Shown here one piece after another: positions 1-64,000 of a stretch of DNA of 64,000 nt (positions are counted from its first letter, which is position 1; every line of letters begins with the position of its first letter). Under the pieces are notes generated by a model. It worked only from the letters and a program-made list of their open reading frames with translations. It was not told where the DNA came from and ran no database searches. Made by a program: the position numbers and the translations under genes. Origin of the DNA: Thermoplasmatales archaeon (GTDB lineage: Archaea; Thermoplasmatota; E2; DHVEG-1); NCBI GenBank assembly GCA_030672305.1, contig DAOVGR010000014.1, positions 10,510-74,509 of the forward strand, given 5' to 3'.

Positions 1-1
1 T

Positions 2-397
2 GTTGATCCCTATAGAACAACAACCAATGATATACAGGCTGTTGGAAGAACCCTTGGGATAGAAGCTGCTAGAAACATGATTATACAAGAAGCTCATAAT
101 ACTTTATCAGAACAGGGTTTAAATGTTGATTTAAGACACATTATGCTTGTTTCAGATGTAATGACTGCTGATGGAACTATAAGAGCTATTGGCAGACATG
201 GTGTAAGTAAAGAAAAGGAATCAGTGCTTTCTCGTGCTGCTTTTGAAATAACTGTTTCTCATTTATTACAAGCCGCCAGAAGAGGTGAAACCGATAAACT
301 CGGGGGTGTTGCAGAAAACATTATTGTAGGACAACCTGTTAACCTTGGAACTGGTGCCGTAGAACTCGTCATGAAAAGAAGTAAAAAGAAGGAATAA
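2..397 (+). CDS. rpoA2: DNA-directed RNA polymerase subunit A'' (C-terminal part; gene starts before window)
   Basis: [23 protein letters not shown] and [11 protein letters not shown] motifs; followed by rpl30e-nusA as in the conserved archaeal operon. Confidence 0.97.
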
Positions 398-401
398 AAA
401 A

Positions 402-701
402 ATGGTAGATATAGATAAGATTTTAAAAACTACAGTAAAGAAAGGAACGGTAAAGATTGGTACTAAGGAAACTAAAACATCCATTAACGATGGATCCGCA
501 AAACTTGTTGTTATGGCCAAAAATTTTCCGTACTTTATAGAAATCGATAAACTTGCAAAAAAGAAAAAAATACCAGTCTATAACTTTAATTCAAACGCTA
601 TTGATCTTGGTTATACCTGTGGAAAGGCTTTTGCAGTATCTGTTTTTGCAGTTCTAGAAGAAGGCGGATCAAATATACTTAACCATATTAAAAAAAGGTA
701 G
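402..701 (+). CDS. rpl30e: 50S ribosomal protein L30e
   Basis: L7Ae/L30e-type sequence (GTVKIGTKET, LGYTCGKAFAVS) and operon position. Confidence 0.93.
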   Translation: MVDIDKILKTTVKKGTVKIGTKETKTSINDGSAKLVVMAKNFPYFIEIDKLAKKKKIPVYNFNSNAIDLGYTCGKAFAVSVFAVLEEGGSNILNHIKKR

Positions 702-707
702 TTGCTC

Positions 708-1133
708 ATGGCTGACATAATGCTCTCAAATGAAGAAATGCAGTACATAAATATGGCAAGTAATGTAACTAAAACCTATATCCTGGATTGTTTAAGTATT
801 GAAGATAGAATCATTTTTATTGTTAAAAAAGGACAACTTGGTGCAGCTATTGGTATCAAAGCAAAAAATTTGGAAAAACTTCGTTCCCTTTTTAAAAAGA
901 CAATAAAATTTGTAGAATTTGATGAAGATAAAGAGAGATTTATTATTAATCTTTTTAAACCTTACAAAATAAACAATGTTACATTAGAAGGAGATAATGA
1001 TTCAACTGTTGTTAAGGTCGATGTGGAAGTTAGTGATAAATCCAAAATAATAGGAAAAGGTGGAAGAAACATTGAAATAATCCGCAACCTTGCCCGTAGA
1101 CATCACTCAATTAAGGATGTTCAGATTAAATAG
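708..1133 (+). CDS. nusA: Archaeal NusA (KH domains); ATG at 708 preferred
   Basis: GAAIGIKAKN and IIGKGGRNI KH motifs; operon context. Confidence 0.93.
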   Translation: MADIMLSNEEMQYINMASNVTKTYILDCLSIEDRIIFIVKKGQLGAAIGIKAKNLEKLRSLFKKTIKFVEFDEDKERFIINLFKPYKINNVTLEGDNDSTVVKVDVEVSDKSKIIGKGGRNIEIIRNLARRHHSIKDVQIK

Positions 1134-1197
1134 AATTACTTTAACTTAATCATAATAGTTTTTAAATAGAGCCTATATTCTGGAGTGGGGAGGACTT

Positions 1198-2652
1198 CTG
1201 AGAATAAAAGATCATCCTGTAATTGATTTCAAGGATAAGAGGAAAATCTCTTTTTATTTTAATAATAAGAAGATCGCTGGCTTAAAAGGTGATACCATTG
1301 CATCTGCATTACATGTTAATGGTGTAACAACTCTTTCACATAGTTTAAAATATCATAGACCAAGAGGATTTTTCTGTGGAATTGGGAAATGCTCTTCTTG
1401 TTTTATGACAGTTGATAATGTTCCAAATGTCAGAACATGCATAACACCATTGGAAGAAAACATTAGAGTTCTAGAGCAAGATAGAGTCGGTGAATTGTCT
1501 AATAAAAAAAAATTTAACAGAAAGAGAAAAAAAATTGATGTTGATATAGTAATAGTAGGTAGTGGTCCTGCTGGTATGATGGCTGCAATTACTGCTGCAA
1601 AACAAGGTGTACCATCTATATTATTAGTAGATGAAAATCATCTGATTGGCGGTCAACTTGTTAAACAGTCTCATAAATTTTTTGGATCTGAAGAAGAAAA
1701 AGCTGGAACTCGAGGAATAGACCTCGCAGTTGAGCTTATGGAACAGGTTAATTCTGTTAAAACTATCCAATCCATGCTTAAAACAACAATAATAGGATGT
1801 TATAATGGAAAGAAAAATCATAAATTAATTGCTATTAAAAGACTAATAGAGGGCGATCAACTCATTGAAATCAATTCTAAAAGTGTAATTTTTGCTTGTG
1901 GGGCTATGGAAAATATGTTGGCTTTTCCAGGCAATGATCTACCTGGTGTCTATGGCGCAGGTGGTGTACAAACCCTTATGAATGTCTATGGTGTAAAACC
2001 AGGTAAAAAAGTATTAATGGTAGGTGCAGGAAATGTTGGATTAATTGTATCTTATCAACTTCTACAAGCAGGTGTTAATGTTGATAGAGTAGTTGAAATA
2101 TTGCCAAAAATTGGTGGTTATAATGTTCATGCTGCAAAGCTGCGTAGATGTGGCGTTCCAATATATACCTCTCATTCAATTAAGGAGGTATATGGAAATG
2201 GTAAGGTTGAAGGGGCTATTTTAGTAGCAATTAATAATTCATTTAAACCAATACCTGGAACTGAACAAAAGGTTTCTTGTGACACGGTTTGTATAGCAGT
2301 TGGCCTTACACCATCGATACGTTTGTTAGAACAAATTGGCGCAAAGACAGAGTTTATTGCTGAAGCAGGTGGACATGTAGCAATTCATGATTCATCGATG
2401 CAAACAAGTGTTAAAGGTGTTTATGTTGCAGGGGATTCATCAGGCATTGAGGAGGCATCTACTGCTATGATTGAAGGCCAACTTGCTGGTATTTCAGCAG
2501 CTACATTATTAGGGTATGATAAACAAGCAGATATGTTAAAGAAAAAATACAGAAAAGCACTGGAAGGTTTTCGTTCGGGTCCTTTTGGCATAAAACCAAA
2601 GATATGTAAAGAAAAAATTGCCTGTTGTTGGAATGGAGGTATTAACTATTAA
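1198..2652 (+). CDS. 2Fe-2S/FAD oxidoreductase, proline/sarcosine dehydrogenase alpha-like subunit; probable CTG start
   Basis: Frame is open from 1159 and encodes LRIKDHPVIDF...RPRGFFCGIGKCSSCFM...RTC (2Fe-2S) upstream of the tracked ATG at 1405; GSGPAG and GAGNVG Rossmann motifs; GGAGG at 1189-1193. Confidence 0.88.
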   Translation: MRIKDHPVIDFKDKRKISFYFNNKKIAGLKGDTIASALHVNGVTTLSHSLKYHRPRGFFCGIGKCSSCFMTVDNVPNVRTCITPLEENIRVLEQDRVGELSNKKKFNRKRKKIDVDIVIVGSGPAGMMAAITAAKQGVPSILLVDENHLIGGQLVKQSHKFFGSEEEKAGTRGIDLAVELMEQVNSVKTIQSMLKTTIIGCYNGKKNHKLIAIKRLIEGDQLIEINSKSVIFACGAMENMLAFPGNDLPGVYGAGGVQTLMNVYGVKPGKKVLMVGAGNVGLIVSYQLLQAGVNVDRVVEILPKIGGYNVHAAKLRRCGVPIYTSHSIKEVYGNGKVEGAILVAINNSFKPIPGTEQKVSCDTVCIAVGLTPSIRLLEQIGAKTEFIAEAGGHVAIHDSSMQTSVKGVYVAGDSSGIEEASTAMIEGQLAGISAATLLGYDKQADMLKKKYRKALEGFRSGPFGIKPKICKEKIACCWNGGINY

Positions 2653-3112
2653 ACAATACGAAAAAACCGGTATTCTATCCTTAAAAGATTTAACACTTCC
2701 TAATGATGAGCAATTAAAGAAAGGTGTTGCAATAATAGAATGTGTCCAGGAAATACCTTGTGACCCATGTGTAGCAGTATGCCCAGTTAATGCAATATCT
2801 ATGAAGGATATTAATGATATTCCAAAGATTGATTTTAATAAATGTACTGGTTGTAAACGATGTGTAGGAATCTGCCCAGGTTTAGCTATATTTGTTATAA
2901 AGATAAGGGACGATAATGCATTGGTTACTCTTCCCTATGAATTTTTACCAATTCCAAAAGTTGGAGATAATATAACAGCTTTGGATAGAGCGGGGAAACC
3001 TAGAGGAAATGCTAAAATTGTTAAGGTTAATAGAAGTAATAAGACAACAGTAGTAACAATTGAAATTGAGAAAGATTTGGCAATGGAGGTAAGGAGCATT
3101 TTGCTGGATTGA
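2633..3112 (+). CDS. 4Fe-4S dicluster protein of the dehydrogenase complex (start uncertain: ATG 2633 or ATT 2648)
   Basis: CVQEIPCDPCVAVCP and CTGCKRCVGICP motifs. Confidence 0.88.
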   Translation: MEVLTIKQYEKTGILSLKDLTLPNDEQLKKGVAIIECVQEIPCDPCVAVCPVNAISMKDINDIPKIDFNKCTGCKRCVGICPGLAIFVIKIRDDNALVTLPYEFLPIPKVGDNITALDRAGKPRGNAKIVKVNRSNKTTVVTIEIEKDLAMEVRSILLD

Positions 3113-3117
3113 GAGAT

Positions 3118-3387
3118 ATGAGCGATAAAGTTTTTATTTGTCGATGTGAAGACTTGACTGAGGAAGAAATAAAACAGGCAATAGATGAAGGTTATACAAC
3201 TTTAGAGGAATTAAAATGTAAATTACGTCTTGGAATGGGACCTTGTCAAGGACGAGGTTGTCTATCTTTAGCAAGACGTATCCTTTGTCAGAAAACAGAT
3301 AAAACAACAGAAGAAATAACCTTACCACCTTCTCGGCCTCCTGTTATTCCTGTTTCTCTGGGGACACTAGCAAGTGATGAGAAATGA
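3118..3387 (+). CDS. BFD-like 2Fe-2S protein
   Basis: ICRCED...GMGPCQGRGC...SRPP motifs. Confidence 0.88.
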   Translation: MSDKVFICRCEDLTEEEIKQAIDEGYTTLEELKCKLRLGMGPCQGRGCLSLARRILCQKTDKTTEEITLPPSRPPVIPVSLGTLASDEK

Positions 3388-4541
3388 AAGAAATAGATAA
3401 TAATGCAGACGTTGTAATTATTGGTGGAGGAGTCAATGGCTGTTCTCTTGCATATCAGCTCGCTAAAAAGGGTAAAAAGGTTGTATTATGTGAGAAGAAT
3501 CACTTATGTTCAGGTGCAACTGGACGCTGTGGTGCTGGGATTAGACAACAATGGTCCACAAGAGAAAATATAGAGCTTTCGATTAAAAGTATAAGAATTT
3601 TTAAAGGGTTAGAAAAAGAACTAGGCCAAGAAATAGGTTTAAGACAGGGAGGATATCTTATAATTGTCCATGATAAGAAAGAAATGATGCAAGCTGAGAG
3701 AAATGTTAAAATGGAAAAGGAACTTGGTTTAGATGTATCTATTTTGACACCTTATGAAATTCTTAATGTGGTTCCTATTTTAGATATTAAAGGAATGAAT
3801 GCAATTGGGGCAACATTTTGTCCAACAGATGGACATGTTGACCCATTTAAGACAACTCATGCCTATGCAAAAGCTGCTGAAAAACAGGGAGCTAAGCTGT
3901 ATAAATTCACAAATGTCACAGATATTAAAACAAAGAATAAAAGAATTGATTGTGTTATAACAAATAGAGGTACAATAAAAACAAATATTGTAGTAAATGC
4001 TGCAGGTGCATGGTCAAAACAGGTTGCTGAGAAGTTAAAAATAAAGCTTCCAAATAGACCTTTTAGAAAGGAAATACTGGTAACAGAGCGAGTAAAACCT
4101 GTATTTAAAGCAATGGTTATCTCGTTTAAAGACGGTATTTATTTTAGTCAACAGGATGAAGGGCAGATCCTTGGTGGAATTCCCATTCCCAACGAAAAAT
4201 CTGGTTATTTAACTGTTCCAACCTTTGATTTTCTTCAGCATATGTCCAAAACCTTGACACGTTATGCTCCCACTCTAAAATTTGTAAATGTAATCAGACA
4301 ATGGACAGGATACTATGATGTGACTCCTGATGCCCGACCTATTCTTGGAGAGGTAGAAGGATTAAAAGGTTTTATTCAATGTAACGGTTTCAGTGGACAT
4401 GGTTTCATGCTTTCACCGATGGTTACAAAAATTCTTACTGAATATATATCGGAAGGTAAAAGCTCTGATATATTAGAACGATTAAATATCAATAGGTTTA
4501 AGGGTAAAAAAATAGTTCATGAAACATCAGTTGTAGGATAA
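3384..4541 (+). CDS. FAD-dependent DAO-family oxidoreductase (proline/sarcosine dehydrogenase beta-like)
   Basis: GGGVNG, GATGRCGAG, YDVTPDARPILG and GFSGHGFM motifs. Confidence 0.92.
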   Translation: MKEIDNNADVVIIGGGVNGCSLAYQLAKKGKKVVLCEKNHLCSGATGRCGAGIRQQWSTRENIELSIKSIRIFKGLEKELGQEIGLRQGGYLIIVHDKKEMMQAERNVKMEKELGLDVSILTPYEILNVVPILDIKGMNAIGATFCPTDGHVDPFKTTHAYAKAAEKQGAKLYKFTNVTDIKTKNKRIDCVITNRGTIKTNIVVNAAGAWSKQVAEKLKIKLPNRPFRKEILVTERVKPVFKAMVISFKDGIYFSQQDEGQILGGIPIPNEKSGYLTVPTFDFLQHMSKTLTRYAPTLKFVNVIRQWTGYYDVTPDARPILGEVEGLKGFIQCNGFSGHGFMLSPMVTKILTEYISEGKSSDILERLNINRFKGKKIVHETSVVG

Positions 4542-4556
4542 TAGAAATTGAAAAGA

Positions 4557-5249
4557 TTAACTAACTCTCTTTTTAAATAAATACTTAAAATTTTTCCAAC
4601 CATCTGTAAAACTCTGTAATTTTACTTCTCCTTCACGGGCATATAGAGCAGAGGGTATTTCCTTTGTTTTTATATTTTTATTTGTAAACATCTCAATTTT
4701 TATCTCTTCTGAAAAAGGCATTCCATCGTTAAAATCTTCTAAAGCTTGAATTTTTTCAAGAGCATCTTTTTTAAATATCCACATGCCAGATTGAGAATCT
4801 CTAATATTAATAAGATATAAAATACGTAAAGCAAGAGCAAGTATTAGATTTCCAAAATAATGTTTTATAGACATAGATCCATGTTTTAATTCTGAGAATC
4901 TATCTGTAGTTATAAAATCTAGGTTTTCATCAAGTAATTGTTGAATGTACAGATGAATCCTATCAAAAGGATATGTCGCATCGGCATCACCTGTAACAAT
5001 AATATCTCCCGTTGCCTTTGATAGTCCTGTTTTATAGGCTCTACCATAGCCTTTTCTTTTTTCAATAATTATTTTCGCTCCCTTTTTTTTGGCTATATCT
5101 TGTGTTTTATCTTTAGAATCACCATCAACAATAATTATTTCAAGGCTCCATTTGTTTTTTTTGAAATAATCCTTATTTATTGAATCAATTGTTTTTCCAA
5201 CACCTTTTTCCTCATTTAGAGTTGGTAGAATAACATTTATATTTGTAAT
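4557..5249 (-). CDS. GT2 glycosyltransferase (DPM1-like), about 230 aa; ATT start
   Basis: Manual translation extends the tracked ORF without stops: ITNINVILPTLNEEKG...IIIVDGDSKDKT...GYGRAY...GDADATY...DSQSGM...REGEVKL; in-frame TAA immediately upstream of 5249. Confidence 0.9.
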   Translation of the reverse strand: MTNINVILPTLNEEKGVGKTIDSINKDYFKKNKWSLEIIIVDGDSKDKTQDIAKKKGAKIIIEKRKGYGRAYKTGLSKATGDIIVTGDADATYPFDRIHLYIQQLLDENLDFITTDRFSELKHGSMSIKHYFGNLILALALRILYLINIRDSQSGMWIFKKDALEKIQALEDFNDGMPFSEEIKIEMFTNKNIKTKEIPSALYAREGEVKLQSFTDGWKNFKYLFKKRVS

Positions 5250-5321
5250 TTAAACCACTCCAGTAGAAAAATGTAATAAAGATTAGATTAAAAAGGTTTC
5301 AAAAAAATAAACAAAAAAATT

Positions 5322-5356
5322 TAAAAAAAAAGATTAGAGGGGGATTTATTCCCTCT
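5322..5356 (-). terminator. Hairpin plus oligo-T terminator-like element after the S-layer-like gene
   Basis: Minus strand AGAGGG...CCCTCT stem followed by a long T run. Confidence 0.55.
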
Positions 5357-8300
5357 TATTTTCGTCTGCGTTTTAGTAGTATTAAAGCTACTCCAAGTGC
5401 AATTATCAGTGTTAATAGTTCGAATCCAGGTGCTTGTGCTTTAATTTCTATTGTTGCTGGATCTGCAGCAACGTAACCAGTCATCGTAGCTGTTATCGTG
5501 TATTTTCCGGGTTTTGCAGCTTTTTCTGTTACTTTGAATGTTGCTTGTCCATTTACTGTTGCTTCTGTAGTAACAACTGTACCATCAGCCTTTGTAATTG
5601 ATACTAGTATTCCATTGTTGTTACCATCATCAGCACCTGCTTTAATTGTAAATGACTCACCTACTGATGCTGAAGTCGGAACGCTCATATAGATCTTTGG
5701 TTTATTGATAACTTTGATTGTTACTGTATCAGTATCCTCTCTGTATCCTGCTTTTGTAGCTTTTATTGTATATGTACTATCACTTGTGACTGAAGGAGCA
5801 GTAAAGGTTACCTTTCCAGCAGAATCTGTTGTTGCAGAGCCGATTCCTGAAATCGAAACAGTTGCTCCCTCAACTGCTGTTGTAGTTCCCATTCTTATCA
5901 CTGTAACAGTAAAGTCGCTACCCTCATTTACTTGAGCAGGATCGACACTAACATCAAGCATCCAGTTTGTAACTATTAATTTGGTATCTACAATTCTTCC
6001 CTCTTCTCCAACATGTATATCAATATCTCCAGTTGAAGATGGGGTTATTGAGAATTCAATCGTACCATCCGCGCCAGTTGTACCATTTGTATCTGAAACA
6101 CTAATACCTCGACCGTCTAATCCTACGAATATATCTTCTAAAGGAGTTCCACGTCCCGTAACAGTACAGGTTAAAGTTGTAATTGTACCTATTGATGCAT
6201 ACATTGGATCCGGTGTAACAGTTGGTACTGATACACCAACTATACCAGTTGCTCTTGCCCATTCTCCACTACTACCATCTGTTAATTCTGGTTTAAACCA
6301 GAAAGTTATATTTTGTAATGCTTCTCCAGATGGTAAATGGCTTGCAGTAATATCATTAACTGTTACTTGTCCATTAACAAGTCCTTCATCTTCGTCAAGA
6401 TCTAATGTATCATTTGCTGAATCAGATGTATTAGTCCATGTCATGTTATATGTTCCATCTGTCCATGACATATTTTCAATTCTCAATGTTCCATTTAGAC
6501 GTTCACCAGTTATTTCACTTGTAATTGTAAACGTTGCACTTATATTTTCATCATATGCCCAAATAAATGGTGCCTTGTCACATTCTACATGTGCCTGCTT
6601 TATATCTATTGTTGCGTTATTATCGGTGGTATCAGATGTAAGGTTTTTAGCATATACTGTGAAAATACCTGGTGTTGTAATGTATTCATTTTTTAGTTTG
6701 TAAACGTAATCGTTGCCCATATTAGATGCAGCTATATCAGAAGCCGAAATTGAACCAATAGTTGTCGTCACATCCTCACCATCCTGATCGTATATCCACA
6801 CGTCTATATCTGTATAGTCATCCTCATCAGGAATCTCTGAAGCATTTCCTACATCATCTATCTTTGTTATGTTAATATAGAAATAGCTATATTTATACCC
6901 AGCAAGCAATGTACTTGTACCAGGGCTATCAACAGCTTCAAATGTAATCTTAAGATCATTAACTGGTTTCATTCTTATAATAGCCCATCCATAAACAGAC
7001 GTACCACCAACATATGCCTTCACGAAAACTGATAAGTTTCTCGGAGCTTTGATTTTGGAAAATCCAGCTTCGGTTTGATTGTCCCTTTGTTGAGTGGCGT
7101 TGAAACCTAATGAATACCCATCAAAACCATAGATATCCATAGATACTGTATGACCATCTAAGGGATTCTGCGCAGTAGCAACTTCGCCATCATCGATATA
7201 GTAGAGATATACTTCAGCACTACTGATAGTAGATCCATCAGCATACTGTACTTGTACTGTAAATGTTTGATCTGTACCAATCTCAAATTCGTTTGGTGTT
7301 ACAGTTACAATAGTTCCATTATTTATATATTTAGTTCCGCCAATTGCTAATGTTTCACTGATAGATCCATAGTCCTCCCATGTAGCAGAAATATCAATGC
7401 TTCCACCACCTTGACTCATGGTTGGAATAATTGGGATATTCCAGGTTTGTCCCCCGGTGAATGTAACTCCAGGTATTTTATCAAGTCTGCCAGTAAATAG
7501 TGCATTTCCAGTAATAGTTATGTTCTCACTTGCTTCTTTTTGAGCAGTTGCTCCGCCTGCACCATAAAATGTATGATCTTTTCCAATTATCTGAAATTGT
7601 ATATTTATAGGGGCTACAGTGGATCCTGGGATTGTCGGTAATTCTCCATCATTTAGAGTACCTCCACCATCATTAATCCATTTGAATTGTGCACCAGGTG
7701 CTGAACGAACATGCCAATCAACTGTAGCATTCCATTCTTCATTCCATTCTTTATTAGACTCTACTCTATCACCATTCAAATCGACGTATATATGAGCAAA
7801 CCATGATCCATTACCACCATAGATATGCCAGCTACTCTGATTTACACCCCAGCCGGCACTATATATAAGACAATATCCTGTATTTTGTGAAATAGTAAGG
7901 TTGTTTGTAATATCATTATCATTCTGGTTGTATATTTTTATAGTATAATTCGCAGCAGGTATTGGATTGTCACTTGTATCTTTTATTGAAATATTAACTT
8001 CGCCACTAAAATTCCAATACATGGTATCATTTCCAGCTGAAATTGATGTCATCGGTTCTCCAGGCCTAACTCTAAATACCAGTTCTGTTGCATTTATTTC
8101 AGGTGGATCCCAAGGACCACATATTGAATAGTTCCAGTTATCGCCAGCTGTTATTGGTGAAAATCCTGTACCATATCCTCCGCTGTATCCTTGGTCAATA
8201 CCCTCATCATTATAAAGATACGCCGCACTGCTATATTCATCTAGGTCAGCGTACGCACGTACTGTATAATTACCAGCCATAGTAATATTCAAATAAGTAT

Positions 8301-8958
8301 CAAAGGAGTAAATACCATCAGCCTCATACCTATGAAATATTGTGGAGCCATCTGGTGCTATAAGATCTATATTAACAGGAGTGTCAGGAGTTTCACCAGA
8401 TTGCGTTACAGTAATTGTTTTGGAGGTATTTGTACCAAAATCAAAATCACCCATCGTACTTATATCTATTCCTTCTGAGGTATTAACCCATAAAAAAGCA
8501 TCAAAGGTAAGTTGATCTTCTCCATCTATAGTACTCGGATCACTATCATCAAACACCCACATTCCAGCTCTATCCAAGGTGATCGGACCACTCAATTGAA
8601 CAATACCTGGTGCAGCGCCAACGGTTAATGTTACTGCAGTGCTGGTATCAGTTCTAAGAACTTGCTCAAACCATTCTAATTGCGTTGCATAACGATAACC
8701 CGTAGCACTACAATTATATGCTGGTTTATACAAGAAATATGTTGTAGAAGCCGTCATCCCAGTGGTGTTTATCCTAGGTCTTACTGTCGTATCTGGATCA
8801 TATTCTAAATCAGTAGTTGCATTACCAAAATCGTTGACACCTGGTGTAGTAGTTGGTGGATAAGCTAAAACAGTAGTTTCGTTATTAGTTATCAATACAA
8901 AAACAGATGCCACTAATGCTACTGCTATAAAAGCAGTCAATATTTTCTTACCTATCAT
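5356..8958 (-). CDS. Large surface glycoprotein, probably the S-layer protein, with Ig-like/CarboxypepD_reg-like domains and PGF-CTERM
   Basis: Signal peptide; Thr/Asp-rich with many NxS/T sequons; C-terminus APGFELLTLIIALGVALILLKRRRK; strong SD and long leader. Confidence 0.8.
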   Translation of the reverse strand: MIGKKILTAFIAVALVASVFVLITNNETTVLAYPPTTTPGVNDFGNATTDLEYDPDTTVRPRINTTGMTASTTYFLYKPAYNCSATGYRYATQLEWFEQVLRTDTSTAVTLTVGAAPGIVQLSGPITLDRAGMWVFDDSDPSTIDGEDQLTFDAFLWVNTSEGIDISTMGDFDFGTNTSKTITVTQSGETPDTPVNIDLIAPDGSTIFHRYEADGIYSFDTYLNITMAGNYTVRAYADLDEYSSAAYLYNDEGIDQGYSGGYGTGFSPITAGDNWNYSICGPWDPPEINATELVFRVRPGEPMTSISAGNDTMYWNFSGEVNISIKDTSDNPIPAANYTIKIYNQNDNDITNNLTISQNTGYCLIYSAGWGVNQSSWHIYGGNGSWFAHIYVDLNGDRVESNKEWNEEWNATVDWHVRSAPGAQFKWINDGGGTLNDGELPTIPGSTVAPINIQFQIIGKDHTFYGAGGATAQKEASENITITGNALFTGRLDKIPGVTFTGGQTWNIPIIPTMSQGGGSIDISATWEDYGSISETLAIGGTKYINNGTIVTVTPNEFEIGTDQTFTVQVQYADGSTISSAEVYLYYIDDGEVATAQNPLDGHTVSMDIYGFDGYSLGFNATQQRDNQTEAGFSKIKAPRNLSVFVKAYVGGTSVYGWAIIRMKPVNDLKITFEAVDSPGTSTLLAGYKYSYFYINITKIDDVGNASEIPDEDDYTDIDVWIYDQDGEDVTTTIGSISASDIAASNMGNDYVYKLKNEYITTPGIFTVYAKNLTSDTTDNNATIDIKQAHVECDKAPFIWAYDENISATFTITSEITGERLNGTLRIENMSWTDGTYNMTWTNTSDSANDTLDLDEDEGLVNGQVTVNDITASHLPSGEALQNITFWFKPELTDGSSGEWARATGIVGVSVPTVTPDPMYASIGTITTLTCTVTGRGTPLEDIFVGLDGRGISVSDTNGTTGADGTIEFSITPSSTGDIDIHVGEEGRIVDTKLIVTNWMLDVSVDPAQVNEGSDFTVTVIRMGTTTAVEGATVSISGIGSATTDSAGKVTFTAPSVTSDSTYTIKATKAGYREDTDTVTIKVINKPKIYMSVPTSASVGESFTIKAGADDGNNNGILVSITKADGTVVTTEATVNGQATFKVTEKAAKPGKYTITATMTGYVAADPATIEIKAQAPGFELLTLIIALGVALILLKRRRK

Positions 8959-9132
8959 CTCATTTTCCTCCTAAATTTATATTTTATTCTCTTAGTATAA
9001 GATCCAGTTTTAGACATTATTAGTTCACACCGCGAACTAATTAGAAAGTCCATAAGGCTATCTAATAAATGTATGAACTTTCAGCATCCGTGTCCTCACC
9101 GGACCCTCTTTTCACCCTTAATAATTACCTTC

Positions 9133-9147
9133 TTTATAAAAGTTGCG
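9133..9147 (-). promoter_or_regulatory. BRE/TATA promoter of the S-layer-like gene
   Basis: Minus strand CGCAACTTTTATAAA about 175 nt upstream of the ATG. Confidence 0.6.
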
Positions 9148-9268
9148 TTTTTCCTTATCTTACATACAGGTTTACAAGAATATATATCTGATGAATTACC
9201 TGCATAATCAAAATAATTTTTTCTTTTAAATAATTTTTATTTAATTTTGTTATAATTATATTTTGTAA

Positions 9269-9559
9269 TTAACGATCTTGCGGTGTATTAACCTCATCAA
9301 TTATCTTAATTCCAGCAGAAACCCCATCTATTGAGTGAATAGATGCACCGCATTCAGAAATTTCCTTTTCAATATTTGTATAATTTATGTTGCTACCTTC
9401 AATAGTTATTTTAATACTATCCGTTTCGGCATCAGTTTCTTCAAGAGAAATGGTAACACCTGTGATTCCCTCTAATTCACCCAGTCTCTCAGCCACTTCG
9501 ATAATTGAAGGAGAATGAGGTTTTAATACATCAAGAATTATTCGTCTTATAGCGGTCAA
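9269..9559 (-). CDS. DUF211 family protein
   Basis: IRRIILDVLKPHSP...GASIHSID signature. Confidence 0.85.
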   Translation of the reverse strand: MTAIRRIILDVLKPHSPSIIEVAERLGELEGITGVTISLEETDAETDSIKITIEGSNINYTNIEKEISECGASIHSIDGVSAGIKIIDEVNTPQDR

Positions 9560-9710
9560 ATTAATCTCCAGTCGGCTATCTAAAATCTCATTAATAAGTT
9601 TTTTTACTAAAATTTTGTTGGTTATACTTTCTAGTTTATGTACTATTAATTACATTTCTAATAACAACCTTAACTAATAAATATAACTATGTTTATTTGG
9701 GCTTTAAATT

Positions 9711-9799
9711 CCCGCCTTAGCTCAGTCTGGCTGGAGCGGCCGGCTGTAGACCCTATGGCCGTAACCGGCAGGTCCCCGGTTCAAATCCGGGAGGCGGGA
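9711..9799 (+). tRNA. tRNA-Tyr(GTA) with a 14-nt intron (about 9750-9763)
   Basis: CCCGCC/GGCGGG-A acceptor stem, GCCGG/CCGGC anticodon stem, CT-GTA-G loop, GGTTCAAATCC T arm. Confidence 0.93.
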
Positions 9800-9879
9800 T
9801 TCATATACTTTTTATCTACTATTATGATACATTAATCAATCTCTAAATAATAGTGTAATTAACATAAAAAAGGACAACT

Positions 9880-10926
9880 ATGAAAGAAATAGGAATACAA
9901 ATTAGAAAAAAACAAGCCGAAAAGATGCGAAGATATCTATTAAAAGAGAATCTGTTAATTAGAGATTTTAAAATAACCAGAGATGAAGGATTTGTATATT
10001 TTCCAGTCAGAAATCTTCCAAAGAAAAATACATCTTATAAACTTGTAAAAATGGATTTTGAGAAAATAAAAAAGGCACCTAACTCATACAAGGAGATAGC
10101 AGTGATACCGGAGGAATTAAAAAATAAATTACCAACTTCATATGATATAATTGGAAATATAATAAATATTAAAATTCCAAAAGAATTGATGCAATATAAA
10201 AATAGGATCGGAACAGCATTACTTAAAGCTAACAAAAGTATAAGAACTGTATGCGCAACTACCTCTATAACAGGAGAATTAAGAACCCACAATCCAGAAG
10301 TTATATCTGGTAAAAAAAGTACAATTACTATCCATAAGGAGTATGATTTAAGATTTTATGTAGATATTAGGAAAACATATTTTTCCCCAAGACTTGCAGA
10401 AGAGAGAAGAAGGATTGCAAATCTTGTAAGACCTGGAGAGATTGTTATAGACATGTTTGCAGGTGTTGCACCTTTTTCAATTATGATTGTAAAATATGCA
10501 AATCCAAGGTTGATCTATGCATTTGATAAAAACAAGGATGCAATAAAGTATGCTTTAAAAAATGTAAAATTAAACAATGTTATCGATAAAATCGAAATTA
10601 TTAATGCTGATTCGAAAAATATTAACAGAATTCTTGATAAAAAGGTAGTAAAAGTGGATAGAATTATTATGAATTTACCTTTTTCGGCTCATAAGTATTT
10701 TTCTCATGCAATGAAACTTATTTCTGAAAAAAGTGTAATTCATTATTACGCAATAATTGAAAAACAAAACCTAGATGAAAGACTAAAAGAACTTGAAAAA
10801 ATTGCAAATGAAAATAAAATATCATTTATTACACGTAAAATTAGAAAAATCAAATCTTATTCACCTAGAGAATTTTATATAGCAATTGATATTACGGCTA
10901 AGAAAAAAGATGCCGATGTAGCTTAG
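9880..10926 (+). CDS. trm5: tRNA (guanine37-N1)-methyltransferase Trm5
   Basis: [25 protein letters not shown] and IIMNLP motifs. Confidence 0.9.
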
Positions 10927-10985
10927 ACCGGTAGAGCAGCTGATTTGTAATCAGCAGGTCGAGGGTTCAAATCCCTTCATCGGCT
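10912..10985 (+). tRNA. tRNA-Thr(TGT)
   Basis: GCCGATG/CATCGGC-T acceptor stem, GCTGA-TT-TGT-AA-TCAGC anticodon arm, GGTTCAAATCC. Confidence 0.95.
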
Positions 10986-11011
10986 TTTAACAAAAAGAAC
11001 AATTTTAATCA

Positions 11012-13225
11012 TTAATTTTTATTTCTTCTCTTAAACACTAACGTAAACAAAATTGCTATAAATAATAGTATAATTTCATATCCCGGTAATCCCTCACTTT
11101 TCTTTACCTTTATCAATGCATAAGTAAAACTTGTATCACTATCCCCTTCTTGATCAGTAACAGTTAATGTGACAGTATAATTACCTGCTTTTTTGTAAAC
11201 ATGATAAGAAATAAATCCACTTTCATTATTTCCATCACCAAAATCCCATATAGGGTTAATAGTATCTCCATTATCAGGATCATAACTTCCAGAACCATCA
11301 AATATTATTGTTTTACCTTTTAGGCCTGAGTAATATCCATTTGAAATTGCAACTGGTGGTCTATTAGATTCGCTTCTTATTACAACAGTAGTGTTAACAG
11401 AATTGCTTGAACCATCATTATCTATAACTACCAAATTAACTGTGTATGTCCCCTCACTTTTAAAAGAATGATCAGAAGATATCTCATTTATTATACTTGT
11501 GTCAGGTGGAAAGGCCCATTTGTAAAAAATAATTTCTCCGTCTGGATCATAACTAGCAGATGCATCAAAAGTAATCGAATCATTTACTTGTGCATGTATT
11601 TCATCACCAACGACATATTCGTTAGGCACACTTATATCTATAATTGGTTTCTTATTATCAAGTGGAGTATTTATAGTAGTAAATATCCAAATAGGGGATC
11701 TAACTCTTGAATAACTATCTTCTACTTCAGCATACCATACACCTATATAATCATAACCAAGACCTTTATAAGTGTAAGTTGCAGTCTTTCCTTCAATTGT
11801 AGAAGAAAATGCCACAGATGCAGTCCCACCACTTTCAATGTTACGATTTACTCCAATTAAATTATAAGTGTCATTTAAAATGTAATAAAAATAAACATCT
11901 AATCTTTCTCTATATGATGGAGGATCAGGATCTGTTACTTCAACACTTAATATTGGATTTCTATCAACACCGCTTATTTCATTAGCAGGCGATGGATTTG
12001 ATAAAGAAGGTTGTTTATGATAAATTCCTTTAGGATAATTATCATAAACTCCACTTTTTTTATATTTATATATATCTGGGATATCAACAGAATCATATTC
12101 AACAGTATTGTTTACATTAGCTGGATCTGGACCATAAAAATCATCCCACCAGTTTCCTATATATCCATTGTCCCATTTATTTTTACCTTCCTCCTTTGCA
12201 TTCAGATCTATATTATCTTTAAATCTATTATTGTAAATAGTGTTGTCTTTACTTCCAGGTCTTGTGTATAATCCAGTATGTAAAGAATCATCAATGTAAT
12301 TGTCTCGAATAATGCTATTGGATCCTCCAATACTTATACCCATACCATTTTTTATGATGAAATTTCCACTTACAGTACAAAAATCACCACTTAAATCAAT
12401 TCCATAAATGTTGTTACTACTTATTGTATTATTAAAAATCTCATTTTCACTTCCAGAAACAATTAGAGTCCCAGAATATTCATTAAACGCAATTGTGTTA
12501 TTATCGATTAAGGTATTACTACATTCTGAGGCATATATTCCATAAGTACTGTTATCAATGTAATTATTAATAATATGGTTACCGATAGATGTTGCAATTC
12601 TAATACCAGGATTATTAGAACAGTTCCAAACACTATTTTGGTCTAATGTTATCAAATTCGAATTTCCAATATATACTCCTCTTGTACCATTGATAGTATT
12701 ATTTCTAATAACTGCTCCATGAGAGCCATCTATTAGAATTCCATAACCATTTTTACTATGGTTTATTAAACAATCAATAACTTTTACACCACTTGCTTCT
12801 GATGAGATATGAATTACAGCTTTTCTGTGCGATGTTGGTGTCGTATCCATTAATGATAATCTTTCAAGAGAAACAGAATCTGCTACAATATCAATTAGAT
12901 AAGCATTCTTCATTGAACTATTAATCAAAACATCTTCCAAAGATTCAGTTATAATTGTTATAGATTTATCAACAACTACATCACCTGTGTATTTTCCTGC
13001 AAGAACTTTGATAGTATCACCATCTTGAGCATTATTGACGGCATCCTGAATGTTCTTGTAAGGATTATATAAAGAACCATCAGCTTCATCTGGGTATCTT
13101 TGATCATCATCGACATAAATATCTTTACCAGAAGCTACAGAATGTTCACTATATATGTTTATCACAAAAATACTAATCAATAATGATAGAGTAATTATAC
13201 TAACAAGTGCTTTGGATTTATGCAT
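11012..13225 (-). CDS. Secreted NosD/CASH parallel beta-helix protein with two PKD domains and a PGF-CTERM variant (PGY)
   Basis: Signal peptide, IQDAVNNAQDGDTI, Asn-ladder repeats, FDASASYDPDG and WDFGDG, C-terminus LPGYEIILLFIAILFTLVFKRRNKN. Confidence 0.85.
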   Translation of the reverse strand: MHKSKALVSIITLSLLISIFVINIYSEHSVASGKDIYVDDDQRYPDEADGSLYNPYKNIQDAVNNAQDGDTIKVLAGKYTGDVVVDKSITIITESLEDVLINSSMKNAYLIDIVADSVSLERLSLMDTTPTSHRKAVIHISSEASGVKVIDCLINHSKNGYGILIDGSHGAVIRNNTINGTRGVYIGNSNLITLDQNSVWNCSNNPGIRIATSIGNHIINNYIDNSTYGIYASECSNTLIDNNTIAFNEYSGTLIVSGSENEIFNNTISSNNIYGIDLSGDFCTVSGNFIIKNGMGISIGGSNSIIRDNYIDDSLHTGLYTRPGSKDNTIYNNRFKDNIDLNAKEEGKNKWDNGYIGNWWDDFYGPDPANVNNTVEYDSVDIPDIYKYKKSGVYDNYPKGIYHKQPSLSNPSPANEISGVDRNPILSVEVTDPDPPSYRERLDVYFYYILNDTYNLIGVNRNIESGGTASVAFSSTIEGKTATYTYKGLGYDYIGVWYAEVEDSYSRVRSPIWIFTTINTPLDNKKPIIDISVPNEYVVGDEIHAQVNDSITFDASASYDPDGEIIFYKWAFPPDTSIINEISSDHSFKSEGTYTVNLVVIDNDGSSNSVNTTVVIRSESNRPPVAISNGYYSGLKGKTIIFDGSGSYDPDNGDTINPIWDFGDGNNESGFISYHVYKKAGNYTVTLTVTDQEGDSDTSFTYALIKVKKSEGLPGYEIILLFIAILFTLVFKRRNKN

Positions 13226-13299
13226 TTTCCCATCTTCTCAGAAAAAAACAAATAACATAGTTGGATTTATAGTTTTCTCATAAGCGATCTGATGATTCT

Positions 13300-13752
13300 A
13301 TGAAAATCTGTGTTGGCGGAACCTTTAATCGACTTCATAAAGGTCATAAATTGATATTAAGAAAAGCCTTTAAACACGCTGGAAAAGATGGTACAGTTTT
13401 TATTGGACTTGCTACGGGAAGCTTAGTAAGAAATAAAGAAGAAACTAGACATTTAGATAAACGAAAAAAGGAATTAGAAAAATATCTTTTAAAAGAAGGA
13501 TATAATATTCAAGCAGAAATTGTTCCAATAACAAATAAATATGGTCTAACTTTAGATGAAGATTTTGATGCAATAGTCATATCCCCAGAAACAGAAAGAA
13601 TTGCTATACAAATAAATCATAAACGCGTTTTAAAAGGCAAAAGACCATTAAAAATTATAAGAATACCTTTTGTTTTAGCAGAAGATGGTAAACCTATTAG
13701 CTCGACAAGGATAAATAATAAAGAAATTGATGAAAATGGGAATCTACTTTGA
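13300..13752 (+). CDS. coaD: Phosphopantetheine adenylyltransferase (archaeal type)
   Basis: GGTFNRLHKGH, VISPET and ISSTRI motifs. Confidence 0.9.
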   Translation: MKICVGGTFNRLHKGHKLILRKAFKHAGKDGTVFIGLATGSLVRNKEETRHLDKRKKELEKYLLKEGYNIQAEIVPITNKYGLTLDEDFDAIVISPETERIAIQINHKRVLKGKRPLKIIRIPFVLAEDGKPISSTRINNKEIDENGNLL

Positions 13753-13809
13753 AGAGATTAATTTAATAAAGGGGATTTTTATACATCGCCTAAAAAAGGG
13801 TGATTATAA

Positions 13810-14109
13810 GTGACATATTTAATCTTTGAAGTAAAATCAGACGAAATTGGGAAGATAAATAAATTAATCAAAGATGATCTTATCAGTAGGCAAAGCATAC
13901 TCACCAGAGATTCAAGTTCTTTAAATTTAAAAGGAAATTTTTCCTATGTAAAAATTGAAGGCAGCAATGATGGCCTAAAAAGAGCAAAAGAACTTGCTAA
14001 AGATCTTGAACTTAAAAAATTAGACGGAAAAAAGGCAAAAGAAATCGATACAAAAATGCAAGAACAAGAGGATTCTGCTGCTTCTGGTATGGGTATGATT
14101 TTTGATTAA
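13810..14109 (+). CDS. Hypothetical 99-aa protein with acidic-hydrophobic C-terminal tail
   Basis: GGTGA SD plus GTG start; ends EQEDSAASGMGMIFD. Confidence 0.75.
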   Translation: MTYLIFEVKSDEIGKINKLIKDDLISRQSILTRDSSSLNLKGNFSYVKIEGSNDGLKRAKELAKDLELKKLDGKKAKEIDTKMQEQEDSAASGMGMIFD

Positions 14110-15113
14110 ATCTTCCAATATCTACTCATCTCATTTTTAATCTCTTTTATTACTTCATTAACATTTTCTTCTTCTGTTGATTGATCTTTAAAATCTACTT
14201 CTTTACCAATCATTTGCCCCAACTGAGAAACAAGACACTTACCAATCCAATCTAGATTATATCCACCTTCTAAGGTACAAACAATTTTTGGTTGAATTTC
14301 CTGAAATTTTGAAATTATTTCTCTATAAAAATGAGAGGTTAATCTTAAACCCCCTAAAGGATCTAAGTGATGAGAATCATAACCTGAAGAGAAAATTATC
14401 AATTCAGGCTTGAATTGTTTTGCTATTGGTAGAAAAACTTCGTCTATGGTTTTTGAAATAGCATTATCTCCATTTCCATGAGATACTGGTATATTAACAG
14501 TAAATCCCTCACCTTTGCCGATTCCTGTTTCATTTGTATCTCCAGTTCCAGGATAATGTGGTGATAAATGAAATGATTGATACATTACATCATTTCTATC
14601 ATAAAATATATCTTGTGTACCATTTCCATGATGAACGTCAAAATCAAAAATTAGTATCTTTTTTCCTTGTTTTGTTAGTTCATTTGCAGCTATTGCTGCA
14701 TTATTGAAAAGACAGAATCCCATTGATCTATTTTTTGTTGCATGATGACCGGGAGGTCTGACCAGTGCAAATGCATTATCAACTTTTCCTTTTAGGACAT
14801 TGATACTTGCTTTTAATAATCCTCCTGCTGCAAGTCTAGCTGTTTCAAAATCAGAATTACAAACATATGTGTCCATATCTACCCATGCTTCGTATTCTGT
14901 GCTCATCTCCTTGATTTGTTCAATCATTCTCTCAGAATGTATTTCATATAAAAGGTTTTCAGGTAACAATTCAGGCTTTATAAATTCTATATCATTATAA
15001 AATGGAGTTTTTTTAATTTCTTCAATCATTACATTTAGTCTTTCAGCATTTTCTGGATGTCCTCTATTATTATGTTTACTAAATTCTTCTGAGAAAACAA
15101 TCTGTGTTGACAT
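14106..15113 (-). CDS. Histone deacetylase / acetylpolyamine amidohydrolase family protein (ATG 15113 preferred)
   Basis: HPENAERL, RPPGHHA, GFCLFNN, DFDVHHGNGTQ and LEGGY motifs. Confidence 0.93.
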   Translation of the reverse strand: MSTQIVFSEEFSKHNNRGHPENAERLNVMIEEIKKTPFYNDIEFIKPELLPENLLYEIHSERMIEQIKEMSTEYEAWVDMDTYVCNSDFETARLAAGGLLKASINVLKGKVDNAFALVRPPGHHATKNRSMGFCLFNNAAIAANELTKQGKKILIFDFDVHHGNGTQDIFYDRNDVMYQSFHLSPHYPGTGDTNETGIGKGEGFTVNIPVSHGNGDNAISKTIDEVFLPIAKQFKPELIIFSSGYDSHHLDPLGGLRLTSHFYREIISKFQEIQPKIVCTLEGGYNLDWIGKCLVSQLGQMIGKEVDFKDQSTEEENVNEVIKEIKNEMSRYWKI

Positions 15114-15213
15114 AAAAATCAATAACAGAAAATATAGCACTTACATATAAATCATAACATTGAATTTAAGTAGATGAACTATATTGATGCTAAAGATAAA
15201 AGAGTTATAAGTT

Positions 15214-18200
15214 GTGAATGATTTGTTAATTGGCATATCACCAGAATATCTTTATTTACATGAAAAAATTCCAAAGGCTATATCAGAATTACATAAACCA
15301 TATTTTTTAGTTTTTTGTCCTAAAGATAGAAATACAGAATCTGCAAGAAAAGACCTTATTAAAAAATGGGAGAACAATAAATCTTCAGATGATTCTTTAT
15401 CCAAAATTAAAGAGATAGGTGAAGTTGAAACCTACCAAAGTTTTTGGGATTCTGGAGCAGATAGAGAGATTTTTAAAGTATTTACTAAAAAATCATATTT
15501 TGTACCAGATGTAAGTGACTATTTATTTTTCAATCAGGGGTTATATACTGCAGAACATGATATTCCTTATCAACAAAGAGCATTAGTAGATCTAGCTGCT
15601 GAAGGAAAAACATGGCTTTTTGATACAAATGGAGAAAAAAAGAATCTTAAGGTTTTAGTATATGATATTGAAACATCAGAATTTGAGAAAGGGAAAGAAA
15701 ATATTCCGATAGATATCATTGGATTCTCAGATTTTGATATAGTTTTTGATTCAGATAAAGACCTAGAAAAAGAAGAATTTAGTTTTAACATTTTAGATTG
15801 CCCATCTGATTGGGAGAGTATTGAAGTAAAACAACTTATCTCACGTAATCTTGATGAAGAAATTGATAATCTTTTAAATTTTTGTAGTATTGTTTCCAAA
15901 CACGACATAATATCTGGTCATAACATTATTGGTTTTGATAATTTTCATATATATAACAGGTTAAACTGGATTTTAAAAGAAAAGAGAAATCAACTATCTG
16001 ATGAAAATAAAAAAATTCTTCAAAATTTTGTAACCAAGAATAGTAGACCTGATAAATCCTTTTATTTTGGGATTCGCTCTGAAGCAGTGCAATTCTATCC
16101 TTGCAGTCTTGATACATATTTAGGAGTTAGAAAGTTTTATTCTTTCTTGAATGATTTTAGTCTAAAATCAGTTGCTCCATTCCTGGGTATTGAGGTTAAA
16201 GATAGAATAATTTTGACTCCTTCTCAAATTAAAATCGATGAAAGAACTATAAAATATAACAAGCAGGATGTTCAGGAGCAGTTAGGAGTGACCCTTAATT
16301 TAATTCAACAGTCTCTTCCTCTCGCTTTTACCACTTGTATGCCTTTTGATATGCTACTTTCTTCTGGTGCTGTGTATATGTGGGACCATATGTCTCTTAT
16401 TAGGGCATCTGTCCAAAAAAAGATTATGCCGCCGATTTGTAGAGTAATGTCTATTTCTCAAATTTTGCTGAAATATTTTAAGGATTGTAAAACTAGAGAA
16501 GATATTGTTAGACAATCTAAAAAAATAAAGGAACAATTGTCAAAGGATTTTGTTCGAGTGATAAAATATGGATATGAAATGCCAAAATGGATGGAGGATC
16601 CATATGTTATTTATAATGAGAATCCAGCTGATCCTGATGAAAGATTAAATTATCATATGCCTGGTGGTATGACAATGAAACCTGATAAAGAAGCATTTTC
16701 TCATTTTATTCCTTGGTGGTATGTAGTTGTTGCCGATGTTGGAGCAATGTATCCTACAATTCTTAAAGCTATGAATGTGGGTGCAGACACTGTAAGACTT
16801 GCACATAAGACTGAAAAACCTGACGATTGGATTTGGTTAAAAAAACTTCCTGATCGTTTTTTAAGTAGTAGAGATGTAAACTGGAGGAAAATTACAAAAG
16901 AAGATACTTTTGCAGATGAAGGATTTATGCTTGGCATCAAAATAGACGATAAACCAGGTGTTGTAAATTGTGCTATGACTGGAATTATGAGTATGATTGC
17001 AAAGACAAAAGATGAACTGAAAGAAGCAAAGAAAAGAAACAATGAGGCAGAGTTGCAACGCTTAAAGATGATGTATCAAAGTGTTAAAGGCGCTCGTAAC
17101 GCCGGTAGTGTTGATTATTCGCAAAGAATTATTCTCATTAATTCAGAAGGAGAATATGAAAATATTAAAATCGGTGAGTTTGTTGATAAAGCAATTGATA
17201 AATTTGGATATTTTACTGAGAAAATCAATGGTACTGAATTTGAAATTGCCGATATCAAGGATAATTGGAGAGTAGTTTCGATAAATAAGAATGGAAAAAT
17301 TGAAGTCAAGAAAGTAAAACAAGCAGTTAGACATAAATGGAAAGGAAAACTTGTTAAAATCTCGACAAAAAGCGGATTTACAGTTGTTACTCCAAATCAT
17401 AGTGTATTTACAATAAAAGATAAAGCGATAAAAGAGATTTCAGCTGGGGAGATTAATGCTGATACTTTGCTTGTTCATGCAAACAAAATTCCAAATATAG
17501 AAAAAAGTCAAAAAATCAACTTGATTAATGCAATAACTAAACCAGGGTATTATGGATTCATAGAAAAAGAAGATTTAAATTATTTTAATGGTTTGAGAAA
17601 AGATTTGGTTAATATAAATCTTAAAGATAATACTTGTACACCCTATTTAAAAATTAAACTTGAAAAACTAAAAAAAATAGATATTCCTGATGATCTCTTA
17701 AAACATATAACAGTTGGATCAAATGGGAGAAAATCTAGTAGAATTAAATCATATATCAAAATTGATAAGGATCTTGCAGAATTTCTTGGTTATTACATTT
17801 CTGAAGGCCACACATCTAAAAGAATTATAAATAAAAATCCATTCTATTATATTACAATTTCTAGTGCTTCTAAACAAATGCACAATAGGATTCAAGAGAT
17901 ATCTAACAAAATATTTGGTTTAAAGCCATATATGTTAGATAGAAGAAAAACAGCAGGGGTAATTGCATCTACAGTTCACGCAAAAGTTATAAATCATATC
18001 TTTGAAGAAATAATTAAATGTGGAGATAACAGCAGAAACAAACAAATTCCATATCAAATATTATCTGCTTCAAGTTCTGTAAAGGAATCATTTTTAAAGG
18101 CTTATATGGAAGGCGATGGAAATTTTAAATCTGATATGCCAAATTCCTGTCCATTAGGGAGATTCACAACTAATAGTCGAGATTTAAACGAAGATTTGAT

Positions 18201-19413
18201 AACAATACAAAAACAATTTGGAATAAAAATAAACACTTATTTTAGAGAGAGTGAAAAAACATATAATACTAGAATGGTAAATTTTTATAAAGGAAAAAAA
18301 GAGAAATTAGAAGATTGTTATGCAATCCCCCCTAAAAAAATTGAATATATCGATCCATCTTCAGATTATGTTTATGATATAAGTGTTAAGGATAACGAAA
18401 ATTTTATTGATATAAATGGAGGTTTGCTATTACACAATACACATGGCATTTTAGCCGCACCTAGTGTATCTGGTAGACAATTCAATCTTTGGGGGGCGGC
18501 AACAATTACTACAAAAGGACAGTTTATAATGTCTGATACTCTTGATTATTTAAAAAATAAAGGAATCCGTGTTGTATATATAGATACGGATGGTGCATAT
18601 TTAGGATGTTCTCGTTCGGTAGGAAACATTCCTAATCTTTCAAAAGCATTGGACCTTGATGTACCAAATGATGAAAACTCTTGGATTACAAAACCAGATA
18701 AAGCAATAAAAGCAATAGAAGAATGCAACAGCAAATGGCAAAAAGAACTTAATTATCCTGACTTTGAATTAGAGCCCGAAATTCATGACAATATGATTTT
18801 TGTCAAACATAAGAACTATCTAATTTTTGATAATAAAGATGGAAAAATCGAAATGATTACCAAAGGTAATAATTTCAAGGGCGCAGATAAGGCAGATATT
18901 GCAAGGAAAATTCTCAAAAAGATAATGATCGAAGTCCTAAAAGAAAATCCAACTTGGAAAGACGAGGAAGAAGCAAGAGAATCAGTTAAAAACAGTATTA
19001 TGAACATAACAAAAGAAATCGTTTCAAAACTTGATTTAACCCAGGTAGACCTAGATGATTTAACACTTGTTCAATCTGTTCAACCAGCAAAAAGGTACAA
19101 ATTGAATCAGGATGGTTCAATTTCTGTGTTTGGTAAACGTTCTCAAGCATTAGAAAAGCTTATTGGTCAGCCTATAAAGAGTCGTATTAAATTCAAATTT
19201 GTGGTTACAAAAAGACCTCTTCCAGGTATTATTAAACCATCTAAAAGTGGTGTAAAACCAATTGATTATATGTATCCTGTTGATTTTTTAATAAATAAAA
19301 ACGAAATTGATCTTGATTGGTATAAAAAAATGATTGAAAATTATATCCAGGGAGCATTTGGCTTATCAGATATTGCAATCACTGAGCAAACTGGACTAGA
19401 TGCTTGGATGTAA
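15214..19413 (+). CDS. polB: Divergent family B DNA polymerase with an intein
   Basis: Exo I YDIET, Exo II GHNIIGFD, Exo III YNKQD, motif A DVGAMYPTI, motif C YIDTDG, C-terminal PIP-like QTGLDAWM. Confidence 0.88.
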   Translation: MNDLLIGISPEYLYLHEKIPKAISELHKPYFLVFCPKDRNTESARKDLIKKWENNKSSDDSLSKIKEIGEVETYQSFWDSGADREIFKVFTKKSYFVPDVSDYLFFNQGLYTAEHDIPYQQRALVDLAAEGKTWLFDTNGEKKNLKVLVYDIETSEFEKGKENIPIDIIGFSDFDIVFDSDKDLEKEEFSFNILDCPSDWESIEVKQLISRNLDEEIDNLLNFCSIVSKHDIISGHNIIGFDNFHIYNRLNWILKEKRNQLSDENKKILQNFVTKNSRPDKSFYFGIRSEAVQFYPCSLDTYLGVRKFYSFLNDFSLKSVAPFLGIEVKDRIILTPSQIKIDERTIKYNKQDVQEQLGVTLNLIQQSLPLAFTTCMPFDMLLSSGAVYMWDHMSLIRASVQKKIMPPICRVMSISQILLKYFKDCKTREDIVRQSKKIKEQLSKDFVRVIKYGYEMPKWMEDPYVIYNENPADPDERLNYHMPGGMTMKPDKEAFSHFIPWWYVVVADVGAMYPTILKAMNVGADTVRLAHKTEKPDDWIWLKKLPDRFLSSRDVNWRKITKEDTFADEGFMLGIKIDDKPGVVNCAMTGIMSMIAKTKDELKEAKKRNNEAELQRLKMMYQSVKGARNAGSVDYSQRIILINSEGEYENIKIGEFVDKAIDKFGYFTEKINGTEFEIADIKDNWRVVSINKNGKIEVKKVKQAVRHKWKGKLVKISTKSGFTVVTPNHSVFTIKDKAIKEISAGEINADTLLVHANKIPNIEKSQKINLINAITKPGYYGFIEKEDLNYFNGLRKDLVNINLKDNTCTPYLKIKLEKLKKIDIPDDLLKHITVGSNGRKSSRIKSYIKIDKDLAEFLGYYISEGHTSKRIINKNPFYYITISSASKQMHNRIQEISNKIFGLKPYMLDRRKTAGVIASTVHAKVINHIFEEIIKCGDNSRNKQIPYQILSASSSVKESFLKAYMEGDGNFKSDMPNSCPLGRFTTNSRDLNEDLITIQKQFGIKINTYFRESEKTYNTRMVNFYKGKKEKLEDCYAIPPKKIEYIDPSSDYVYDISVKDNENFIDINGGLLLHNTHGILAAPSVSGRQFNLWGAATITTKGQFIMSDTLDYLKNKGIRVVYIDTDGAYLGCSRSVGNIPNLSKALDLDVPNDENSWITKPDKAIKAIEECNSKWQKELNYPDFELEPEIHDNMIFVKHKNYLIFDNKDGKIEMITKGNNFKGADKADIARKILKKIMIEVLKENPTWKDEEEARESVKNSIMNITKEIVSKLDLTQVDLDDLTLVQSVQPAKRYKLNQDGSISVFGKRSQALEKLIGQPIKSRIKFKFVVTKRPLPGIIKPSKSGVKPIDYMYPVDFLINKNEIDLDWYKKMIENYIQGAFGLSDIAITEQTGLDAWM
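17107..18438 (+). mobile_element. 444-aa intein with LAGLIDADG homing endonuclease
   Basis: Starts SVDYSQRI; block B VVTPNHSVF; LGYYISEG and FLKAYMEGDG; block F VYDISV; ends LLHN followed by Thr. Confidence 0.93.
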
Positions 19414-19646
19414 AAAAAAAGATGATTAGTATATCCTCAGGCGTTATCTTTTTCCTTTGATCTATAAACTTTTCACATCCATAACATAAATATGAAACAA
19501 AGTAGCACGTTACCATTAAACAATTTTATCTTTCAATATAAGAAATCTGTTAAGATTGAACCCATTTAATTGTAACAATAATTACAAATACTTTTAAGGA
19601 GGATAACAGGAGAGTACATAAGAGAAAATTATTTATTCAAAGAATT

Positions 19647-19759
19647 GATTTAAAAATGGGGGACCTGGTATTAATAGAATTGGGGAGGTTTACTGTACCT
19701 GCTTTCCGCTTTGAGGCGCATTCCTCCTACCAATGCATCCTGTCCCCCACTTTTTAATC
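19647..19759 (-). ncRNA. Candidate structured non-coding RNA of unknown family
   Basis: GC-rich island; long terminal stem, internal hairpin and loop complementarity; G-U pairs favour the minus strand. Confidence 0.55.
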
Positions 19760-19877
19760 AGATAAGAAACGGTTTTTATTTAGATTTAATAAGAAAAACA
19801 TTGAGTTTCAACAAGTAACTAATCTATTATTTTAATAGCATCTCTGTATATACTTTTGTTGAAACAACAATATTTTT

Positions 19878-20201
19878 TTATCCAAATAATGCGCCAAGTC
19901 CTGCAGCTGCTTCTTCTTCTGAAACCTCTTCTTCTTCTTTTTTCTTCTTCTCTTTCTCTTCTTTTTTCTCTTCAGGTTTTCCCTCAGCAGGTGCTGGTGC
20001 GCCCGAGGGTGCAGCAACCACTGGAACTGCAGCAGATTTTATTGCCTTATCGATGTCTACACCTTCAAGAGATGCAGTTAATGCTTTTATTTTTGCATCA
20101 TCAGCTTTTACGCCTGCGGCAGTAAGTACTTTTTTTATATTTTCCTCTGTTATTTTTTTTCCTGCAGAGTGAAGAAGCATTGCGCCATATATGTATTCCA
20201 T
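19878..20201 (-). CDS. rpl12: 50S ribosomal stalk protein L12 (aP1)
   Basis: [11 protein letters not shown]...[13 protein letters not shown]. Confidence 0.97.
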
Positions 20202-20213
20202 TTTTTCTTCCTC

Positions 20214-21059
20214 CTAAGTTGTTATATTTTTTAAGGCTAGTACATTTGAATGAGCTTTTAAAATCAAATTCTTAATCGTATCCTTATTTGGGATTCCTTG
20301 CTTTATTGCAAGCGATATTGCGCTATTATATGCTTTCATTAATAACGGTTTGATTGTAAGCTCATTAAACCAGCCTGCCTCAATTGCAAGGTTAAATGAA
20401 TTATTGAAAGCTTGCTTCATTTTTCCAATAAATTCATCAATATTAATATCTAAAACGTCAGGTTTGAAAATATTTCCATCTTCAAAAACAGCATGTAAAG
20501 ACATTCCAATCTCAATAGGGAAGATTTCAAGACGGGTAAGCATTTGGGCTACGCCAACTGGTATCTTTTCTCCCTCTGCGACAATAACCTTGTCAGATTT
20601 AATTATAACTTTTCCTTCTTGTATTGCCGCAGGTATTCCAGCTTTTTGTAGCTCGCCTACAATAGGACCAGGTTTAAAGGGAGTATCTCCAGCTTTGACC
20701 TTAATATCTTGATTAGCTGTTTCACCGCCCTTTGCAGGTGCCATTGTTCTTGTTGCTTTAATCTTAGCAAATAACTTGAATGGATTCATCTCAGTTGATA
20801 TAATCGCAGTTTGACCAGTTACTAATTCCTTTAATCCTGAAATACCTTTTACTTTTTTTTCAGCTTCATCAATTGCCCTGAAAATTAACCTATTCTTTGC
20901 AGAACGAACCGTAGCAATATCATGAAGATTAGTTCTCATTTGTTGCATTTGAGGTGCAGGAATACCTCCAATCTCGACAATCCCTACAACCTTATTTCTA
21001 GTAAGAAGATCGATTAGTTCTTTTACCTCTCCATGTTTCCATTCTGCGATATGAGCCAT
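20214..21059 (-). CDS. rpl10: 50S ribosomal protein L10 (aP0), lacking the acidic C-terminal tail
   Basis: MAHIAEWK, APAKGG and AGDTPFKPGP motifs. Confidence 0.95.
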   Translation of the reverse strand: MAHIAEWKHGEVKELIDLLTRNKVVGIVEIGGIPAPQMQQMRTNLHDIATVRSAKNRLIFRAIDEAEKKVKGISGLKELVTGQTAIISTEMNPFKLFAKIKATRTMAPAKGGETANQDIKVKAGDTPFKPGPIVGELQKAGIPAAIQEGKVIIKSDKVIVAEGEKIPVGVAQMLTRLEIFPIEIGMSLHAVFEDGNIFKPDVLDINIDEFIGKMKQAFNNSFNLAIEAGWFNELTIKPLLMKAYNSAISLAIKQGIPNKDTIKNLILKAHSNVLALKNITT

Positions 21060-21070
21060 AATAAATCAAC

Positions 21071-21715
21071 CTAAATAATTCTCTCTGAAGGACCCATAGT
21101 TGTTTTAATATATACTGAGCCAATATTCATTCGACCTTTCTCAAGAGCGGTCTCTACTCTTTTAATTATTGTATCAACATTATCAGCTATATGCTCTTTA
21201 GACATATCCGCACAACCTGCAACTGTATGAAAGGTCTTACTGCTCTTTGATCTGACTTTGATGGATTTTCGTAAATTTTTTACAATACCTGTTAAATCCG
21301 CATTAGGCGGGACTGGTTTTGGCATCTTCCCTCTGGGTCCAAGAACAGTACCAAGAGTCTTACCAATAGTAGGCATGAGAGGAGCTTCAGCAATAAAAAA
21401 TTCATAATCATCAGCAATTTTTTTAAATTTCTTTTTATCCTTTGAAAGATCTCCAATCTCTTCAGGTTTAATAAGAAGATCAACATGTTTTTTTGATTTT
21501 ATAGCAAGTTCACTACTTGCAAAAAGAGCGATCTTTACTTCTTTACCTCTTCCATGAGGGAGATGGATTTCCTCATCAATACGGTTTTTTGGAATATTAA
21601 GATCGATGTTCTTCAAATTAATTACTAAATCGATATTTTGTTTGAATTTTCTATCAATCTTCTTAGATTCATCTAAGATTTTTACAACTGCTTCTGTAGT
21701 TTTTTTATCTGTCAT
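21071..21715 (-). CDS. rpl1: 50S ribosomal protein L1 (ATG 21715 preferred)
   Basis: LPHGRG, LGTVLGPRGKMPKP and KTTMGP motifs. Confidence 0.96.
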   Translation of the reverse strand: MTDKKTTEAVVKILDESKKIDRKFKQNIDLVINLKNIDLNIPKNRIDEEIHLPHGRGKEVKIALFASSELAIKSKKHVDLLIKPEEIGDLSKDKKKFKKIADDYEFFIAEAPLMPTIGKTLGTVLGPRGKMPKPVPPNADLTGIVKNLRKSIKVRSKSSKTFHTVAGCADMSKEHIADNVDTIIKRVETALEKGRMNIGSVYIKTTMGPSERII

Positions 21716-21821
21716 AGATATCAATCGGAGTGTTTTGTATGCCATTTTCTTCATAAAAAGGAGAAAATGTAATCTCCGGGAATGACAACCCTATTTATAA
21801 AAGTTTGGTTAAAAAATAATA

Positions 21822-22781
21822 TCAATTCTTCCTATAAAGTCGTTCAAGTATCAAATCAAGTATTTCTTCAGGACCCCTTATTTTCTTTAATTCTCTACGA
21901 ACAATCAAAGGTGTACCTTCTAAACTTGTCTTATTAACATCTTTATCTGTGATAAGAACTGCATGTTTCTCTGTTACTCTTGAGATACTGCTAACAACTT
22001 GTGCTTTTTTAAGAAGCTTTTTATTATATTCATCTACACAAGTTAGAAGGACTTTCTTTTTATCTTGACTTACAGCTTCAAAAACACATCTTTCTAGAGG
22101 AGTAACCTTATAACCTACTTTCTCAAGGATTGAAAACACCTCTCTTTGAAATCTTCTAAAAACATCTGTTTCTGAAGATACAAATTGAACCTTCTTTTTT
22201 AATTTTTTATTTCTAAATAAATCAATTGGAAGTGAAATATTTGTTCCAAGAGTATCTTCAATTCTAATAGCAACTTCAATAGTAGCATTCATCCCATCTT
22301 CATACATTTGAACTGTTCTTCTGGATACTTTTAATGAACGGGCAAAAGATCCAAGTGAAATATTCTGCTCTATTCTTGTGTTTTTTATTTTATCTTTATC
22401 AAGATTTACATATAAACCACCAGGAGCAGCATAAACTTCAAGTGGTATTCCTTCGAGTAGATAGGTTTTAAGTGTTTCTGAGGTAATAGTTTGAATTCCA
22501 AATCTATCATATACTGCGTCATCTTGAATATCTCCTGTTCCACTTTTTTGACCTATAATCAATGGGCACCCTTTTAGCAGTATTGAAAGTTTTCTGAGTT
22601 CACTTGCAACATCTTCTGACATTGCATCAATATTAATCAAAACTTTAATTATCATTAATGAATTGTCTCTTCTTGCAACTAGATCAAAACCTATTGGTCG
22701 CATCAAATAGAGTTCAGAGACATAGAAACCTGCCTTTATCAAGGTGTCTCTGACTTCCCCTAAAAGCTCTAATCGCTTCAT
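21822..22781 (-). CDS. Archaeal HTH transcriptional regulator with nuclease-like domains (COG1395-like)
   Basis: FDLVARR, KVLINID, YAAPGGLYV, cro-like HTH SLGSFARSLKVSRRTVQMYE; divergent from tiaS. Confidence 0.82.
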   Translation of the reverse strand: MKRLELLGEVRDTLIKAGFYVSELYLMRPIGFDLVARRDNSLMIIKVLINIDAMSEDVASELRKLSILLKGCPLIIGQKSGTGDIQDDAVYDRFGIQTITSETLKTYLLEGIPLEVYAAPGGLYVNLDKDKIKNTRIEQNISLGSFARSLKVSRRTVQMYEDGMNATIEVAIRIEDTLGTNISLPIDLFRNKKLKKKVQFVSSETDVFRRFQREVFSILEKVGYKVTPLERCVFEAVSQDKKKVLLTCVDEYNKKLLKKAQVVSSISRVTEKHAVLITDKDVNKTSLEGTPLIVRRELKKIRGPEEILDLILERLYRKN

Positions 22782-22834
22782 TTGGTAAAAAACTAAAGAA
22801 GCACTTCATATATATAAGTATCGGGAGTGATATT

Positions 22835-24142
22835 ATTTGGATTGGGATAGATGACACTGATTCAATTTCAGGTGGATGTACAACCTATTTAGCCTGTGCA
22901 CTTATTAAAAAATTAACCGATAATAATTATGACATCATTGGTTATCCAAGACTTGTTAGATTAAATCCAAATATCCCTTGGAAGACCAGAGGTAATGGTG
23001 CAATATCACTTCAAGTTGATAAAGGGAAAGGATTAAAAAAAAAAATTGGTGAAATAGATAGTAAAGAAATTTTCTGTTATCAAAATAATTTATCAGGGAA
23101 TTACAACGATATCAAAATTAAAGAAATTGTAGAGCAAATGGTAGATTACTATGCAAGAATAGATGATGAAGAGACAAATCCTGGTTTTGTATTACTGACA
23201 AAAAAACCTTATTATAGTAGTTATGAAAAAGCTGTACGGGAAATTGTTACATTAGAAAACACAAAAAAGATACTAGGATCATATAACGCATATTATAGAG
23301 GATATAAAAATTGTAGAGGCCTTATTGGTGCTACTGCATCTATTGCATGGTCATCTGAAAATGATAATACCTACGAATTAATTGCTTATAGAAAAGAACA
23401 AAAATGGGGTAGTAAGAGATTTGTAGACAACGACTCAACAAAAAAAATGGATAAACAATGTCATTCAACCTTTGATAATTACGATTATAAACATAAGCAT
23501 AATAGGATAATTCCTAATTCGCCCTGTCCTGTTTTGTTTGGTATAAGAGGAACCGATGAAGAAGAATTGATAAATGCAAAATCCTTGATTATATCTGAGG
23601 AAATTGATTGCTGGTTAATATTTGAAACCAATCAAGGAACTGATGAACATCTTCAAAAAACGACTATTAATAAAATTCAACCATATCAATCAGTTATTGT
23701 AGATGGTAGAGTTGTAAAAGTTCCCTTTACTGTTGAAGGAGGACATGTGTTTTTTACGATAAAGGATTCCAGTGGAGAAATTGATTGTGCAGCCTATGAA
23801 CCTACAAAAAATTTTAGAAAAATCATAAGAGAATTAAATCTTGGTGATAAAGTTGAAGTTTATGGAGGTGTAAGAAAAGATCCTCTTACAATAAATTTAG
23901 AGAAAATCAACATAAAGTATCTTGAAAAACAAGTGGAAAAGGTTGAAAATCCTATCTGTCCAAAATGTGATAAACATATGAAATCAAAAGGCATCAACCA
24001 GGGCTATAGATGTAATAAATGTGGTACAAAAAGTGATAAACCAATATTTAAGGAAATTAAAAGAAACATTAATACTGGTTTATATGAAGTACCAGTTTGT
24101 GCTAGAAGACATCTAAGTAAACCAATAAAGAGAATAGGATAA
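22835..24142 (+). CDS. tiaS: tRNA(Ile2) agmatidine synthetase; probable ATT start
   Basis: WIGIDDTDS..GGCTTY and PRLVRLNPNIPWKTRGNGA lie in frame upstream of the tracked ATG; TNQGTDEHL, AAYEPT, zinc ribbon and ARRHLSKP motifs. Confidence 0.95.
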   Translation: MWIGIDDTDSISGGCTTYLACALIKKLTDNNYDIIGYPRLVRLNPNIPWKTRGNGAISLQVDKGKGLKKKIGEIDSKEIFCYQNNLSGNYNDIKIKEIVEQMVDYYARIDDEETNPGFVLLTKKPYYSSYEKAVREIVTLENTKKILGSYNAYYRGYKNCRGLIGATASIAWSSENDNTYELIAYRKEQKWGSKRFVDNDSTKKMDKQCHSTFDNYDYKHKHNRIIPNSPCPVLFGIRGTDEEELINAKSLIISEEIDCWLIFETNQGTDEHLQKTTINKIQPYQSVIVDGRVVKVPFTVEGGHVFFTIKDSSGEIDCAAYEPTKNFRKIIRELNLGDKVEVYGGVRKDPLTINLEKINIKYLEKQVEKVENPICPKCDKHMKSKGINQGYRCNKCGTKSDKPIFKEIKRNINTGLYEVPVCARRHLSKPIKRIG

Positions 24143-24192
24143 CCATAAGACTTTTTAATGGCTTGTCTCTTCATGGTTTTCAAAATTTATTT

Positions 24193-24265
24193 GCGGGTGT
24201 GGTGTAGCCTGGTATCACTTAAGCTTGCCAAGCTTATTACCCGGGTTCAAATCCCGGCGCCCGCA
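24193..24265 (+). tRNA. tRNA-Gly(GCC)
   Basis: GCGGGTG/CGCCCGC-A acceptor stem, TAAGC-TT-GCC-AA-GCTTA anticodon arm, GGTTCAAATCC. Confidence 0.95.
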
Positions 24266-24337
24266 TTTTTTCTAAGTTTTTCTTAAATTTTTCTAAATAA
24301 ATTTAAATACTCTAATCAAGTAGTCGAAATAGGAGAT

Positions 24338-25945
24338 ATGAATTATATTAATATATTAAATAAGAAGTTAGTTACGGTTTTAATTCTAATTTTTATTATT
24401 ACATCGGTCATACCAAGTATAGATGCACGTATTAAAGAATCGGAAAATAATTGTAACTATTCAACAAGTCAAAAACTTAATTTGATATCTGACGGAAACA
24501 CATTAGATATTCAATTTATTTACAACATTACTGCAAACCTAAGTAATATCATATTTGATGTCTATGACGAAGAAAATGGTGAAATCGCGAAAGGACGTGC
24601 TTTTGGTACAAAAGGAGAGCATAGAGCAGCTGAGATACTATATGAAAATATGACAAAATTAGGATTATATACAGTAAAAGAACAAATAAAAAATACCGAT
24701 AAATGTCCAGATCTTACTCATGAGCTAGAGATAAATGAATATTTTGTTAAAATAAACAATAAAAAAATAGATTCATATATTGCCCCAGTATGGGTTGAAA
24801 CCTCTGAGAATAATTTTAATCTAAACCATACCTATAGTTATTCCAATCTTAAAATAATAGAACCGCCGCTTCTCCCTAGACTTTTCATACAAGGGCAAAA
24901 AATTATAAATAAATTAGAACCTTTTGTTTTAATTGTTAAGGACAAAGCCTTTTATCCATTTAGTCCTCTAAAAAAATTGCCATTTACTGATAACTTCATT
25001 TTTGATTACTATATAATTAGGCAGTTACAAGGTGGTATTCCAGTTTTATATTCGTGGTTATGGGATAAGTATTTAGATTATTGTAAAGGATTAGTTCTTT
25101 ATGATTTTAACAAAGATGTTCATGATATGAATCTCTTAAAAAAATTTAATCATATACCCTTTATATATATCAATGGTAGTGATGGAGCTAAAATCCTAAA
25201 TAATATTGAAGATACTCGAATTGATTTTGAATTAAAACAACATATGAATACTTCAATAGTTAGCTATAATGTTATTGGACAGCTTAATGGTACAAATCAA
25301 AATAAAATAGTTATTGTTGATTGTCTTTATGATTCATGGTGGTGTCAGGGGACAGCAGATTCAGCAATTGGTATGGCAATGGTTTTAGCCGTTGCAAAAT
25401 ATTTCAAAGAAAACAATATTACACCTAGATATACAATAAAATTTATTGGTTTTGGTGGTGAAGAGCATGGTTTTTGCGCTGGAGCAAAATATTATGAATC
25501 ATCACATATAGATGAAAACATATCATATGTACTTGATTTAAATCAGATCGGATTCAAACAAGATAACCCAAAATTGACCCTTAATGTTATTGGAAATAGA
25601 CTTGATTTTCTATTTGACATTTATAAATCAATTAAAAAAGCGGATTATAACAATCGAGTAAATAGCTCAGATGGAATTCAGTTATTATGGTTGAAAAACG
25701 GTGGTCCTGGAAATGCTATGATATTTGCTAAAAGTAGAAGTGATTGTAAAACAGTTTGTTTTTTAAAGGATGGTGGATGGAAAATGCATCATCGCGATGG
25801 ATTGAATCATACTGAAGGTGATGTCCTAAAATATTTTGATTGGACGGATGTAAATGTAACTGGGGAGATTGTGCTTAGTATTGCTAAATATTTAACCTTG
25901 GATACGTCCCTAAATACGCAAAAAAGGGAGATAAAAACAATATGA
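24338..25945 (+). CDS. Secreted M28-family peptidase-like protein with variant metal site
   Basis: Signal peptide, GRAFGTKGE, NVIGQL, CLYDSW..GTADS and FGGEE motifs. Confidence 0.8.
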   Translation: MNYINILNKKLVTVLILIFIITSVIPSIDARIKESENNCNYSTSQKLNLISDGNTLDIQFIYNITANLSNIIFDVYDEENGEIAKGRAFGTKGEHRAAEILYENMTKLGLYTVKEQIKNTDKCPDLTHELEINEYFVKINNKKIDSYIAPVWVETSENNFNLNHTYSYSNLKIIEPPLLPRLFIQGQKIINKLEPFVLIVKDKAFYPFSPLKKLPFTDNFIFDYYIIRQLQGGIPVLYSWLWDKYLDYCKGLVLYDFNKDVHDMNLLKKFNHIPFIYINGSDGAKILNNIEDTRIDFELKQHMNTSIVSYNVIGQLNGTNQNKIVIVDCLYDSWWCQGTADSAIGMAMVLAVAKYFKENNITPRYTIKFIGFGGEEHGFCAGAKYYESSHIDENISYVLDLNQIGFKQDNPKLTLNVIGNRLDFLFDIYKSIKKADYNNRVNSSDGIQLLWLKNGGPGNAMIFAKSRSDCKTVCFLKDGGWKMHHRDGLNHTEGDVLKYFDWTDVNVTGEIVLSIAKYLTLDTSLNTQKREIKTI

Positions 25946-27282
25946 TATTTAAAAAAATCTTGATTATTTGTATGGTTTTTTTACTATTGGGGGTAAATCT
26001 ATTACCATTAATTGATAGTAGATTTATAGAACCAAACATGAAAACATTTTTCGAAAATAAATTGGATACATCGGTGATCTATATCAATGCTTCTTCGCCA
26101 TATGATTATGGATGGAAGGCAGGAATTCAATATAGGTTACAATATAAACTACTTGATTTTTTTATAGAACTTATAAAAAAGGGTGAGATTAATCCTACTA
26201 ATATTGAAAATCAGATAAATACTATGAAAGAATATTATCCTATATTTTTAAAGGAATTGGAGGGTTTATCTGCAAGTACTGGAATAAAACTTGAAAGATT
26301 AATTGCTGCACAAATTATATTCCATCCATTGTTAGGGAGAGCTTGTACTGTTACTGCTTCAACAGGATTTGCTACAAAAAATAATGAGACGTACCTCACA
26401 GAAAATTATGATACAAACTTTGGAAATAGAAAAATTTTTAGATTTAATTTATTAAAAATTTTTATGATACCAATAATTCGATCATATACCTGGCGATGGA
26501 ATCAATTTGTTAATATAGCACGACCAGGACCAGATCAATATAAGTATGCATTTATTGGGATACCAGTTATTAGTGAGATTGCACTATTAAACGAAAAAGG
26601 ATTAGGTTATGGAGGAACTGGTACTCATCTTACAAATAACGAGAGTAGATACATTGATGAAGGTCCCGGCATCCTTCCATACTTTTTGAACAGAAATGCA
26701 ATGAGGTATTGTAAGAATGTTTCTGAAGTGGCATCTCTTTTTAAAAATTCAGAGAGGGCCGCTAATAAAAATAAGGTCTGGCCTCATGATTATGACTACG
26801 ATTCTTCCATATGGTGTGATAGTGAAGGCAATATACTACTTATTGAGCAGACTCATTCCTTTATTAATATAGTGTTTGGAAACTCAACAGGTATCACTGG
26901 TGCCCCTGAAGGTATATTATGGCATACCAATCATCACATATGGTTAGATGCAAATCAAACTGGATCAATATATCTGGGAGAAGAGGGTGTTAAAAAAAGT
27001 AGCTTTATACGAGCGGCTAGAGCTCGTGAATTACTTGAGATAAACTATGGAAATATTACATTGGATATATGTAAAAATATAACTAGAGATCATGAGAAAG
27101 GTAGTAAAGAAAATGGAAAAGATTCCTGGGATCTTTGTCGTCATCCAGATAAAAATGATTTTGCAATAACGCTTTTTTCGTGGATTATAGTTCCAAAAAA
27201 AATGACTGTTTACTGGACTTATGGATCTCCATGTAACCATAAATTTGTAGAAAAGGATTTTTCTAAGATATTTGAAGAATAA
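25942..27282 (+). CDS. Secreted C45-family Ntn hydrolase / acyltransferase
   Basis: Signal peptide, ELEGLS, autoproteolytic ACT site, ENYD, LNEKGL and HTNH motifs. Confidence 0.82.
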   Translation: MIFKKILIICMVFLLLGVNLLPLIDSRFIEPNMKTFFENKLDTSVIYINASSPYDYGWKAGIQYRLQYKLLDFFIELIKKGEINPTNIENQINTMKEYYPIFLKELEGLSASTGIKLERLIAAQIIFHPLLGRACTVTASTGFATKNNETYLTENYDTNFGNRKIFRFNLLKIFMIPIIRSYTWRWNQFVNIARPGPDQYKYAFIGIPVISEIALLNEKGLGYGGTGTHLTNNESRYIDEGPGILPYFLNRNAMRYCKNVSEVASLFKNSERAANKNKVWPHDYDYDSSIWCDSEGNILLIEQTHSFINIVFGNSTGITGAPEGILWHTNHHIWLDANQTGSIYLGEEGVKKSSFIRAARARELLEINYGNITLDICKNITRDHEKGSKENGKDSWDLCRHPDKNDFAITLFSWIIVPKKMTVYWTYGSPCNHKFVEKDFSKIFEE

Positions 27283-27379
27283 AAAATACTATTTATAATT
27301 AATATTGGAGTTGATTAATTAAACCATAAATTTCTAATACCGATGGAAATTAACTTTTGCAAAATTGGATGACTATAAT

Positions 27380-28051
27380 ATGCTAAAAATAGATCTACAT
27401 ATACATTCACAATATTCAGGTGATGGATTAGGTTCACCAAAGGAGATAATAAAGATATTGCAACAGAGAGGATTACAAGGTATGGCCATTACAGACCATA
27501 ATTCTGTTGCAGGAAGTCTAAAAGCATTAGAAATTGCTCCAAAAGATTTTATTGTGATACCTGGTCAGGAAATATCAACCCTTGAAGGTCATATAGTTGC
27601 TTTAGGTGTCAAAAAAAATATTGAAAGAGAGTTATCAGTAGAAGAAACCGTTGAAAGAATTATTGATCTCGGTGGAATACCTCTAGTCGTCCATCTTTTT
27701 AGAAATATGTCAGGTATCAAAAAGAATAATCTTAAAAAAATTCATAAAAAACTTAATACAATTGAAGTTTTCAATTCATGCAGTGTTCCAAAATCAAATT
27801 TAAAATCAGCAAAAGTTGCAAAGGAATTTAATCTGGGTGGTACAGGCGGGTCTGATTCACATAAACCTGAATTTGTTGGTTATGGATACACATTAGTTGA
27901 TACAACTGATTATAGCTTAGATACAGTTTTATCACAAATAAATAAGAAAAAAACATGGGGGAAAGGAGAGACCCTGCCATTATCTTATAGACGAGACAGA
28001 ATGGCGAAATCAGTTAAACAATTCTTTCAGAGAGGATTTAAACGTATTTAA
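27380..28051 (+). CDS. PHP-domain metallophosphoesterase
   Basis: DLHIHSQYS.DG, AITDHN and GGSDSH motifs. Confidence 0.9.
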   Translation: MLKIDLHIHSQYSGDGLGSPKEIIKILQQRGLQGMAITDHNSVAGSLKALEIAPKDFIVIPGQEISTLEGHIVALGVKKNIERELSVEETVERIIDLGGIPLVVHLFRNMSGIKKNNLKKIHKKLNTIEVFNSCSVPKSNLKSAKVAKEFNLGGTGGSDSHKPEFVGYGYTLVDTTDYSLDTVLSQINKKKTWGKGETLPLSYRRDRMAKSVKQFFQRGFKRI

Positions 28052-28102
28052 ATTAAGGACTGATAAGAAACCTTTTAATCTAAATAAATTATACGATTGC
28101 TT

Positions 28103-28318
28103 ATGGATGATGCACAAATTATCAATTCATTAGAAAATAAAATTAGGAACTTAGAAGAAAGGCTTAGAGCAATAGAAAAGGAACAAAGAAATATTCGTGA
28201 AGACATTTTATCAGGAACACCAGAGGGACGTATGCAAAGAAGAATACTTGAAAAACCACCAAAAAAGATAAAAGATTTTAAAGAAAAATTAGATAAAGAA
28301 ATTAAGATTGAAATTTAG
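28103..28318 (+). CDS. Small coiled-coil hypothetical protein
   Basis: ORF preceded by a TATA-like element; heptad pattern. Confidence 0.55.
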   Translation: MDDAQIINSLENKIRNLEERLRAIEKEQRNIREDILSGTPEGRMQRRILEKPPKKIKDFKEKLDKEIKIEI

Positions 28319-28781
28319 AATCGTAAATTCCCTCGGCTATTGCTTTTTGAATTTCTTGCGGCTTTTTTCCTTCGACTGTTACACCAATCGACACACAGGT
28401 ACCAATTACCTCTTTTGTTTTGTGTTTGAGTTCTTTACCTAAAAGAGTCTCATATTTCATTTTGGCAATCTTAATTGCTTGATCAACTGTGAGATTTCCA
28501 ATTTTATGAGTTCCAGCTGATCCTGATCCTTTCTCTAAGCCAAGCTCTTTAAAAATAAGAGATGATGTAGGTGGGGTACCGACTTCAACCTCAAAATTCT
28601 TAGTCTTTGGGTCGACAATTACCATTACAGGAACCTTCATTCCGTTAAATTGTTTAGTTTTATCATTAATTGTATTGATTATCTGCATTATATTTACTCC
28701 TAATGGACCAAGAGCTGGACCAAGAGGAGGTCCTGCAGATGCTTTTCCTCCTTCCACAAGTGCTTTAATTTTCTCTGTCAT
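28302..28781 (-). CDS. rpl11: 50S ribosomal protein L11
   Basis: GGKASAGPPLGPALGPLG motif. Confidence 0.97.
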   Translation of the reverse strand: MTEKIKALVEGGKASAGPPLGPALGPLGVNIMQIINTINDKTKQFNGMKVPVMVIVDPKTKNFEVEVGTPPTSSLIFKELGLEKGSGSAGTHKIGNLTVDQAIKIAKMKYETLLGKELKHKTKEVIGTCVSIGVTVEGKKPQEIQKAIAEGIYDSKFQS

Positions 28782-28785
28782 ATAT

Positions 28786-29304
28786 CTAATCCCTCTTTTC
28801 CTCTTCTGATTTGTTCTTTTCTTCGTCTTTTCTTTTTATAACTCTTACTTGTTCTCCTCGAACAGTAATTGGTATAGGAACCACGGATTCAAAAAGTTCC
28901 ACAGTAATTTCTTCTTTTGTATCGTCTATATGAGTTACTTTAGCGGTCTCACCTCTAAAAGGGCCTGCTATCATTTCAACAACATCACCCTCAGTAATCT
29001 TTGCCACAGCAGATGCTGGAATGAGGAAGTGCTGTATCTGATCGATAGGAATATCACCCTCAAGCATGTTTCGTGCATATGAAACAGTCTTTATCATATC
29101 TCTAATACGTTCTTTATCATAACTTTCAAGAAAAATATATCCCCTAAGTTCAGGTGTTACCAAAATTGATGGGATTTTAATTTTTGATTTGCCTGCTCTG
29201 CTATTTATGAGATCAGCTGTGTTTTGCTCTTTACCAACTTGAGTTTTTATAGTAAATATTTTTGTATTCTCCTGAACAATTTCTTCAGAATTTGAACCTT
29301 CCAT
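28786..29304 (-). CDS. spt5: Transcription elongation factor Spt5 (ATG 29304 preferred)
   Basis: NGN domain (LRGYIFLE) and KOW (GDVVEMIAGPFRGE). Confidence 0.95.
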   Translation of the reverse strand: MEGSNSEEIVQENTKIFTIKTQVGKEQNTADLINSRAGKSKIKIPSILVTPELRGYIFLESYDKERIRDMIKTVSYARNMLEGDIPIDQIQHFLIPASAVAKITEGDVVEMIAGPFRGETAKVTHIDDTKEEITVELFESVVPIPITVRGEQVRVIKRKDEEKNKSEEEKRD

Positions 29305-29318
29305 AATAATACACCTTT

Positions 29319-29597
29319 CTATAGTCCAAGTATCTCTGCTATCCAAGGAGCAACTAGTTCAGCTACTAAAAAGATAAGAAATCCAAGGCCTCCTATCAAT
29401 ATAATACCTAACCCTGTTATTTTTGAGGTTTTTGCATACTCTTCGTTTGTTGGTTTTCTAGCCATTTTAAGGACTCTTCCATATTTTCCTTTACCAATTC
29501 TATTCTGTCTTGATTCTATATTATGTTGTAAATCCCAAGCCTTTTCCACAAATGATCGGTCATCAGGAACTTTGTCTTTTCGATTGAAGAATTTCAC
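29319..29597 (-). CDS. secE: Protein translocase SecE / Sec61-gamma
   Basis: YGRVLKMARKPT.EEY plus one TM helix. Confidence 0.93.
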   Translation of the reverse strand: MKFFNRKDKVPDDRSFVEKAWDLQHNIESRQNRIGKGKYGRVLKMARKPTNEEYAKTSKITGLGIILIGGLGFLIFLVAELVAPWIAEILGL

Positions 29598-29710
29598 TTA
29601 TTTACACCCCTTTTAGGCAAGTTGGTCAAATAAATGGATATATATAAAGAATTTGGCTGTTTTTAATTAATAAATAAGAAAAAATTATGGAAGTTTGATT
29701 ATTGGATGGA

Positions 29711-30844
29711 TTATGCTACGAAATCAATGCCAAATTCTTCTTTTTCAAATGATTTCTGAGTTGGACCAAGGATCTGCTTTGATTTAACGCCTGTTATTAC
29801 AAGCATTGCTCGAATGTTACTCTTAAGATTTGGATCAACTGTTGTACCCCATATTATTCGTGCGTTCGGATCGACTCTTGAATATATCTCCTCAACTACT
29901 CGCTCTGCTTCACTAATAGTCATATCTTCACCACCTGTGACATTGACCAGTGCACCTGTTGCCTCAGATATATCAACCTCCAAGAGAGGAGAATTAAGAG
30001 CTTCTACAACAGCATTAACTGCTTTATTTTCACCTTCTGCTTCTCCAAGTCCTATCATAGCTACTCCACCACGTTTCATAACAGTTTTTAAATCAGCAAA
30101 ATCTAGGTTTACAAGACCAGGCATTGTTATCATCTCAGTTATGCCCTTAATAGACCTCATTAAAACCTCATCTGCAACCTTGAAAGCAGCATTAAGTGAA
30201 AGATTTGGAACAATATCAAGTAGTTTATCATTTGGAATTACAATAACAGTATCACAAATATCCCTCAACCGTTTTAGACCTGTTTCAGCGTTTTCCATTC
30301 GAATTACTCCTTCTACACTAAATGGAAGGGTAACAACACCTATAGTTAATGCACCTGTTTCTTTGGCAATTTGTGCAACTATTGGAGATGCCCCAGTACC
30401 AGTTCCGCCTCCAAGTCCGCATGTTACAAATACCATATCAGCATGACCAATAGCACCTCTTATATCTGGTTCACTTTCTTTTGCCGCCTCTTCACCAATC
30501 TGAGGTAAAGAGCCTGCACCAAGACCTCTGGTTAGGTGTCTACCAATCAAGACTTTATGAGGTGATTGAGTTAATAATAGATGCTGAGCATCAGTATTAA
30601 TAGCAACTAACTCTGCTCCACTTATCAGGCTTGCTACACAACGAGCGATAGTATTTGTTCCAGCACCTCCACAACCAATTACTTTAATAGTAGTGGTGAG
30701 GCCAGATAATACTTCTTCAAGTTCTCTATCAACAGTATTACGTGTTAACGATTTGTTTAAAGGATCATTCTTTTTATTTGTTTTTTTAGCTGGTTTTTTA
30801 GCATTTTTCTCATTTGCAACTACTTCTTCAATAATCTTCTTCAT
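29711..30844 (-). CDS. ftsZ: Cell division protein FtsZ
   Basis: [15 protein letters not shown] and NLDFAD motifs. Confidence 0.97.
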
Positions 30845-30951
30845 AAACTCACCATACCCTCACACCAATAATCCCCTCATAACTGAGATTAATATATTTT
30901 TTTCAATATTGTAAACAAAAATCTAATAATTAAAGATTTCCTAAAAATTGT

Positions 30952-31767
30952 TTAAATAATTTCCAAAGAAAAGTCAATACTTTTTATTGAGTGAGTGATA
31001 TATCCAAGAGAGATTCTATCTGCAAATGAGGCATATTTGCTAATATTACTTAACGTAATTCCACCTGATATTTCAATAAGGATATTTTGATTTATCTCTC
31101 TGATTTTTTTTGCAATTTCTCTTCCAGTTTCCGGATCAAAATTATCAAGCATAATAACATCAACATTGAGTGCTGCAGCAGTTATTGCATCCTTTTCATT
31201 TTCAACTTCAACTTCTATAATTTTATTTTTAACTTTTTCTTTAATTATGATAATTGTTTTTTTGACAGAACCAATAAGTTTAATGTGATTATCCTTAATC
31301 ATAATTGCATCATAAAGTCCAAATCTATGAGATTCTCCACCACCAATTACAACAGCTTTTTTTTCATATTTACGAAATCCCGGAGTTGTCTTTCTTGTTG
31401 CAGCCACTGTAACTTTAGGGTTTATTGATTTACAAATTTCTACTAGTTTCTTTGTCTCTGTGGAAATACCACTCATTCTTCCAATTATGTTTATTGCCAA
31501 TCTTTCTCCTTTAAGAATTGATCTTGCTGTACCATCGACAATGGCGACAATAGTCCCTTTTTTGACAAAATCACCATTATTTACCTTAAACTCTGTATTT
31601 GCACCAGTCTTATCATATACATCTTTAATTTCATCTAAGCCTGCAATAATACAGTTTTCTTTTGTAATAATATGAGCTTTAGCATATTCATTAAAAAATA
31701 ATGAATCAGATGTGATATCTCCTTCAGTTCCAAGATCCTCATCAAGAAATCTATCAATATCGTTCAT
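30952..31767 (-). CDS. nadC: Quinolinate phosphoribosyltransferase (ATG 31767 preferred)
   Basis: ATRKTTPG, HRFGL, IKDNH, EVEVE, MLDN and SGGI motifs. Confidence 0.95.
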   Translation of the reverse strand: MNDIDRFLDEDLGTEGDITSDSLFFNEYAKAHIITKENCIIAGLDEIKDVYDKTGANTEFKVNNGDFVKKGTIVAIVDGTARSILKGERLAINIIGRMSGISTETKKLVEICKSINPKVTVAATRKTTPGFRKYEKKAVVIGGGESHRFGLYDAIMIKDNHIKLIGSVKKTIIIIKEKVKNKIIEVEVENEKDAITAAALNVDVIMLDNFDPETGREIAKKIREINQNILIEISGGITLSNISKYASFADRISLGYITHSIKSIDFSLEII

Positions 31768-31816
31768 AACAATATTTTTTATATTGATTTGGTGTTTTAA
31801 GGTTTTGGTAGATTGC

Positions 31817-32584
31817 ATGAATCTTGGAATTATTGGCTGTGGGGCAATTGGAACTGATTTGGCTCTTGCTGCAGATAAAATAAAGGAAATTGAAAAAATA
31901 TATCTCTATGATATCAAAGAAAATGCATCAAAAGATCTTTGTAAAAAGATTACAAAATCAGAGGTAAAAAAAGTTAAGGATTTTTTACCACTTGTAGACG
32001 TTGTTTTTGAAGGTGCTTCACAAAAAGCTGTAAAGGACTATGCAGAAGAAGTTCTAAATGCAGGAAAAAATTTAATCATTATGAGTGTTGGGAGTTTGTT
32101 CAAAGACAGTTTTAGGAAAAAACTTCAAAATAAAGCCCGAGAAAAAAAATGTAAAATTTATATTCCCTCAGGCGCAATTTGTGGAATTGATGGAATCTTA
32201 TCAGCTAGTATAGGTGGTATAGATGAGGTAACCCTTGTAACAACCAAGCCACCAGAATCCTTTGGAAAAAATTATTCTATACGAACTGTACTTTTTAAAG
32301 GAAATGCTAAAGATGCTGTGAAAAAATTTCCTACAAATATAAATGTAGCTGCAAGTCTATCCCTTGCTGGGATGGGATTTAATTTAACGCAAGTGCAGAT
32401 TGTTGCTGATCCTGTAGTTAGCAGGATAAGTCATAAGATACTTGCTCATGGAAAATTTGGAAGATTACGAGTTGAATTAGAGAATATGCCTAATCCTAAT
32501 AATCCAGGATCGAGTTATATGGCTTCATTGTCTGCTATTGCAACTCTTAAAAAAATAATTGATCCTATACAAATAGGTATTTAA
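31817..32584 (+). CDS. nadX: L-aspartate dehydrogenase
   Basis: GCGAIG, PSGAICGID and FPTNINVAA motifs. Confidence 0.92.
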   Translation: MNLGIIGCGAIGTDLALAADKIKEIEKIYLYDIKENASKDLCKKITKSEVKKVKDFLPLVDVVFEGASQKAVKDYAEEVLNAGKNLIIMSVGSLFKDSFRKKLQNKAREKKCKIYIPSGAICGIDGILSASIGGIDEVTLVTTKPPESFGKNYSIRTVLFKGNAKDAVKKFPTNINVAASLSLAGMGFNLTQVQIVADPVVSRISHKILAHGKFGRLRVELENMPNPNNPGSSYMASLSAIATLKKIIDPIQIGI

Positions 32585-32717
32585 TTAACGTTTAACATAG
32601 ATTTAGTAAAGGTGTAAAGACAAAAGATAGATTTAAATAATAAAAATCCAGGACTATAATTTTTAACTAAACCAAAACTAAATATCTATCTTTTAATTAC
32701 TCAATTCAATAGAGATT

Positions 32718-34661
32718 ATGAAATTTGAAATTAAAGATAGAGATGCTGCAGGTAGAATATGTAAATTTACTACAAAGCATGGTACTATCAATACTCCTAC
32801 GCTCCTACCTGTAATTAATCCTAATAAGATGTTGATTACTCCAAAAGAAATGAAAAATCTTTTTGGTGTAGAAATAGTAATCACAAACTCATACATTATA
32901 TTTAAAGATAAGAAATTAAGAAAAATAGCATTAGAAAAAGGAGTTCATAAACTTATAGATTTTAATGGACCAATCATGACTGATTCTGGGACATTTCAAT
33001 CTTATGTGTATGGTGATATCAAAATAGATCCTATTGAAATTGTTGAATTTCAACGAGATATTGGAAGTGATATTGGTACAATACTTGATGTTTTTAGTAC
33101 TCCAAATCAAAAAAAATCAGAAGTTGAACAAATTGTTAAAGAAACAGTTAAACGTGCAAAAAAAAGTGTTGATGTAAAAGGAGATATGGCACTTGCGTGT
33201 ACAGTCCAAGGTTCTATTTATCCTGATGTAAGGCAGATATGTGCAAAACAACTAAGCAAATTAGATTCAGATTTTTTTCCCATAGGGGGGGTTGTACCTC
33301 TTATGGAAAACCAGAGATATACTGATCTTGTAAGATGTATTATCTATTCAAAAAAAGGTTTAGATCCCTCTAAACCAGTACATTTATTTGGAGCAGGACA
33401 CCCTCTTATATTTCCACTTGCGGTTGCTCTTGGATGCGATTTTTTTGATTCGTCTGCTTATGTAAAGTACGCAAATGATGATAGATTTCTTTTCCCCTGG
33501 GGAACTGAAAAGCTTGATAATTTAATAGAATTACCGTGCTCCTGCCCAATTTGTTCGAAATATACTAAAACTGAGTTATTAAAAATGGATAAAAATGTTA
33601 AAACTATAGAAATTGCTAAGCATAATCTGTATATCACTTTTATGGAATTAAAAAAGATAAGAAATGCGATTGCACAGGGTAATCTTTGGGAACTTGTTGA
33701 AAGAAGAGCAAATTCTAATCCTTATCTACTCGAAGCATTAAAGGAGCTTAGAAAAAAGGAAAATAAAGAATTTCTAGAGCAATTTGAACCAACTAGCAAG
33801 AAAAAAGCATTGTTTTATACAGGATGTCAGACTATCCATAGACCAGAAGTATATAGAATTCAAAAAAGGTTACTAGAAAGATATAACGAATCATATGATA
33901 CAACAATAGTTTTTCCAGATGGAACTAAACCTTATTCAGTTTATTATTCTGATAAAATTAATAGAATATTTAAGCGGAATTGTAAATTAAATATCCTGAT
34001 TGATTCTCATCTTGGTCCTGTTCCTCTTGAACTTGATGAAATGTATCCTTTTGCCCAGTCAATATTTCCAGATGTAACTGATAAAGAAACTGAGGAATTT
34101 GTAACAAAAATATTTGATGATTTCATAAAAAATAAAAATATGATATGTTGGACTGGATCTGCAACCTTGAATGAGTTTCAACCAAATCAAGAAGAATGTA
34201 AAGATTTTGATATAATGAGGATCTCTGCTATTTCCGATATGCAATTTGGAAAAGGTGCAGGAAAAGCTATACTTAATGGGAAAATAAGAATTGTCAAATC
34301 AAAAAAGACAAGTAAAATAAGAAATATTTACTGCAATGAAAAACATGTTTTATCAATGCGTGCCGAAGATGGCATGTTTACCCTAAAATTAGATGGAGCA
34401 AAATTGTTACATAAATATTTTAAATACCCAAAGCTAAGAGTTGTTGTCGATGATGACGTATCTGCATTTATCAAAGAAGGTAAAAGTGTTTTTTCAAAAT
34501 TTGTTAAAGATTGTGACCCTGAGATTAGACCTTTTGACGAATGTCTAATAGTAAATGAAAGTGACGTGTTGATTGCAGTTGGCCGATGTCTATTAAATCG
34601 AATAGAGATGTTATCATTTTCCTATGGCATGGCTGTTAAAACAAGAGATGCTGTGGGTTAG
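32718..34661 (+). CDS. tgtA: Archaeosine tRNA-guanine(15) transglycosylase with PUA domain
   Basis: MTDSGTFQ, HLFGAGHP, FDSSAY and CSCPIC motifs; C-terminal PUA domain. Confidence 0.95.
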   Translation: MKFEIKDRDAAGRICKFTTKHGTINTPTLLPVINPNKMLITPKEMKNLFGVEIVITNSYIIFKDKKLRKIALEKGVHKLIDFNGPIMTDSGTFQSYVYGDIKIDPIEIVEFQRDIGSDIGTILDVFSTPNQKKSEVEQIVKETVKRAKKSVDVKGDMALACTVQGSIYPDVRQICAKQLSKLDSDFFPIGGVVPLMENQRYTDLVRCIIYSKKGLDPSKPVHLFGAGHPLIFPLAVALGCDFFDSSAYVKYANDDRFLFPWGTEKLDNLIELPCSCPICSKYTKTELLKMDKNVKTIEIAKHNLYITFMELKKIRNAIAQGNLWELVERRANSNPYLLEALKELRKKENKEFLEQFEPTSKKKALFYTGCQTIHRPEVYRIQKRLLERYNESYDTTIVFPDGTKPYSVYYSDKINRIFKRNCKLNILIDSHLGPVPLELDEMYPFAQSIFPDVTDKETEEFVTKIFDDFIKNKNMICWTGSATLNEFQPNQEECKDFDIMRISAISDMQFGKGAGKAILNGKIRIVKSKKTSKIRNIYCNEKHVLSMRAEDGMFTLKLDGAKLLHKYFKYPKLRVVVDDDVSAFIKEGKSVFSKFVKDCDPEIRPFDECLIVNESDVLIAVGRCLLNRIEMLSFSYGMAVKTRDAVG

Positions 34662-34712
34662 TTTTTTCAGAAAACTCTTTAATACTATACAAAGCTTATT
34701 TTTTTGGATAAG

Positions 34713-35315
34713 ATGAGCAGATATGGTAGTGGTTTTAGGGAACCCCCATGGGTAATGGGTTCTCCAAAAGAGGTTATGGACTGGATGGAAGCTAGTCATC
34801 CTGGTGAAAAGGGAAAAGATAAACATAAATATAAAAAAGAATTTTTGAAAAATCTTCATATAAAGTTTGATTTTGATGTAAAAAGAAAAGAGGTAGATCC
34901 TCCCAGTTTTCTTTCGAAGATGATATTTGGAAAAATGATAGAGGAAGACTTTGAATTGCTCTCTACTACGGAATTGATATTAAGAGGACTTGCAAAAGCA
35001 AAGTTTAGAAATACAGCAAAAATAGTTGTTGATGGTAATACACTGTATGAACATCCTGAGAAAAAATCAGATCTTAGAAAAACAATAGAGGACATAGGTG
35101 AATATTCATCTGAAATAACAAAAGGGAAAAATGTCATAATAACTGCAATATTGGCAGATGTAGAAAAGAGTACTGCTACTATAAAAATAAACAAAATCCA
35201 TAGTCCAAAAGAACATTCAGTTGACATTCAAATAACAGGTAAGATTAGAAAAGAGATCTACCACACATTTCTCAACTACTTAAACGAAAAAATAGGTTTA
35301 AAAGAAGAATCTTAG
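34713..35315 (+). CDS. Hypothetical protein
   Basis: 200-aa ORF with upstream TATA-like element; no recognised motif. Confidence 0.65.
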   Translation: MSRYGSGFREPPWVMGSPKEVMDWMEASHPGEKGKDKHKYKKEFLKNLHIKFDFDVKRKEVDPPSFLSKMIFGKMIEEDFELLSTTELILRGLAKAKFRNTAKIVVDGNTLYEHPEKKSDLRKTIEDIGEYSSEITKGKNVIITAILADVEKSTATIKINKIHSPKEHSVDIQITGKIRKEIYHTFLNYLNEKIGLKEES

Positions 35316-35403
35316 AATTAATCGTCAATAGACGAATTTCTAATAAACAATTATAAAAATAGGTAGCTGAATTCTGGTTCACTTAATAAGGAGGCATTAT
35401 TTT

Positions 35404-36669
35404 ATGTCAAATAAAGATAAATCATCACAAATATCTGGTTTCTATAAGCTATCAATTAAAGACAGAATAGAATTGGTAAAAAAATTTTCTAATCTGAATG
35501 ATGAAGAAACACAGTTGTTTTCTTCCTGCTTAAATATGGATATTGCCGATAGAATGATTGAGAATGTCTTAGGAACTTTTGAAATTCCTCTCGGAATAGC
35601 TGTAAATTTTCTGATTAATAATAAGGATTATCTTGTGCCAATGGCAATAGAGGAATCAAGTGTTGTTGCTGCAGCAAGTAATGCTGCAAAAATTGCAAGA
35701 ATTAATGGGGGATTTAAAACTGAATGTACAGAGCCTCTAATGATAGGTCAAATTCAGATTTTACATATCGATGATGTTGTAGGTTCAGCCAAAAAAATCT
35801 TGAATAAAAAGAAAGAAATTTTAAAACTTGCCAATAATCAAGATAAAGTACTTGTAAAATTTGGTGGAGGAGCTAAAGATATTGAGGTAAGAATACTTGA
35901 TAGCCCCATTGGAAAAATGATAGTAGTTCATCTAATTGTGGATGTTCGTGATGCAATGGGAGCAAATGCTGTTAATACAATGTGTGAAGCCCTTGCTCCA
36001 ATGCTTGAAGAGATAGCAAATGGTAAGGTCCGGTTAAAAATTCTTTCAAATCTTGCTGATAAACGAATTGTTAAGGCAAAAGCTGTGTTTGATAAAGAAA
36101 AAATGGGAGGAGAAAAAGTTGTTGATGCATTCCTTGAATCTTATAATCTTGCAGCGATTGATCCATACAGAGCAGCTACTCATAACAAGGGAATAATGAA
36201 TGGTATTGACTCATTGATCATTGCAACTGGTAATGATTTTCGGGCAATTGAAGCAGGTGCCCATGCATATGCAGCTAAAAATGGGCAATATACCTCATTA
36301 AGTCATTACTACAAAGATAAGAATGGAAATCTTGTTGGCGAATTAGAACTACCAATGGCTATAGGGATCATTGGTGGTGTAGGAAACATCCATCCTAAAG
36401 CAAAACTTTGCAAGAAAATACTTGGTATAAAAACTGCAAAAGAGCTAGCGGAAATAGTGGTAAGTCTTGGCCTTGCTCAGAATTTTGCTGCGGTATTTGC
36501 TTTATCAACAGTAGGAATACAAAAGGGACATATGTCATTACATGCAAAAAATATAGCAGTAATGGCTGGTGCAGAGGGAAATGAAATTGATAAAGTTGCA
36601 GAAAAGATGATAAAAGAAGGCAAAATAAAAATAGATAGAGCAGAAGAAATATTAAAAGAAATTAGATAA
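35404..36669 (+). CDS. mvaA: HMG-CoA reductase, class II (bacterial-type)
   Basis: ENVLG, EESSVVAA, DAMGAN, THNKGIMNG and IQKGHM motifs. Confidence 0.93.
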   Translation: MSNKDKSSQISGFYKLSIKDRIELVKKFSNLNDEETQLFSSCLNMDIADRMIENVLGTFEIPLGIAVNFLINNKDYLVPMAIEESSVVAAASNAAKIARINGGFKTECTEPLMIGQIQILHIDDVVGSAKKILNKKKEILKLANNQDKVLVKFGGGAKDIEVRILDSPIGKMIVVHLIVDVRDAMGANAVNTMCEALAPMLEEIANGKVRLKILSNLADKRIVKAKAVFDKEKMGGEKVVDAFLESYNLAAIDPYRAATHNKGIMNGIDSLIIATGNDFRAIEAGAHAYAAKNGQYTSLSHYYKDKNGNLVGELELPMAIGIIGGVGNIHPKAKLCKKILGIKTAKELAEIVVSLGLAQNFAAVFALSTVGIQKGHMSLHAKNIAVMAGAEGNEIDKVAEKMIKEGKIKIDRAEEILKEIR

Positions 36670-37117
36670 TTCTATCAGCAATATCCTCTGGTTCTCTTTC
36701 GCAATAATAGCACTTTATTTTAGGCGGATCCTTTTCAATTACGTTAAATCTACTTTTTACAGGTTCATTTGCATTAGATACACATGTAGGATTAGAGCAA
36801 CAGACAATACCAATTATTTCATTTGGTAGCTCAACTTTATGTTTCTTTGCAACATTATAATTACGTATGATATTTATTGTTGCTTTTGGGGCAATAAGTG
36901 CAATTTTATCAACCTCTTGGGGATCAATCTCTCGATTTTCGACTTTCACTATGTCTTTTTTTCCAAATTTACTCTTCACATTTATTGCAACACTTATAAC
37001 AGAAGAAGTACTAATTGGAATACCTAGTATATGTAAGACTTTTACAGCATTTCCCGCAGTAATATGATCAATTACTGTTCCATTCTTAATTAGAGGTATT
37101 TTTAACTCTTTTTTCAT
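36662..37117 (-). CDS. pyrI: Aspartate carbamoyltransferase regulatory subunit
   Basis: NGTVIDHI, CSNPTC and CYYCE motifs. Confidence 0.96.
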   Translation of the reverse strand: MKKELKIPLIKNGTVIDHITAGNAVKVLHILGIPISTSSVISVAINVKSKFGKKDIVKVENREIDPQEVDKIALIAPKATINIIRNYNVAKKHKVELPNEIIGIVCCSNPTCVSNANEPVKSRFNVIEKDPPKIKCYYCEREPEDIADRII

Positions 37118-38043
37118 ATTCTCCCCCCAATAACAAGCGAAAGCAAAGCCATTCTAACAGGTAATCCATTAAAAGCTTGTTTAAAATACAGAGCATGATG
37201 TGTTTTATCAACTTCTGGATCAATTTCAGTAACTCTGGGTAAAGGATGCATAATTATTAGGTCTTCTTTAGCACTTTTTAAAAGTTCGTTATTGACTTTA
37301 TATGAACCAACAACACGATTATATTCTTCGGCATCAGGAAATCGCTCTTTTTGAATTCTTGTAACATACAAAACATCTGCATCTCTTATTGCTTTTTCTA
37401 AATTAGAAGTTGATATAGGTTCTATCCCAAGATCCTTACATTCGCCAACTACTTCATTAGGCATCTTTAAACTAGTAGGAGAGACAAGAGTAAGTTTTGC
37501 TCCATATAAAGCTAAAGCATATGCAAGAGAATGCACGGTTCTACCATATTTTAAATCACCTAAAAGTACTATCTTTTTATTCTTGATTTTTTTCTTCTCT
37601 TCACGTATTGTAAATAAATCAAGAAGACACTGCGTTGGATGTCTCCCTGCTCCATCTCCAGCATTGAGAACAGGCACATCAGAGAATTCAGCAGCAAGTC
37701 GAGCTGCACCTTCATGGGGATGTCTAACTACTATTGCATCACTATATGAATCTGCCATACGTATAGTATCAGAAAGGCTTTCTCCTTTTTTTTGTGAGGT
37801 TCCACTAGGATCTGAAAACCCAATAACTCTTCCACCAAGTCTGTTCATAGAACTCTCAAAACTCAGTCTTGTTCTGGTACTTGGCTCAAAGAATAGTGAT
37901 GATAATACTTTTCCCTTTAATATATTCTTAAATTTATCTCCTTTTGCATAGGGAATCATATCCTCAGCATAATCGAGGATATAGTTGATTTCATTCTTTG
38001 TAAAATCTTTTATTGAAATTATGTCTTTTCCATTAAATTTCAT
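37114..38043 (-). CDS. pyrB: Aspartate carbamoyltransferase catalytic subunit
   Basis: FEPSTRT, HPTQ, RIQKER and HPLPR motifs. Confidence 0.97.
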   Translation of the reverse strand: MKFNGKDIISIKDFTKNEINYILDYAEDMIPYAKGDKFKNILKGKVLSSLFFEPSTRTRLSFESSMNRLGGRVIGFSDPSGTSQKKGESLSDTIRMADSYSDAIVVRHPHEGAARLAAEFSDVPVLNAGDGAGRHPTQCLLDLFTIREEKKKIKNKKIVLLGDLKYGRTVHSLAYALALYGAKLTLVSPTSLKMPNEVVGECKDLGIEPISTSNLEKAIRDADVLYVTRIQKERFPDAEEYNRVVGSYKVNNELLKSAKEDLIIMHPLPRVTEIDPEVDKTHHALYFKQAFNGLPVRMALLSLVIGGRI

Positions 38044-38229
38044 ACAAATCAAAAAGACAAACATGTAAAGGATGTTTAATAAGCTTTTTAATTCGTTAAA
38101 TATAGAAAGGTTGGCATAATATATTAATATAATAAAATTCCTATAGTATTATGATAATAATTGCTCAATAAGATATATATAGTATGCGTTACTGAAAGAG
38201 ATATGTAAGAAAATTGATGGGGACTTTAT

Positions 38230-41124
38230 ATGTCAAAAAATCAAAAATCTAAAAATTATGCTGTTACAAAATTACACAAAATTTTAGATTATAATTCAAA
38301 AAAAGATATTCGTCCTGAAAATGAAAAATATCTTGGATCATTAAGTCAAAGATTAAAAGAAATTTCTGGGGAAGAAATTATTTTAAAGAGGAAAATAAAT
38401 AAAGAAATTCTAGAGGATGGTGCTGATACCTTAAAACCAAAAGTAATTGTACATGCAAGAGAGGTAAAGAAAGAGTCTGAACTCCCAGAAATAAAAATTG
38501 AAGAAAAGAAAAAGAGAGAATTTAGGGGCGAGGATATATTTGAAATCAAAAAAATTAAGATAAAAGAACCAAAATTTATTGAAGTTAAACCTAAAGCTTC
38601 TTCGAAAGAAGAGATTATAGAAATTGGAGATCTAAAAGCGGAGGAAGAGAAATTACTTGAATGGGATTCTATAGAGGTTCATAAAAAAGAGGAAAAATTA
38701 GAAGAACTTCCTGAATTAGAATCTATATCCCAAATAGAGATTAAAAAAACTGAACCAGAACCTTTTGAAAAAATAAAAGAAAAAAAAGAAGAAAAAAAGG
38801 AAATAGATGATAGCACTAATTTTTGTCCTGAATGTGGAACCAAGCTTGATAATTTAGTAGAGGTCTGCTCTAATTGTGGAAAAAAAATAAGAGATGAGGA
38901 AATACCATCATTTATTCCTGTTAAAAAAGTTGAGAAGGAACATATTCCTTCGGAATGGGAACCAATTGAAATTGAAAAACCAAAAGATGAAAAAATATCT
39001 TTTATTGAAAAAGAAGTAAAAATTACTGTTTTTAAAGATTTTAAAAGTATAGATGATGAAATAGCTGCTCTACTTTATAATAATGGAATTACTACAATTG
39101 ATTTATTAAATAAAGCCACTTTAAAGGAATTAACAAAAATTAAGGGCATTAAAAAAAAGGCTGCGAAACGGATTAAAAAAGAACTTAAAAAAATGAGTAA
39201 AAAACCGGAAAAGGAAAAACCAATCGAAATAGAAGTGTTTGAAAAAGAGGATTTTATCGAAGAGGAATTCCCAGTAGATAAAGAGATTGAAGAAGAATCA
39301 GAAGAGTGGTCTTCTAATGCGGAATTAACTTCAAAACCCTCTGTATGGGAACCCATTGAAGATGAATTTAAGGAAACAGAGGAAAAAGAAACTGTTATTT
39401 TTGAAGAATTTACTGCTGATAAGGAAATTGAAAAATCTCTAATAGATGAGGAGATTAAAGTAGAAGTTTTTAGAAATATAAAAAGTATAGATAGTAAAAC
39501 CGCAGTTCTACTTTTTGATAATGGATATTCCACTGTTGATGCCCTTATTGAAGCTCCAATAAAAGATTTAATAAAAATAGAAGGAATAAAAAGAAAAACA
39601 GTCAAAAAAATCAAAAAAGAACTTGATAAAACCGAATCAACACCAAGTATAATACCCTCTGAAGAGAAACAAGAAAAAACTAAAACTGATAATTTTCAAA
39701 AAATTAGAGAAGAATTAGATACAACAAAACAAGAATTTAAAACAATAACGAAAGAGTTAAACAAAAAAGAAAAAAACACTCAAAAACTACAAGAAGAATT
39801 AGATGACAAAATAAAGGACCTAGAATCCAAAAAAACTGAATTATACAACAGAGATGAAGAAATAAAACAATTACAAAATCAATCAGAACAAAGTAAACAA
39901 GAACTAGAAATAGGAAGCCAAGAATTAAATAAAAAACAGGAAGAAATAGATCAATTACAAAAAGGACTAGAAGATAAAACATTGGATTTAGAATCAAAAA
40001 CCAATGAAATTGATGACAGAGACAAAGAAATAAAACAATTACAAAACCAATTAGAGAAAAGATTACAAGAACTAGAAACAGGAAACTCTGAATTAAATAA
40101 AAAAGAAGAAGAAATTGAAAAAATAAAACAAGATTTACTTATAAAAACAGAAGAATTAGACGAAAAATATAAAACCATCACAGAACTGCAATCAGAACTA
40201 ACAGATAAACAAAAAGAATTAGAAAGAAAAGATAAAGAAATTAAAATCAAAGCTTTCAAAGATATGATAAGCATAGATGATGAAACAGCTATACTACTTT
40301 TTGACAATGGAATAACAACAATTGATGCACTTAAAACCACTCCCCAAAAAAGTCTAATAAAAATAAAAGGAATAAAAAGAAAAAAAGCTAACCATATTAA
40401 AAAAGAACTAGACGAAAAATCTAATAAAGAATCTTTTCAGGAGTTAGAACCAGAAATTGAAAAAAGACCTACAGAATATATCCCAGATAAAAAAGAAACT
40501 ACTAAAAAATTAAAGGCAGAAGAGGAAAGATCTGCTGAATATTCTGCTGATGAAAATGAAATTACTAAATATGAGGCTAGGGAAATTGATAAAAAAATAG
40601 CTGATGAATTCTCCCTTGTTGTTATAGATGATGATATTTTTGAAGATATTAAAAGCATAGATGAAAAAACCTCAAAGTTACTTAAAGAAAACGGAATCAC
40701 TACAATTGACGCACTTAAAGTCGCAACTGTAAAAGATTTGACAAAGATTAAGGGGATAAAAAGGAAAATTGCAAAACAAATAAAGAAGGAGATTATTAAT
40801 TCACCTGAAACAGACATAGATAAAAAAGTAGAGGCATCCTCTGAAGGAGAAGAAGAAATATCTGGAGATGAAGAGGAAACGGAATGGGAATATTATGATG
40901 AACATTTAATATCTCATTCAACATTGAAAGAATATAAAGGCTTTAGACAGGGGGATTATTCTCTGTATAAAAAAGAAATTGAAACAAAATCAGGCAAAAA
41001 AAGAGCTGTCAGATTTTTCAGCAAAGCTGAGCCTGATGATGCAGAACCTATTGACCTGCCAAATGGATACGAAGTAAAGAAAAATAAAAAGACTGGTCTT
41101 CCTTATTTAAGAAAGAAAAAGTAG
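38230..41124 (+). CDS. Large Glu/Lys-rich protein with zinc ribbon, four HhH modules, coiled coil and a small C-terminal domain
   Basis: CPECG...CSNCG; four F..(I/F)KSID...L..NG..T.D.L...L.KI.GIK.K.A..IK.E repeats; C-terminus KTGLPYLRKKK. Confidence 0.8.
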   Translation: MSKNQKSKNYAVTKLHKILDYNSKKDIRPENEKYLGSLSQRLKEISGEEIILKRKINKEILEDGADTLKPKVIVHAREVKKESELPEIKIEEKKKREFRGEDIFEIKKIKIKEPKFIEVKPKASSKEEIIEIGDLKAEEEKLLEWDSIEVHKKEEKLEELPELESISQIEIKKTEPEPFEKIKEKKEEKKEIDDSTNFCPECGTKLDNLVEVCSNCGKKIRDEEIPSFIPVKKVEKEHIPSEWEPIEIEKPKDEKISFIEKEVKITVFKDFKSIDDEIAALLYNNGITTIDLLNKATLKELTKIKGIKKKAAKRIKKELKKMSKKPEKEKPIEIEVFEKEDFIEEEFPVDKEIEEESEEWSSNAELTSKPSVWEPIEDEFKETEEKETVIFEEFTADKEIEKSLIDEEIKVEVFRNIKSIDSKTAVLLFDNGYSTVDALIEAPIKDLIKIEGIKRKTVKKIKKELDKTESTPSIIPSEEKQEKTKTDNFQKIREELDTTKQEFKTITKELNKKEKNTQKLQEELDDKIKDLESKKTELYNRDEEIKQLQNQSEQSKQELEIGSQELNKKQEEIDQLQKGLEDKTLDLESKTNEIDDRDKEIKQLQNQLEKRLQELETGNSELNKKEEEIEKIKQDLLIKTEELDEKYKTITELQSELTDKQKELERKDKEIKIKAFKDMISIDDETAILLFDNGITTIDALKTTPQKSLIKIKGIKRKKANHIKKELDEKSNKESFQELEPEIEKRPTEYIPDKKETTKKLKAEEERSAEYSADENEITKYEAREIDKKIADEFSLVVIDDDIFEDIKSIDEKTSKLLKENGITTIDALKVATVKDLTKIKGIKRKIAKQIKKEIINSPETDIDKKVEASSEGEEEISGDEEETEWEYYDEHLISHSTLKEYKGFRQGDYSLYKKEIETKSGKKRAVRFFSKAEPDDAEPIDLPNGYEVKKNKKTGLPYLRKKK
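39754..40140 (+). repeat. Degenerate 168-bp (56-aa) tandem repeat encoding the coiled coil
   Basis: ELNKK starts at 39754, 39922 and 40090; GAAATAAAACAATTACAAAA recurs 168 nt apart. Confidence 0.8.
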
Positions 41125-41178
41125 TTTTTACCAAGATTTATAAAAGATTTTTATATCCTACTTATTTGTGCGAATAAA

Positions 41179-42648
41179 ATGAGTTGGAATGGACCATTGA
41201 ATAAAATTGATAATTATAGATTTGAGATTCCTTCTAGTTATAGAGGTGAACGAAATAACTTGGAGATGAAGACGTCTGCAGTAATTTATGCTGACGATAA
41301 AATGGTCCGCAATATTAGGGGTGATAATGCCCTTGAACAAGCTGCAAATGTCGCAACTCTTCCAGGAATTGTTGGGAAATCTTTAGCAATGCCAGATATT
41401 CATTGGGGTTATGGTTTTCCCATAGGGGGTGTTGCTGCAACCGATGCTGATGAAGGTGTTATTTCGCCTGGCGGAGTTGGTTTTGATATTAACTGTGGTG
41501 TTAGACTTGTCAGGACAAATTTGCATATAAATGACCTAACTGAAGATAAAATCAAGAGTTTGGTTGATGAGATGTTCAAGAACGTCCCCTCGGGTCTTGG
41601 TTCAAAGGCCAAAATTAGATTTAGTAAAAACGAACTTAATGATGTATTAAGATTAGGGGCTAAATCTCCTGTAGAAAAAGGTTATGGATGGGAAGAAGAT
41701 ATTAAGTTCTTAGAGGAGAATGGCTGCCTGGATTATGCGGATACCTCGCATGTATCAGAAAAAGCAATTCAAAGAGGAATGTCTCAAGTTGGATCTCTAG
41801 GAGCCGGAAATCATTTTCTTGAAATACAAAAGGTAACAGAAATTTTTAATCCTGATGCCGCAAAAGTTTATGGGATAAACAATATTGGACAAATAACAAT
41901 AATGATTCATACTGGTTCTAGAGGTTTTGGCCATCAGGTATGTACAGATCATCTTAGAGTTCTAGAACAAGCCGTTAGAAAGTACAATATCCGACTTCCT
42001 GACAGACAGCTAGCTTGTGCACCAGCAAAATCTATGGAAGGTCAATCATATTTGAAGGCAATGGCATGTGCAGCTAATTTTGCTTGGGCAAATAGACAAC
42101 TAATAGTTCATTGGATTAGGGAGTCCTTCGAAAGAGTTTTAAATAATAGTGCTGAAAATATGGATATGGGAATTGTATACGATGTATGCCACAATATCGG
42201 AAAACTTGAAGAACATGAAATAGAAGGCAAAAAGAGAATGGTTTATGTCCATCGAAAAGGAGCGACTAGAGCATTTGGACCAGGAAAATCAGAAATCCCT
42301 TCTAAATATCGTGAAATTGGACAACCTGTATTAATTCCAGGAGATATGGGAACAGAAAGTTATCTTCTTCGTGGTACAAAAGAATCAGAGGAAACATTTG
42401 GGTCCACTTGCCATGGTGCAGGACGTGTATTATCAAGGCATCAGGCACTTAAGAAATGGCGTGGTGAGTACATAGTACAAGAACTAAAAAACAGAGGTAT
42501 ATATGTTCACCCAGCAAGTTTTAAGGTTGCTGCTGAGGAAGCACCTGGCGCATATAAAGATATTAGAAATGTTGTTGATATAGCTCATGGGGCAGGTATA
42601 TCTAAAAAAGTAGTAAAATTCGTTCCCTTAGGAGTTGTAAAAGGATGA
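41179..42648 (+). CDS. rtcB: tRNA-splicing ligase RtcB
   Basis: MPDIHWGYGFPIGG, DINCG, GNHFLE, HRKGAT and CHGAGR motifs. Confidence 0.97.
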   Translation: MSWNGPLNKIDNYRFEIPSSYRGERNNLEMKTSAVIYADDKMVRNIRGDNALEQAANVATLPGIVGKSLAMPDIHWGYGFPIGGVAATDADEGVISPGGVGFDINCGVRLVRTNLHINDLTEDKIKSLVDEMFKNVPSGLGSKAKIRFSKNELNDVLRLGAKSPVEKGYGWEEDIKFLEENGCLDYADTSHVSEKAIQRGMSQVGSLGAGNHFLEIQKVTEIFNPDAAKVYGINNIGQITIMIHTGSRGFGHQVCTDHLRVLEQAVRKYNIRLPDRQLACAPAKSMEGQSYLKAMACAANFAWANRQLIVHWIRESFERVLNNSAENMDMGIVYDVCHNIGKLEEHEIEGKKRMVYVHRKGATRAFGPGKSEIPSKYREIGQPVLIPGDMGTESYLLRGTKESEETFGSTCHGAGRVLSRHQALKKWRGEYIVQELKNRGIYVHPASFKVAAEEAPGAYKDIRNVVDIAHGAGISKKVVKFVPLGVVKG

Positions 42649-42708
42649 TAAAAATTTTACCAATTAATTTTAAATGCTTGAATGTATATTTAGGTGCAGA
42701 AGATGGTG

Positions 42709-43470
42709 ATGCATTTGGAAGAAGTTGAGATATGTAATTTTGAAGACGTAGATCTTAAAGGGGCAACAGTAATTGCTGGCTTTCCCTCTATTGGATTAGT
42801 TAGTACTATTGCAGCAAATTACCTTATTGATGCCTTAAATTTAACACAAATTGGTTGTGTTACATCCCCTCAATTTCCAGCATTATCAGTTGTTCACACT
42901 GGAGAACCTCTATCACCAGTTAGAATATATGCCGGTGATCAGGGATATCAAAAGAAAATTGTAGTATTTGTATCTGAGTTTAAACCTAAACCTAATCTAA
43001 TTAATTCTATTTCTGAGACAATTATGACTTGGGCAAACGAAAAAGATTGCAAACTACTTATTTCTCCAGAGGGAATGGTTGTTGAAGGTAAATCTGGTGA
43101 GGGTGTAGAAGCAGTTGAGGCATATGCAATAGGATCAACTGAAAATGCCCGGTCAATGCTCCTTGAGAAAAAAATTGCACAGTTTAAAAATGGAATAATT
43201 GCTGGTGTTTCAGGTGTTTTGTTAAATATTGGAAAACAGCAGGATTTTAACGTAATTTCAATTCTAGCAGAAGCGCATCCTAACTATCCTGATGCTAAAG
43301 CGGCTGCCGCTGCAATAAATGTAATGGCGCTATTAATGGATATAGAAATTAATGTCACACCACTTTATGAGGAATCAGAACGTATTGAAAAACAACTTCA
43401 GAAGTTCCATAAACAGGCTAAACCAATGGTTTCTGCAGGCCAAGCACCACAACCAAGCATGTACGGATAA
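42709..43470 (+). CDS. PAC2-family proteasome assembly chaperone homolog (start uncertain within 42694-42715)
   Basis: GFPSIGLVSTIAANYL and PNYPDAKAA motifs; C-terminal MYG (HbYX-like). Confidence 0.87.
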   Translation: MHLEEVEICNFEDVDLKGATVIAGFPSIGLVSTIAANYLIDALNLTQIGCVTSPQFPALSVVHTGEPLSPVRIYAGDQGYQKKIVVFVSEFKPKPNLINSISETIMTWANEKDCKLLISPEGMVVEGKSGEGVEAVEAYAIGSTENARSMLLEKKIAQFKNGIIAGVSGVLLNIGKQQDFNVISILAEAHPNYPDAKAAAAAINVMALLMDIEINVTPLYEESERIEKQLQKFHKQAKPMVSAGQAPQPSMYG

Positions 43471-43538
43471 TTAAATTCTTTATTTTTCAATCTGATAAAG
43501 AACTTTTTAATAGCTTATGCTATTGCCGATGTTGAACT

Positions 43539-44288
43539 ATGGTAGAAATACCCAAGAGTCACCCTAGATATTTATCACTGAAAACAAGAGAAAAAATTAA
43601 GCAAGCAATGAAGAAGGGATTGGTACATGAGACAGGATTAATTGCCCATGGGCGCGGAGAGGCCTTTGATTATTTAATTGGTGAAAAAACAATACCTTCT
43701 GCTGAGGAAGCAGAAAAGGTAGCTGCTTCAACCTTGATTTGTGCAGAAAATCCAGTTATTTCTGTAAATGGAAACGTTGTTGCACTTACAGCAAAAGAAA
43801 TCATAGAACTTGCAGAAATAATCCCTGCAAAACTTGAAGTTAATCTTTTTCATAGATCAGAGAAAAGAATAGAAAACCTTATTTTGGAGCTAAAAAAACA
43901 GGGGGCAAAAAAGGTCTATGGAGCATCAGCTAATGCTCAGATTTCAAGTTTAGAACATAACAGGAGCCTTTGTGATAAGGAAGGTATTTATTCTGCAGAT
44001 GTTGTTCTTGTTCCTCTTGAAGATGGTGACAGATGTGAAGCTCTAAAAGCTATGGGCAAATCTGTAATAGCAATTGATCTAAATCCTCTATCAAGAACGG
44101 CAAGAACAGCAGATATTACAATTGTTGATAATGTGATAAGAGCAATTCCAAATATTAGTAAATGGGTTAAAAAACTAAAAAATGAAGATATTGAAACTTT
44201 GAATAATATGGTTAAGTCTTGGAATAATAATAAAATGTTAAGAGATGTTTCTTCTTTCATTTCAAAAAGACTAAATTCATTGTTTTAA
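43539..44288 (+). CDS. 4-phosphopantoate--beta-alanine ligase (PPS)
   Basis: IPKSHPRYLSL, AHGRGEAFDY, VPLEDGDR and IDLNPLSRT motifs. Confidence 0.94.
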   Translation: MVEIPKSHPRYLSLKTREKIKQAMKKGLVHETGLIAHGRGEAFDYLIGEKTIPSAEEAEKVAASTLICAENPVISVNGNVVALTAKEIIELAEIIPAKLEVNLFHRSEKRIENLILELKKQGAKKVYGASANAQISSLEHNRSLCDKEGIYSADVVLVPLEDGDRCEALKAMGKSVIAIDLNPLSRTARTADITIVDNVIRAIPNISKWVKKLKNEDIETLNNMVKSWNNNKMLRDVSSFISKRLNSLF

Positions 44289-44301
44289 TTATGGGTGGAT
44301 T

Positions 44302-45609
44302 ATGGAATCTTTAAGAACTCATTATTCAATTGATGTGACTAGTAAGGAATATGGAAAAACTATATCTGTTGCTGGTTGGGTAGAAGATATTAGAAATATT
44401 GGTTCTATTGCTTTTATTATTCTCCGCGACAGAAAAGGAACTCTTCAGATTACTATTCTGAAAAAAGAGGACATAAAGATTTTTGAGGAATTAGTTAATA
44501 TTTCTCGTGAGTCTGTAATTTCTGTTGAAGGTCTTTGTAAAAAAAGTGATAAGGCTAGAAATGGCTATGAGGTTATTCCTCATAAAGTGAATATTTTATC
44601 TACTGCTGAAACACCTTTACCATTAGGTGTTGTTGATAAAATAGAATCTGAACTTGAAACTCGTCTTGATAATCGGTTTATAGACCTCAGAAAACAGGAG
44701 ATTCAGGCAATTTTCAAGATTAGAAATGAGATTATTGCAGCGGTACATGAGTATTTAAAAAAAGAGAATTTCATTGAGGTTCATACTCCAAATATTATTG
44801 CTAGTTCCTCTGAAGGAGGAACCGATGTTTTCAAGCTTAAATATTTTGAAAAGGAAGCTTTTCTTGCACAATCTCCACAGTTATATAAACAGATGTTGAT
44901 GTCCACAGGTCTTGATAGAGTCTATGAAATTGCATGGTATTTTAGAGCTGAGGAGCATAATACCCGTAGACACCTGAATGAGTCAACAGCTGTAGATTTA
45001 GAAATGGCCTTTATCAAAGACGAAGAAGATGTAATGAAAATCCTTGAAAACCTTGTTTTTTCTATGTGGAAAAGAGCATGTGATTGTAAGGAAGAACTTG
45101 ATGTTTTAAAACAGAAAATTGAGGTACCAAAACTTCCCTTTAAAAGAGTAAAATATGATGAGGTTATTGATAAACTAAATAATAATGATTGTGACCTTAA
45201 ATGGGGAGCTGATCTTGGATCTGAGGAAGAGAAACTCTTAGGAAAAATTATGAAAAAGGAGGGGCATGAATTCTATTTTATCACGAAATATCCAATAGAG
45301 GCTAAACCCTTCTATACAATGCCTCAAGAAAGTAAATATTCCCGGGGTTTTGATCTAGAATGTAAAGGTGTAGAGATTGCATCAGGTAGTCAACGTATCC
45401 ATGATGTTGAACTATTAACAGATAGAATTAAAGCATGTAACCTTAATCCAAATGATTTCAAATCATATCTTAAAGCTTTCAGATTTGGTATGCCTCCGCA
45501 TGGTGGTTTTGGATTTGGAATAGAGCGATTTTTGATGAATCTACTCGATATCAGAAATATTAGAGAATGTATTTTATTTCCAAGAGATAGAACAAGACTT
45601 ACACCGTAA
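44302..45609 (+). CDS. aspS: Aspartyl-tRNA synthetase (archaeal type)
   Basis: LAQSPQLYKQ, FRAE and GMPPHGGFGFGIER motifs. Confidence 0.96.
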   Translation: MESLRTHYSIDVTSKEYGKTISVAGWVEDIRNIGSIAFIILRDRKGTLQITILKKEDIKIFEELVNISRESVISVEGLCKKSDKARNGYEVIPHKVNILSTAETPLPLGVVDKIESELETRLDNRFIDLRKQEIQAIFKIRNEIIAAVHEYLKKENFIEVHTPNIIASSSEGGTDVFKLKYFEKEAFLAQSPQLYKQMLMSTGLDRVYEIAWYFRAEEHNTRRHLNESTAVDLEMAFIKDEEDVMKILENLVFSMWKRACDCKEELDVLKQKIEVPKLPFKRVKYDEVIDKLNNNDCDLKWGADLGSEEEKLLGKIMKKEGHEFYFITKYPIEAKPFYTMPQESKYSRGFDLECKGVEIASGSQRIHDVELLTDRIKACNLNPNDFKSYLKAFRFGMPPHGGFGFGIERFLMNLLDIRNIRECILFPRDRTRLTP

Positions 45610-45680
45610 ATGTTATAAGTTAAAATTAGTTGGCGTCTAGATAGTATAGAATATCAATAAAAAATACAAGGTGAGGGAAA

Positions 45681-46277
45681 ATGAGAAGTATAAATGAAGC
45701 AAAGGCTTTTGGAGGAATTGGAGCACTTTTAATGCTAATTGGAACATTTACTAATGGAGGTCCTATTCTCTGGATTTTAGGTCTTGTGTTTATATTCATT
45801 GCTGTTAAAGCAATTTCAAAAATAACTAAGGATGAAGACGTTTATAGTAATTATCTAATGTATTTCATATTCAGTATTCTTGCTATTATTGCAATAGTAA
45901 TCATATTGGGTATTGCTTTTGGAGTTGCAGGTGGATTTTCATGGGTTAATGAAGTATCAAAACTACAACCAAACGATATTACTGATCTTAATATGTTTTG
46001 GGACTTATTTGGTGATATGATAGTTGGTGCTATTGTAGCATTAGTTGTTGGTTGGGTCTTAGTAATAATATCTGCTTTATATTTAAGAAAATGTTATAAT
46101 AGTATAGCTGAACATACAAAAGTAGATTTATTTAAAACAACAGGAAAATGGTATTTCCTTGGAGCAATTACTTCCATAATTTTAATTGGAATTATCATTT
46201 TATTTATTGCAAAATCAATGGAAATTGTAGCATTTTTCTCTTTGCCAGATAAGCTTTCAACCCCAAAAGAATCTTAG
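45681..46277 (+). CDS. DUF996 family membrane protein
   Basis: AKAFGGIGALL and LFKTTG...IVAFFSLP pattern; several TM helices. Confidence 0.8.
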   Translation: MRSINEAKAFGGIGALLMLIGTFTNGGPILWILGLVFIFIAVKAISKITKDEDVYSNYLMYFIFSILAIIAIVIILGIAFGVAGGFSWVNEVSKLQPNDITDLNMFWDLFGDMIVGAIVALVVGWVLVIISALYLRKCYNSIAEHTKVDLFKTTGKWYFLGAITSIILIGIIILFIAKSMEIVAFFSLPDKLSTPKES

Positions 46278-46421
46278 AAGAATCTTTATCTCATTTTTTT
46301 TTTATTTTTTTCTATACTTTCAATTATCCTAGCTTAATCTTATAAACAAAAGGTTTGAATACCATAAACTTATGAGGAAAAAGACAGATAAAAAGAACCT
46401 TGATAGTTTTGGGGGGCAGCT

Positions 46422-49247
46422 TTGAAAGATATTACAATAAAGGGAGCTAGAGAACATAATCTTAAAAATATTAACTTAGTAATCCCTAGAGATAAGTTTA
46501 TTGTAATTACTGGAATATCTGGTTCTGGAAAATCAACTCTTGCATTTGATACTATATATGCAGAAGGGCAACGCCGTTATGTTGAATCACTTTCTGCTTA
46601 TGCAAGACAGTTTTTAGGACTGATGCATAAACCTGATGTTGATAGCATTGAAGGTCTTTCTCCTGCAATTTCAATTGAGCAAAAATCAACAAGTAAAAAT
46701 CCACGTAGTACTGTAGGAACTATTACAGAAATATATGATTACCTTAGACTTCTTTATGCAAGGGCTGGTACTCCTTATTGCCCAGAACATAATTTAAAAA
46801 TTGAATCTCAATCTCCTGAAAAAATTTCAAAAAGAATTGGTGAAGATTTTAAAGGTATGATAACAATTCTTTCCCCTATTATTCGACAGAAAAAGGGAAC
46901 ATATGAACAACTTTTTACAGATTTAAATAAAGAAGGTTGGACAAAAGTACGTGTTGATAAAGCTATATATCGAACAGATGAGACAATAACCTTGGACAGA
47001 TACAAAAAGCATGATATTGAAATCGTAATTGATAGGTTTAAAAATGAAGATAAAACAAGACTTGCTGAAGCAACTGAAAATTCCTTAAAAAAATCAGATG
47101 GATTAGTTATCGTTCTAGATAAAAAAGGAAATGAAAAATTGTATTCTTCAAAAATGGCTTGCCCAAAGTGTGGAATGGTTTTTGAAGAACTTCAACCACG
47201 TATGTTTTCATTTAATAGTCCATTTGGAGCCTGTGAAAAATGTCATGGTCTTGGAATTAGAATGGACTTTGATCCAAATCTTATAATTCCTGATAAGGAG
47301 CTATCAATTGCAGATGGAGCTATAAAACTTTATAGAAATGCAATTGATGGCTGGCGGATTAAATTTTTAGGTTCAGTTGCCAAACATTTTGGTTTCGATA
47401 TATTCACTCCAATTGCAGATCTTAATGAGGAGCAATATGATGTTTTAATGTATGGTTCTCCTGAAAAAATACATTTTAACATGACCTCTAGTACCAAAGA
47501 TGCTCAATGGTCAGGAATGAGTTCTTGGGAAGGATTCATACCTCAATCTGAAAGACTTTATAAACAAACTGAATCTGAATATCGCAGAAGAGAGCTTGAA
47601 AGATTCATGAGGATTTCACCATGTCCAGTTTGTAATGGTAAAAGACTCAAACAAAAAGTGTTATCAGTAAAGATTACTGATAAATCAATAATTGATTTAA
47701 CAGATATGTCAATAAAACAAGCTATAATATTTTTCAAGACATTGATACTATCAAAAAAACAAGAGGAAATTGCATGGCAGATCTTAAAAGAAATAAAGGT
47801 TCGGCTTGATTTTCTTGACAAGGTTGGACTTAACTATTTAACCCTATCAAGAAGCTCTGGTACTCTTTCAGGAGGGGAAGCGCAAAGAATTAGACTTGCG
47901 ACCCAGATTGGATCTAATTTGATGGGTGTTGTATATATTCTTGATGAACCCTCAATAGGACTTCATCAAAAGGATAATAAAAAACTAATTGACACACTCT
48001 ATAAGCTAAGAGATCTTGGAAATACTCTAATTGTTGTCGAGCATGATGAAGAAACAATTCGTCATGCTGATTACGTTGTGGATTTAGGACCTGGTGCTGG
48101 TCTTCATGGTGGGAAAATTATTGCTAAAGGAACTCCAGAAGAAATTGAAAAGCATCCTACATCATTAACAGGTAAATATTTGTCCGGAAAGCTTCAAATT
48201 CCGCTTCCAAAAAGTAGAAGAACATCAGATAAATTTTTACACATCTTTGGTTGTAGAGAACACAATCTAAAAAATGTAAATGTTCAAATCCCAATTGGTG
48301 TCTTAACCCTTATTACAGGTGTCTCTGGAAGTGGAAAATCAACTCTTGTTTATGATATTTTATTTAGAGGTCTTATGAGGAAAATCCATAATTCTAAACA
48401 AAATCCTGGAGATCATGATGCTATTGTTTTTGATGAGAAAATCGATAAAGTAATTGTTATTGATCAAAGTCCAATTGGAAAGACTCCTCGCAGTAATCCT
48501 GCTACTTATACCAAGGTTTTAGATGAAATTAGAAAACTTTTTTCAAAAACACCCGAAGCAAAAAGACGTGGTTATAAACCTGGTAGATTTTCTTTCAATG
48601 TTAAAGGTGGAAGATGTGAAGCATGCCAGGGCGATGGTCTAATAAAAATTGAAATGAACTTTTTACCTGACATTTACATAGAGTGTGAGGAATGCAAGGG
48701 AAAAAGATACAACAGTGAAACCCTTGAAGTAAAATTTAAGAGCAACTCAATTGCAGATATACTTAATATGAGTGTTGAAGAGGCTCTTGGTCTTTTCCAA
48801 AATATTCCATTTATTAAAAGAAAACTTGAAACTTTATCACAAGTTGGACTTAATTATATTAAGCTTGGACAGAGCTCAACAACACTAAGTGGAGGAGAGG
48901 CTCAAAGAATAAAACTTACAAGGGAACTTTCTAAAAAAAGCACAGGACGAACCATTTATCTTTTGGATGAACCAACAACAGGTCTTCATTTTCATGATGT
49001 AAAAAAGTTAATCGATGTGTTGAATAGTCTTGTTGATAAAGGAAATACCGTAGTAGTTATTGAGCATAATCCAGATGTAATTAAATCTGCAGATAACATA
49101 ATTGATCTAGGTCCTGAAGGTGGTGACCTTGGAGGTAAAATTATTGCAAGTGGAACACCTGAAGAGGTTTCACAAAATTCTAAAAGTTATACTGGTGAGA
49201 TTCTGAAACCATTTTTTAAGGATAAGGAAAAATGTTTGACACAATGA
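46422..49247 (+). CDS. uvrA: Excinuclease ABC subunit A
   Basis: Two ABC domains (GSGKS, LSGGEAQRI) and zinc fingers. Confidence 0.98.
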   Translation: MKDITIKGAREHNLKNINLVIPRDKFIVITGISGSGKSTLAFDTIYAEGQRRYVESLSAYARQFLGLMHKPDVDSIEGLSPAISIEQKSTSKNPRSTVGTITEIYDYLRLLYARAGTPYCPEHNLKIESQSPEKISKRIGEDFKGMITILSPIIRQKKGTYEQLFTDLNKEGWTKVRVDKAIYRTDETITLDRYKKHDIEIVIDRFKNEDKTRLAEATENSLKKSDGLVIVLDKKGNEKLYSSKMACPKCGMVFEELQPRMFSFNSPFGACEKCHGLGIRMDFDPNLIIPDKELSIADGAIKLYRNAIDGWRIKFLGSVAKHFGFDIFTPIADLNEEQYDVLMYGSPEKIHFNMTSSTKDAQWSGMSSWEGFIPQSERLYKQTESEYRRRELERFMRISPCPVCNGKRLKQKVLSVKITDKSIIDLTDMSIKQAIIFFKTLILSKKQEEIAWQILKEIKVRLDFLDKVGLNYLTLSRSSGTLSGGEAQRIRLATQIGSNLMGVVYILDEPSIGLHQKDNKKLIDTLYKLRDLGNTLIVVEHDEETIRHADYVVDLGPGAGLHGGKIIAKGTPEEIEKHPTSLTGKYLSGKLQIPLPKSRRTSDKFLHIFGCREHNLKNVNVQIPIGVLTLITGVSGSGKSTLVYDILFRGLMRKIHNSKQNPGDHDAIVFDEKIDKVIVIDQSPIGKTPRSNPATYTKVLDEIRKLFSKTPEAKRRGYKPGRFSFNVKGGRCEACQGDGLIKIEMNFLPDIYIECEECKGKRYNSETLEVKFKSNSIADILNMSVEEALGLFQNIPFIKRKLETLSQVGLNYIKLGQSSTTLSGGEAQRIKLTRELSKKSTGRTIYLLDEPTTGLHFHDVKKLIDVLNSLVDKGNTVVVIEHNPDVIKSADNIIDLGPEGGDLGGKIIASGTPEEVSQNSKSYTGEILKPFFKDKEKCLTQ

Positions 49248-50782
49248 ATCTACCAAATGAACCTGGATGTTATCTTTTCAAAGATAAAAATGAAAATGTG
49301 ATCTATGTTGGAAAGGCAAAGAATCTTAAAAAAAGAATTAAGCAATATAGCAAGAAAAATGATTTTGATATTAAAACTCAATCAATGCTCAATTACATAA
49401 AATCAGTTGATTTTGTCGCAACTGATAATGAAGTTGAAGCATTAATTCTTGAAAATACCTTAATTAAGAAATATCAACCAAAATACAATATTAGATTAAA
49501 AGATGCAAAGACACATTCATATATCCTTTTAACCGATGAAAAATATCCTCGGATTTTAATCGCTAGACAAAAAAACGAAAAGGGTAAATATTTTGGACCA
49601 TTTGTATCTGCGACTGAACGCGATTATGTCTTACGATTTCTAAAAAAAACGTTTTTAATAAGGTCTTGCAAAAGACTTCCTAAAAAAGCATGTTTAAGAT
49701 ATCATATTAACCTTTGTGAAGCACCATGTATAGGTCTTATTTCTCAAAAAGATTATGAAAATAAAATTGAAAATGTAAAACTTATTCTAACTGGTCATAC
49801 AGATAAACTTATCAAAAAATTAAAGACAGATATGAAATCTTTTTCAAACAATAATTATTTTGAAAGTGCACTAAAAATACGAAATCAGATAACTGCTATT
49901 GAACATCTTAATGAACGTCAAAATATGCAGCGTGAGAAAAAATATAATGAGGATATTATAAACTATGAAATAAAAGATGATAAAGTGTATCTCATGCTTT
50001 TTAATATCTATAAGGGAACTCTCAATAATAAAGTTGATTTTGTTTTTGATTATAATTCTGATTTTCTTGAGGAGTTCATTGTTCAATATTATTCAGATAG
50101 TCCTGTTCCAAAGGACCTTATCTTACCAATAAAACTGTCTGATTCAATAGCAACTTTTCTTGAAAATTTGAAAGGAAGTAAAGTAAAAATAATCAAACCT
50201 GAGAAAGGGGAGAAAAGACAACTTTTAAATCTTGTTTTGAAAAATATTGAAATTACATTTTTTGCAGATATTGACAAGGTTGAAACCTTAAAAACTAAAT
50301 TAAATCTTCAGGAAAATCCAAATGTAATCGAATGTTTTGATATCTCTCATTTGTCTGGTACTTCTACTGCTGGTTCAATGGTTCAATTCAGAAATGGTAA
50401 ACCTGATAAGAGCAATTATCGAAGATTTAAAATTCGAAGTGTTGAAGGAATTGATGATACAGCAGCAATTGCTGAAGTGGTTAGACGAAGATATTTCAGG
50501 CTTAAATCCGAGGATGCGGATCTACCTGATTTAATAATTATCGATGGAGGTAGAGGTCAATTAAACTTTTCTCTTCAGGAACTTGTTAAACTTGATTTAA
50601 AAATACCAATAATTTCCATTGCAAAACAATTTGAAGAAATCTATCTTCCAGGTAGAATACTACCATTAAGAATATCAAAAAAAGACAAAGCACTTCAATT
50701 CATACAAGAAATAAGGGATGAGGCTCATCGTTTTGCAATAAAATATAATCGTCTTCTACGTAAAAAAGAGTTGATTTCATGA
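49232..50782 (+). CDS. uvrC: Excinuclease ABC subunit C, lacking the C-terminal HhH domain
   Basis: GIY-YIG (PGCY...IYVGKAKNL), ECFDISH, IIDGGRGQL and RDEAHRFA motifs. Confidence 0.96.
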   Translation: MFDTMNLPNEPGCYLFKDKNENVIYVGKAKNLKKRIKQYSKKNDFDIKTQSMLNYIKSVDFVATDNEVEALILENTLIKKYQPKYNIRLKDAKTHSYILLTDEKYPRILIARQKNEKGKYFGPFVSATERDYVLRFLKKTFLIRSCKRLPKKACLRYHINLCEAPCIGLISQKDYENKIENVKLILTGHTDKLIKKLKTDMKSFSNNNYFESALKIRNQITAIEHLNERQNMQREKKYNEDIINYEIKDDKVYLMLFNIYKGTLNNKVDFVFDYNSDFLEEFIVQYYSDSPVPKDLILPIKLSDSIATFLENLKGSKVKIIKPEKGEKRQLLNLVLKNIEITFFADIDKVETLKTKLNLQENPNVIECFDISHLSGTSTAGSMVQFRNGKPDKSNYRRFKIRSVEGIDDTAAIAEVVRRRYFRLKSEDADLPDLIIIDGGRGQLNFSLQELVKLDLKIPIISIAKQFEEIYLPGRILPLRISKKDKALQFIQEIRDEAHRFAIKYNRLLRKKELIS

Positions 50783-52710
50783 ATGAATTTAAACTTGTAA
50801 GTGATATGGAGCCAAAGGGTTCTCAACCTGAGGCAATAAAAAAACTTGTTGAAGGTCTAAAAAGAGGTGAAAAGTTACAGACACTTCTTGGTACAACGGG
50901 ATCTGGAAAAACTTTTTCAATGGCAAAAATAATTGAGAAAATACAGAGACCAACACTTGTTCTTGCACATAACAAGACTCTTGCAGCTCAACTTTTTTCT
51001 GAATTCAAAGAATTCTTTCCAGAAAACAGAGTCGAATATTTTGTTTCATATTATGATTATTACCAACCAGAGTCATATATTCCTTCTAAAGACCAATACA
51101 TTGAAAAAGATGCAGATGTAAATCCAAAAATAGAACAGATGAGACTTGCTGCTACTGCATCTGTTTTATCTCGTGAAGATGCAATTGTTGTTGCCTCTGT
51201 TTCTTGTATTTATACTGTTGGAAATCCAACTGATTTTATGTCACTTGGTTACGAGTTTAGAAAGGAATTTAATGTTAATAGAAGTGAAATTCTCGAGCGC
51301 CTTGTTGATATGCAATACGAACGAAATGACCTGTCTCTTGCACCTGGAAGATTTAGAGTAAAAGGCGATACAATTGATCTGATTCCTGGTTATTATGACA
51401 ATATAATTCGAATTGAGCTTTTTGGTAATGAAATCGAAAAGATATCTGAAATCGATAAGATAACTGGTAACATAATTGATGATTTAGATTATATTTTTGT
51501 TTATCCTGCAAAGCATTTTGTTATTAGAGAAGATAAAAGAAATCGTGCAATTGAAGCAATAAAACAAGAACTTGAAGAAACCCTTCCAAAGCTTGACATG
51601 ATTGAAGCTCATAGACTGAAACAGAGAACTCTTTATGATATAGAAATGCTTGAAGAAACAGGTTTTTGCAAAGGAATTGAAAATTATTCACGACATTTCG
51701 ACGGCAGAAAACCTGGTGAAAAACCATATTGTTTTCTTGATTATTTTCCTAAAGATTTCTTAATGTTTATTGATGAAAGCCATAGAACAATACCACAGAT
51801 TCATGGAATGAATCATGGTGATCATTCTCGAAAAAAGGCTCTTATAGACTATGGTTTTAGACTCCCTAGTGCTTTTGATAATCGGCCTCTTACCTATGAT
51901 GAATTTTTTGATTATATGAAAAATGTAATTTTTGTATCTGCAACACCTGGTGATTATGAGCTTGGTATTTCCAAGTCCATTGTCGAACAGATCATTCGAC
52001 CTACAGGTCTTGTTGATCCTCCTGTTGAAATAAGAAAAACAAAAGGACAAATCGATGATTTAATTTCTGAAATAAATTCCACAATTGCTCGTGGTGATAG
52101 AGTCCTTGTAACAACACTTACTAAACGACATGCTGAAGAACTTTCTGAATTTTTAGCTGAAAAAGAAATCAAAACTAGATATCTCCATGCAGAAATAGAC
52201 ACCCTTGAGAGATCTGAAATTATAAGACATCTTCGTCTAAGAAGATTTGACGTATTAGTTGGAATTAATCTACTCAGGGAAGGTCTTGATATTCCTGAAG
52301 TTGGTTTTATAGGAATTCTTGATGCAGATAAAGAAGGATTTTTACGTGACCATAGAAGTCTCATTCAAATAATTGGAAGAGCAGCAAGAAACGTTAATTC
52401 AAAAGTGGTGCTATATGCAGATAATATAACAGATTCAATTAAGAGAGCACTTGATGAAACAATTAGAAGGCGAAATATGCAAATTGTTTTTAATAAAAAA
52501 CATAATATAACTCCAACAACAATTATTAAACCGATAAAAGAAAAGATAATAGATGTAAAAGATGTAAAGCATATTCCTAAAAAAGATATTCCAAATATGA
52601 TAGTTGATCTCGAAATTGAGATGAGAAAGGCAGCAGATGAACTAAATTTTGAAAAAGCAATTTATCTAAGAGATAGAATTAATAGGTTGAAACAAACAAT
52701 TAGAATATAA
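50779..52710 (+). CDS. uvrB: Excinuclease ABC subunit B
   Basis: GTTGSGKT, YYDYYQPE, DESH and UVR domain. Confidence 0.98.
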   Translation: MNEFKLVSDMEPKGSQPEAIKKLVEGLKRGEKLQTLLGTTGSGKTFSMAKIIEKIQRPTLVLAHNKTLAAQLFSEFKEFFPENRVEYFVSYYDYYQPESYIPSKDQYIEKDADVNPKIEQMRLAATASVLSREDAIVVASVSCIYTVGNPTDFMSLGYEFRKEFNVNRSEILERLVDMQYERNDLSLAPGRFRVKGDTIDLIPGYYDNIIRIELFGNEIEKISEIDKITGNIIDDLDYIFVYPAKHFVIREDKRNRAIEAIKQELEETLPKLDMIEAHRLKQRTLYDIEMLEETGFCKGIENYSRHFDGRKPGEKPYCFLDYFPKDFLMFIDESHRTIPQIHGMNHGDHSRKKALIDYGFRLPSAFDNRPLTYDEFFDYMKNVIFVSATPGDYELGISKSIVEQIIRPTGLVDPPVEIRKTKGQIDDLISEINSTIARGDRVLVTTLTKRHAEELSEFLAEKEIKTRYLHAEIDTLERSEIIRHLRLRRFDVLVGINLLREGLDIPEVGFIGILDADKEGFLRDHRSLIQIIGRAARNVNSKVVLYADNITDSIKRALDETIRRRNMQIVFNKKHNITPTTIIKPIKEKIIDVKDVKHIPKKDIPNMIVDLEIEMRKAADELNFEKAIYLRDRINRLKQTIRI

Positions 52711-52791
52711 CCTAAATCAAATAAGATTTATCACTAATAAGATTTATAAATCAGCATTATATTATAAAATTATAATTATGAGGGAAGTAAA

Positions 52792-53649
52792 ATGAAGAAA
52801 AATTTAATAGTAGGTTTACTTATTTTTATGTTAGCAATTCCCAGTTTTATTACATCTGCTGAGCATACTGGCACTGTTAAATCAACCATAAATTTAGATG
52901 ATGATGTACCTATCTGGAATGTTGGTGACAGTTGGACCTTTGCAATTAGTGAATTTTCTGTTGATTATACATATGAGGATTTGAACATTGTTATGAACGG
53001 GAAAATTGATGATTTTAAATGGACAGTTTCTGATACAAGTGGTTCTTCATACATAGTTGATGTTTCTGGAAAAGTAACTGCATCTTTTGAAGCTGCTTTT
53101 CCATTAGGTGGAAATGTTTTAAATGTTAATGGTGATATTAAACCAACACTGAATAAAATAACAGGAACAATTGTTTTTACCAAATCTAACCTGGAGATTG
53201 AGGATTTTAATGCTGCGATAAAAGGTATTGCAAACGTACAAATTCATCCGATACCAATAAAGCTTCCTTTACCAATTAAAATATCTGCTAATGCTGATTT
53301 AAGTACAGTTTTTCCATTGTTTAGTTTTCCGCTGCATGTATTAAAATTCTGGTCTATGCCTGATATTGATATAGCAATGCATACAAGTTTTGGAGGGATA
53401 TTTGGCCTTATCAAGATTCCAATAACATTTAATACCCATTATTCCTGGACGCCCTTTGCATTTTCAATCCTAGTTAAAGAAAGTGTTACTGTTCCTGCAG
53501 GAACCTATGATGCGTGGAGAATTCAATCAATAATCGGTGATTACTTTGAATACTATTATGCACCAGTCGTTGGAAATCTAGTAAAAATCGATGTCAATAT
53601 GCCCCGCGGTGGGATACAAGGAGAATTAATAGATACAAACTATTCATAA
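52792..53649 (+). CDS. Secreted hypothetical protein (beta-rich)
   Basis: Signal peptide; PIWNVGDSW and ESVTVPAGTY...YYAPVVGNLVK. Confidence 0.75.
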   Translation: MKKNLIVGLLIFMLAIPSFITSAEHTGTVKSTINLDDDVPIWNVGDSWTFAISEFSVDYTYEDLNIVMNGKIDDFKWTVSDTSGSSYIVDVSGKVTASFEAAFPLGGNVLNVNGDIKPTLNKITGTIVFTKSNLEIEDFNAAIKGIANVQIHPIPIKLPLPIKISANADLSTVFPLFSFPLHVLKFWSMPDIDIAMHTSFGGIFGLIKIPITFNTHYSWTPFAFSILVKESVTVPAGTYDAWRIQSIIGDYFEYYYAPVVGNLVKIDVNMPRGGIQGELIDTNYS

Positions 53650-53689
53650 TTGTAAAAATTCAATATTTTTACAAGGGTAGAATATCCAA

Positions 53690-54916
53690 ATGCGAAATAA
53701 AATATTAAGTAAACTAGTATGTGTATTTTTGATAATGAGCATTATCTGTTCCTTTTCAGGAAATGTTATTTCTTTTAATAATATTGGTAAACAAACAAGT
53801 ATTGAAAATGAAAACCTGTACAACCAATTTATTTTAAAAGATCTTATGGGTAAAGGAAAAACATGCTATGGGTATCAAGCGTATCCCAATCCAGATCTTC
53901 TTCTTTCTTTTGATATGGATGATCCAGAAACCCTCAGTACAATTGGTACACCAATTACATCTGATAAAATAGCTGGTGGAACTTGGGTTGATGGTGTTTG
54001 GTGGTGTTGCGAATATTCAGCAGTAAGTAATTCGAAAATATGGACAATAGATCATTTAACTGGTGATATGATACTTATTGGAGAATCTGGTGAAGGATTT
54101 AATGGATTGGCTTATGATGATACAACGAGTATAATGTATGCATGTAGTTCAACTCATCTTTTTTCTATTGATATGGAAACTGGTGCTGCAACAATGATTG
54201 GTTCTTTTGGTATAAGCGGTTGTGTTATGGTTGGAGTCGCATGCGATGGATTTGGTAAAATGTACGGAGAAGATCTACATACTGATAGTCTTTATTCGAT
54301 AGATCCCTTAACTGGTATTGCTACGCTTATTGGACCATTTGGTCTTGATCTTAACTATGGTCAAGATATTGCCTTTGATAAAGAAAGTGGTATTTGTTAT
54401 TTATCTGCATTTTCTGTTCATGAAGGTAATGAAGGTGCATTATATACTTGTAATCTTACCTCTGGAGCGACAACAAAGATAGGCAACTTTGGATCAGTAC
54501 CTACCCAAATAACTGGATTTGTTATTCCATACATTCTAAATAATCCTCCATCTGCTCCAACAATAGATGGTCCTAATAGTGGAAAAATTGGAGAAACGTA
54601 TTACTATACTTTTATGAGTAGAGATCCAGATGGAGATGATGTTTGGTATCACTTATGTTGGGGTGATAAAGAAATCATATACATTTATGGACCATATCCT
54701 TCAGGCGAGGAATTAACGTTATCATATAATTGGTCTGAAATTGGAACATATGTTATCACCTGTTGGGCAAGAGATATATATGACAATACAAGTGAAATTT
54801 CAACATTTGAAGTCACTATGCCAAGGAACAAAATAATTACTAATTCGTGGTTACAATGGTATTTAGGACGATTACCAATTTTTGAAAGACTGCTAGCTTT
54901 AATCAAAGTTTTATAG
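53690..54916 (+). CDS. Secreted beta-propeller-like protein with PKD-like domain and PRN tail
   Basis: Signal peptide; repeated (L/I)(Y/F/W)xIDxxTGxxTxIG blades; PPSAPTIDGP...DPDGD module. Confidence 0.8.
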   Translation: MRNKILSKLVCVFLIMSIICSFSGNVISFNNIGKQTSIENENLYNQFILKDLMGKGKTCYGYQAYPNPDLLLSFDMDDPETLSTIGTPITSDKIAGGTWVDGVWWCCEYSAVSNSKIWTIDHLTGDMILIGESGEGFNGLAYDDTTSIMYACSSTHLFSIDMETGAATMIGSFGISGCVMVGVACDGFGKMYGEDLHTDSLYSIDPLTGIATLIGPFGLDLNYGQDIAFDKESGICYLSAFSVHEGNEGALYTCNLTSGATTKIGNFGSVPTQITGFVIPYILNNPPSAPTIDGPNSGKIGETYYYTFMSRDPDGDDVWYHLCWGDKEIIYIYGPYPSGEELTLSYNWSEIGTYVITCWARDIYDNTSEISTFEVTMPRNKIITNSWLQWYLGRLPIFERLLALIKVL

Positions 54917-55062
54917 ATTATTTAGTGTTGAATTTGATACAAATACAATAATTATTTTATTTATGACATTTGTTACAATTAACTTCTAATGAGAAAATAT
55001 TTAAATCTAAGAAATATATATATACCTCACCAAATCTTATTATTTGGGGAGGAAATAAAGCA

Positions 55063-55524
55063 ATGAAAAAAATCCTAACAGCAATAGTACTGTGTATTTT
55101 TATTCTAAGTGGATTCAGAGCTATTGCTATTCCTCACGAAAAACTAATTGAAAATAAACCTTTGAATATACAAGGCTTTCAACTTGAAATAATAATTGAG
55201 GGTGGATTTTTAGGATATACTGTTACAGTAATAAACACTGGAGCAGAACAAGTAAGAGGTAATTTAACAATTGAAATAACGACAGATACAATGGTTGTGC
55301 TATTCGGAGCAACCTTATCAGAAGAGTCTTTTTTAGATCTCAATCCAATAAATGGAATTGATACTTTCAAGCTACAACCTCTTATTGGATTTGGTTCAGC
55401 ATCAATTATTATATCAGGCGTTTTTCAAAATGAAATTGAAGAATACCCATTTGAAACAATATCAAATGGTTATGCGTTCCTCATCTATATCCTGTGTGAT
55501 AAAACATCAATATTTATACCATAG
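55063..55524 (+). CDS. Secreted hypothetical protein
   Basis: GGAGG SD plus MKKILTAIVLC signal peptide. Confidence 0.7.
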   Translation: MKKILTAIVLCIFILSGFRAIAIPHEKLIENKPLNIQGFQLEIIIEGGFLGYTVTVINTGAEQVRGNLTIEITTDTMVVLFGATLSEESFLDLNPINGIDTFKLQPLIGFGSASIIISGVFQNEIEEYPFETISNGYAFLIYILCDKTSIFIP

Positions 55525-55736
55525 TATCTATGGAAAACTAAGATACTGTTTTCTTTTTTTATCTGATAACTATTGAAATGAAATCAGAAAATTTGCTATG
55601 TAATTTCATTTTGACATTTTGACACGATGGGTTTAAATATAATCAGTGTCAAAGAGTAGCACGCCCATAGAGGGGTGATAGGGATATTTGATATCTGTAA
55701 TCTTCTCTTTTGGGAAGTGTTTAAGAAGGAAGAAAA

Positions 55737-55946
55737 ATGGAAAAAAAATGTATGGAAAGATTGGTAGGAAAACACTGTAAAATTGTAACAAAAGAACCTG
55801 GTGAAGATATAGCTCATGTTGTTTTTGGTATGGTTACGCTTATTGACTATAATGCAGGATTTGTGATAATTGAATCTAATCGAGGTACAGGATGCCTCAA
55901 TATGAAAACAATAGAAGCAATTAAACCTAGCAGTAAAAAGGTTTAA
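55737..55946 (+). CDS. Small protein with possible Sm/LSm-like fold
   Basis: LVGKHCKIV...GMVTLIDY..GFVII...IEAI pattern; own TATA box. Confidence 0.6.
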   Translation: MEKKCMERLVGKHCKIVTKEPGEDIAHVVFGMVTLIDYNAGFVIIESNRGTGCLNMKTIEAIKPSSKKV

Positions 55947-56059
55947 CCATTTCTTTTTTTTCTTTTTATATTATAAATAAATATCACATAATTTCTACTA
56001 TTGTAATACTTATAAATGATTAAATTATTGCATATAGTAGAAAGGGAGGAAAATAAGCT

Positions 56060-56644
56060 ATGAAAAAAATAATTGGAATTTTTATTTGTATGCTGTTGAT
56101 TACAATTATTTTACCAATAGCTGTAACTGCAGGTGATGAAACAAATCCAGAAATTGTTGATAATGTAGGGGACACTCCATTAAGCTTGTTAGATATTGAA
56201 TCAGCATGGTTTTTTGAAATGGAAGAGGAACCTGATTATTTGTTTATTGCCATGAAAATACTTTTTTTAAAGGAGAATTATAACGCTGTATTCTCGATTC
56301 GTTGGTCTTATGACGGAAATGATTATGCTGCCGGTGTAAATACCTTTAGTTTTAGAGATACTATCTTTCGCTGTGGCTTACCAAAACGTGCAACCTATTG
56401 GCAGTGGAATAGTATGCCTAAATGTGAGGGACAAATTGATATAGAAGATGAAATAATTACCTGGAAGATACCAAAAAGTACTATTGGTGATCCTCAACCA
56501 GGTGATGTTTTAACCAACACAAAAGCAAATGCAGTACCAGGATTTCCATTGAGTGTTCTATACTTTATATTACAATTTGATTATCGGGATTTCGCTCCTG
56601 ATAATTATGGGGAGTTTGGACTAAATTACATTGTAAAATACTAA
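56060..56644 (+). CDS. Secreted hypothetical protein
   Basis: MKKIIGIFICMLLI signal peptide; PEIVD..GD...DIESAWF and ITWKIPK..IGDP..GD. Confidence 0.75.
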   Translation: MKKIIGIFICMLLITIILPIAVTAGDETNPEIVDNVGDTPLSLLDIESAWFFEMEEEPDYLFIAMKILFLKENYNAVFSIRWSYDGNDYAAGVNTFSFRDTIFRCGLPKRATYWQWNSMPKCEGQIDIEDEIITWKIPKSTIGDPQPGDVLTNTKANAVPGFPLSVLYFILQFDYRDFAPDNYGEFGLNYIVKY

Positions 56645-56800
56645 AACTAATTTCTTTTTTTTATTTTTTATACCATAAAATTGAGCAATTATTGAAATTG
56701 AAATCTAGTAGCTAATTTATTTTAGAAAGAAAAGTTTGTGATAGCAGGTAGCATTTATATATCACTCCATCTATTATAATATATTAGGGAGACTTTTAAA

Positions 56801-58105
56801 ATGAAAATAAAGTCAATATTTCTTATAAGTATATGTTTTTTGTTAGTAATAAACTCAATATCTCTATCTGCTACTGAAAATAGGAATTTTGAAACAGAGA
56901 ACTCTAGTAAAGATTTTGATGAAGACATTGTCGATATGATCAAACAAATCGATGAAAATTTAGTTTATAGCTATCTAGAAAAGCTTGTTAGTTTTGGTCC
57001 GAGATATACTGGGTCTGAAAATTGTAAACGAGCTGGTGATTATATCTATAGTGTATTTGAAAATTTGAGTCTTGATGTTGAGTTTCATGAATGGAAATTT
57101 AGTAAATTTAAGAGTAGAAATGTTGTTGGTACTCTGAAAGGATATGATTCATCAAGTAATGCAATAATAATTATATCTGCTCATTATGACACAGTAAAAG
57201 ATTCTCTCGGTGCAAACGATGATGGTTCTGGTGTTGCGGCAGTTCTTGCAATTGCTGAAGTATTAAGTGATTATTCTTTACGTCATGATATTTGTTTTAT
57301 TGCTTTTTCTGGTGAAGAAGTGGGCACCTATGGAAGTTTTACCTATGCACGTGATGCATATAGAAGCGGAGATAATATTTATGCAGTTATAAATCCAGAT
57401 ATAATAGGATGGGCTGAAACCGAATATGGTGGAAAAATTATTAGATTTGCACATGTAGAAAGATCCTCGTGGATTGCAGAATTTGCGAGCAATATTAGTG
57501 AAAAATACATAGATGTTATCGATTTAACTGTTGAAGATATACCAAATTATAGGGGGGCTGATCATCAGGCATTTAATGATTATGGATATGATGCTGTATG
57601 GATTGCAGAACATGATCCATGTAGAAATTGTAACACACCTGATGATAATCTTACAAATATCAATTCTACATATCTTGCAAAATCAACAAAATTACTTCTT
57701 GCAATACTTGCAGAAATGGCCAATAAACCAATAGATATACAAGTTATTATAAGAACCCCTTATGAAGGAAGAGGTTACTTTTTTAATCGTTCAATTATTC
57801 CTTTAGATCTTGGAAGATTACATTTTTGGGGTTTTCGTGGAACAACATTACTCTGTGGGAGAGCAAATGCCAGTTGTGAGGTTATTACAAAAGAGGATGT
57901 TAAATTTGTTATCTTTTGTATTGATGATAACTTTCTTACATGGGATAGTACGCCTCCTTATGAATGGAAAATACAAGGAAAACATTTACCTCTTATAGGT
58001 AGACATAAGCTAAAGGTTTATGCTTATACATTTTCTGGAAAACGAGCAACTGATGAAATGGATATTATAGTCTTTACCCTTTCATATCAATATGGGCGAT
58101 GGTAA
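56801..58105 (+). CDS. Secreted M28 aminopeptidase with C-terminal Ig-like domain
   Basis: SAHYD, GANDDGSG, FSGEEVG and ADHQAF motifs. Confidence 0.9.
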   Translation: MKIKSIFLISICFLLVINSISLSATENRNFETENSSKDFDEDIVDMIKQIDENLVYSYLEKLVSFGPRYTGSENCKRAGDYIYSVFENLSLDVEFHEWKFSKFKSRNVVGTLKGYDSSSNAIIIISAHYDTVKDSLGANDDGSGVAAVLAIAEVLSDYSLRHDICFIAFSGEEVGTYGSFTYARDAYRSGDNIYAVINPDIIGWAETEYGGKIIRFAHVERSSWIAEFASNISEKYIDVIDLTVEDIPNYRGADHQAFNDYGYDAVWIAEHDPCRNCNTPDDNLTNINSTYLAKSTKLLLAILAEMANKPIDIQVIIRTPYEGRGYFFNRSIIPLDLGRLHFWGFRGTTLLCGRANASCEVITKEDVKFVIFCIDDNFLTWDSTPPYEWKIQGKHLPLIGRHKLKVYAYTFSGKRATDEMDIIVFTLSYQYGRW

Positions 58106-58256
58106 AAAAAGTTATTTTAAAGAGTTATTACTCTTTTTTTCATTTTAGTTGAAATGGATTCAAAATAAACAGAAAAATTATTATAACATTTTACTAGTAA
58201 TATTTAAGTGTCAATATTTCATATATTCTAAATAATATTTGGGAGGTAGTTAAGAA

Positions 58257-60716
58257 ATGATATATTATAATTTCAGAAAATTATTGGTAATTGGAATTAT
58301 TATATTTTTTGTAGGGGCAAGTGTTTTACCAAGCATAACTGGAAAAGTTCAGAACCTAAATAATGGTGAAGATATTAATGATGTATTGCCTAAACCGTTG
58401 CCACGATGGCGAGAAGGTGGAACTCCTTATAATCCTGATCAATCACTTCATCCATATTCAATAAAACTGAGAGATTCGCCAACATCTGGATTTATAGAAT
58501 CACCAGCTGAATATGATCCATCGCGAGGTGTACTCTTTTGTTATATAACTGGTAATTGGCATGAAGTTGTTGTTGATCTTGTAGTAGCATTAACCCAGGA
58601 TAGTGATTTTGATGATATTGCATATGTTTTAGTCATAAGCCAGTCTCAGATGAATTCAGCAATAAGTCAATTTACAGCAAATGGTGCAGATATGGATAAG
58701 GTTGAGTTCATAATTGAACCTGCTAATGCTATTTGGATGCGGGATTATGGCCCACATTTTATTTTTCAGGCCGATACACTATCAATCGTTGATAGTCACT
58801 ATTATCCACAACGGTCTTTAGATAACTTTATTCCAACTCTTATTGGTGATGACCATTTTATTATGCCAACCTATGATATCGGATTGTATTATTCGGGTGG
58901 CAATTTCTTACCTGGTCCAGATCGTTCAGCTTTTATGAGTTCTCTTATTAACCTGGATAATCCTTCTTCTCAAGGATTTAGTGAAGAGCTCATCGCTGAA
59001 TTATTTCAAACCTATCAAGGAATTGATGATGTGCATGTTATGCCACAGTTGCCAGGATCTGTGGATGGAACAGGACATATTGATATGTGGATGTATATTA
59101 TCAACGAAGATTCAGTTATTATTTCTGAATTTAAACCTGGTTCAGATCCTACAGCAATTCAAATTACTGAAAATGCAGTTCCATATATGCAAAATTTAGG
59201 TTTTGCAGTATATCGTACTCCAGCATGGAATGCTCCTCACCCTGATGAGGGATATAACACACATTGGACTTACACAAATAGTTTTATTGCCAATGACCGT
59301 ATTTTTATTCCAACGTATGGAGAAACCTATCCCGATTATGCAGATGAAGATGCTCAAGCATTAGCTGCATTTGAAGCAGCTGCTCCTCATTTAGAAATCG
59401 TTGAGATTAACTGTTATCCAATAATATGGGCTTCAGGTGCGATTCATTGTATTGTTATGCAGGTTCCACGTCATACAGATTCTGAACCATCTGTTCATGT
59501 TATTTGGCCCGATGGAGGTGAATTTTTAGCAAGTGGAACAACGCAAACTATTGAATGGTGTGCAACAGATACTGATAATGATGAAATCCCTCAAATCGAC
59601 CTTTACTATTCAATCGATGGTGGTAATAATTATGATTTTATTGATTCAACTACTGATACAGGTTTTTATGATTGGATTGTACCTAACGTTGAAACCGATC
59701 AGGCAAAAATCAAGGTTGTCGCAATATCTGCAGATTCTGACGAAGGTGTAGGAATAAGTGCTGATGTATTCAATATATCTTCATCAGGTCAATCTGTTTA
59801 TGATTTTGTTACTGGTGAAAGTGAAGATAAATATTGCTTTGGCCATCAAACCACTAGCTGGAGTAATATAGACAACGAACGCAAACCTGTTACAACCGAG
59901 ATTGAATCAACAGATTATTCAAAGCTTGCCTATTCAGATGCAACTGGTAATGATTATGATCCAAATCGTTACATCTCACCAAGCCCATCAGGTTCTTCTA
60001 AATCAACACATATTTTTGAATTCGAAATCGAGGAAGAATCTGATAATATAGATGATATCGAGATTTTTTGGGAAGGTTATTCTGATGAATGTACCCAGAT
60101 TGAACTTTATATTTGGGATTATGTTGAAGAACAATGGGGTGATGGTGAGGGACTTTTTGGTCAAAACCGCTATATGGGCAACTGGGCTGGAAATAGGGAT
60201 GGCTATCTGAAGAATAATATCCGTTCAGATTTTGATCATTATATTAATCCCAGTGGTCAAATGACACTTTTATCATATGCTGAAAGGGGCTCTTACAAAT
60301 CATTTCATGATTATGTATCTGTTATTATTAGTAAGATAAATGATGCTCCTGATGAACCAAGTATAGATGGTCCAACAAGTGGAATTATGGGTATAGAATA
60401 TAACTATACATTTAATTCAATAGACCCTGATGGTCATGATATTTATTATTATATTGACTGGGATGATGGAAATATTGAGGAATGGATAGGTCCATATAAC
60501 TCAGAAACTGAAGTGACAATTAGCCATGTATGGGAAGATAGAGGAACATATGAAATAAAAGCAAAGGTCAAGGACACTCTTGACGCTGAAAGCGACTGGA
60601 CAGAGTTATGGATTTCAATTCCAAGAAATAAAGCAATAAATAACCAATTGTTCCAAAGACTTTCTGAGCGGTTTTTATATATATTTCCAATTCTCTGGAA
60701 GTTTTTAGTACATTAA
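58257..60716 (+). CDS. Secreted agmatine / peptidylarginine deiminase family protein with PKD-like domain and PRN tail
   Basis: WMRDYGP, GGN, TGHID, YTN and GAIHC (catalytic Cys); signal peptide. Confidence 0.9.
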   Translation: MIYYNFRKLLVIGIIIFFVGASVLPSITGKVQNLNNGEDINDVLPKPLPRWREGGTPYNPDQSLHPYSIKLRDSPTSGFIESPAEYDPSRGVLFCYITGNWHEVVVDLVVALTQDSDFDDIAYVLVISQSQMNSAISQFTANGADMDKVEFIIEPANAIWMRDYGPHFIFQADTLSIVDSHYYPQRSLDNFIPTLIGDDHFIMPTYDIGLYYSGGNFLPGPDRSAFMSSLINLDNPSSQGFSEELIAELFQTYQGIDDVHVMPQLPGSVDGTGHIDMWMYIINEDSVIISEFKPGSDPTAIQITENAVPYMQNLGFAVYRTPAWNAPHPDEGYNTHWTYTNSFIANDRIFIPTYGETYPDYADEDAQALAAFEAAAPHLEIVEINCYPIIWASGAIHCIVMQVPRHTDSEPSVHVIWPDGGEFLASGTTQTIEWCATDTDNDEIPQIDLYYSIDGGNNYDFIDSTTDTGFYDWIVPNVETDQAKIKVVAISADSDEGVGISADVFNISSSGQSVYDFVTGESEDKYCFGHQTTSWSNIDNERKPVTTEIESTDYSKLAYSDATGNDYDPNRYISPSPSGSSKSTHIFEFEIEEESDNIDDIEIFWEGYSDECTQIELYIWDYVEEQWGDGEGLFGQNRYMGNWAGNRDGYLKNNIRSDFDHYINPSGQMTLLSYAERGSYKSFHDYVSVIISKINDAPDEPSIDGPTSGIMGIEYNYTFNSIDPDGHDIYYYIDWDDGNIEEWIGPYNSETEVTISHVWEDRGTYEIKAKVKDTLDAESDWTELWISIPRNKAINNQLFQRLSERFLYIFPILWKFLVH

Positions 60717-60850
60717 TTAATAAAATCTATCTCATTTTTCTTTCTTTATTTACTCATTCTCTTAATAATCTAAAGATAAAAACTTAAATCATATAAAGCT
60801 ATTACAATTCTATTAAAATTATAAAATTGTAATAAGGGAGAAAAAAGAAT

Positions 60851-63800
60851 ATGAAAAAGCATGTTTTAGCAGTATCAATATGCCTAATAATGATAAGCAG
60901 TGTACTTGCAGGTGCAACAATTGTTGTAAACAAAGATACAGGTTTGTTTGAAATCAAAGATGGAGCGATAAGTGTAAATATCCCTGTAGAATCATACCAG
61001 ATAATAAATTCATTAGAAGGAGATGAAATCTCAATTGAAAACTTTGGTCGTAACTTAATACCAGGAAAACCAAATTTACCATCAAAAATATTTTCTATTG
61101 CAATTCCACCTGGAGCTGAAATTATTAATGTTGGTTATGAAATTTTAGATAGCTATGTTCTACCAGGAAAATATGATATCTTTCCAGTATCTCTTCCGAG
61201 GGTTGTTGGTGAAGAGGATCCTGAAGTCTATCAACAAGAATTGAAAAAGTATAATGAGAATTATAATGAGGTTTACGAAAATAACAATCCATATCCCTCT
61301 TCAGTTGCGGAATTTGTTCGAAAAGCTGGATATAGGAAGTACAATTTAGTAGATGTTAGGATTAATCCAGTTACTTATTATCCTTCAACCGGTGAGTTAG
61401 TTTATAATTCAGAAATCACAGTTGATATAAGCTATACATTTCCAGATGGTTTTTCTAAAGAAGAAATAATGGTTGATAACTCGGAAGTTACAGAGAAATG
61501 TGCAGAAAAAATCATATATAACTATCAAAATGCAAAAGAATGGTATCCTAAAGATAAGGGAAGTAGAGATACCTATGATTATGTAATTATTACAATTGAT
61601 TCCTTAACTTCTTCCATTCAGGATTTGGTTGATTGGGAAGAAAGTAAAGGAAGGAGTGTTAATGTTGTAACAACCTCTTGGATTGATTCTAATTATGATG
61701 GCTATGACCTTGCAGAAAAGATCCGTAACTTTTTAAGAGATAAATATCCTTCAAGTGAATGGGGAATTTTGGATGTCTGTATAATTGGTCATTATGATGA
61801 TGTTCCTATGCGACGTTGTGCCCAGGATTTAGGATATGGTATGCCTGAGACTGATTATTATTACGCTGAGCTTTCTCTTCCAGATAATGAATCTTGGGAT
61901 GCTGATGGAGACCATCTATATGGAGAAAATTCTGATCCAATTGACTTCACTGCTGAAATAAACGTTGGAAGAATCCCCTGGAGTGAATCTTCTACTGTTT
62001 CACATATTTGTAATAAATCTGTTGAATATGAACAGAATAATGATACAGAATTTAAGAAAAATATTCTTCTTCTTGGTGCCTTTTTCTGGTCTGATACCGA
62101 CAATGCTGTTCTAATGGAGGCAAAGGTTGACCAGGATTGGATGAGTGATTGGAATATGACACGTATGTATGAAGAGGGTTATTCAACATATGAAAGCGAT
62201 TACAATCTTAACTATGATAATGTAAAATCAGTTTGGTCAGAAGGGAAATATGCATTTGTAAACTGGGCAGGGCATGGTTCACCTACATCATGTCATATAA
62301 TGTACTCAAAGGGTAGTGCATTTGTAACAACTGATACTTGCTCATATCTAAATGATTCTTACCCTGCAATCATTTTTGCTGATGCCTGCAGTAACTCTGA
62401 CACTGACCACCTGAATATCGGCCAGGCAATGCTAGAACAAGGTGGCGTTGGATTCCTTGGCTCTACAAAGGTTGCTTATGGATTGCATGGCTGGAATGAT
62501 CCATATGATGGATCCAGTCAGTCTATGGATTATTTCTTTACAACCTGTGTTACATCTGGCGAGTACTCCCAAGGTCAAGCACATCAATGGGCATTATATG
62601 AGATGTATACAAATGGGCTTTGGTATTACCAAAATTATGAGATTTTTGAATGGGGCGCCCTTTGGGGAAATCCTGATCTTGCAATGCTTCCACCAACTCT
62701 TAGAATCAATCTTCCAGATGGCACACCTGAATTTATTGAACCGGGTGTTCATACCACAATATCTGTAGAAATTGAAGAAAACACAGATACATATGTTCCT
62801 GGTTCAGGTAAGCTTCATTATAGATATGATGGAGGAACGTATATCGAGTCATCATTGATTCATATAAGTGGAAATGAGTATGAGGCAACATTACCTCCAG
62901 CATCCTGTGGTGATATTCCAGAATTCTATTTCAGTGCCGAAGGAGAAATTGCAGGAGTTGTAAATAGTCCATATGATGCTCCAGATACAGTCTACACAGC
63001 ACTTGTAGGAGAGCTCATTTCTGTATTTACGGATGACTTTGAGAATGATACTGGCTGGACTGTAGAAAATCAATGTGTCGATGGACAATGGGGACGAGGC
63101 ATTCCAATAGGCGGCGGAGCTCGCGGAGATCCTCCTACAGATTATGATGGTTCTGGAAATTGTTATTTAACAGATAATGAAGAGGGGGATTCAGATGTTG
63201 ACGATGGATATACATGGCTGAATTCACCAACAATTAATCTTAGTTATGACAATGATGTGTATATTTCCTATGCTCTTTGGTACACAAACAACTTTGGAAA
63301 TGACCCAAATAATGATCTTTTTAAGGTATATGTTTCAAATGACGATGGTGCAAATTGGGCTTTAGCAGAAACAATTGGACCCTCTTCAAATTCAGGTTGG
63401 AAAGAACATCGCTTCTTGGTTAATGATTTCGTTACTCCAACAAGTACAGTAAAAGTTCGCTTTGAGGCATCAGACCTAAATGAAGGTTCTGTTGTTGAAG
63501 CAGGAATAGACGCCTTCAGTGCCTCTATCCATGAATGTGAAGACATAAACATCCCAATTGTCTGCTGCAATGGAGAGCTAAGATGGACTGGCGTATCACC
63601 TGGAGCAACTGTTACAGGCAGCTTTACAGTTGAAAACTGTGGTGGTCCTACAACAGAACTATCTTGGGAGATAGAAACTCCTACAGATTGGGGCTCGTGG
63701 GATTTTTCACCAGAAAGTGGCACTGGATTGACTCCGGAAGATGGAGCAGTCACTATCAATGTTGAAGTTGTTACTCCAAATGAAATGAACAAAGAATTCA

Positions 63801-63967
63801 CCGAAAAAATAAAAATATTTAATACAGATGATCCTAGCGACTATTGTGAAATAGATGTATATCTTACAACACCAAGAAACAGACCTTTGTTCAACACATT
63901 TTTCATGAGATTACTAGAACAATTCCATAATGCATTTCCAATTTTTCAACAACTATTAGGACTATAA
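60851..63967 (+). CDS. Secreted gingipain-like C25 cysteine peptidase with propeptide, accessory domains and PRN tail
   Basis: PGKPNLP propeptide; TDYYY, VGRIP, NWAGHG (His), ADACS (Cys) and GNPDL motifs. Confidence 0.92.
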
Positions 63968-64000
63968 ATCCAACCTAATTCTCTTTTTTTTATATTTATA

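Follow-up and report, generated by a model that had tools for sequence, protein, structure and literature searches.

In E. coli, the exported enzymes PBP5, PBP6 and DacD carry C-terminal amphipathic segments that act as in-plane membrane anchors. [quoted passage not shown] In the PGF-CTERM/archaeosortase A system and other tripartite signals, as PMC6098224 presents them, a short C-terminal element is found on many unrelated Sec substrates. The T9SS, with its PorU (C25) sortase, uses a C-terminal domain (CTD) on secreted hydrolases, and dockerin–cohesin pairs a small C-terminal module on varied hydrolases. Here, we describe a short C-terminal tail on unrelated proteins of uncultured sediment Thermoplasmatota and compare it with these systems. 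Like the PBP5-type anchors, it combines a predicted cleavable signal peptide with a short, amphipathic, positively charged C-terminal segment and no TM helix; non-covalent holding is our proposal for it. Like PGF-CTERM, it sits on many unrelated Sec substrates, in the same architectural slot.

In the window (the whole 64,000-nucleotide stretch of DNA analysed here), three plus-strand ORFs each have the tail as their final segment, and each starts with a signal-peptide-like N-terminus. ORF1 (408 aa, 53690..54916) encodes a beta-propeller of the DUF4394/DUF6923 type (Pfam), a PKD-like module (54557..54820) and a type A tail (54821..54916), in which a PRNK hinge is followed by a predicted amphipathic helix, an L-P kink and a second helix. 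ORF2 (819 aa, 58257..60716) encodes a PAD_porph deiminase (Pfam), an Ig-like middle region, a PKD-like module (60357..60620; Pfam PKD at residues 716–783) and a type B tail (60621..60716), whose PRNK hinge leads into ERFLYIFPILWKFLVH, with a four-residue insert before F-P. ORF3 (1,038 aa, 60851..63967) encodes a C25 propeptide, a Peptidase_C25 domain (Pfam), an Ig-like module (63551..63859) and a type B tail (63872..63967) with the hinge PRNR; subtype B dominates in other genera. The pre-tail module of ORF3 is CARDB/NPCBM_assoc-like rather than PKD-like, with weak Pfam matches to NPCBM_assoc and Cep192_D4 and with CARDB (PF07705) found in homologues, and a region of ORF3 resembling choice-of-anchor-J matched below the cut-off. 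Translation reproduced letter for letter the three tails given in the preliminary description, each 31 aa from the Pro to the stop codon, and all three share P-R-N-[KR], an Asn as the eighth residue and P-I-[FL]-x-x-[LF]-L. The proteins had been called non-homologous, which is correct for their distinct Pfam passenger domains and for the pre-tail module of ORF3, but not for ORF1 and ORF2, whose PKD-like modules before the tail are homologous (42% identity over 119 aa). Because some secreted ORFs of the window lack the tail, export does not require it.

A tail-only HMM found 110 ORFs in the 2.8-Mb genome (E≤1e-3), all with the tail ending at most 15 aa from the stop codon, and gave no matches in either reversed or shuffled ORFs. 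Among the genome's 13,309 stop-to-stop segments (50 aa or longer), the motif PRN[KR] occurs 67 times, 58 of them within the last 45 residues. The tail is present on 104 of 2,521 crude gene calls, or about 4% of genes, compared with 12–14 PGF-type anchors and 13 beta-CTD proteins in the same genome. By a permissive hydrophobicity heuristic applied identically to both sets, signal-peptide-like N-termini were found in 92/110 tail ORFs versus 350/978 background ORFs. In several of the 18 remaining tail ORFs, a hydrophobic leader follows an ATC or ATA codon, and among 90 tail proteins given a signal-peptide call, only one contains a further TM-like segment. Pfam searches of 67 tail proteins revealed passengers from about 15 families: propellers (Kelch, PQQ/BamB-type, FG-GAP), peptidases (S8, C10, C25, S15), NosD beta-helix, nitroreductase, Laminin_G_3, LanC-like, rhodanese and transglutaminase. 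Tail genes are clustered in arrays of up to seven in 16 kb.

Across genomes, one Thermoplasmatota family has the tail in 22 of its 35 sampled members, and a profile search detected it in none of 265 genomes of other families. The named relatives are the 'Thermoplasmatales archaeon SG8-52' bins, which we take to be Marine Benthic Group D / Thermoprofundales. In a library of 1.84 billion proteins, 1,069 clusters match the tail; it is C-terminal in all of the 150 best representatives, and 59 of 75 full-length representatives have a signal-peptide-like N-terminus (hydrophobicity heuristic). Thus, the proposed HMM scan returned many further matches, C-terminal throughout these two sets and mostly on signal-peptide proteins. 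Nor does the tail belong to a named sorting family in Pfam or NCBIfam, whose models do not match it: the three window tails and the ends of their proteins gave no NCBIfam family at E≤10, and 55 modules gave none at E≤1 except Ig-like matches. Against PDB chains, the sole match of the tail profile at E≤10 was at chance level (Pelota, E 0.29).

Judged from 310 aligned tails (P 98%, [KR] 97%, [KR] 97%, [ED] 91%, F 94%, P 95%), the tail is a basic hinge, P-[RK]-x-[RK], followed by two short, predicted amphipathic and aromatic-rich helices split by a near-invariant F-P, with the hydrophobic spacing hhxxhhxxh-P-hhxxhhxhh. Tails span 25–40 aa with helical periodicity and carry a net charge of +2.85, an aromatic content of 21% (versus 10.8%) and, in 43–50% of cases, an Ala after the hinge. 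The reported absence of a TM helix extends beyond the window, as only 1 of 100 anchored tails reaches 1.6 in a 19-aa Kyte-Doolittle window, and no more than one K/R stands at the terminus, in roughly one tail in four (column 37). The hydrophobic moment (muH) per half was 0.61 and 0.60 compared with 0.40 and 0.41 in shuffles, an excess of only about 1 SD over composition-matched shuffles, whereas as one continuous helix the tail is not amphipathic (0.287 versus 0.260). Amphipathicity per half, and not over a single helix, fits a kink between the halves. Nucleotide identity of tails at codon positions 1, 2 and 3 was 0.77, 0.93 and 0.57 and dropped to 0.30 past the stop codon (random, 0.28); the codon-position pattern points to selection at the protein level. 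Among C25 orthologues, the tail was present in 8/8 at constant length with 65% identity, similar to the signal peptide (62%), with hydrophobic positions kept and polar positions varying. Conservation of tail residues across at least six genera, with the acidic residue at 91% and F-P at 94–95%, exceeds the generic need of a lipid-seeking helix.

The tail is not tied to one kind of preceding domain. The PKD-like module precedes it in 90 of the 110 ORFs and a non-homologous, CARDB-like module in 10, and in at least four ORFs it directly follows a beta-helix or propeller. Conversely, copies of the PKD-like module that lack the tail are found at internal positions and in relatives. In one ORF (o4243), the hinge precedes a different domain with no tail, so it could be an element of the PKD module. 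Two paralogues with a beta-sandwich CTD at the end and no tail are 74–75% identical over about 540 aa to an S8 subtilase that has both PKD module and tail. The PGF-CTERM tails reported at 5356 and 11012 are real, being the ends of two minus-strand ORFs: a 1,200-aa surface protein (5356..8958) ending in PGF, a hydrophobic stretch and KRRRK, and a 737-aa NosD/beta-helix and PKD protein (11012..13225) with a PGY-type anchor at the ORF end. Each of three PGF-type proteins has three to nine tail-bearing paralogues; for the passenger of 11012..13225, three of the eight paralogues found bear the tail (best identity, 28%). Together, these data show that the tail is interchangeable with PGF-CTERM anchors and an unnamed beta-sandwich CTD on homologous passengers.

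Most likely, the tail keeps exported proteins at the cell surface. The specific form of this idea, a lineage-specific C-terminal localisation tag that retains Sec-exported proteins non-covalently, we hold with about even confidence; retention, and the membrane or a receptor as its target, we infer from the features above. In this model, the N-terminal signal peptide would be removed after export, and the last 25–40 residues would hold the protein outside the cell with no covalent link. The two helices could lie in the membrane interface, like the C-terminal helix of E. coli PBP5, or dock onto a conserved surface component; either way, peptidases and binding proteins would stay beside the producing cell. 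Signal-peptide-like N-termini (92/110), per-half amphipathicity, positive charge and sub-TM hydrophobicity are features shared with the PBP5-type class, and membrane binding of that type may apply. Peculiar to the tail are its dibasic hinge, its conserved acidic residue and the F-P between two helices; it is also an archaeal sequence family on more than 100 unrelated proteins per genome rather than on one enzyme family. The residue conservation and the amphipathic excess of only about 1 SD noted above count against this reading. Consensus forms differ by genus (ENHPH.FPLLRQLLGL in one), which points to a specific partner or to concerted spread of a cassette. In the three tails read from one genus (G024), the PKD module and hinge lead into degenerate, Q/S-rich remnants and no more, a state consistent with a lost partner. 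A protease site would be an equally good reading of the conserved dibasic hinge.

According to PMC6461988 and PMC9123169, these archaea belong to the most common ones of marine sediments and are believed to break down buried protein with extracellular peptidases. With the tail on C25, C10, S8 and S15 peptidases, the location of those enzymes would depend on it. If the tail holds enzymes on the cell, they would be private rather than public goods, and enzyme activity measured in sediments would need a different reading. The tail would then also represent a widely used archaeal anchoring mode with no TM helix, lipid modification or archaeosortase; the word 'amphipathic' does not occur in a 2018 review of archaeal surface biogenesis. 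With a tail profile, annotators could mark more than 1,000 protein clusters.

Alternatively, the tail could be a cleaved sorting signal or pro-peptide, cut at or near P-[RK]-x-[RK] so that the protein is released or its new C-terminus is attached to the surface, in the logic of a sortase or the T9SS but without a TM segment. We consider this unlikely, although several observations fit it: the near-invariant basic hinge residues with Ala often next, an [ED]-[RQ]-F-P core kept across genera alongside genus-specific forms, the wholesale tail decay in G024, a position in the slot of PGF-CTERM, itself a cleaved signal, and the abundance of C25, a family of Arg-specific clan CD peptidases with about 30 matches in the genome. 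However, no candidate enzyme was found, and neither the window nor the candidates tested provided sorting or processing machinery or a partner for the tail. C25 is present in 38 of 41 relatives regardless of tail-profile matches, the hinge also precedes a different domain in o4243 and is perhaps part of the PKD module, and the tail lacks a TM segment that would present it to an intramembrane enzyme. Archaeosortase is not co-distributed with the tail either, in agreement with the suggested independence from archaeosortase A. Six genomes with 10–103 tails lack a PF09721 match (tails: G002, 103; G011, 53; G007, 22; G005, 19; G020, 16; G022, 10), and G024, G021 and G009 have PF09721 but no tail-profile match; overall, PF09721 was found in 10 of 24 family genomes, uncorrelated with tails, with low archaeosortase scores and genomes that are 64–95% complete. 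The tail thus differs from PGF-CTERM in lacking the signature-TM-basic structure, an NCBIfam match and PF09721 co-distribution; TIGR04126 (PGF-CTERM) matched no tail, its single match in the genome being a different ORF. As in the T9SS, secreted hydrolases, C25 among them, have in common a C-terminal cassette with an Ig-like module, and this cassette is swapped between passengers. But the CTD is a 70–100-aa beta-sandwich whereas the archaeal proteins are marked out by a helical tail of 31 aa, C25 occurs independently of the tail, and TIGR04183 (T9SS CTD) has no match in the genome at E≤0.01. The tail-bearing lineage is not known to have an outer membrane.

The tail could also act as a docking or oligomerisation peptide, its helix-kink-helix binding a scaffold or other tails to assemble hydrolases into cellulosome-like surface complexes, as a small C-terminal module on varied hydrolases does in the dockerin–cohesin comparison. 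The conserved specific residues, polar ones included, the genus-specific consensus forms, the gene arrays and the coexistence of two subtypes within a genome (type A on 68 PKD modules, type B on 22) would suit this. Yet in C25 orthologues it is the hydrophobic positions that are kept and the polar ones that vary, and we regard docking as quite unlikely. No dockerin-type or other Pfam model matches the tail, the 3 window and 67 further tail proteins have neither a Pfam dockerin nor Ca-binding repeats, and no cohesin-like scaffold was found among the candidates tested. The 1,200-aa PGF surface protein, considered as a scaffold, is kept in relatives with and without tail-profile matches; a membrane-protein family adjoining tail genes, considered as a partner, occurs in only three genera and is absent from the tail-rich G011 and G007.

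It is similarly improbable that the tail and its Ig-like pre-module are what an as yet undiscovered pathway of surface sorting in archaea recognises. Here, a dedicated receptor or enzyme would read the [ED]-[RQ]-F-P core, process each of more than 100 substrates per cell at the dibasic hinge and attach them or hand them over, with neither a TM signal nor an archaeosortase, and the unnamed beta-sandwich CTD would be a parallel route.

Least probable is that the tail has no localisation role and either caps the structure of the Ig-like module in front of it or is left over from cassette duplication: the same module precedes most tails, module and tail diverge at similar rates (45% and 48% mean column identity), and the tail core codons are atypical and shared among tails, suggesting common descent or gene conversion, but the tail also follows non-homologous domains, the PKD module exists without it, and it is always terminal, kept in all C25 orthologues and similar only up to the stop codon, with codon positions that indicate protein-level selection.

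Translation of the window confirmed the preliminary description of three open reading frames (ORFs), each ending in a 31-residue tail with a basic hinge (P-[RK]-x-[RK]) and two predicted amphipathic helices meeting at an F-P kink. By Pfam, ORF1 (53690-54916) is a DUF4394/DUF6923-type propeller, ORF2 (58257-60716) a PAD_porph deiminase and ORF3 (60851-63967) a C25 peptidase with its propeptide; each has a hydrophobic leader at its N-terminus together with a short run of basic residues. Even at E<=10, the three tails drew no match from Pfam or NCBIfam, which leaves them outside any named family. The claim that their passengers are wholly non-homologous did not hold, as the region directly before the tail is a PKD-like module that is homologous between ORF1 and ORF2 (42% identity over 119 aa). 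At this position ORF3 has a different Ig-like module, annotated as CARDB in ORF3 homologues. Exactly three tail ORFs lie inside the window, and two more are found just past its end on the same contig.

The window belongs to contig C23 of an assembly of 86 contigs (G000; 2.81 Mb, 31.9% G+C, 88% complete). Genome-wide, the stop-to-stop segments of 50 aa or more contain PRN[KR] 67 times, and 58 of these occurrences fall within the last 45 residues. A genome scan with a hidden Markov model built from tails only (47 seeds, threshold E<=1e-3), the check proposed earlier, returned many more matches: 110 ORFs, all C-terminal, with every match ending at most 15 residues from the stop. Reversed and shuffled G000 ORFs gave 0 matches each. 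An iterated profile also spanning the last PKD strand matched 147 ORFs, 143 of them C-terminally; in two of the four 'internal' matches (o4243 and o5505), what comes after PKD and hinge is another domain or a degenerate end, and the remaining two lack the hinge and run on into a different C-terminal region. A profile search with a 30-tail alignment yielded 134 matches. In a crude set of 2,521 genes, 104 have the tail, 12-14 have PGF-CTERM-type ends, 13 end in an unnamed beta-sandwich C-terminal domain (beta-CTD) and ∼34 have other C-terminal transmembrane (TM) anchors. Tail genes are often clustered, in arrays of up to seven per 16 kb.

Conservation across 310 tails begins with P (98%), [KR] (97%), any residue and [KR] (97%), then Ala in half of them. 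After 4-8 variable residues come hydrophobics spaced hhxxhh, [ED] (91%), [RQ], F (94%) and P (95%), and the tail ends in hhxxhhxhh, with a single final K/R in some. Counted from the Pro, tails are 25-40 residues long (median 31), with a net charge of +2.85 and 21% aromatics versus 10.8% in the proteome; TM-grade hydrophobicity was reached by one of 100 tails. The helical hydrophobic moment was ∼0.6 per tail half, ∼1 SD above composition-matched shuffles, whereas the tail treated as one continuous helix scored no better than shuffles, consistent with two helices whose registers differ across F-P. Mutual information across the 310 tails revealed no coupling between helix 1 and helix 2, only local pairs, and is mute on a hairpin. 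No PDB chain matched the tail profile above chance. Two types can be told apart, type A (...WFLERFPMLERLL....) and type B (...ERFPNAFPILRxLLGL), the latter with four extra residues. Tails of five other genera (40 tails, six genomes) are nearly all type B, with a few lacking the insert, which makes type A a derived form of this genus and type B the ancestral one. A separate consensus, ENHPH.FPLLRQLLGL, characterises one genus. The module before the tail is PKD-like in 90 and CARDB-like in 10 of the 110 tail ORFs. In at least four full-length ORFs, the tail directly follows a beta-helix or propeller, so it is separable from the Ig module.

All eight ORF3 orthologues have the tail at the same length, with 65% identity in the tail, 88% in the catalytic domain, 71% in the Ig module and 62% in the signal peptide; tail substitutions fall mostly at polar positions. 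Among 52 type-A tails, nucleotide identity was 0.77 at the first codon position, 0.93 at the second, 0.57 at the third and 0.30 right after the stop codon (random, 0.28). Because the codon positions indicate protein-level selection and similarity stops at the stop codon, the shared tail is a protein feature and not an artefact of repeated DNA or a mobile element. Codon usage was compared in the tail-coding DNA of between 52 and 105 G000 tail ORFs, with window positions 54880-54916 among them. The tail core prefers codons that are rare in G000: TTC for Phe (64-83% versus 19% genome-wide), CTG for Leu (∼50% versus 5%) and CGA/CGT for most Arg at that position (11% and 14% genome-wide, where AGA makes up 55%). 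Conserved residues of the PKD module use codons as in the genome at large, and tail-core codons in other genera are mixed, as judged without those genera's background usage. The anomaly could stem from shared ancestry, gene conversion or translational selection.

Genomes of the same genus contain 75-105 tail matches each; G000-G003, G011, G007 and the genus of G020 all count as tail-rich. In a sample of 41 relatives, the tail was found in 17 of 24 genomes of the same family, one of eight from the sister family and none of eight from the six remaining families; in a phylum-wide sample of 301 genomes, it was present in 22 of 35 from the same family and in none of 265 from 47 other families. A 37-position tail profile searched against 1.84 billion cluster representatives matched 1,069 proteins at E<=0.001 (43 at E<=1e-10), and in all of the best 150 of these the match lies 0-11 residues from the protein end. 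Named homologues come from 'Thermoplasmatales archaeon SG8-52-2/-3' and similar metagenome-assembled genomes (MAGs), a lineage that we take to be Marine Benthic Group D. A locus search with a single protein returned two loci, both from 'Thermoplasmatales archaeon' MAGs. In PMC6461988, an SG8-52-3 locus-tag prefix is given for the best match of Thermoprofundales MAG proteins. Genomes negative by the tail profile still have the same PKD-like module, and the sequence downstream of it was read in 20 loci. Strongly diverged tails missed by the profile follow the module in G017 (L032, L036, L040, L045), G052 (L031, L038) and G008 (L033), and in one genus, that of G024 (L030, L035, L041), the module and an MPKN hinge precede only degenerate Q/S-rich remnants, one of which retains the ending ...MIRLLG.... 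Profile-negative genomes are therefore not all tail-less. In G004, G052 and G008, a ∼110-aa beta-sandwich domain occurs after the PKD-like module, and none of the G004 ORFs with this module that were read ends in a tail.

A permissive hydrophobicity heuristic called a signal-peptide-like start in 92 of 110 tail ORFs versus 350 of 978 other long ORFs. Six of the 18 tail ORFs without a call are truncated by contig ends, and in several others a clear leader is present without any ATG, GTG or TTG. Such leaders have ATC or ATA a few bases 3' of a GGAGGTGA-like Shine-Dalgarno sequence (o8837, o71, o2823, o11641 and o12710, on contigs C53, C1, C19, C75 and C82), which suggests that these triplets may act as non-canonical start codons of these tail genes. 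Among 90 tail proteins for which a signal peptide was called, only one has a further TM-like segment. Pfam analysis of 67 tail proteins identified peptidases of families S8, C10, C25 and S15; Kelch, PQQ/BamB-type and FG-GAP propellers; and DUF4394, NosD/beta-helix, Laminin_G_3, LanC-like, nitroreductase, rhodanese and transglutaminase-core domains, with no family covering the tail itself. The leaders of many unrelated secreted proteins in this genus are themselves similar in sequence (...K.LVIGVILLFLGVAIQPSVA...), and the leader profile of one family (alignment A3, model positions 3-45) matches dozens of other G000 ORFs; like the tail, this N-terminal element may be passed around as a cassette.

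Homologous passengers can end in different modules. An S8 subtilase with PKD and tail is 74-75% identical over ∼540 aa to two beta-CTD paralogues, with homology stopping at the last PKD, after which the C-terminal module differs. The PGF-CTERM comparators named in the preliminary description are genuine, with true PGF-CTERM ends in the genome, two of them inside the window; tail-bearing paralogues, 3-9 per protein, exist for three PGF-type proteins, one of which is the 737-aa beta-helix protein of the window. Since C-terminal modules are exchanged on homologous passengers, the tail sits in the slot of a localisation module. The beta-CTD is beta-sandwich-like, forms the last ∼105 aa of 13 G000 proteins (for example C64:20123-22153, C54:12187-14223 and the 806-aa ORF o351 on C3) and has no Pfam or NCBIfam match. 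It is frequent in relatives without the tail (loci L037, L042-L044, L046, L048).

Several candidates for a dedicated partner or enzyme were rejected. G000 has one archaeosortase-like ORF, and across the 41 relatives the presence of the archaeosortase family PF09721 does not track the tail, which supports the archaeosortase-independence proposed earlier; an archaeosortase was accordingly discarded as the tail enzyme. The C25 peptidase was dismissed as a PorU-like sortase, being present in 38 of 41 relatives irrespective of tails. Peptidase_C25 is much expanded across the class: single genomes have as many as 38 matches, and G000 has ∼30. The T9SS CTD (TIGR04183) had no match in G000, and a T9SS-type route was set aside on this ground. 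Conservation of the window's 1200-aa PGF-CTERM surface protein extends to genomes that lack tail-profile matches as well as to those that have them. A further candidate was a family of ∼10 paralogues (230-265 aa) with a signal peptide, an all-helical ∼130-aa domain, conserved Cys residues and two C-terminal TM helices, for which no Pfam family was found. Its members (C29:20526-21266, C84:3264-4052, C21:7478-8170, C7:44498-45280, C6:51972-52712, C35:17322-18116, C27:21085-21849, C14:10254-10967) mostly adjoin tail genes on the same strand, and six lie at most two genes from one. Even with a widened profile, this family is limited to three genera plus one partial match, and its absence from the tail-rich genomes G011 and G007 argues against a partner role.

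Together, these data establish the tails as a very large, lineage-specific family of elements that are always C-terminal, have no TM segment, are carried by unrelated Sec substrates and are interchangeable with known anchors. For an element with these properties, a role in localisation is the economical reading. The tail would retain exported proteins at the surface non-covalently, via the membrane or docking, a proposal to which we give about an even chance. Its physical features, namely the basic hinge, the aromatic amphipathic helices and the kink, are consistent with anchoring at the membrane interface as in Escherichia coli PBP5. A specific partner or processing step would better explain the strong conservation of Glu and F-P, the consensus forms peculiar to single genera, the decay of tails throughout one genus and the dibasic hinge; neither a partner nor a processing enzyme emerged among the candidates examined. 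If processing were involved, the tail could be a cleaved sorting signal, which we consider unlikely; if a partner, it could mediate docking or oligomerisation into complexes, which seems quite unlikely. That the tail has no localisation role at all is very improbable.

A full-text search of the literature found no description of the tail, and term look-up in the accessible portions of PMC6461988, PMC9123169 and PMC6098224 returned no mention of it. With no library model, the tail is unnamed in Pfam and NCBIfam, and neither a solved structure nor a paper was found. New are the family-limited distribution seen when the whole phylum is sampled, the absence of any phyletic tie to archaeosortase or C25, the swapping of C-terminal modules on passengers that are nearly identical, the presence of diverged and decayed tails in 'negative' genera, the ancestral status of type B and the codon anomaly of the tail core.

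Before and between the tail genes of the window, the forward strand at 52792-58105 also encodes an M28 peptidase and three proteins of 285, 184 and 194 aa, the first of which gave weak DUF3108-like matches. All four have leader-like N-termini and none has the tail, and this region looks like a secretome island. Just upstream, at 49232-52710, lie genes presumably encoding UvrC and UvrB, named from reading the translations rather than from a domain scan.
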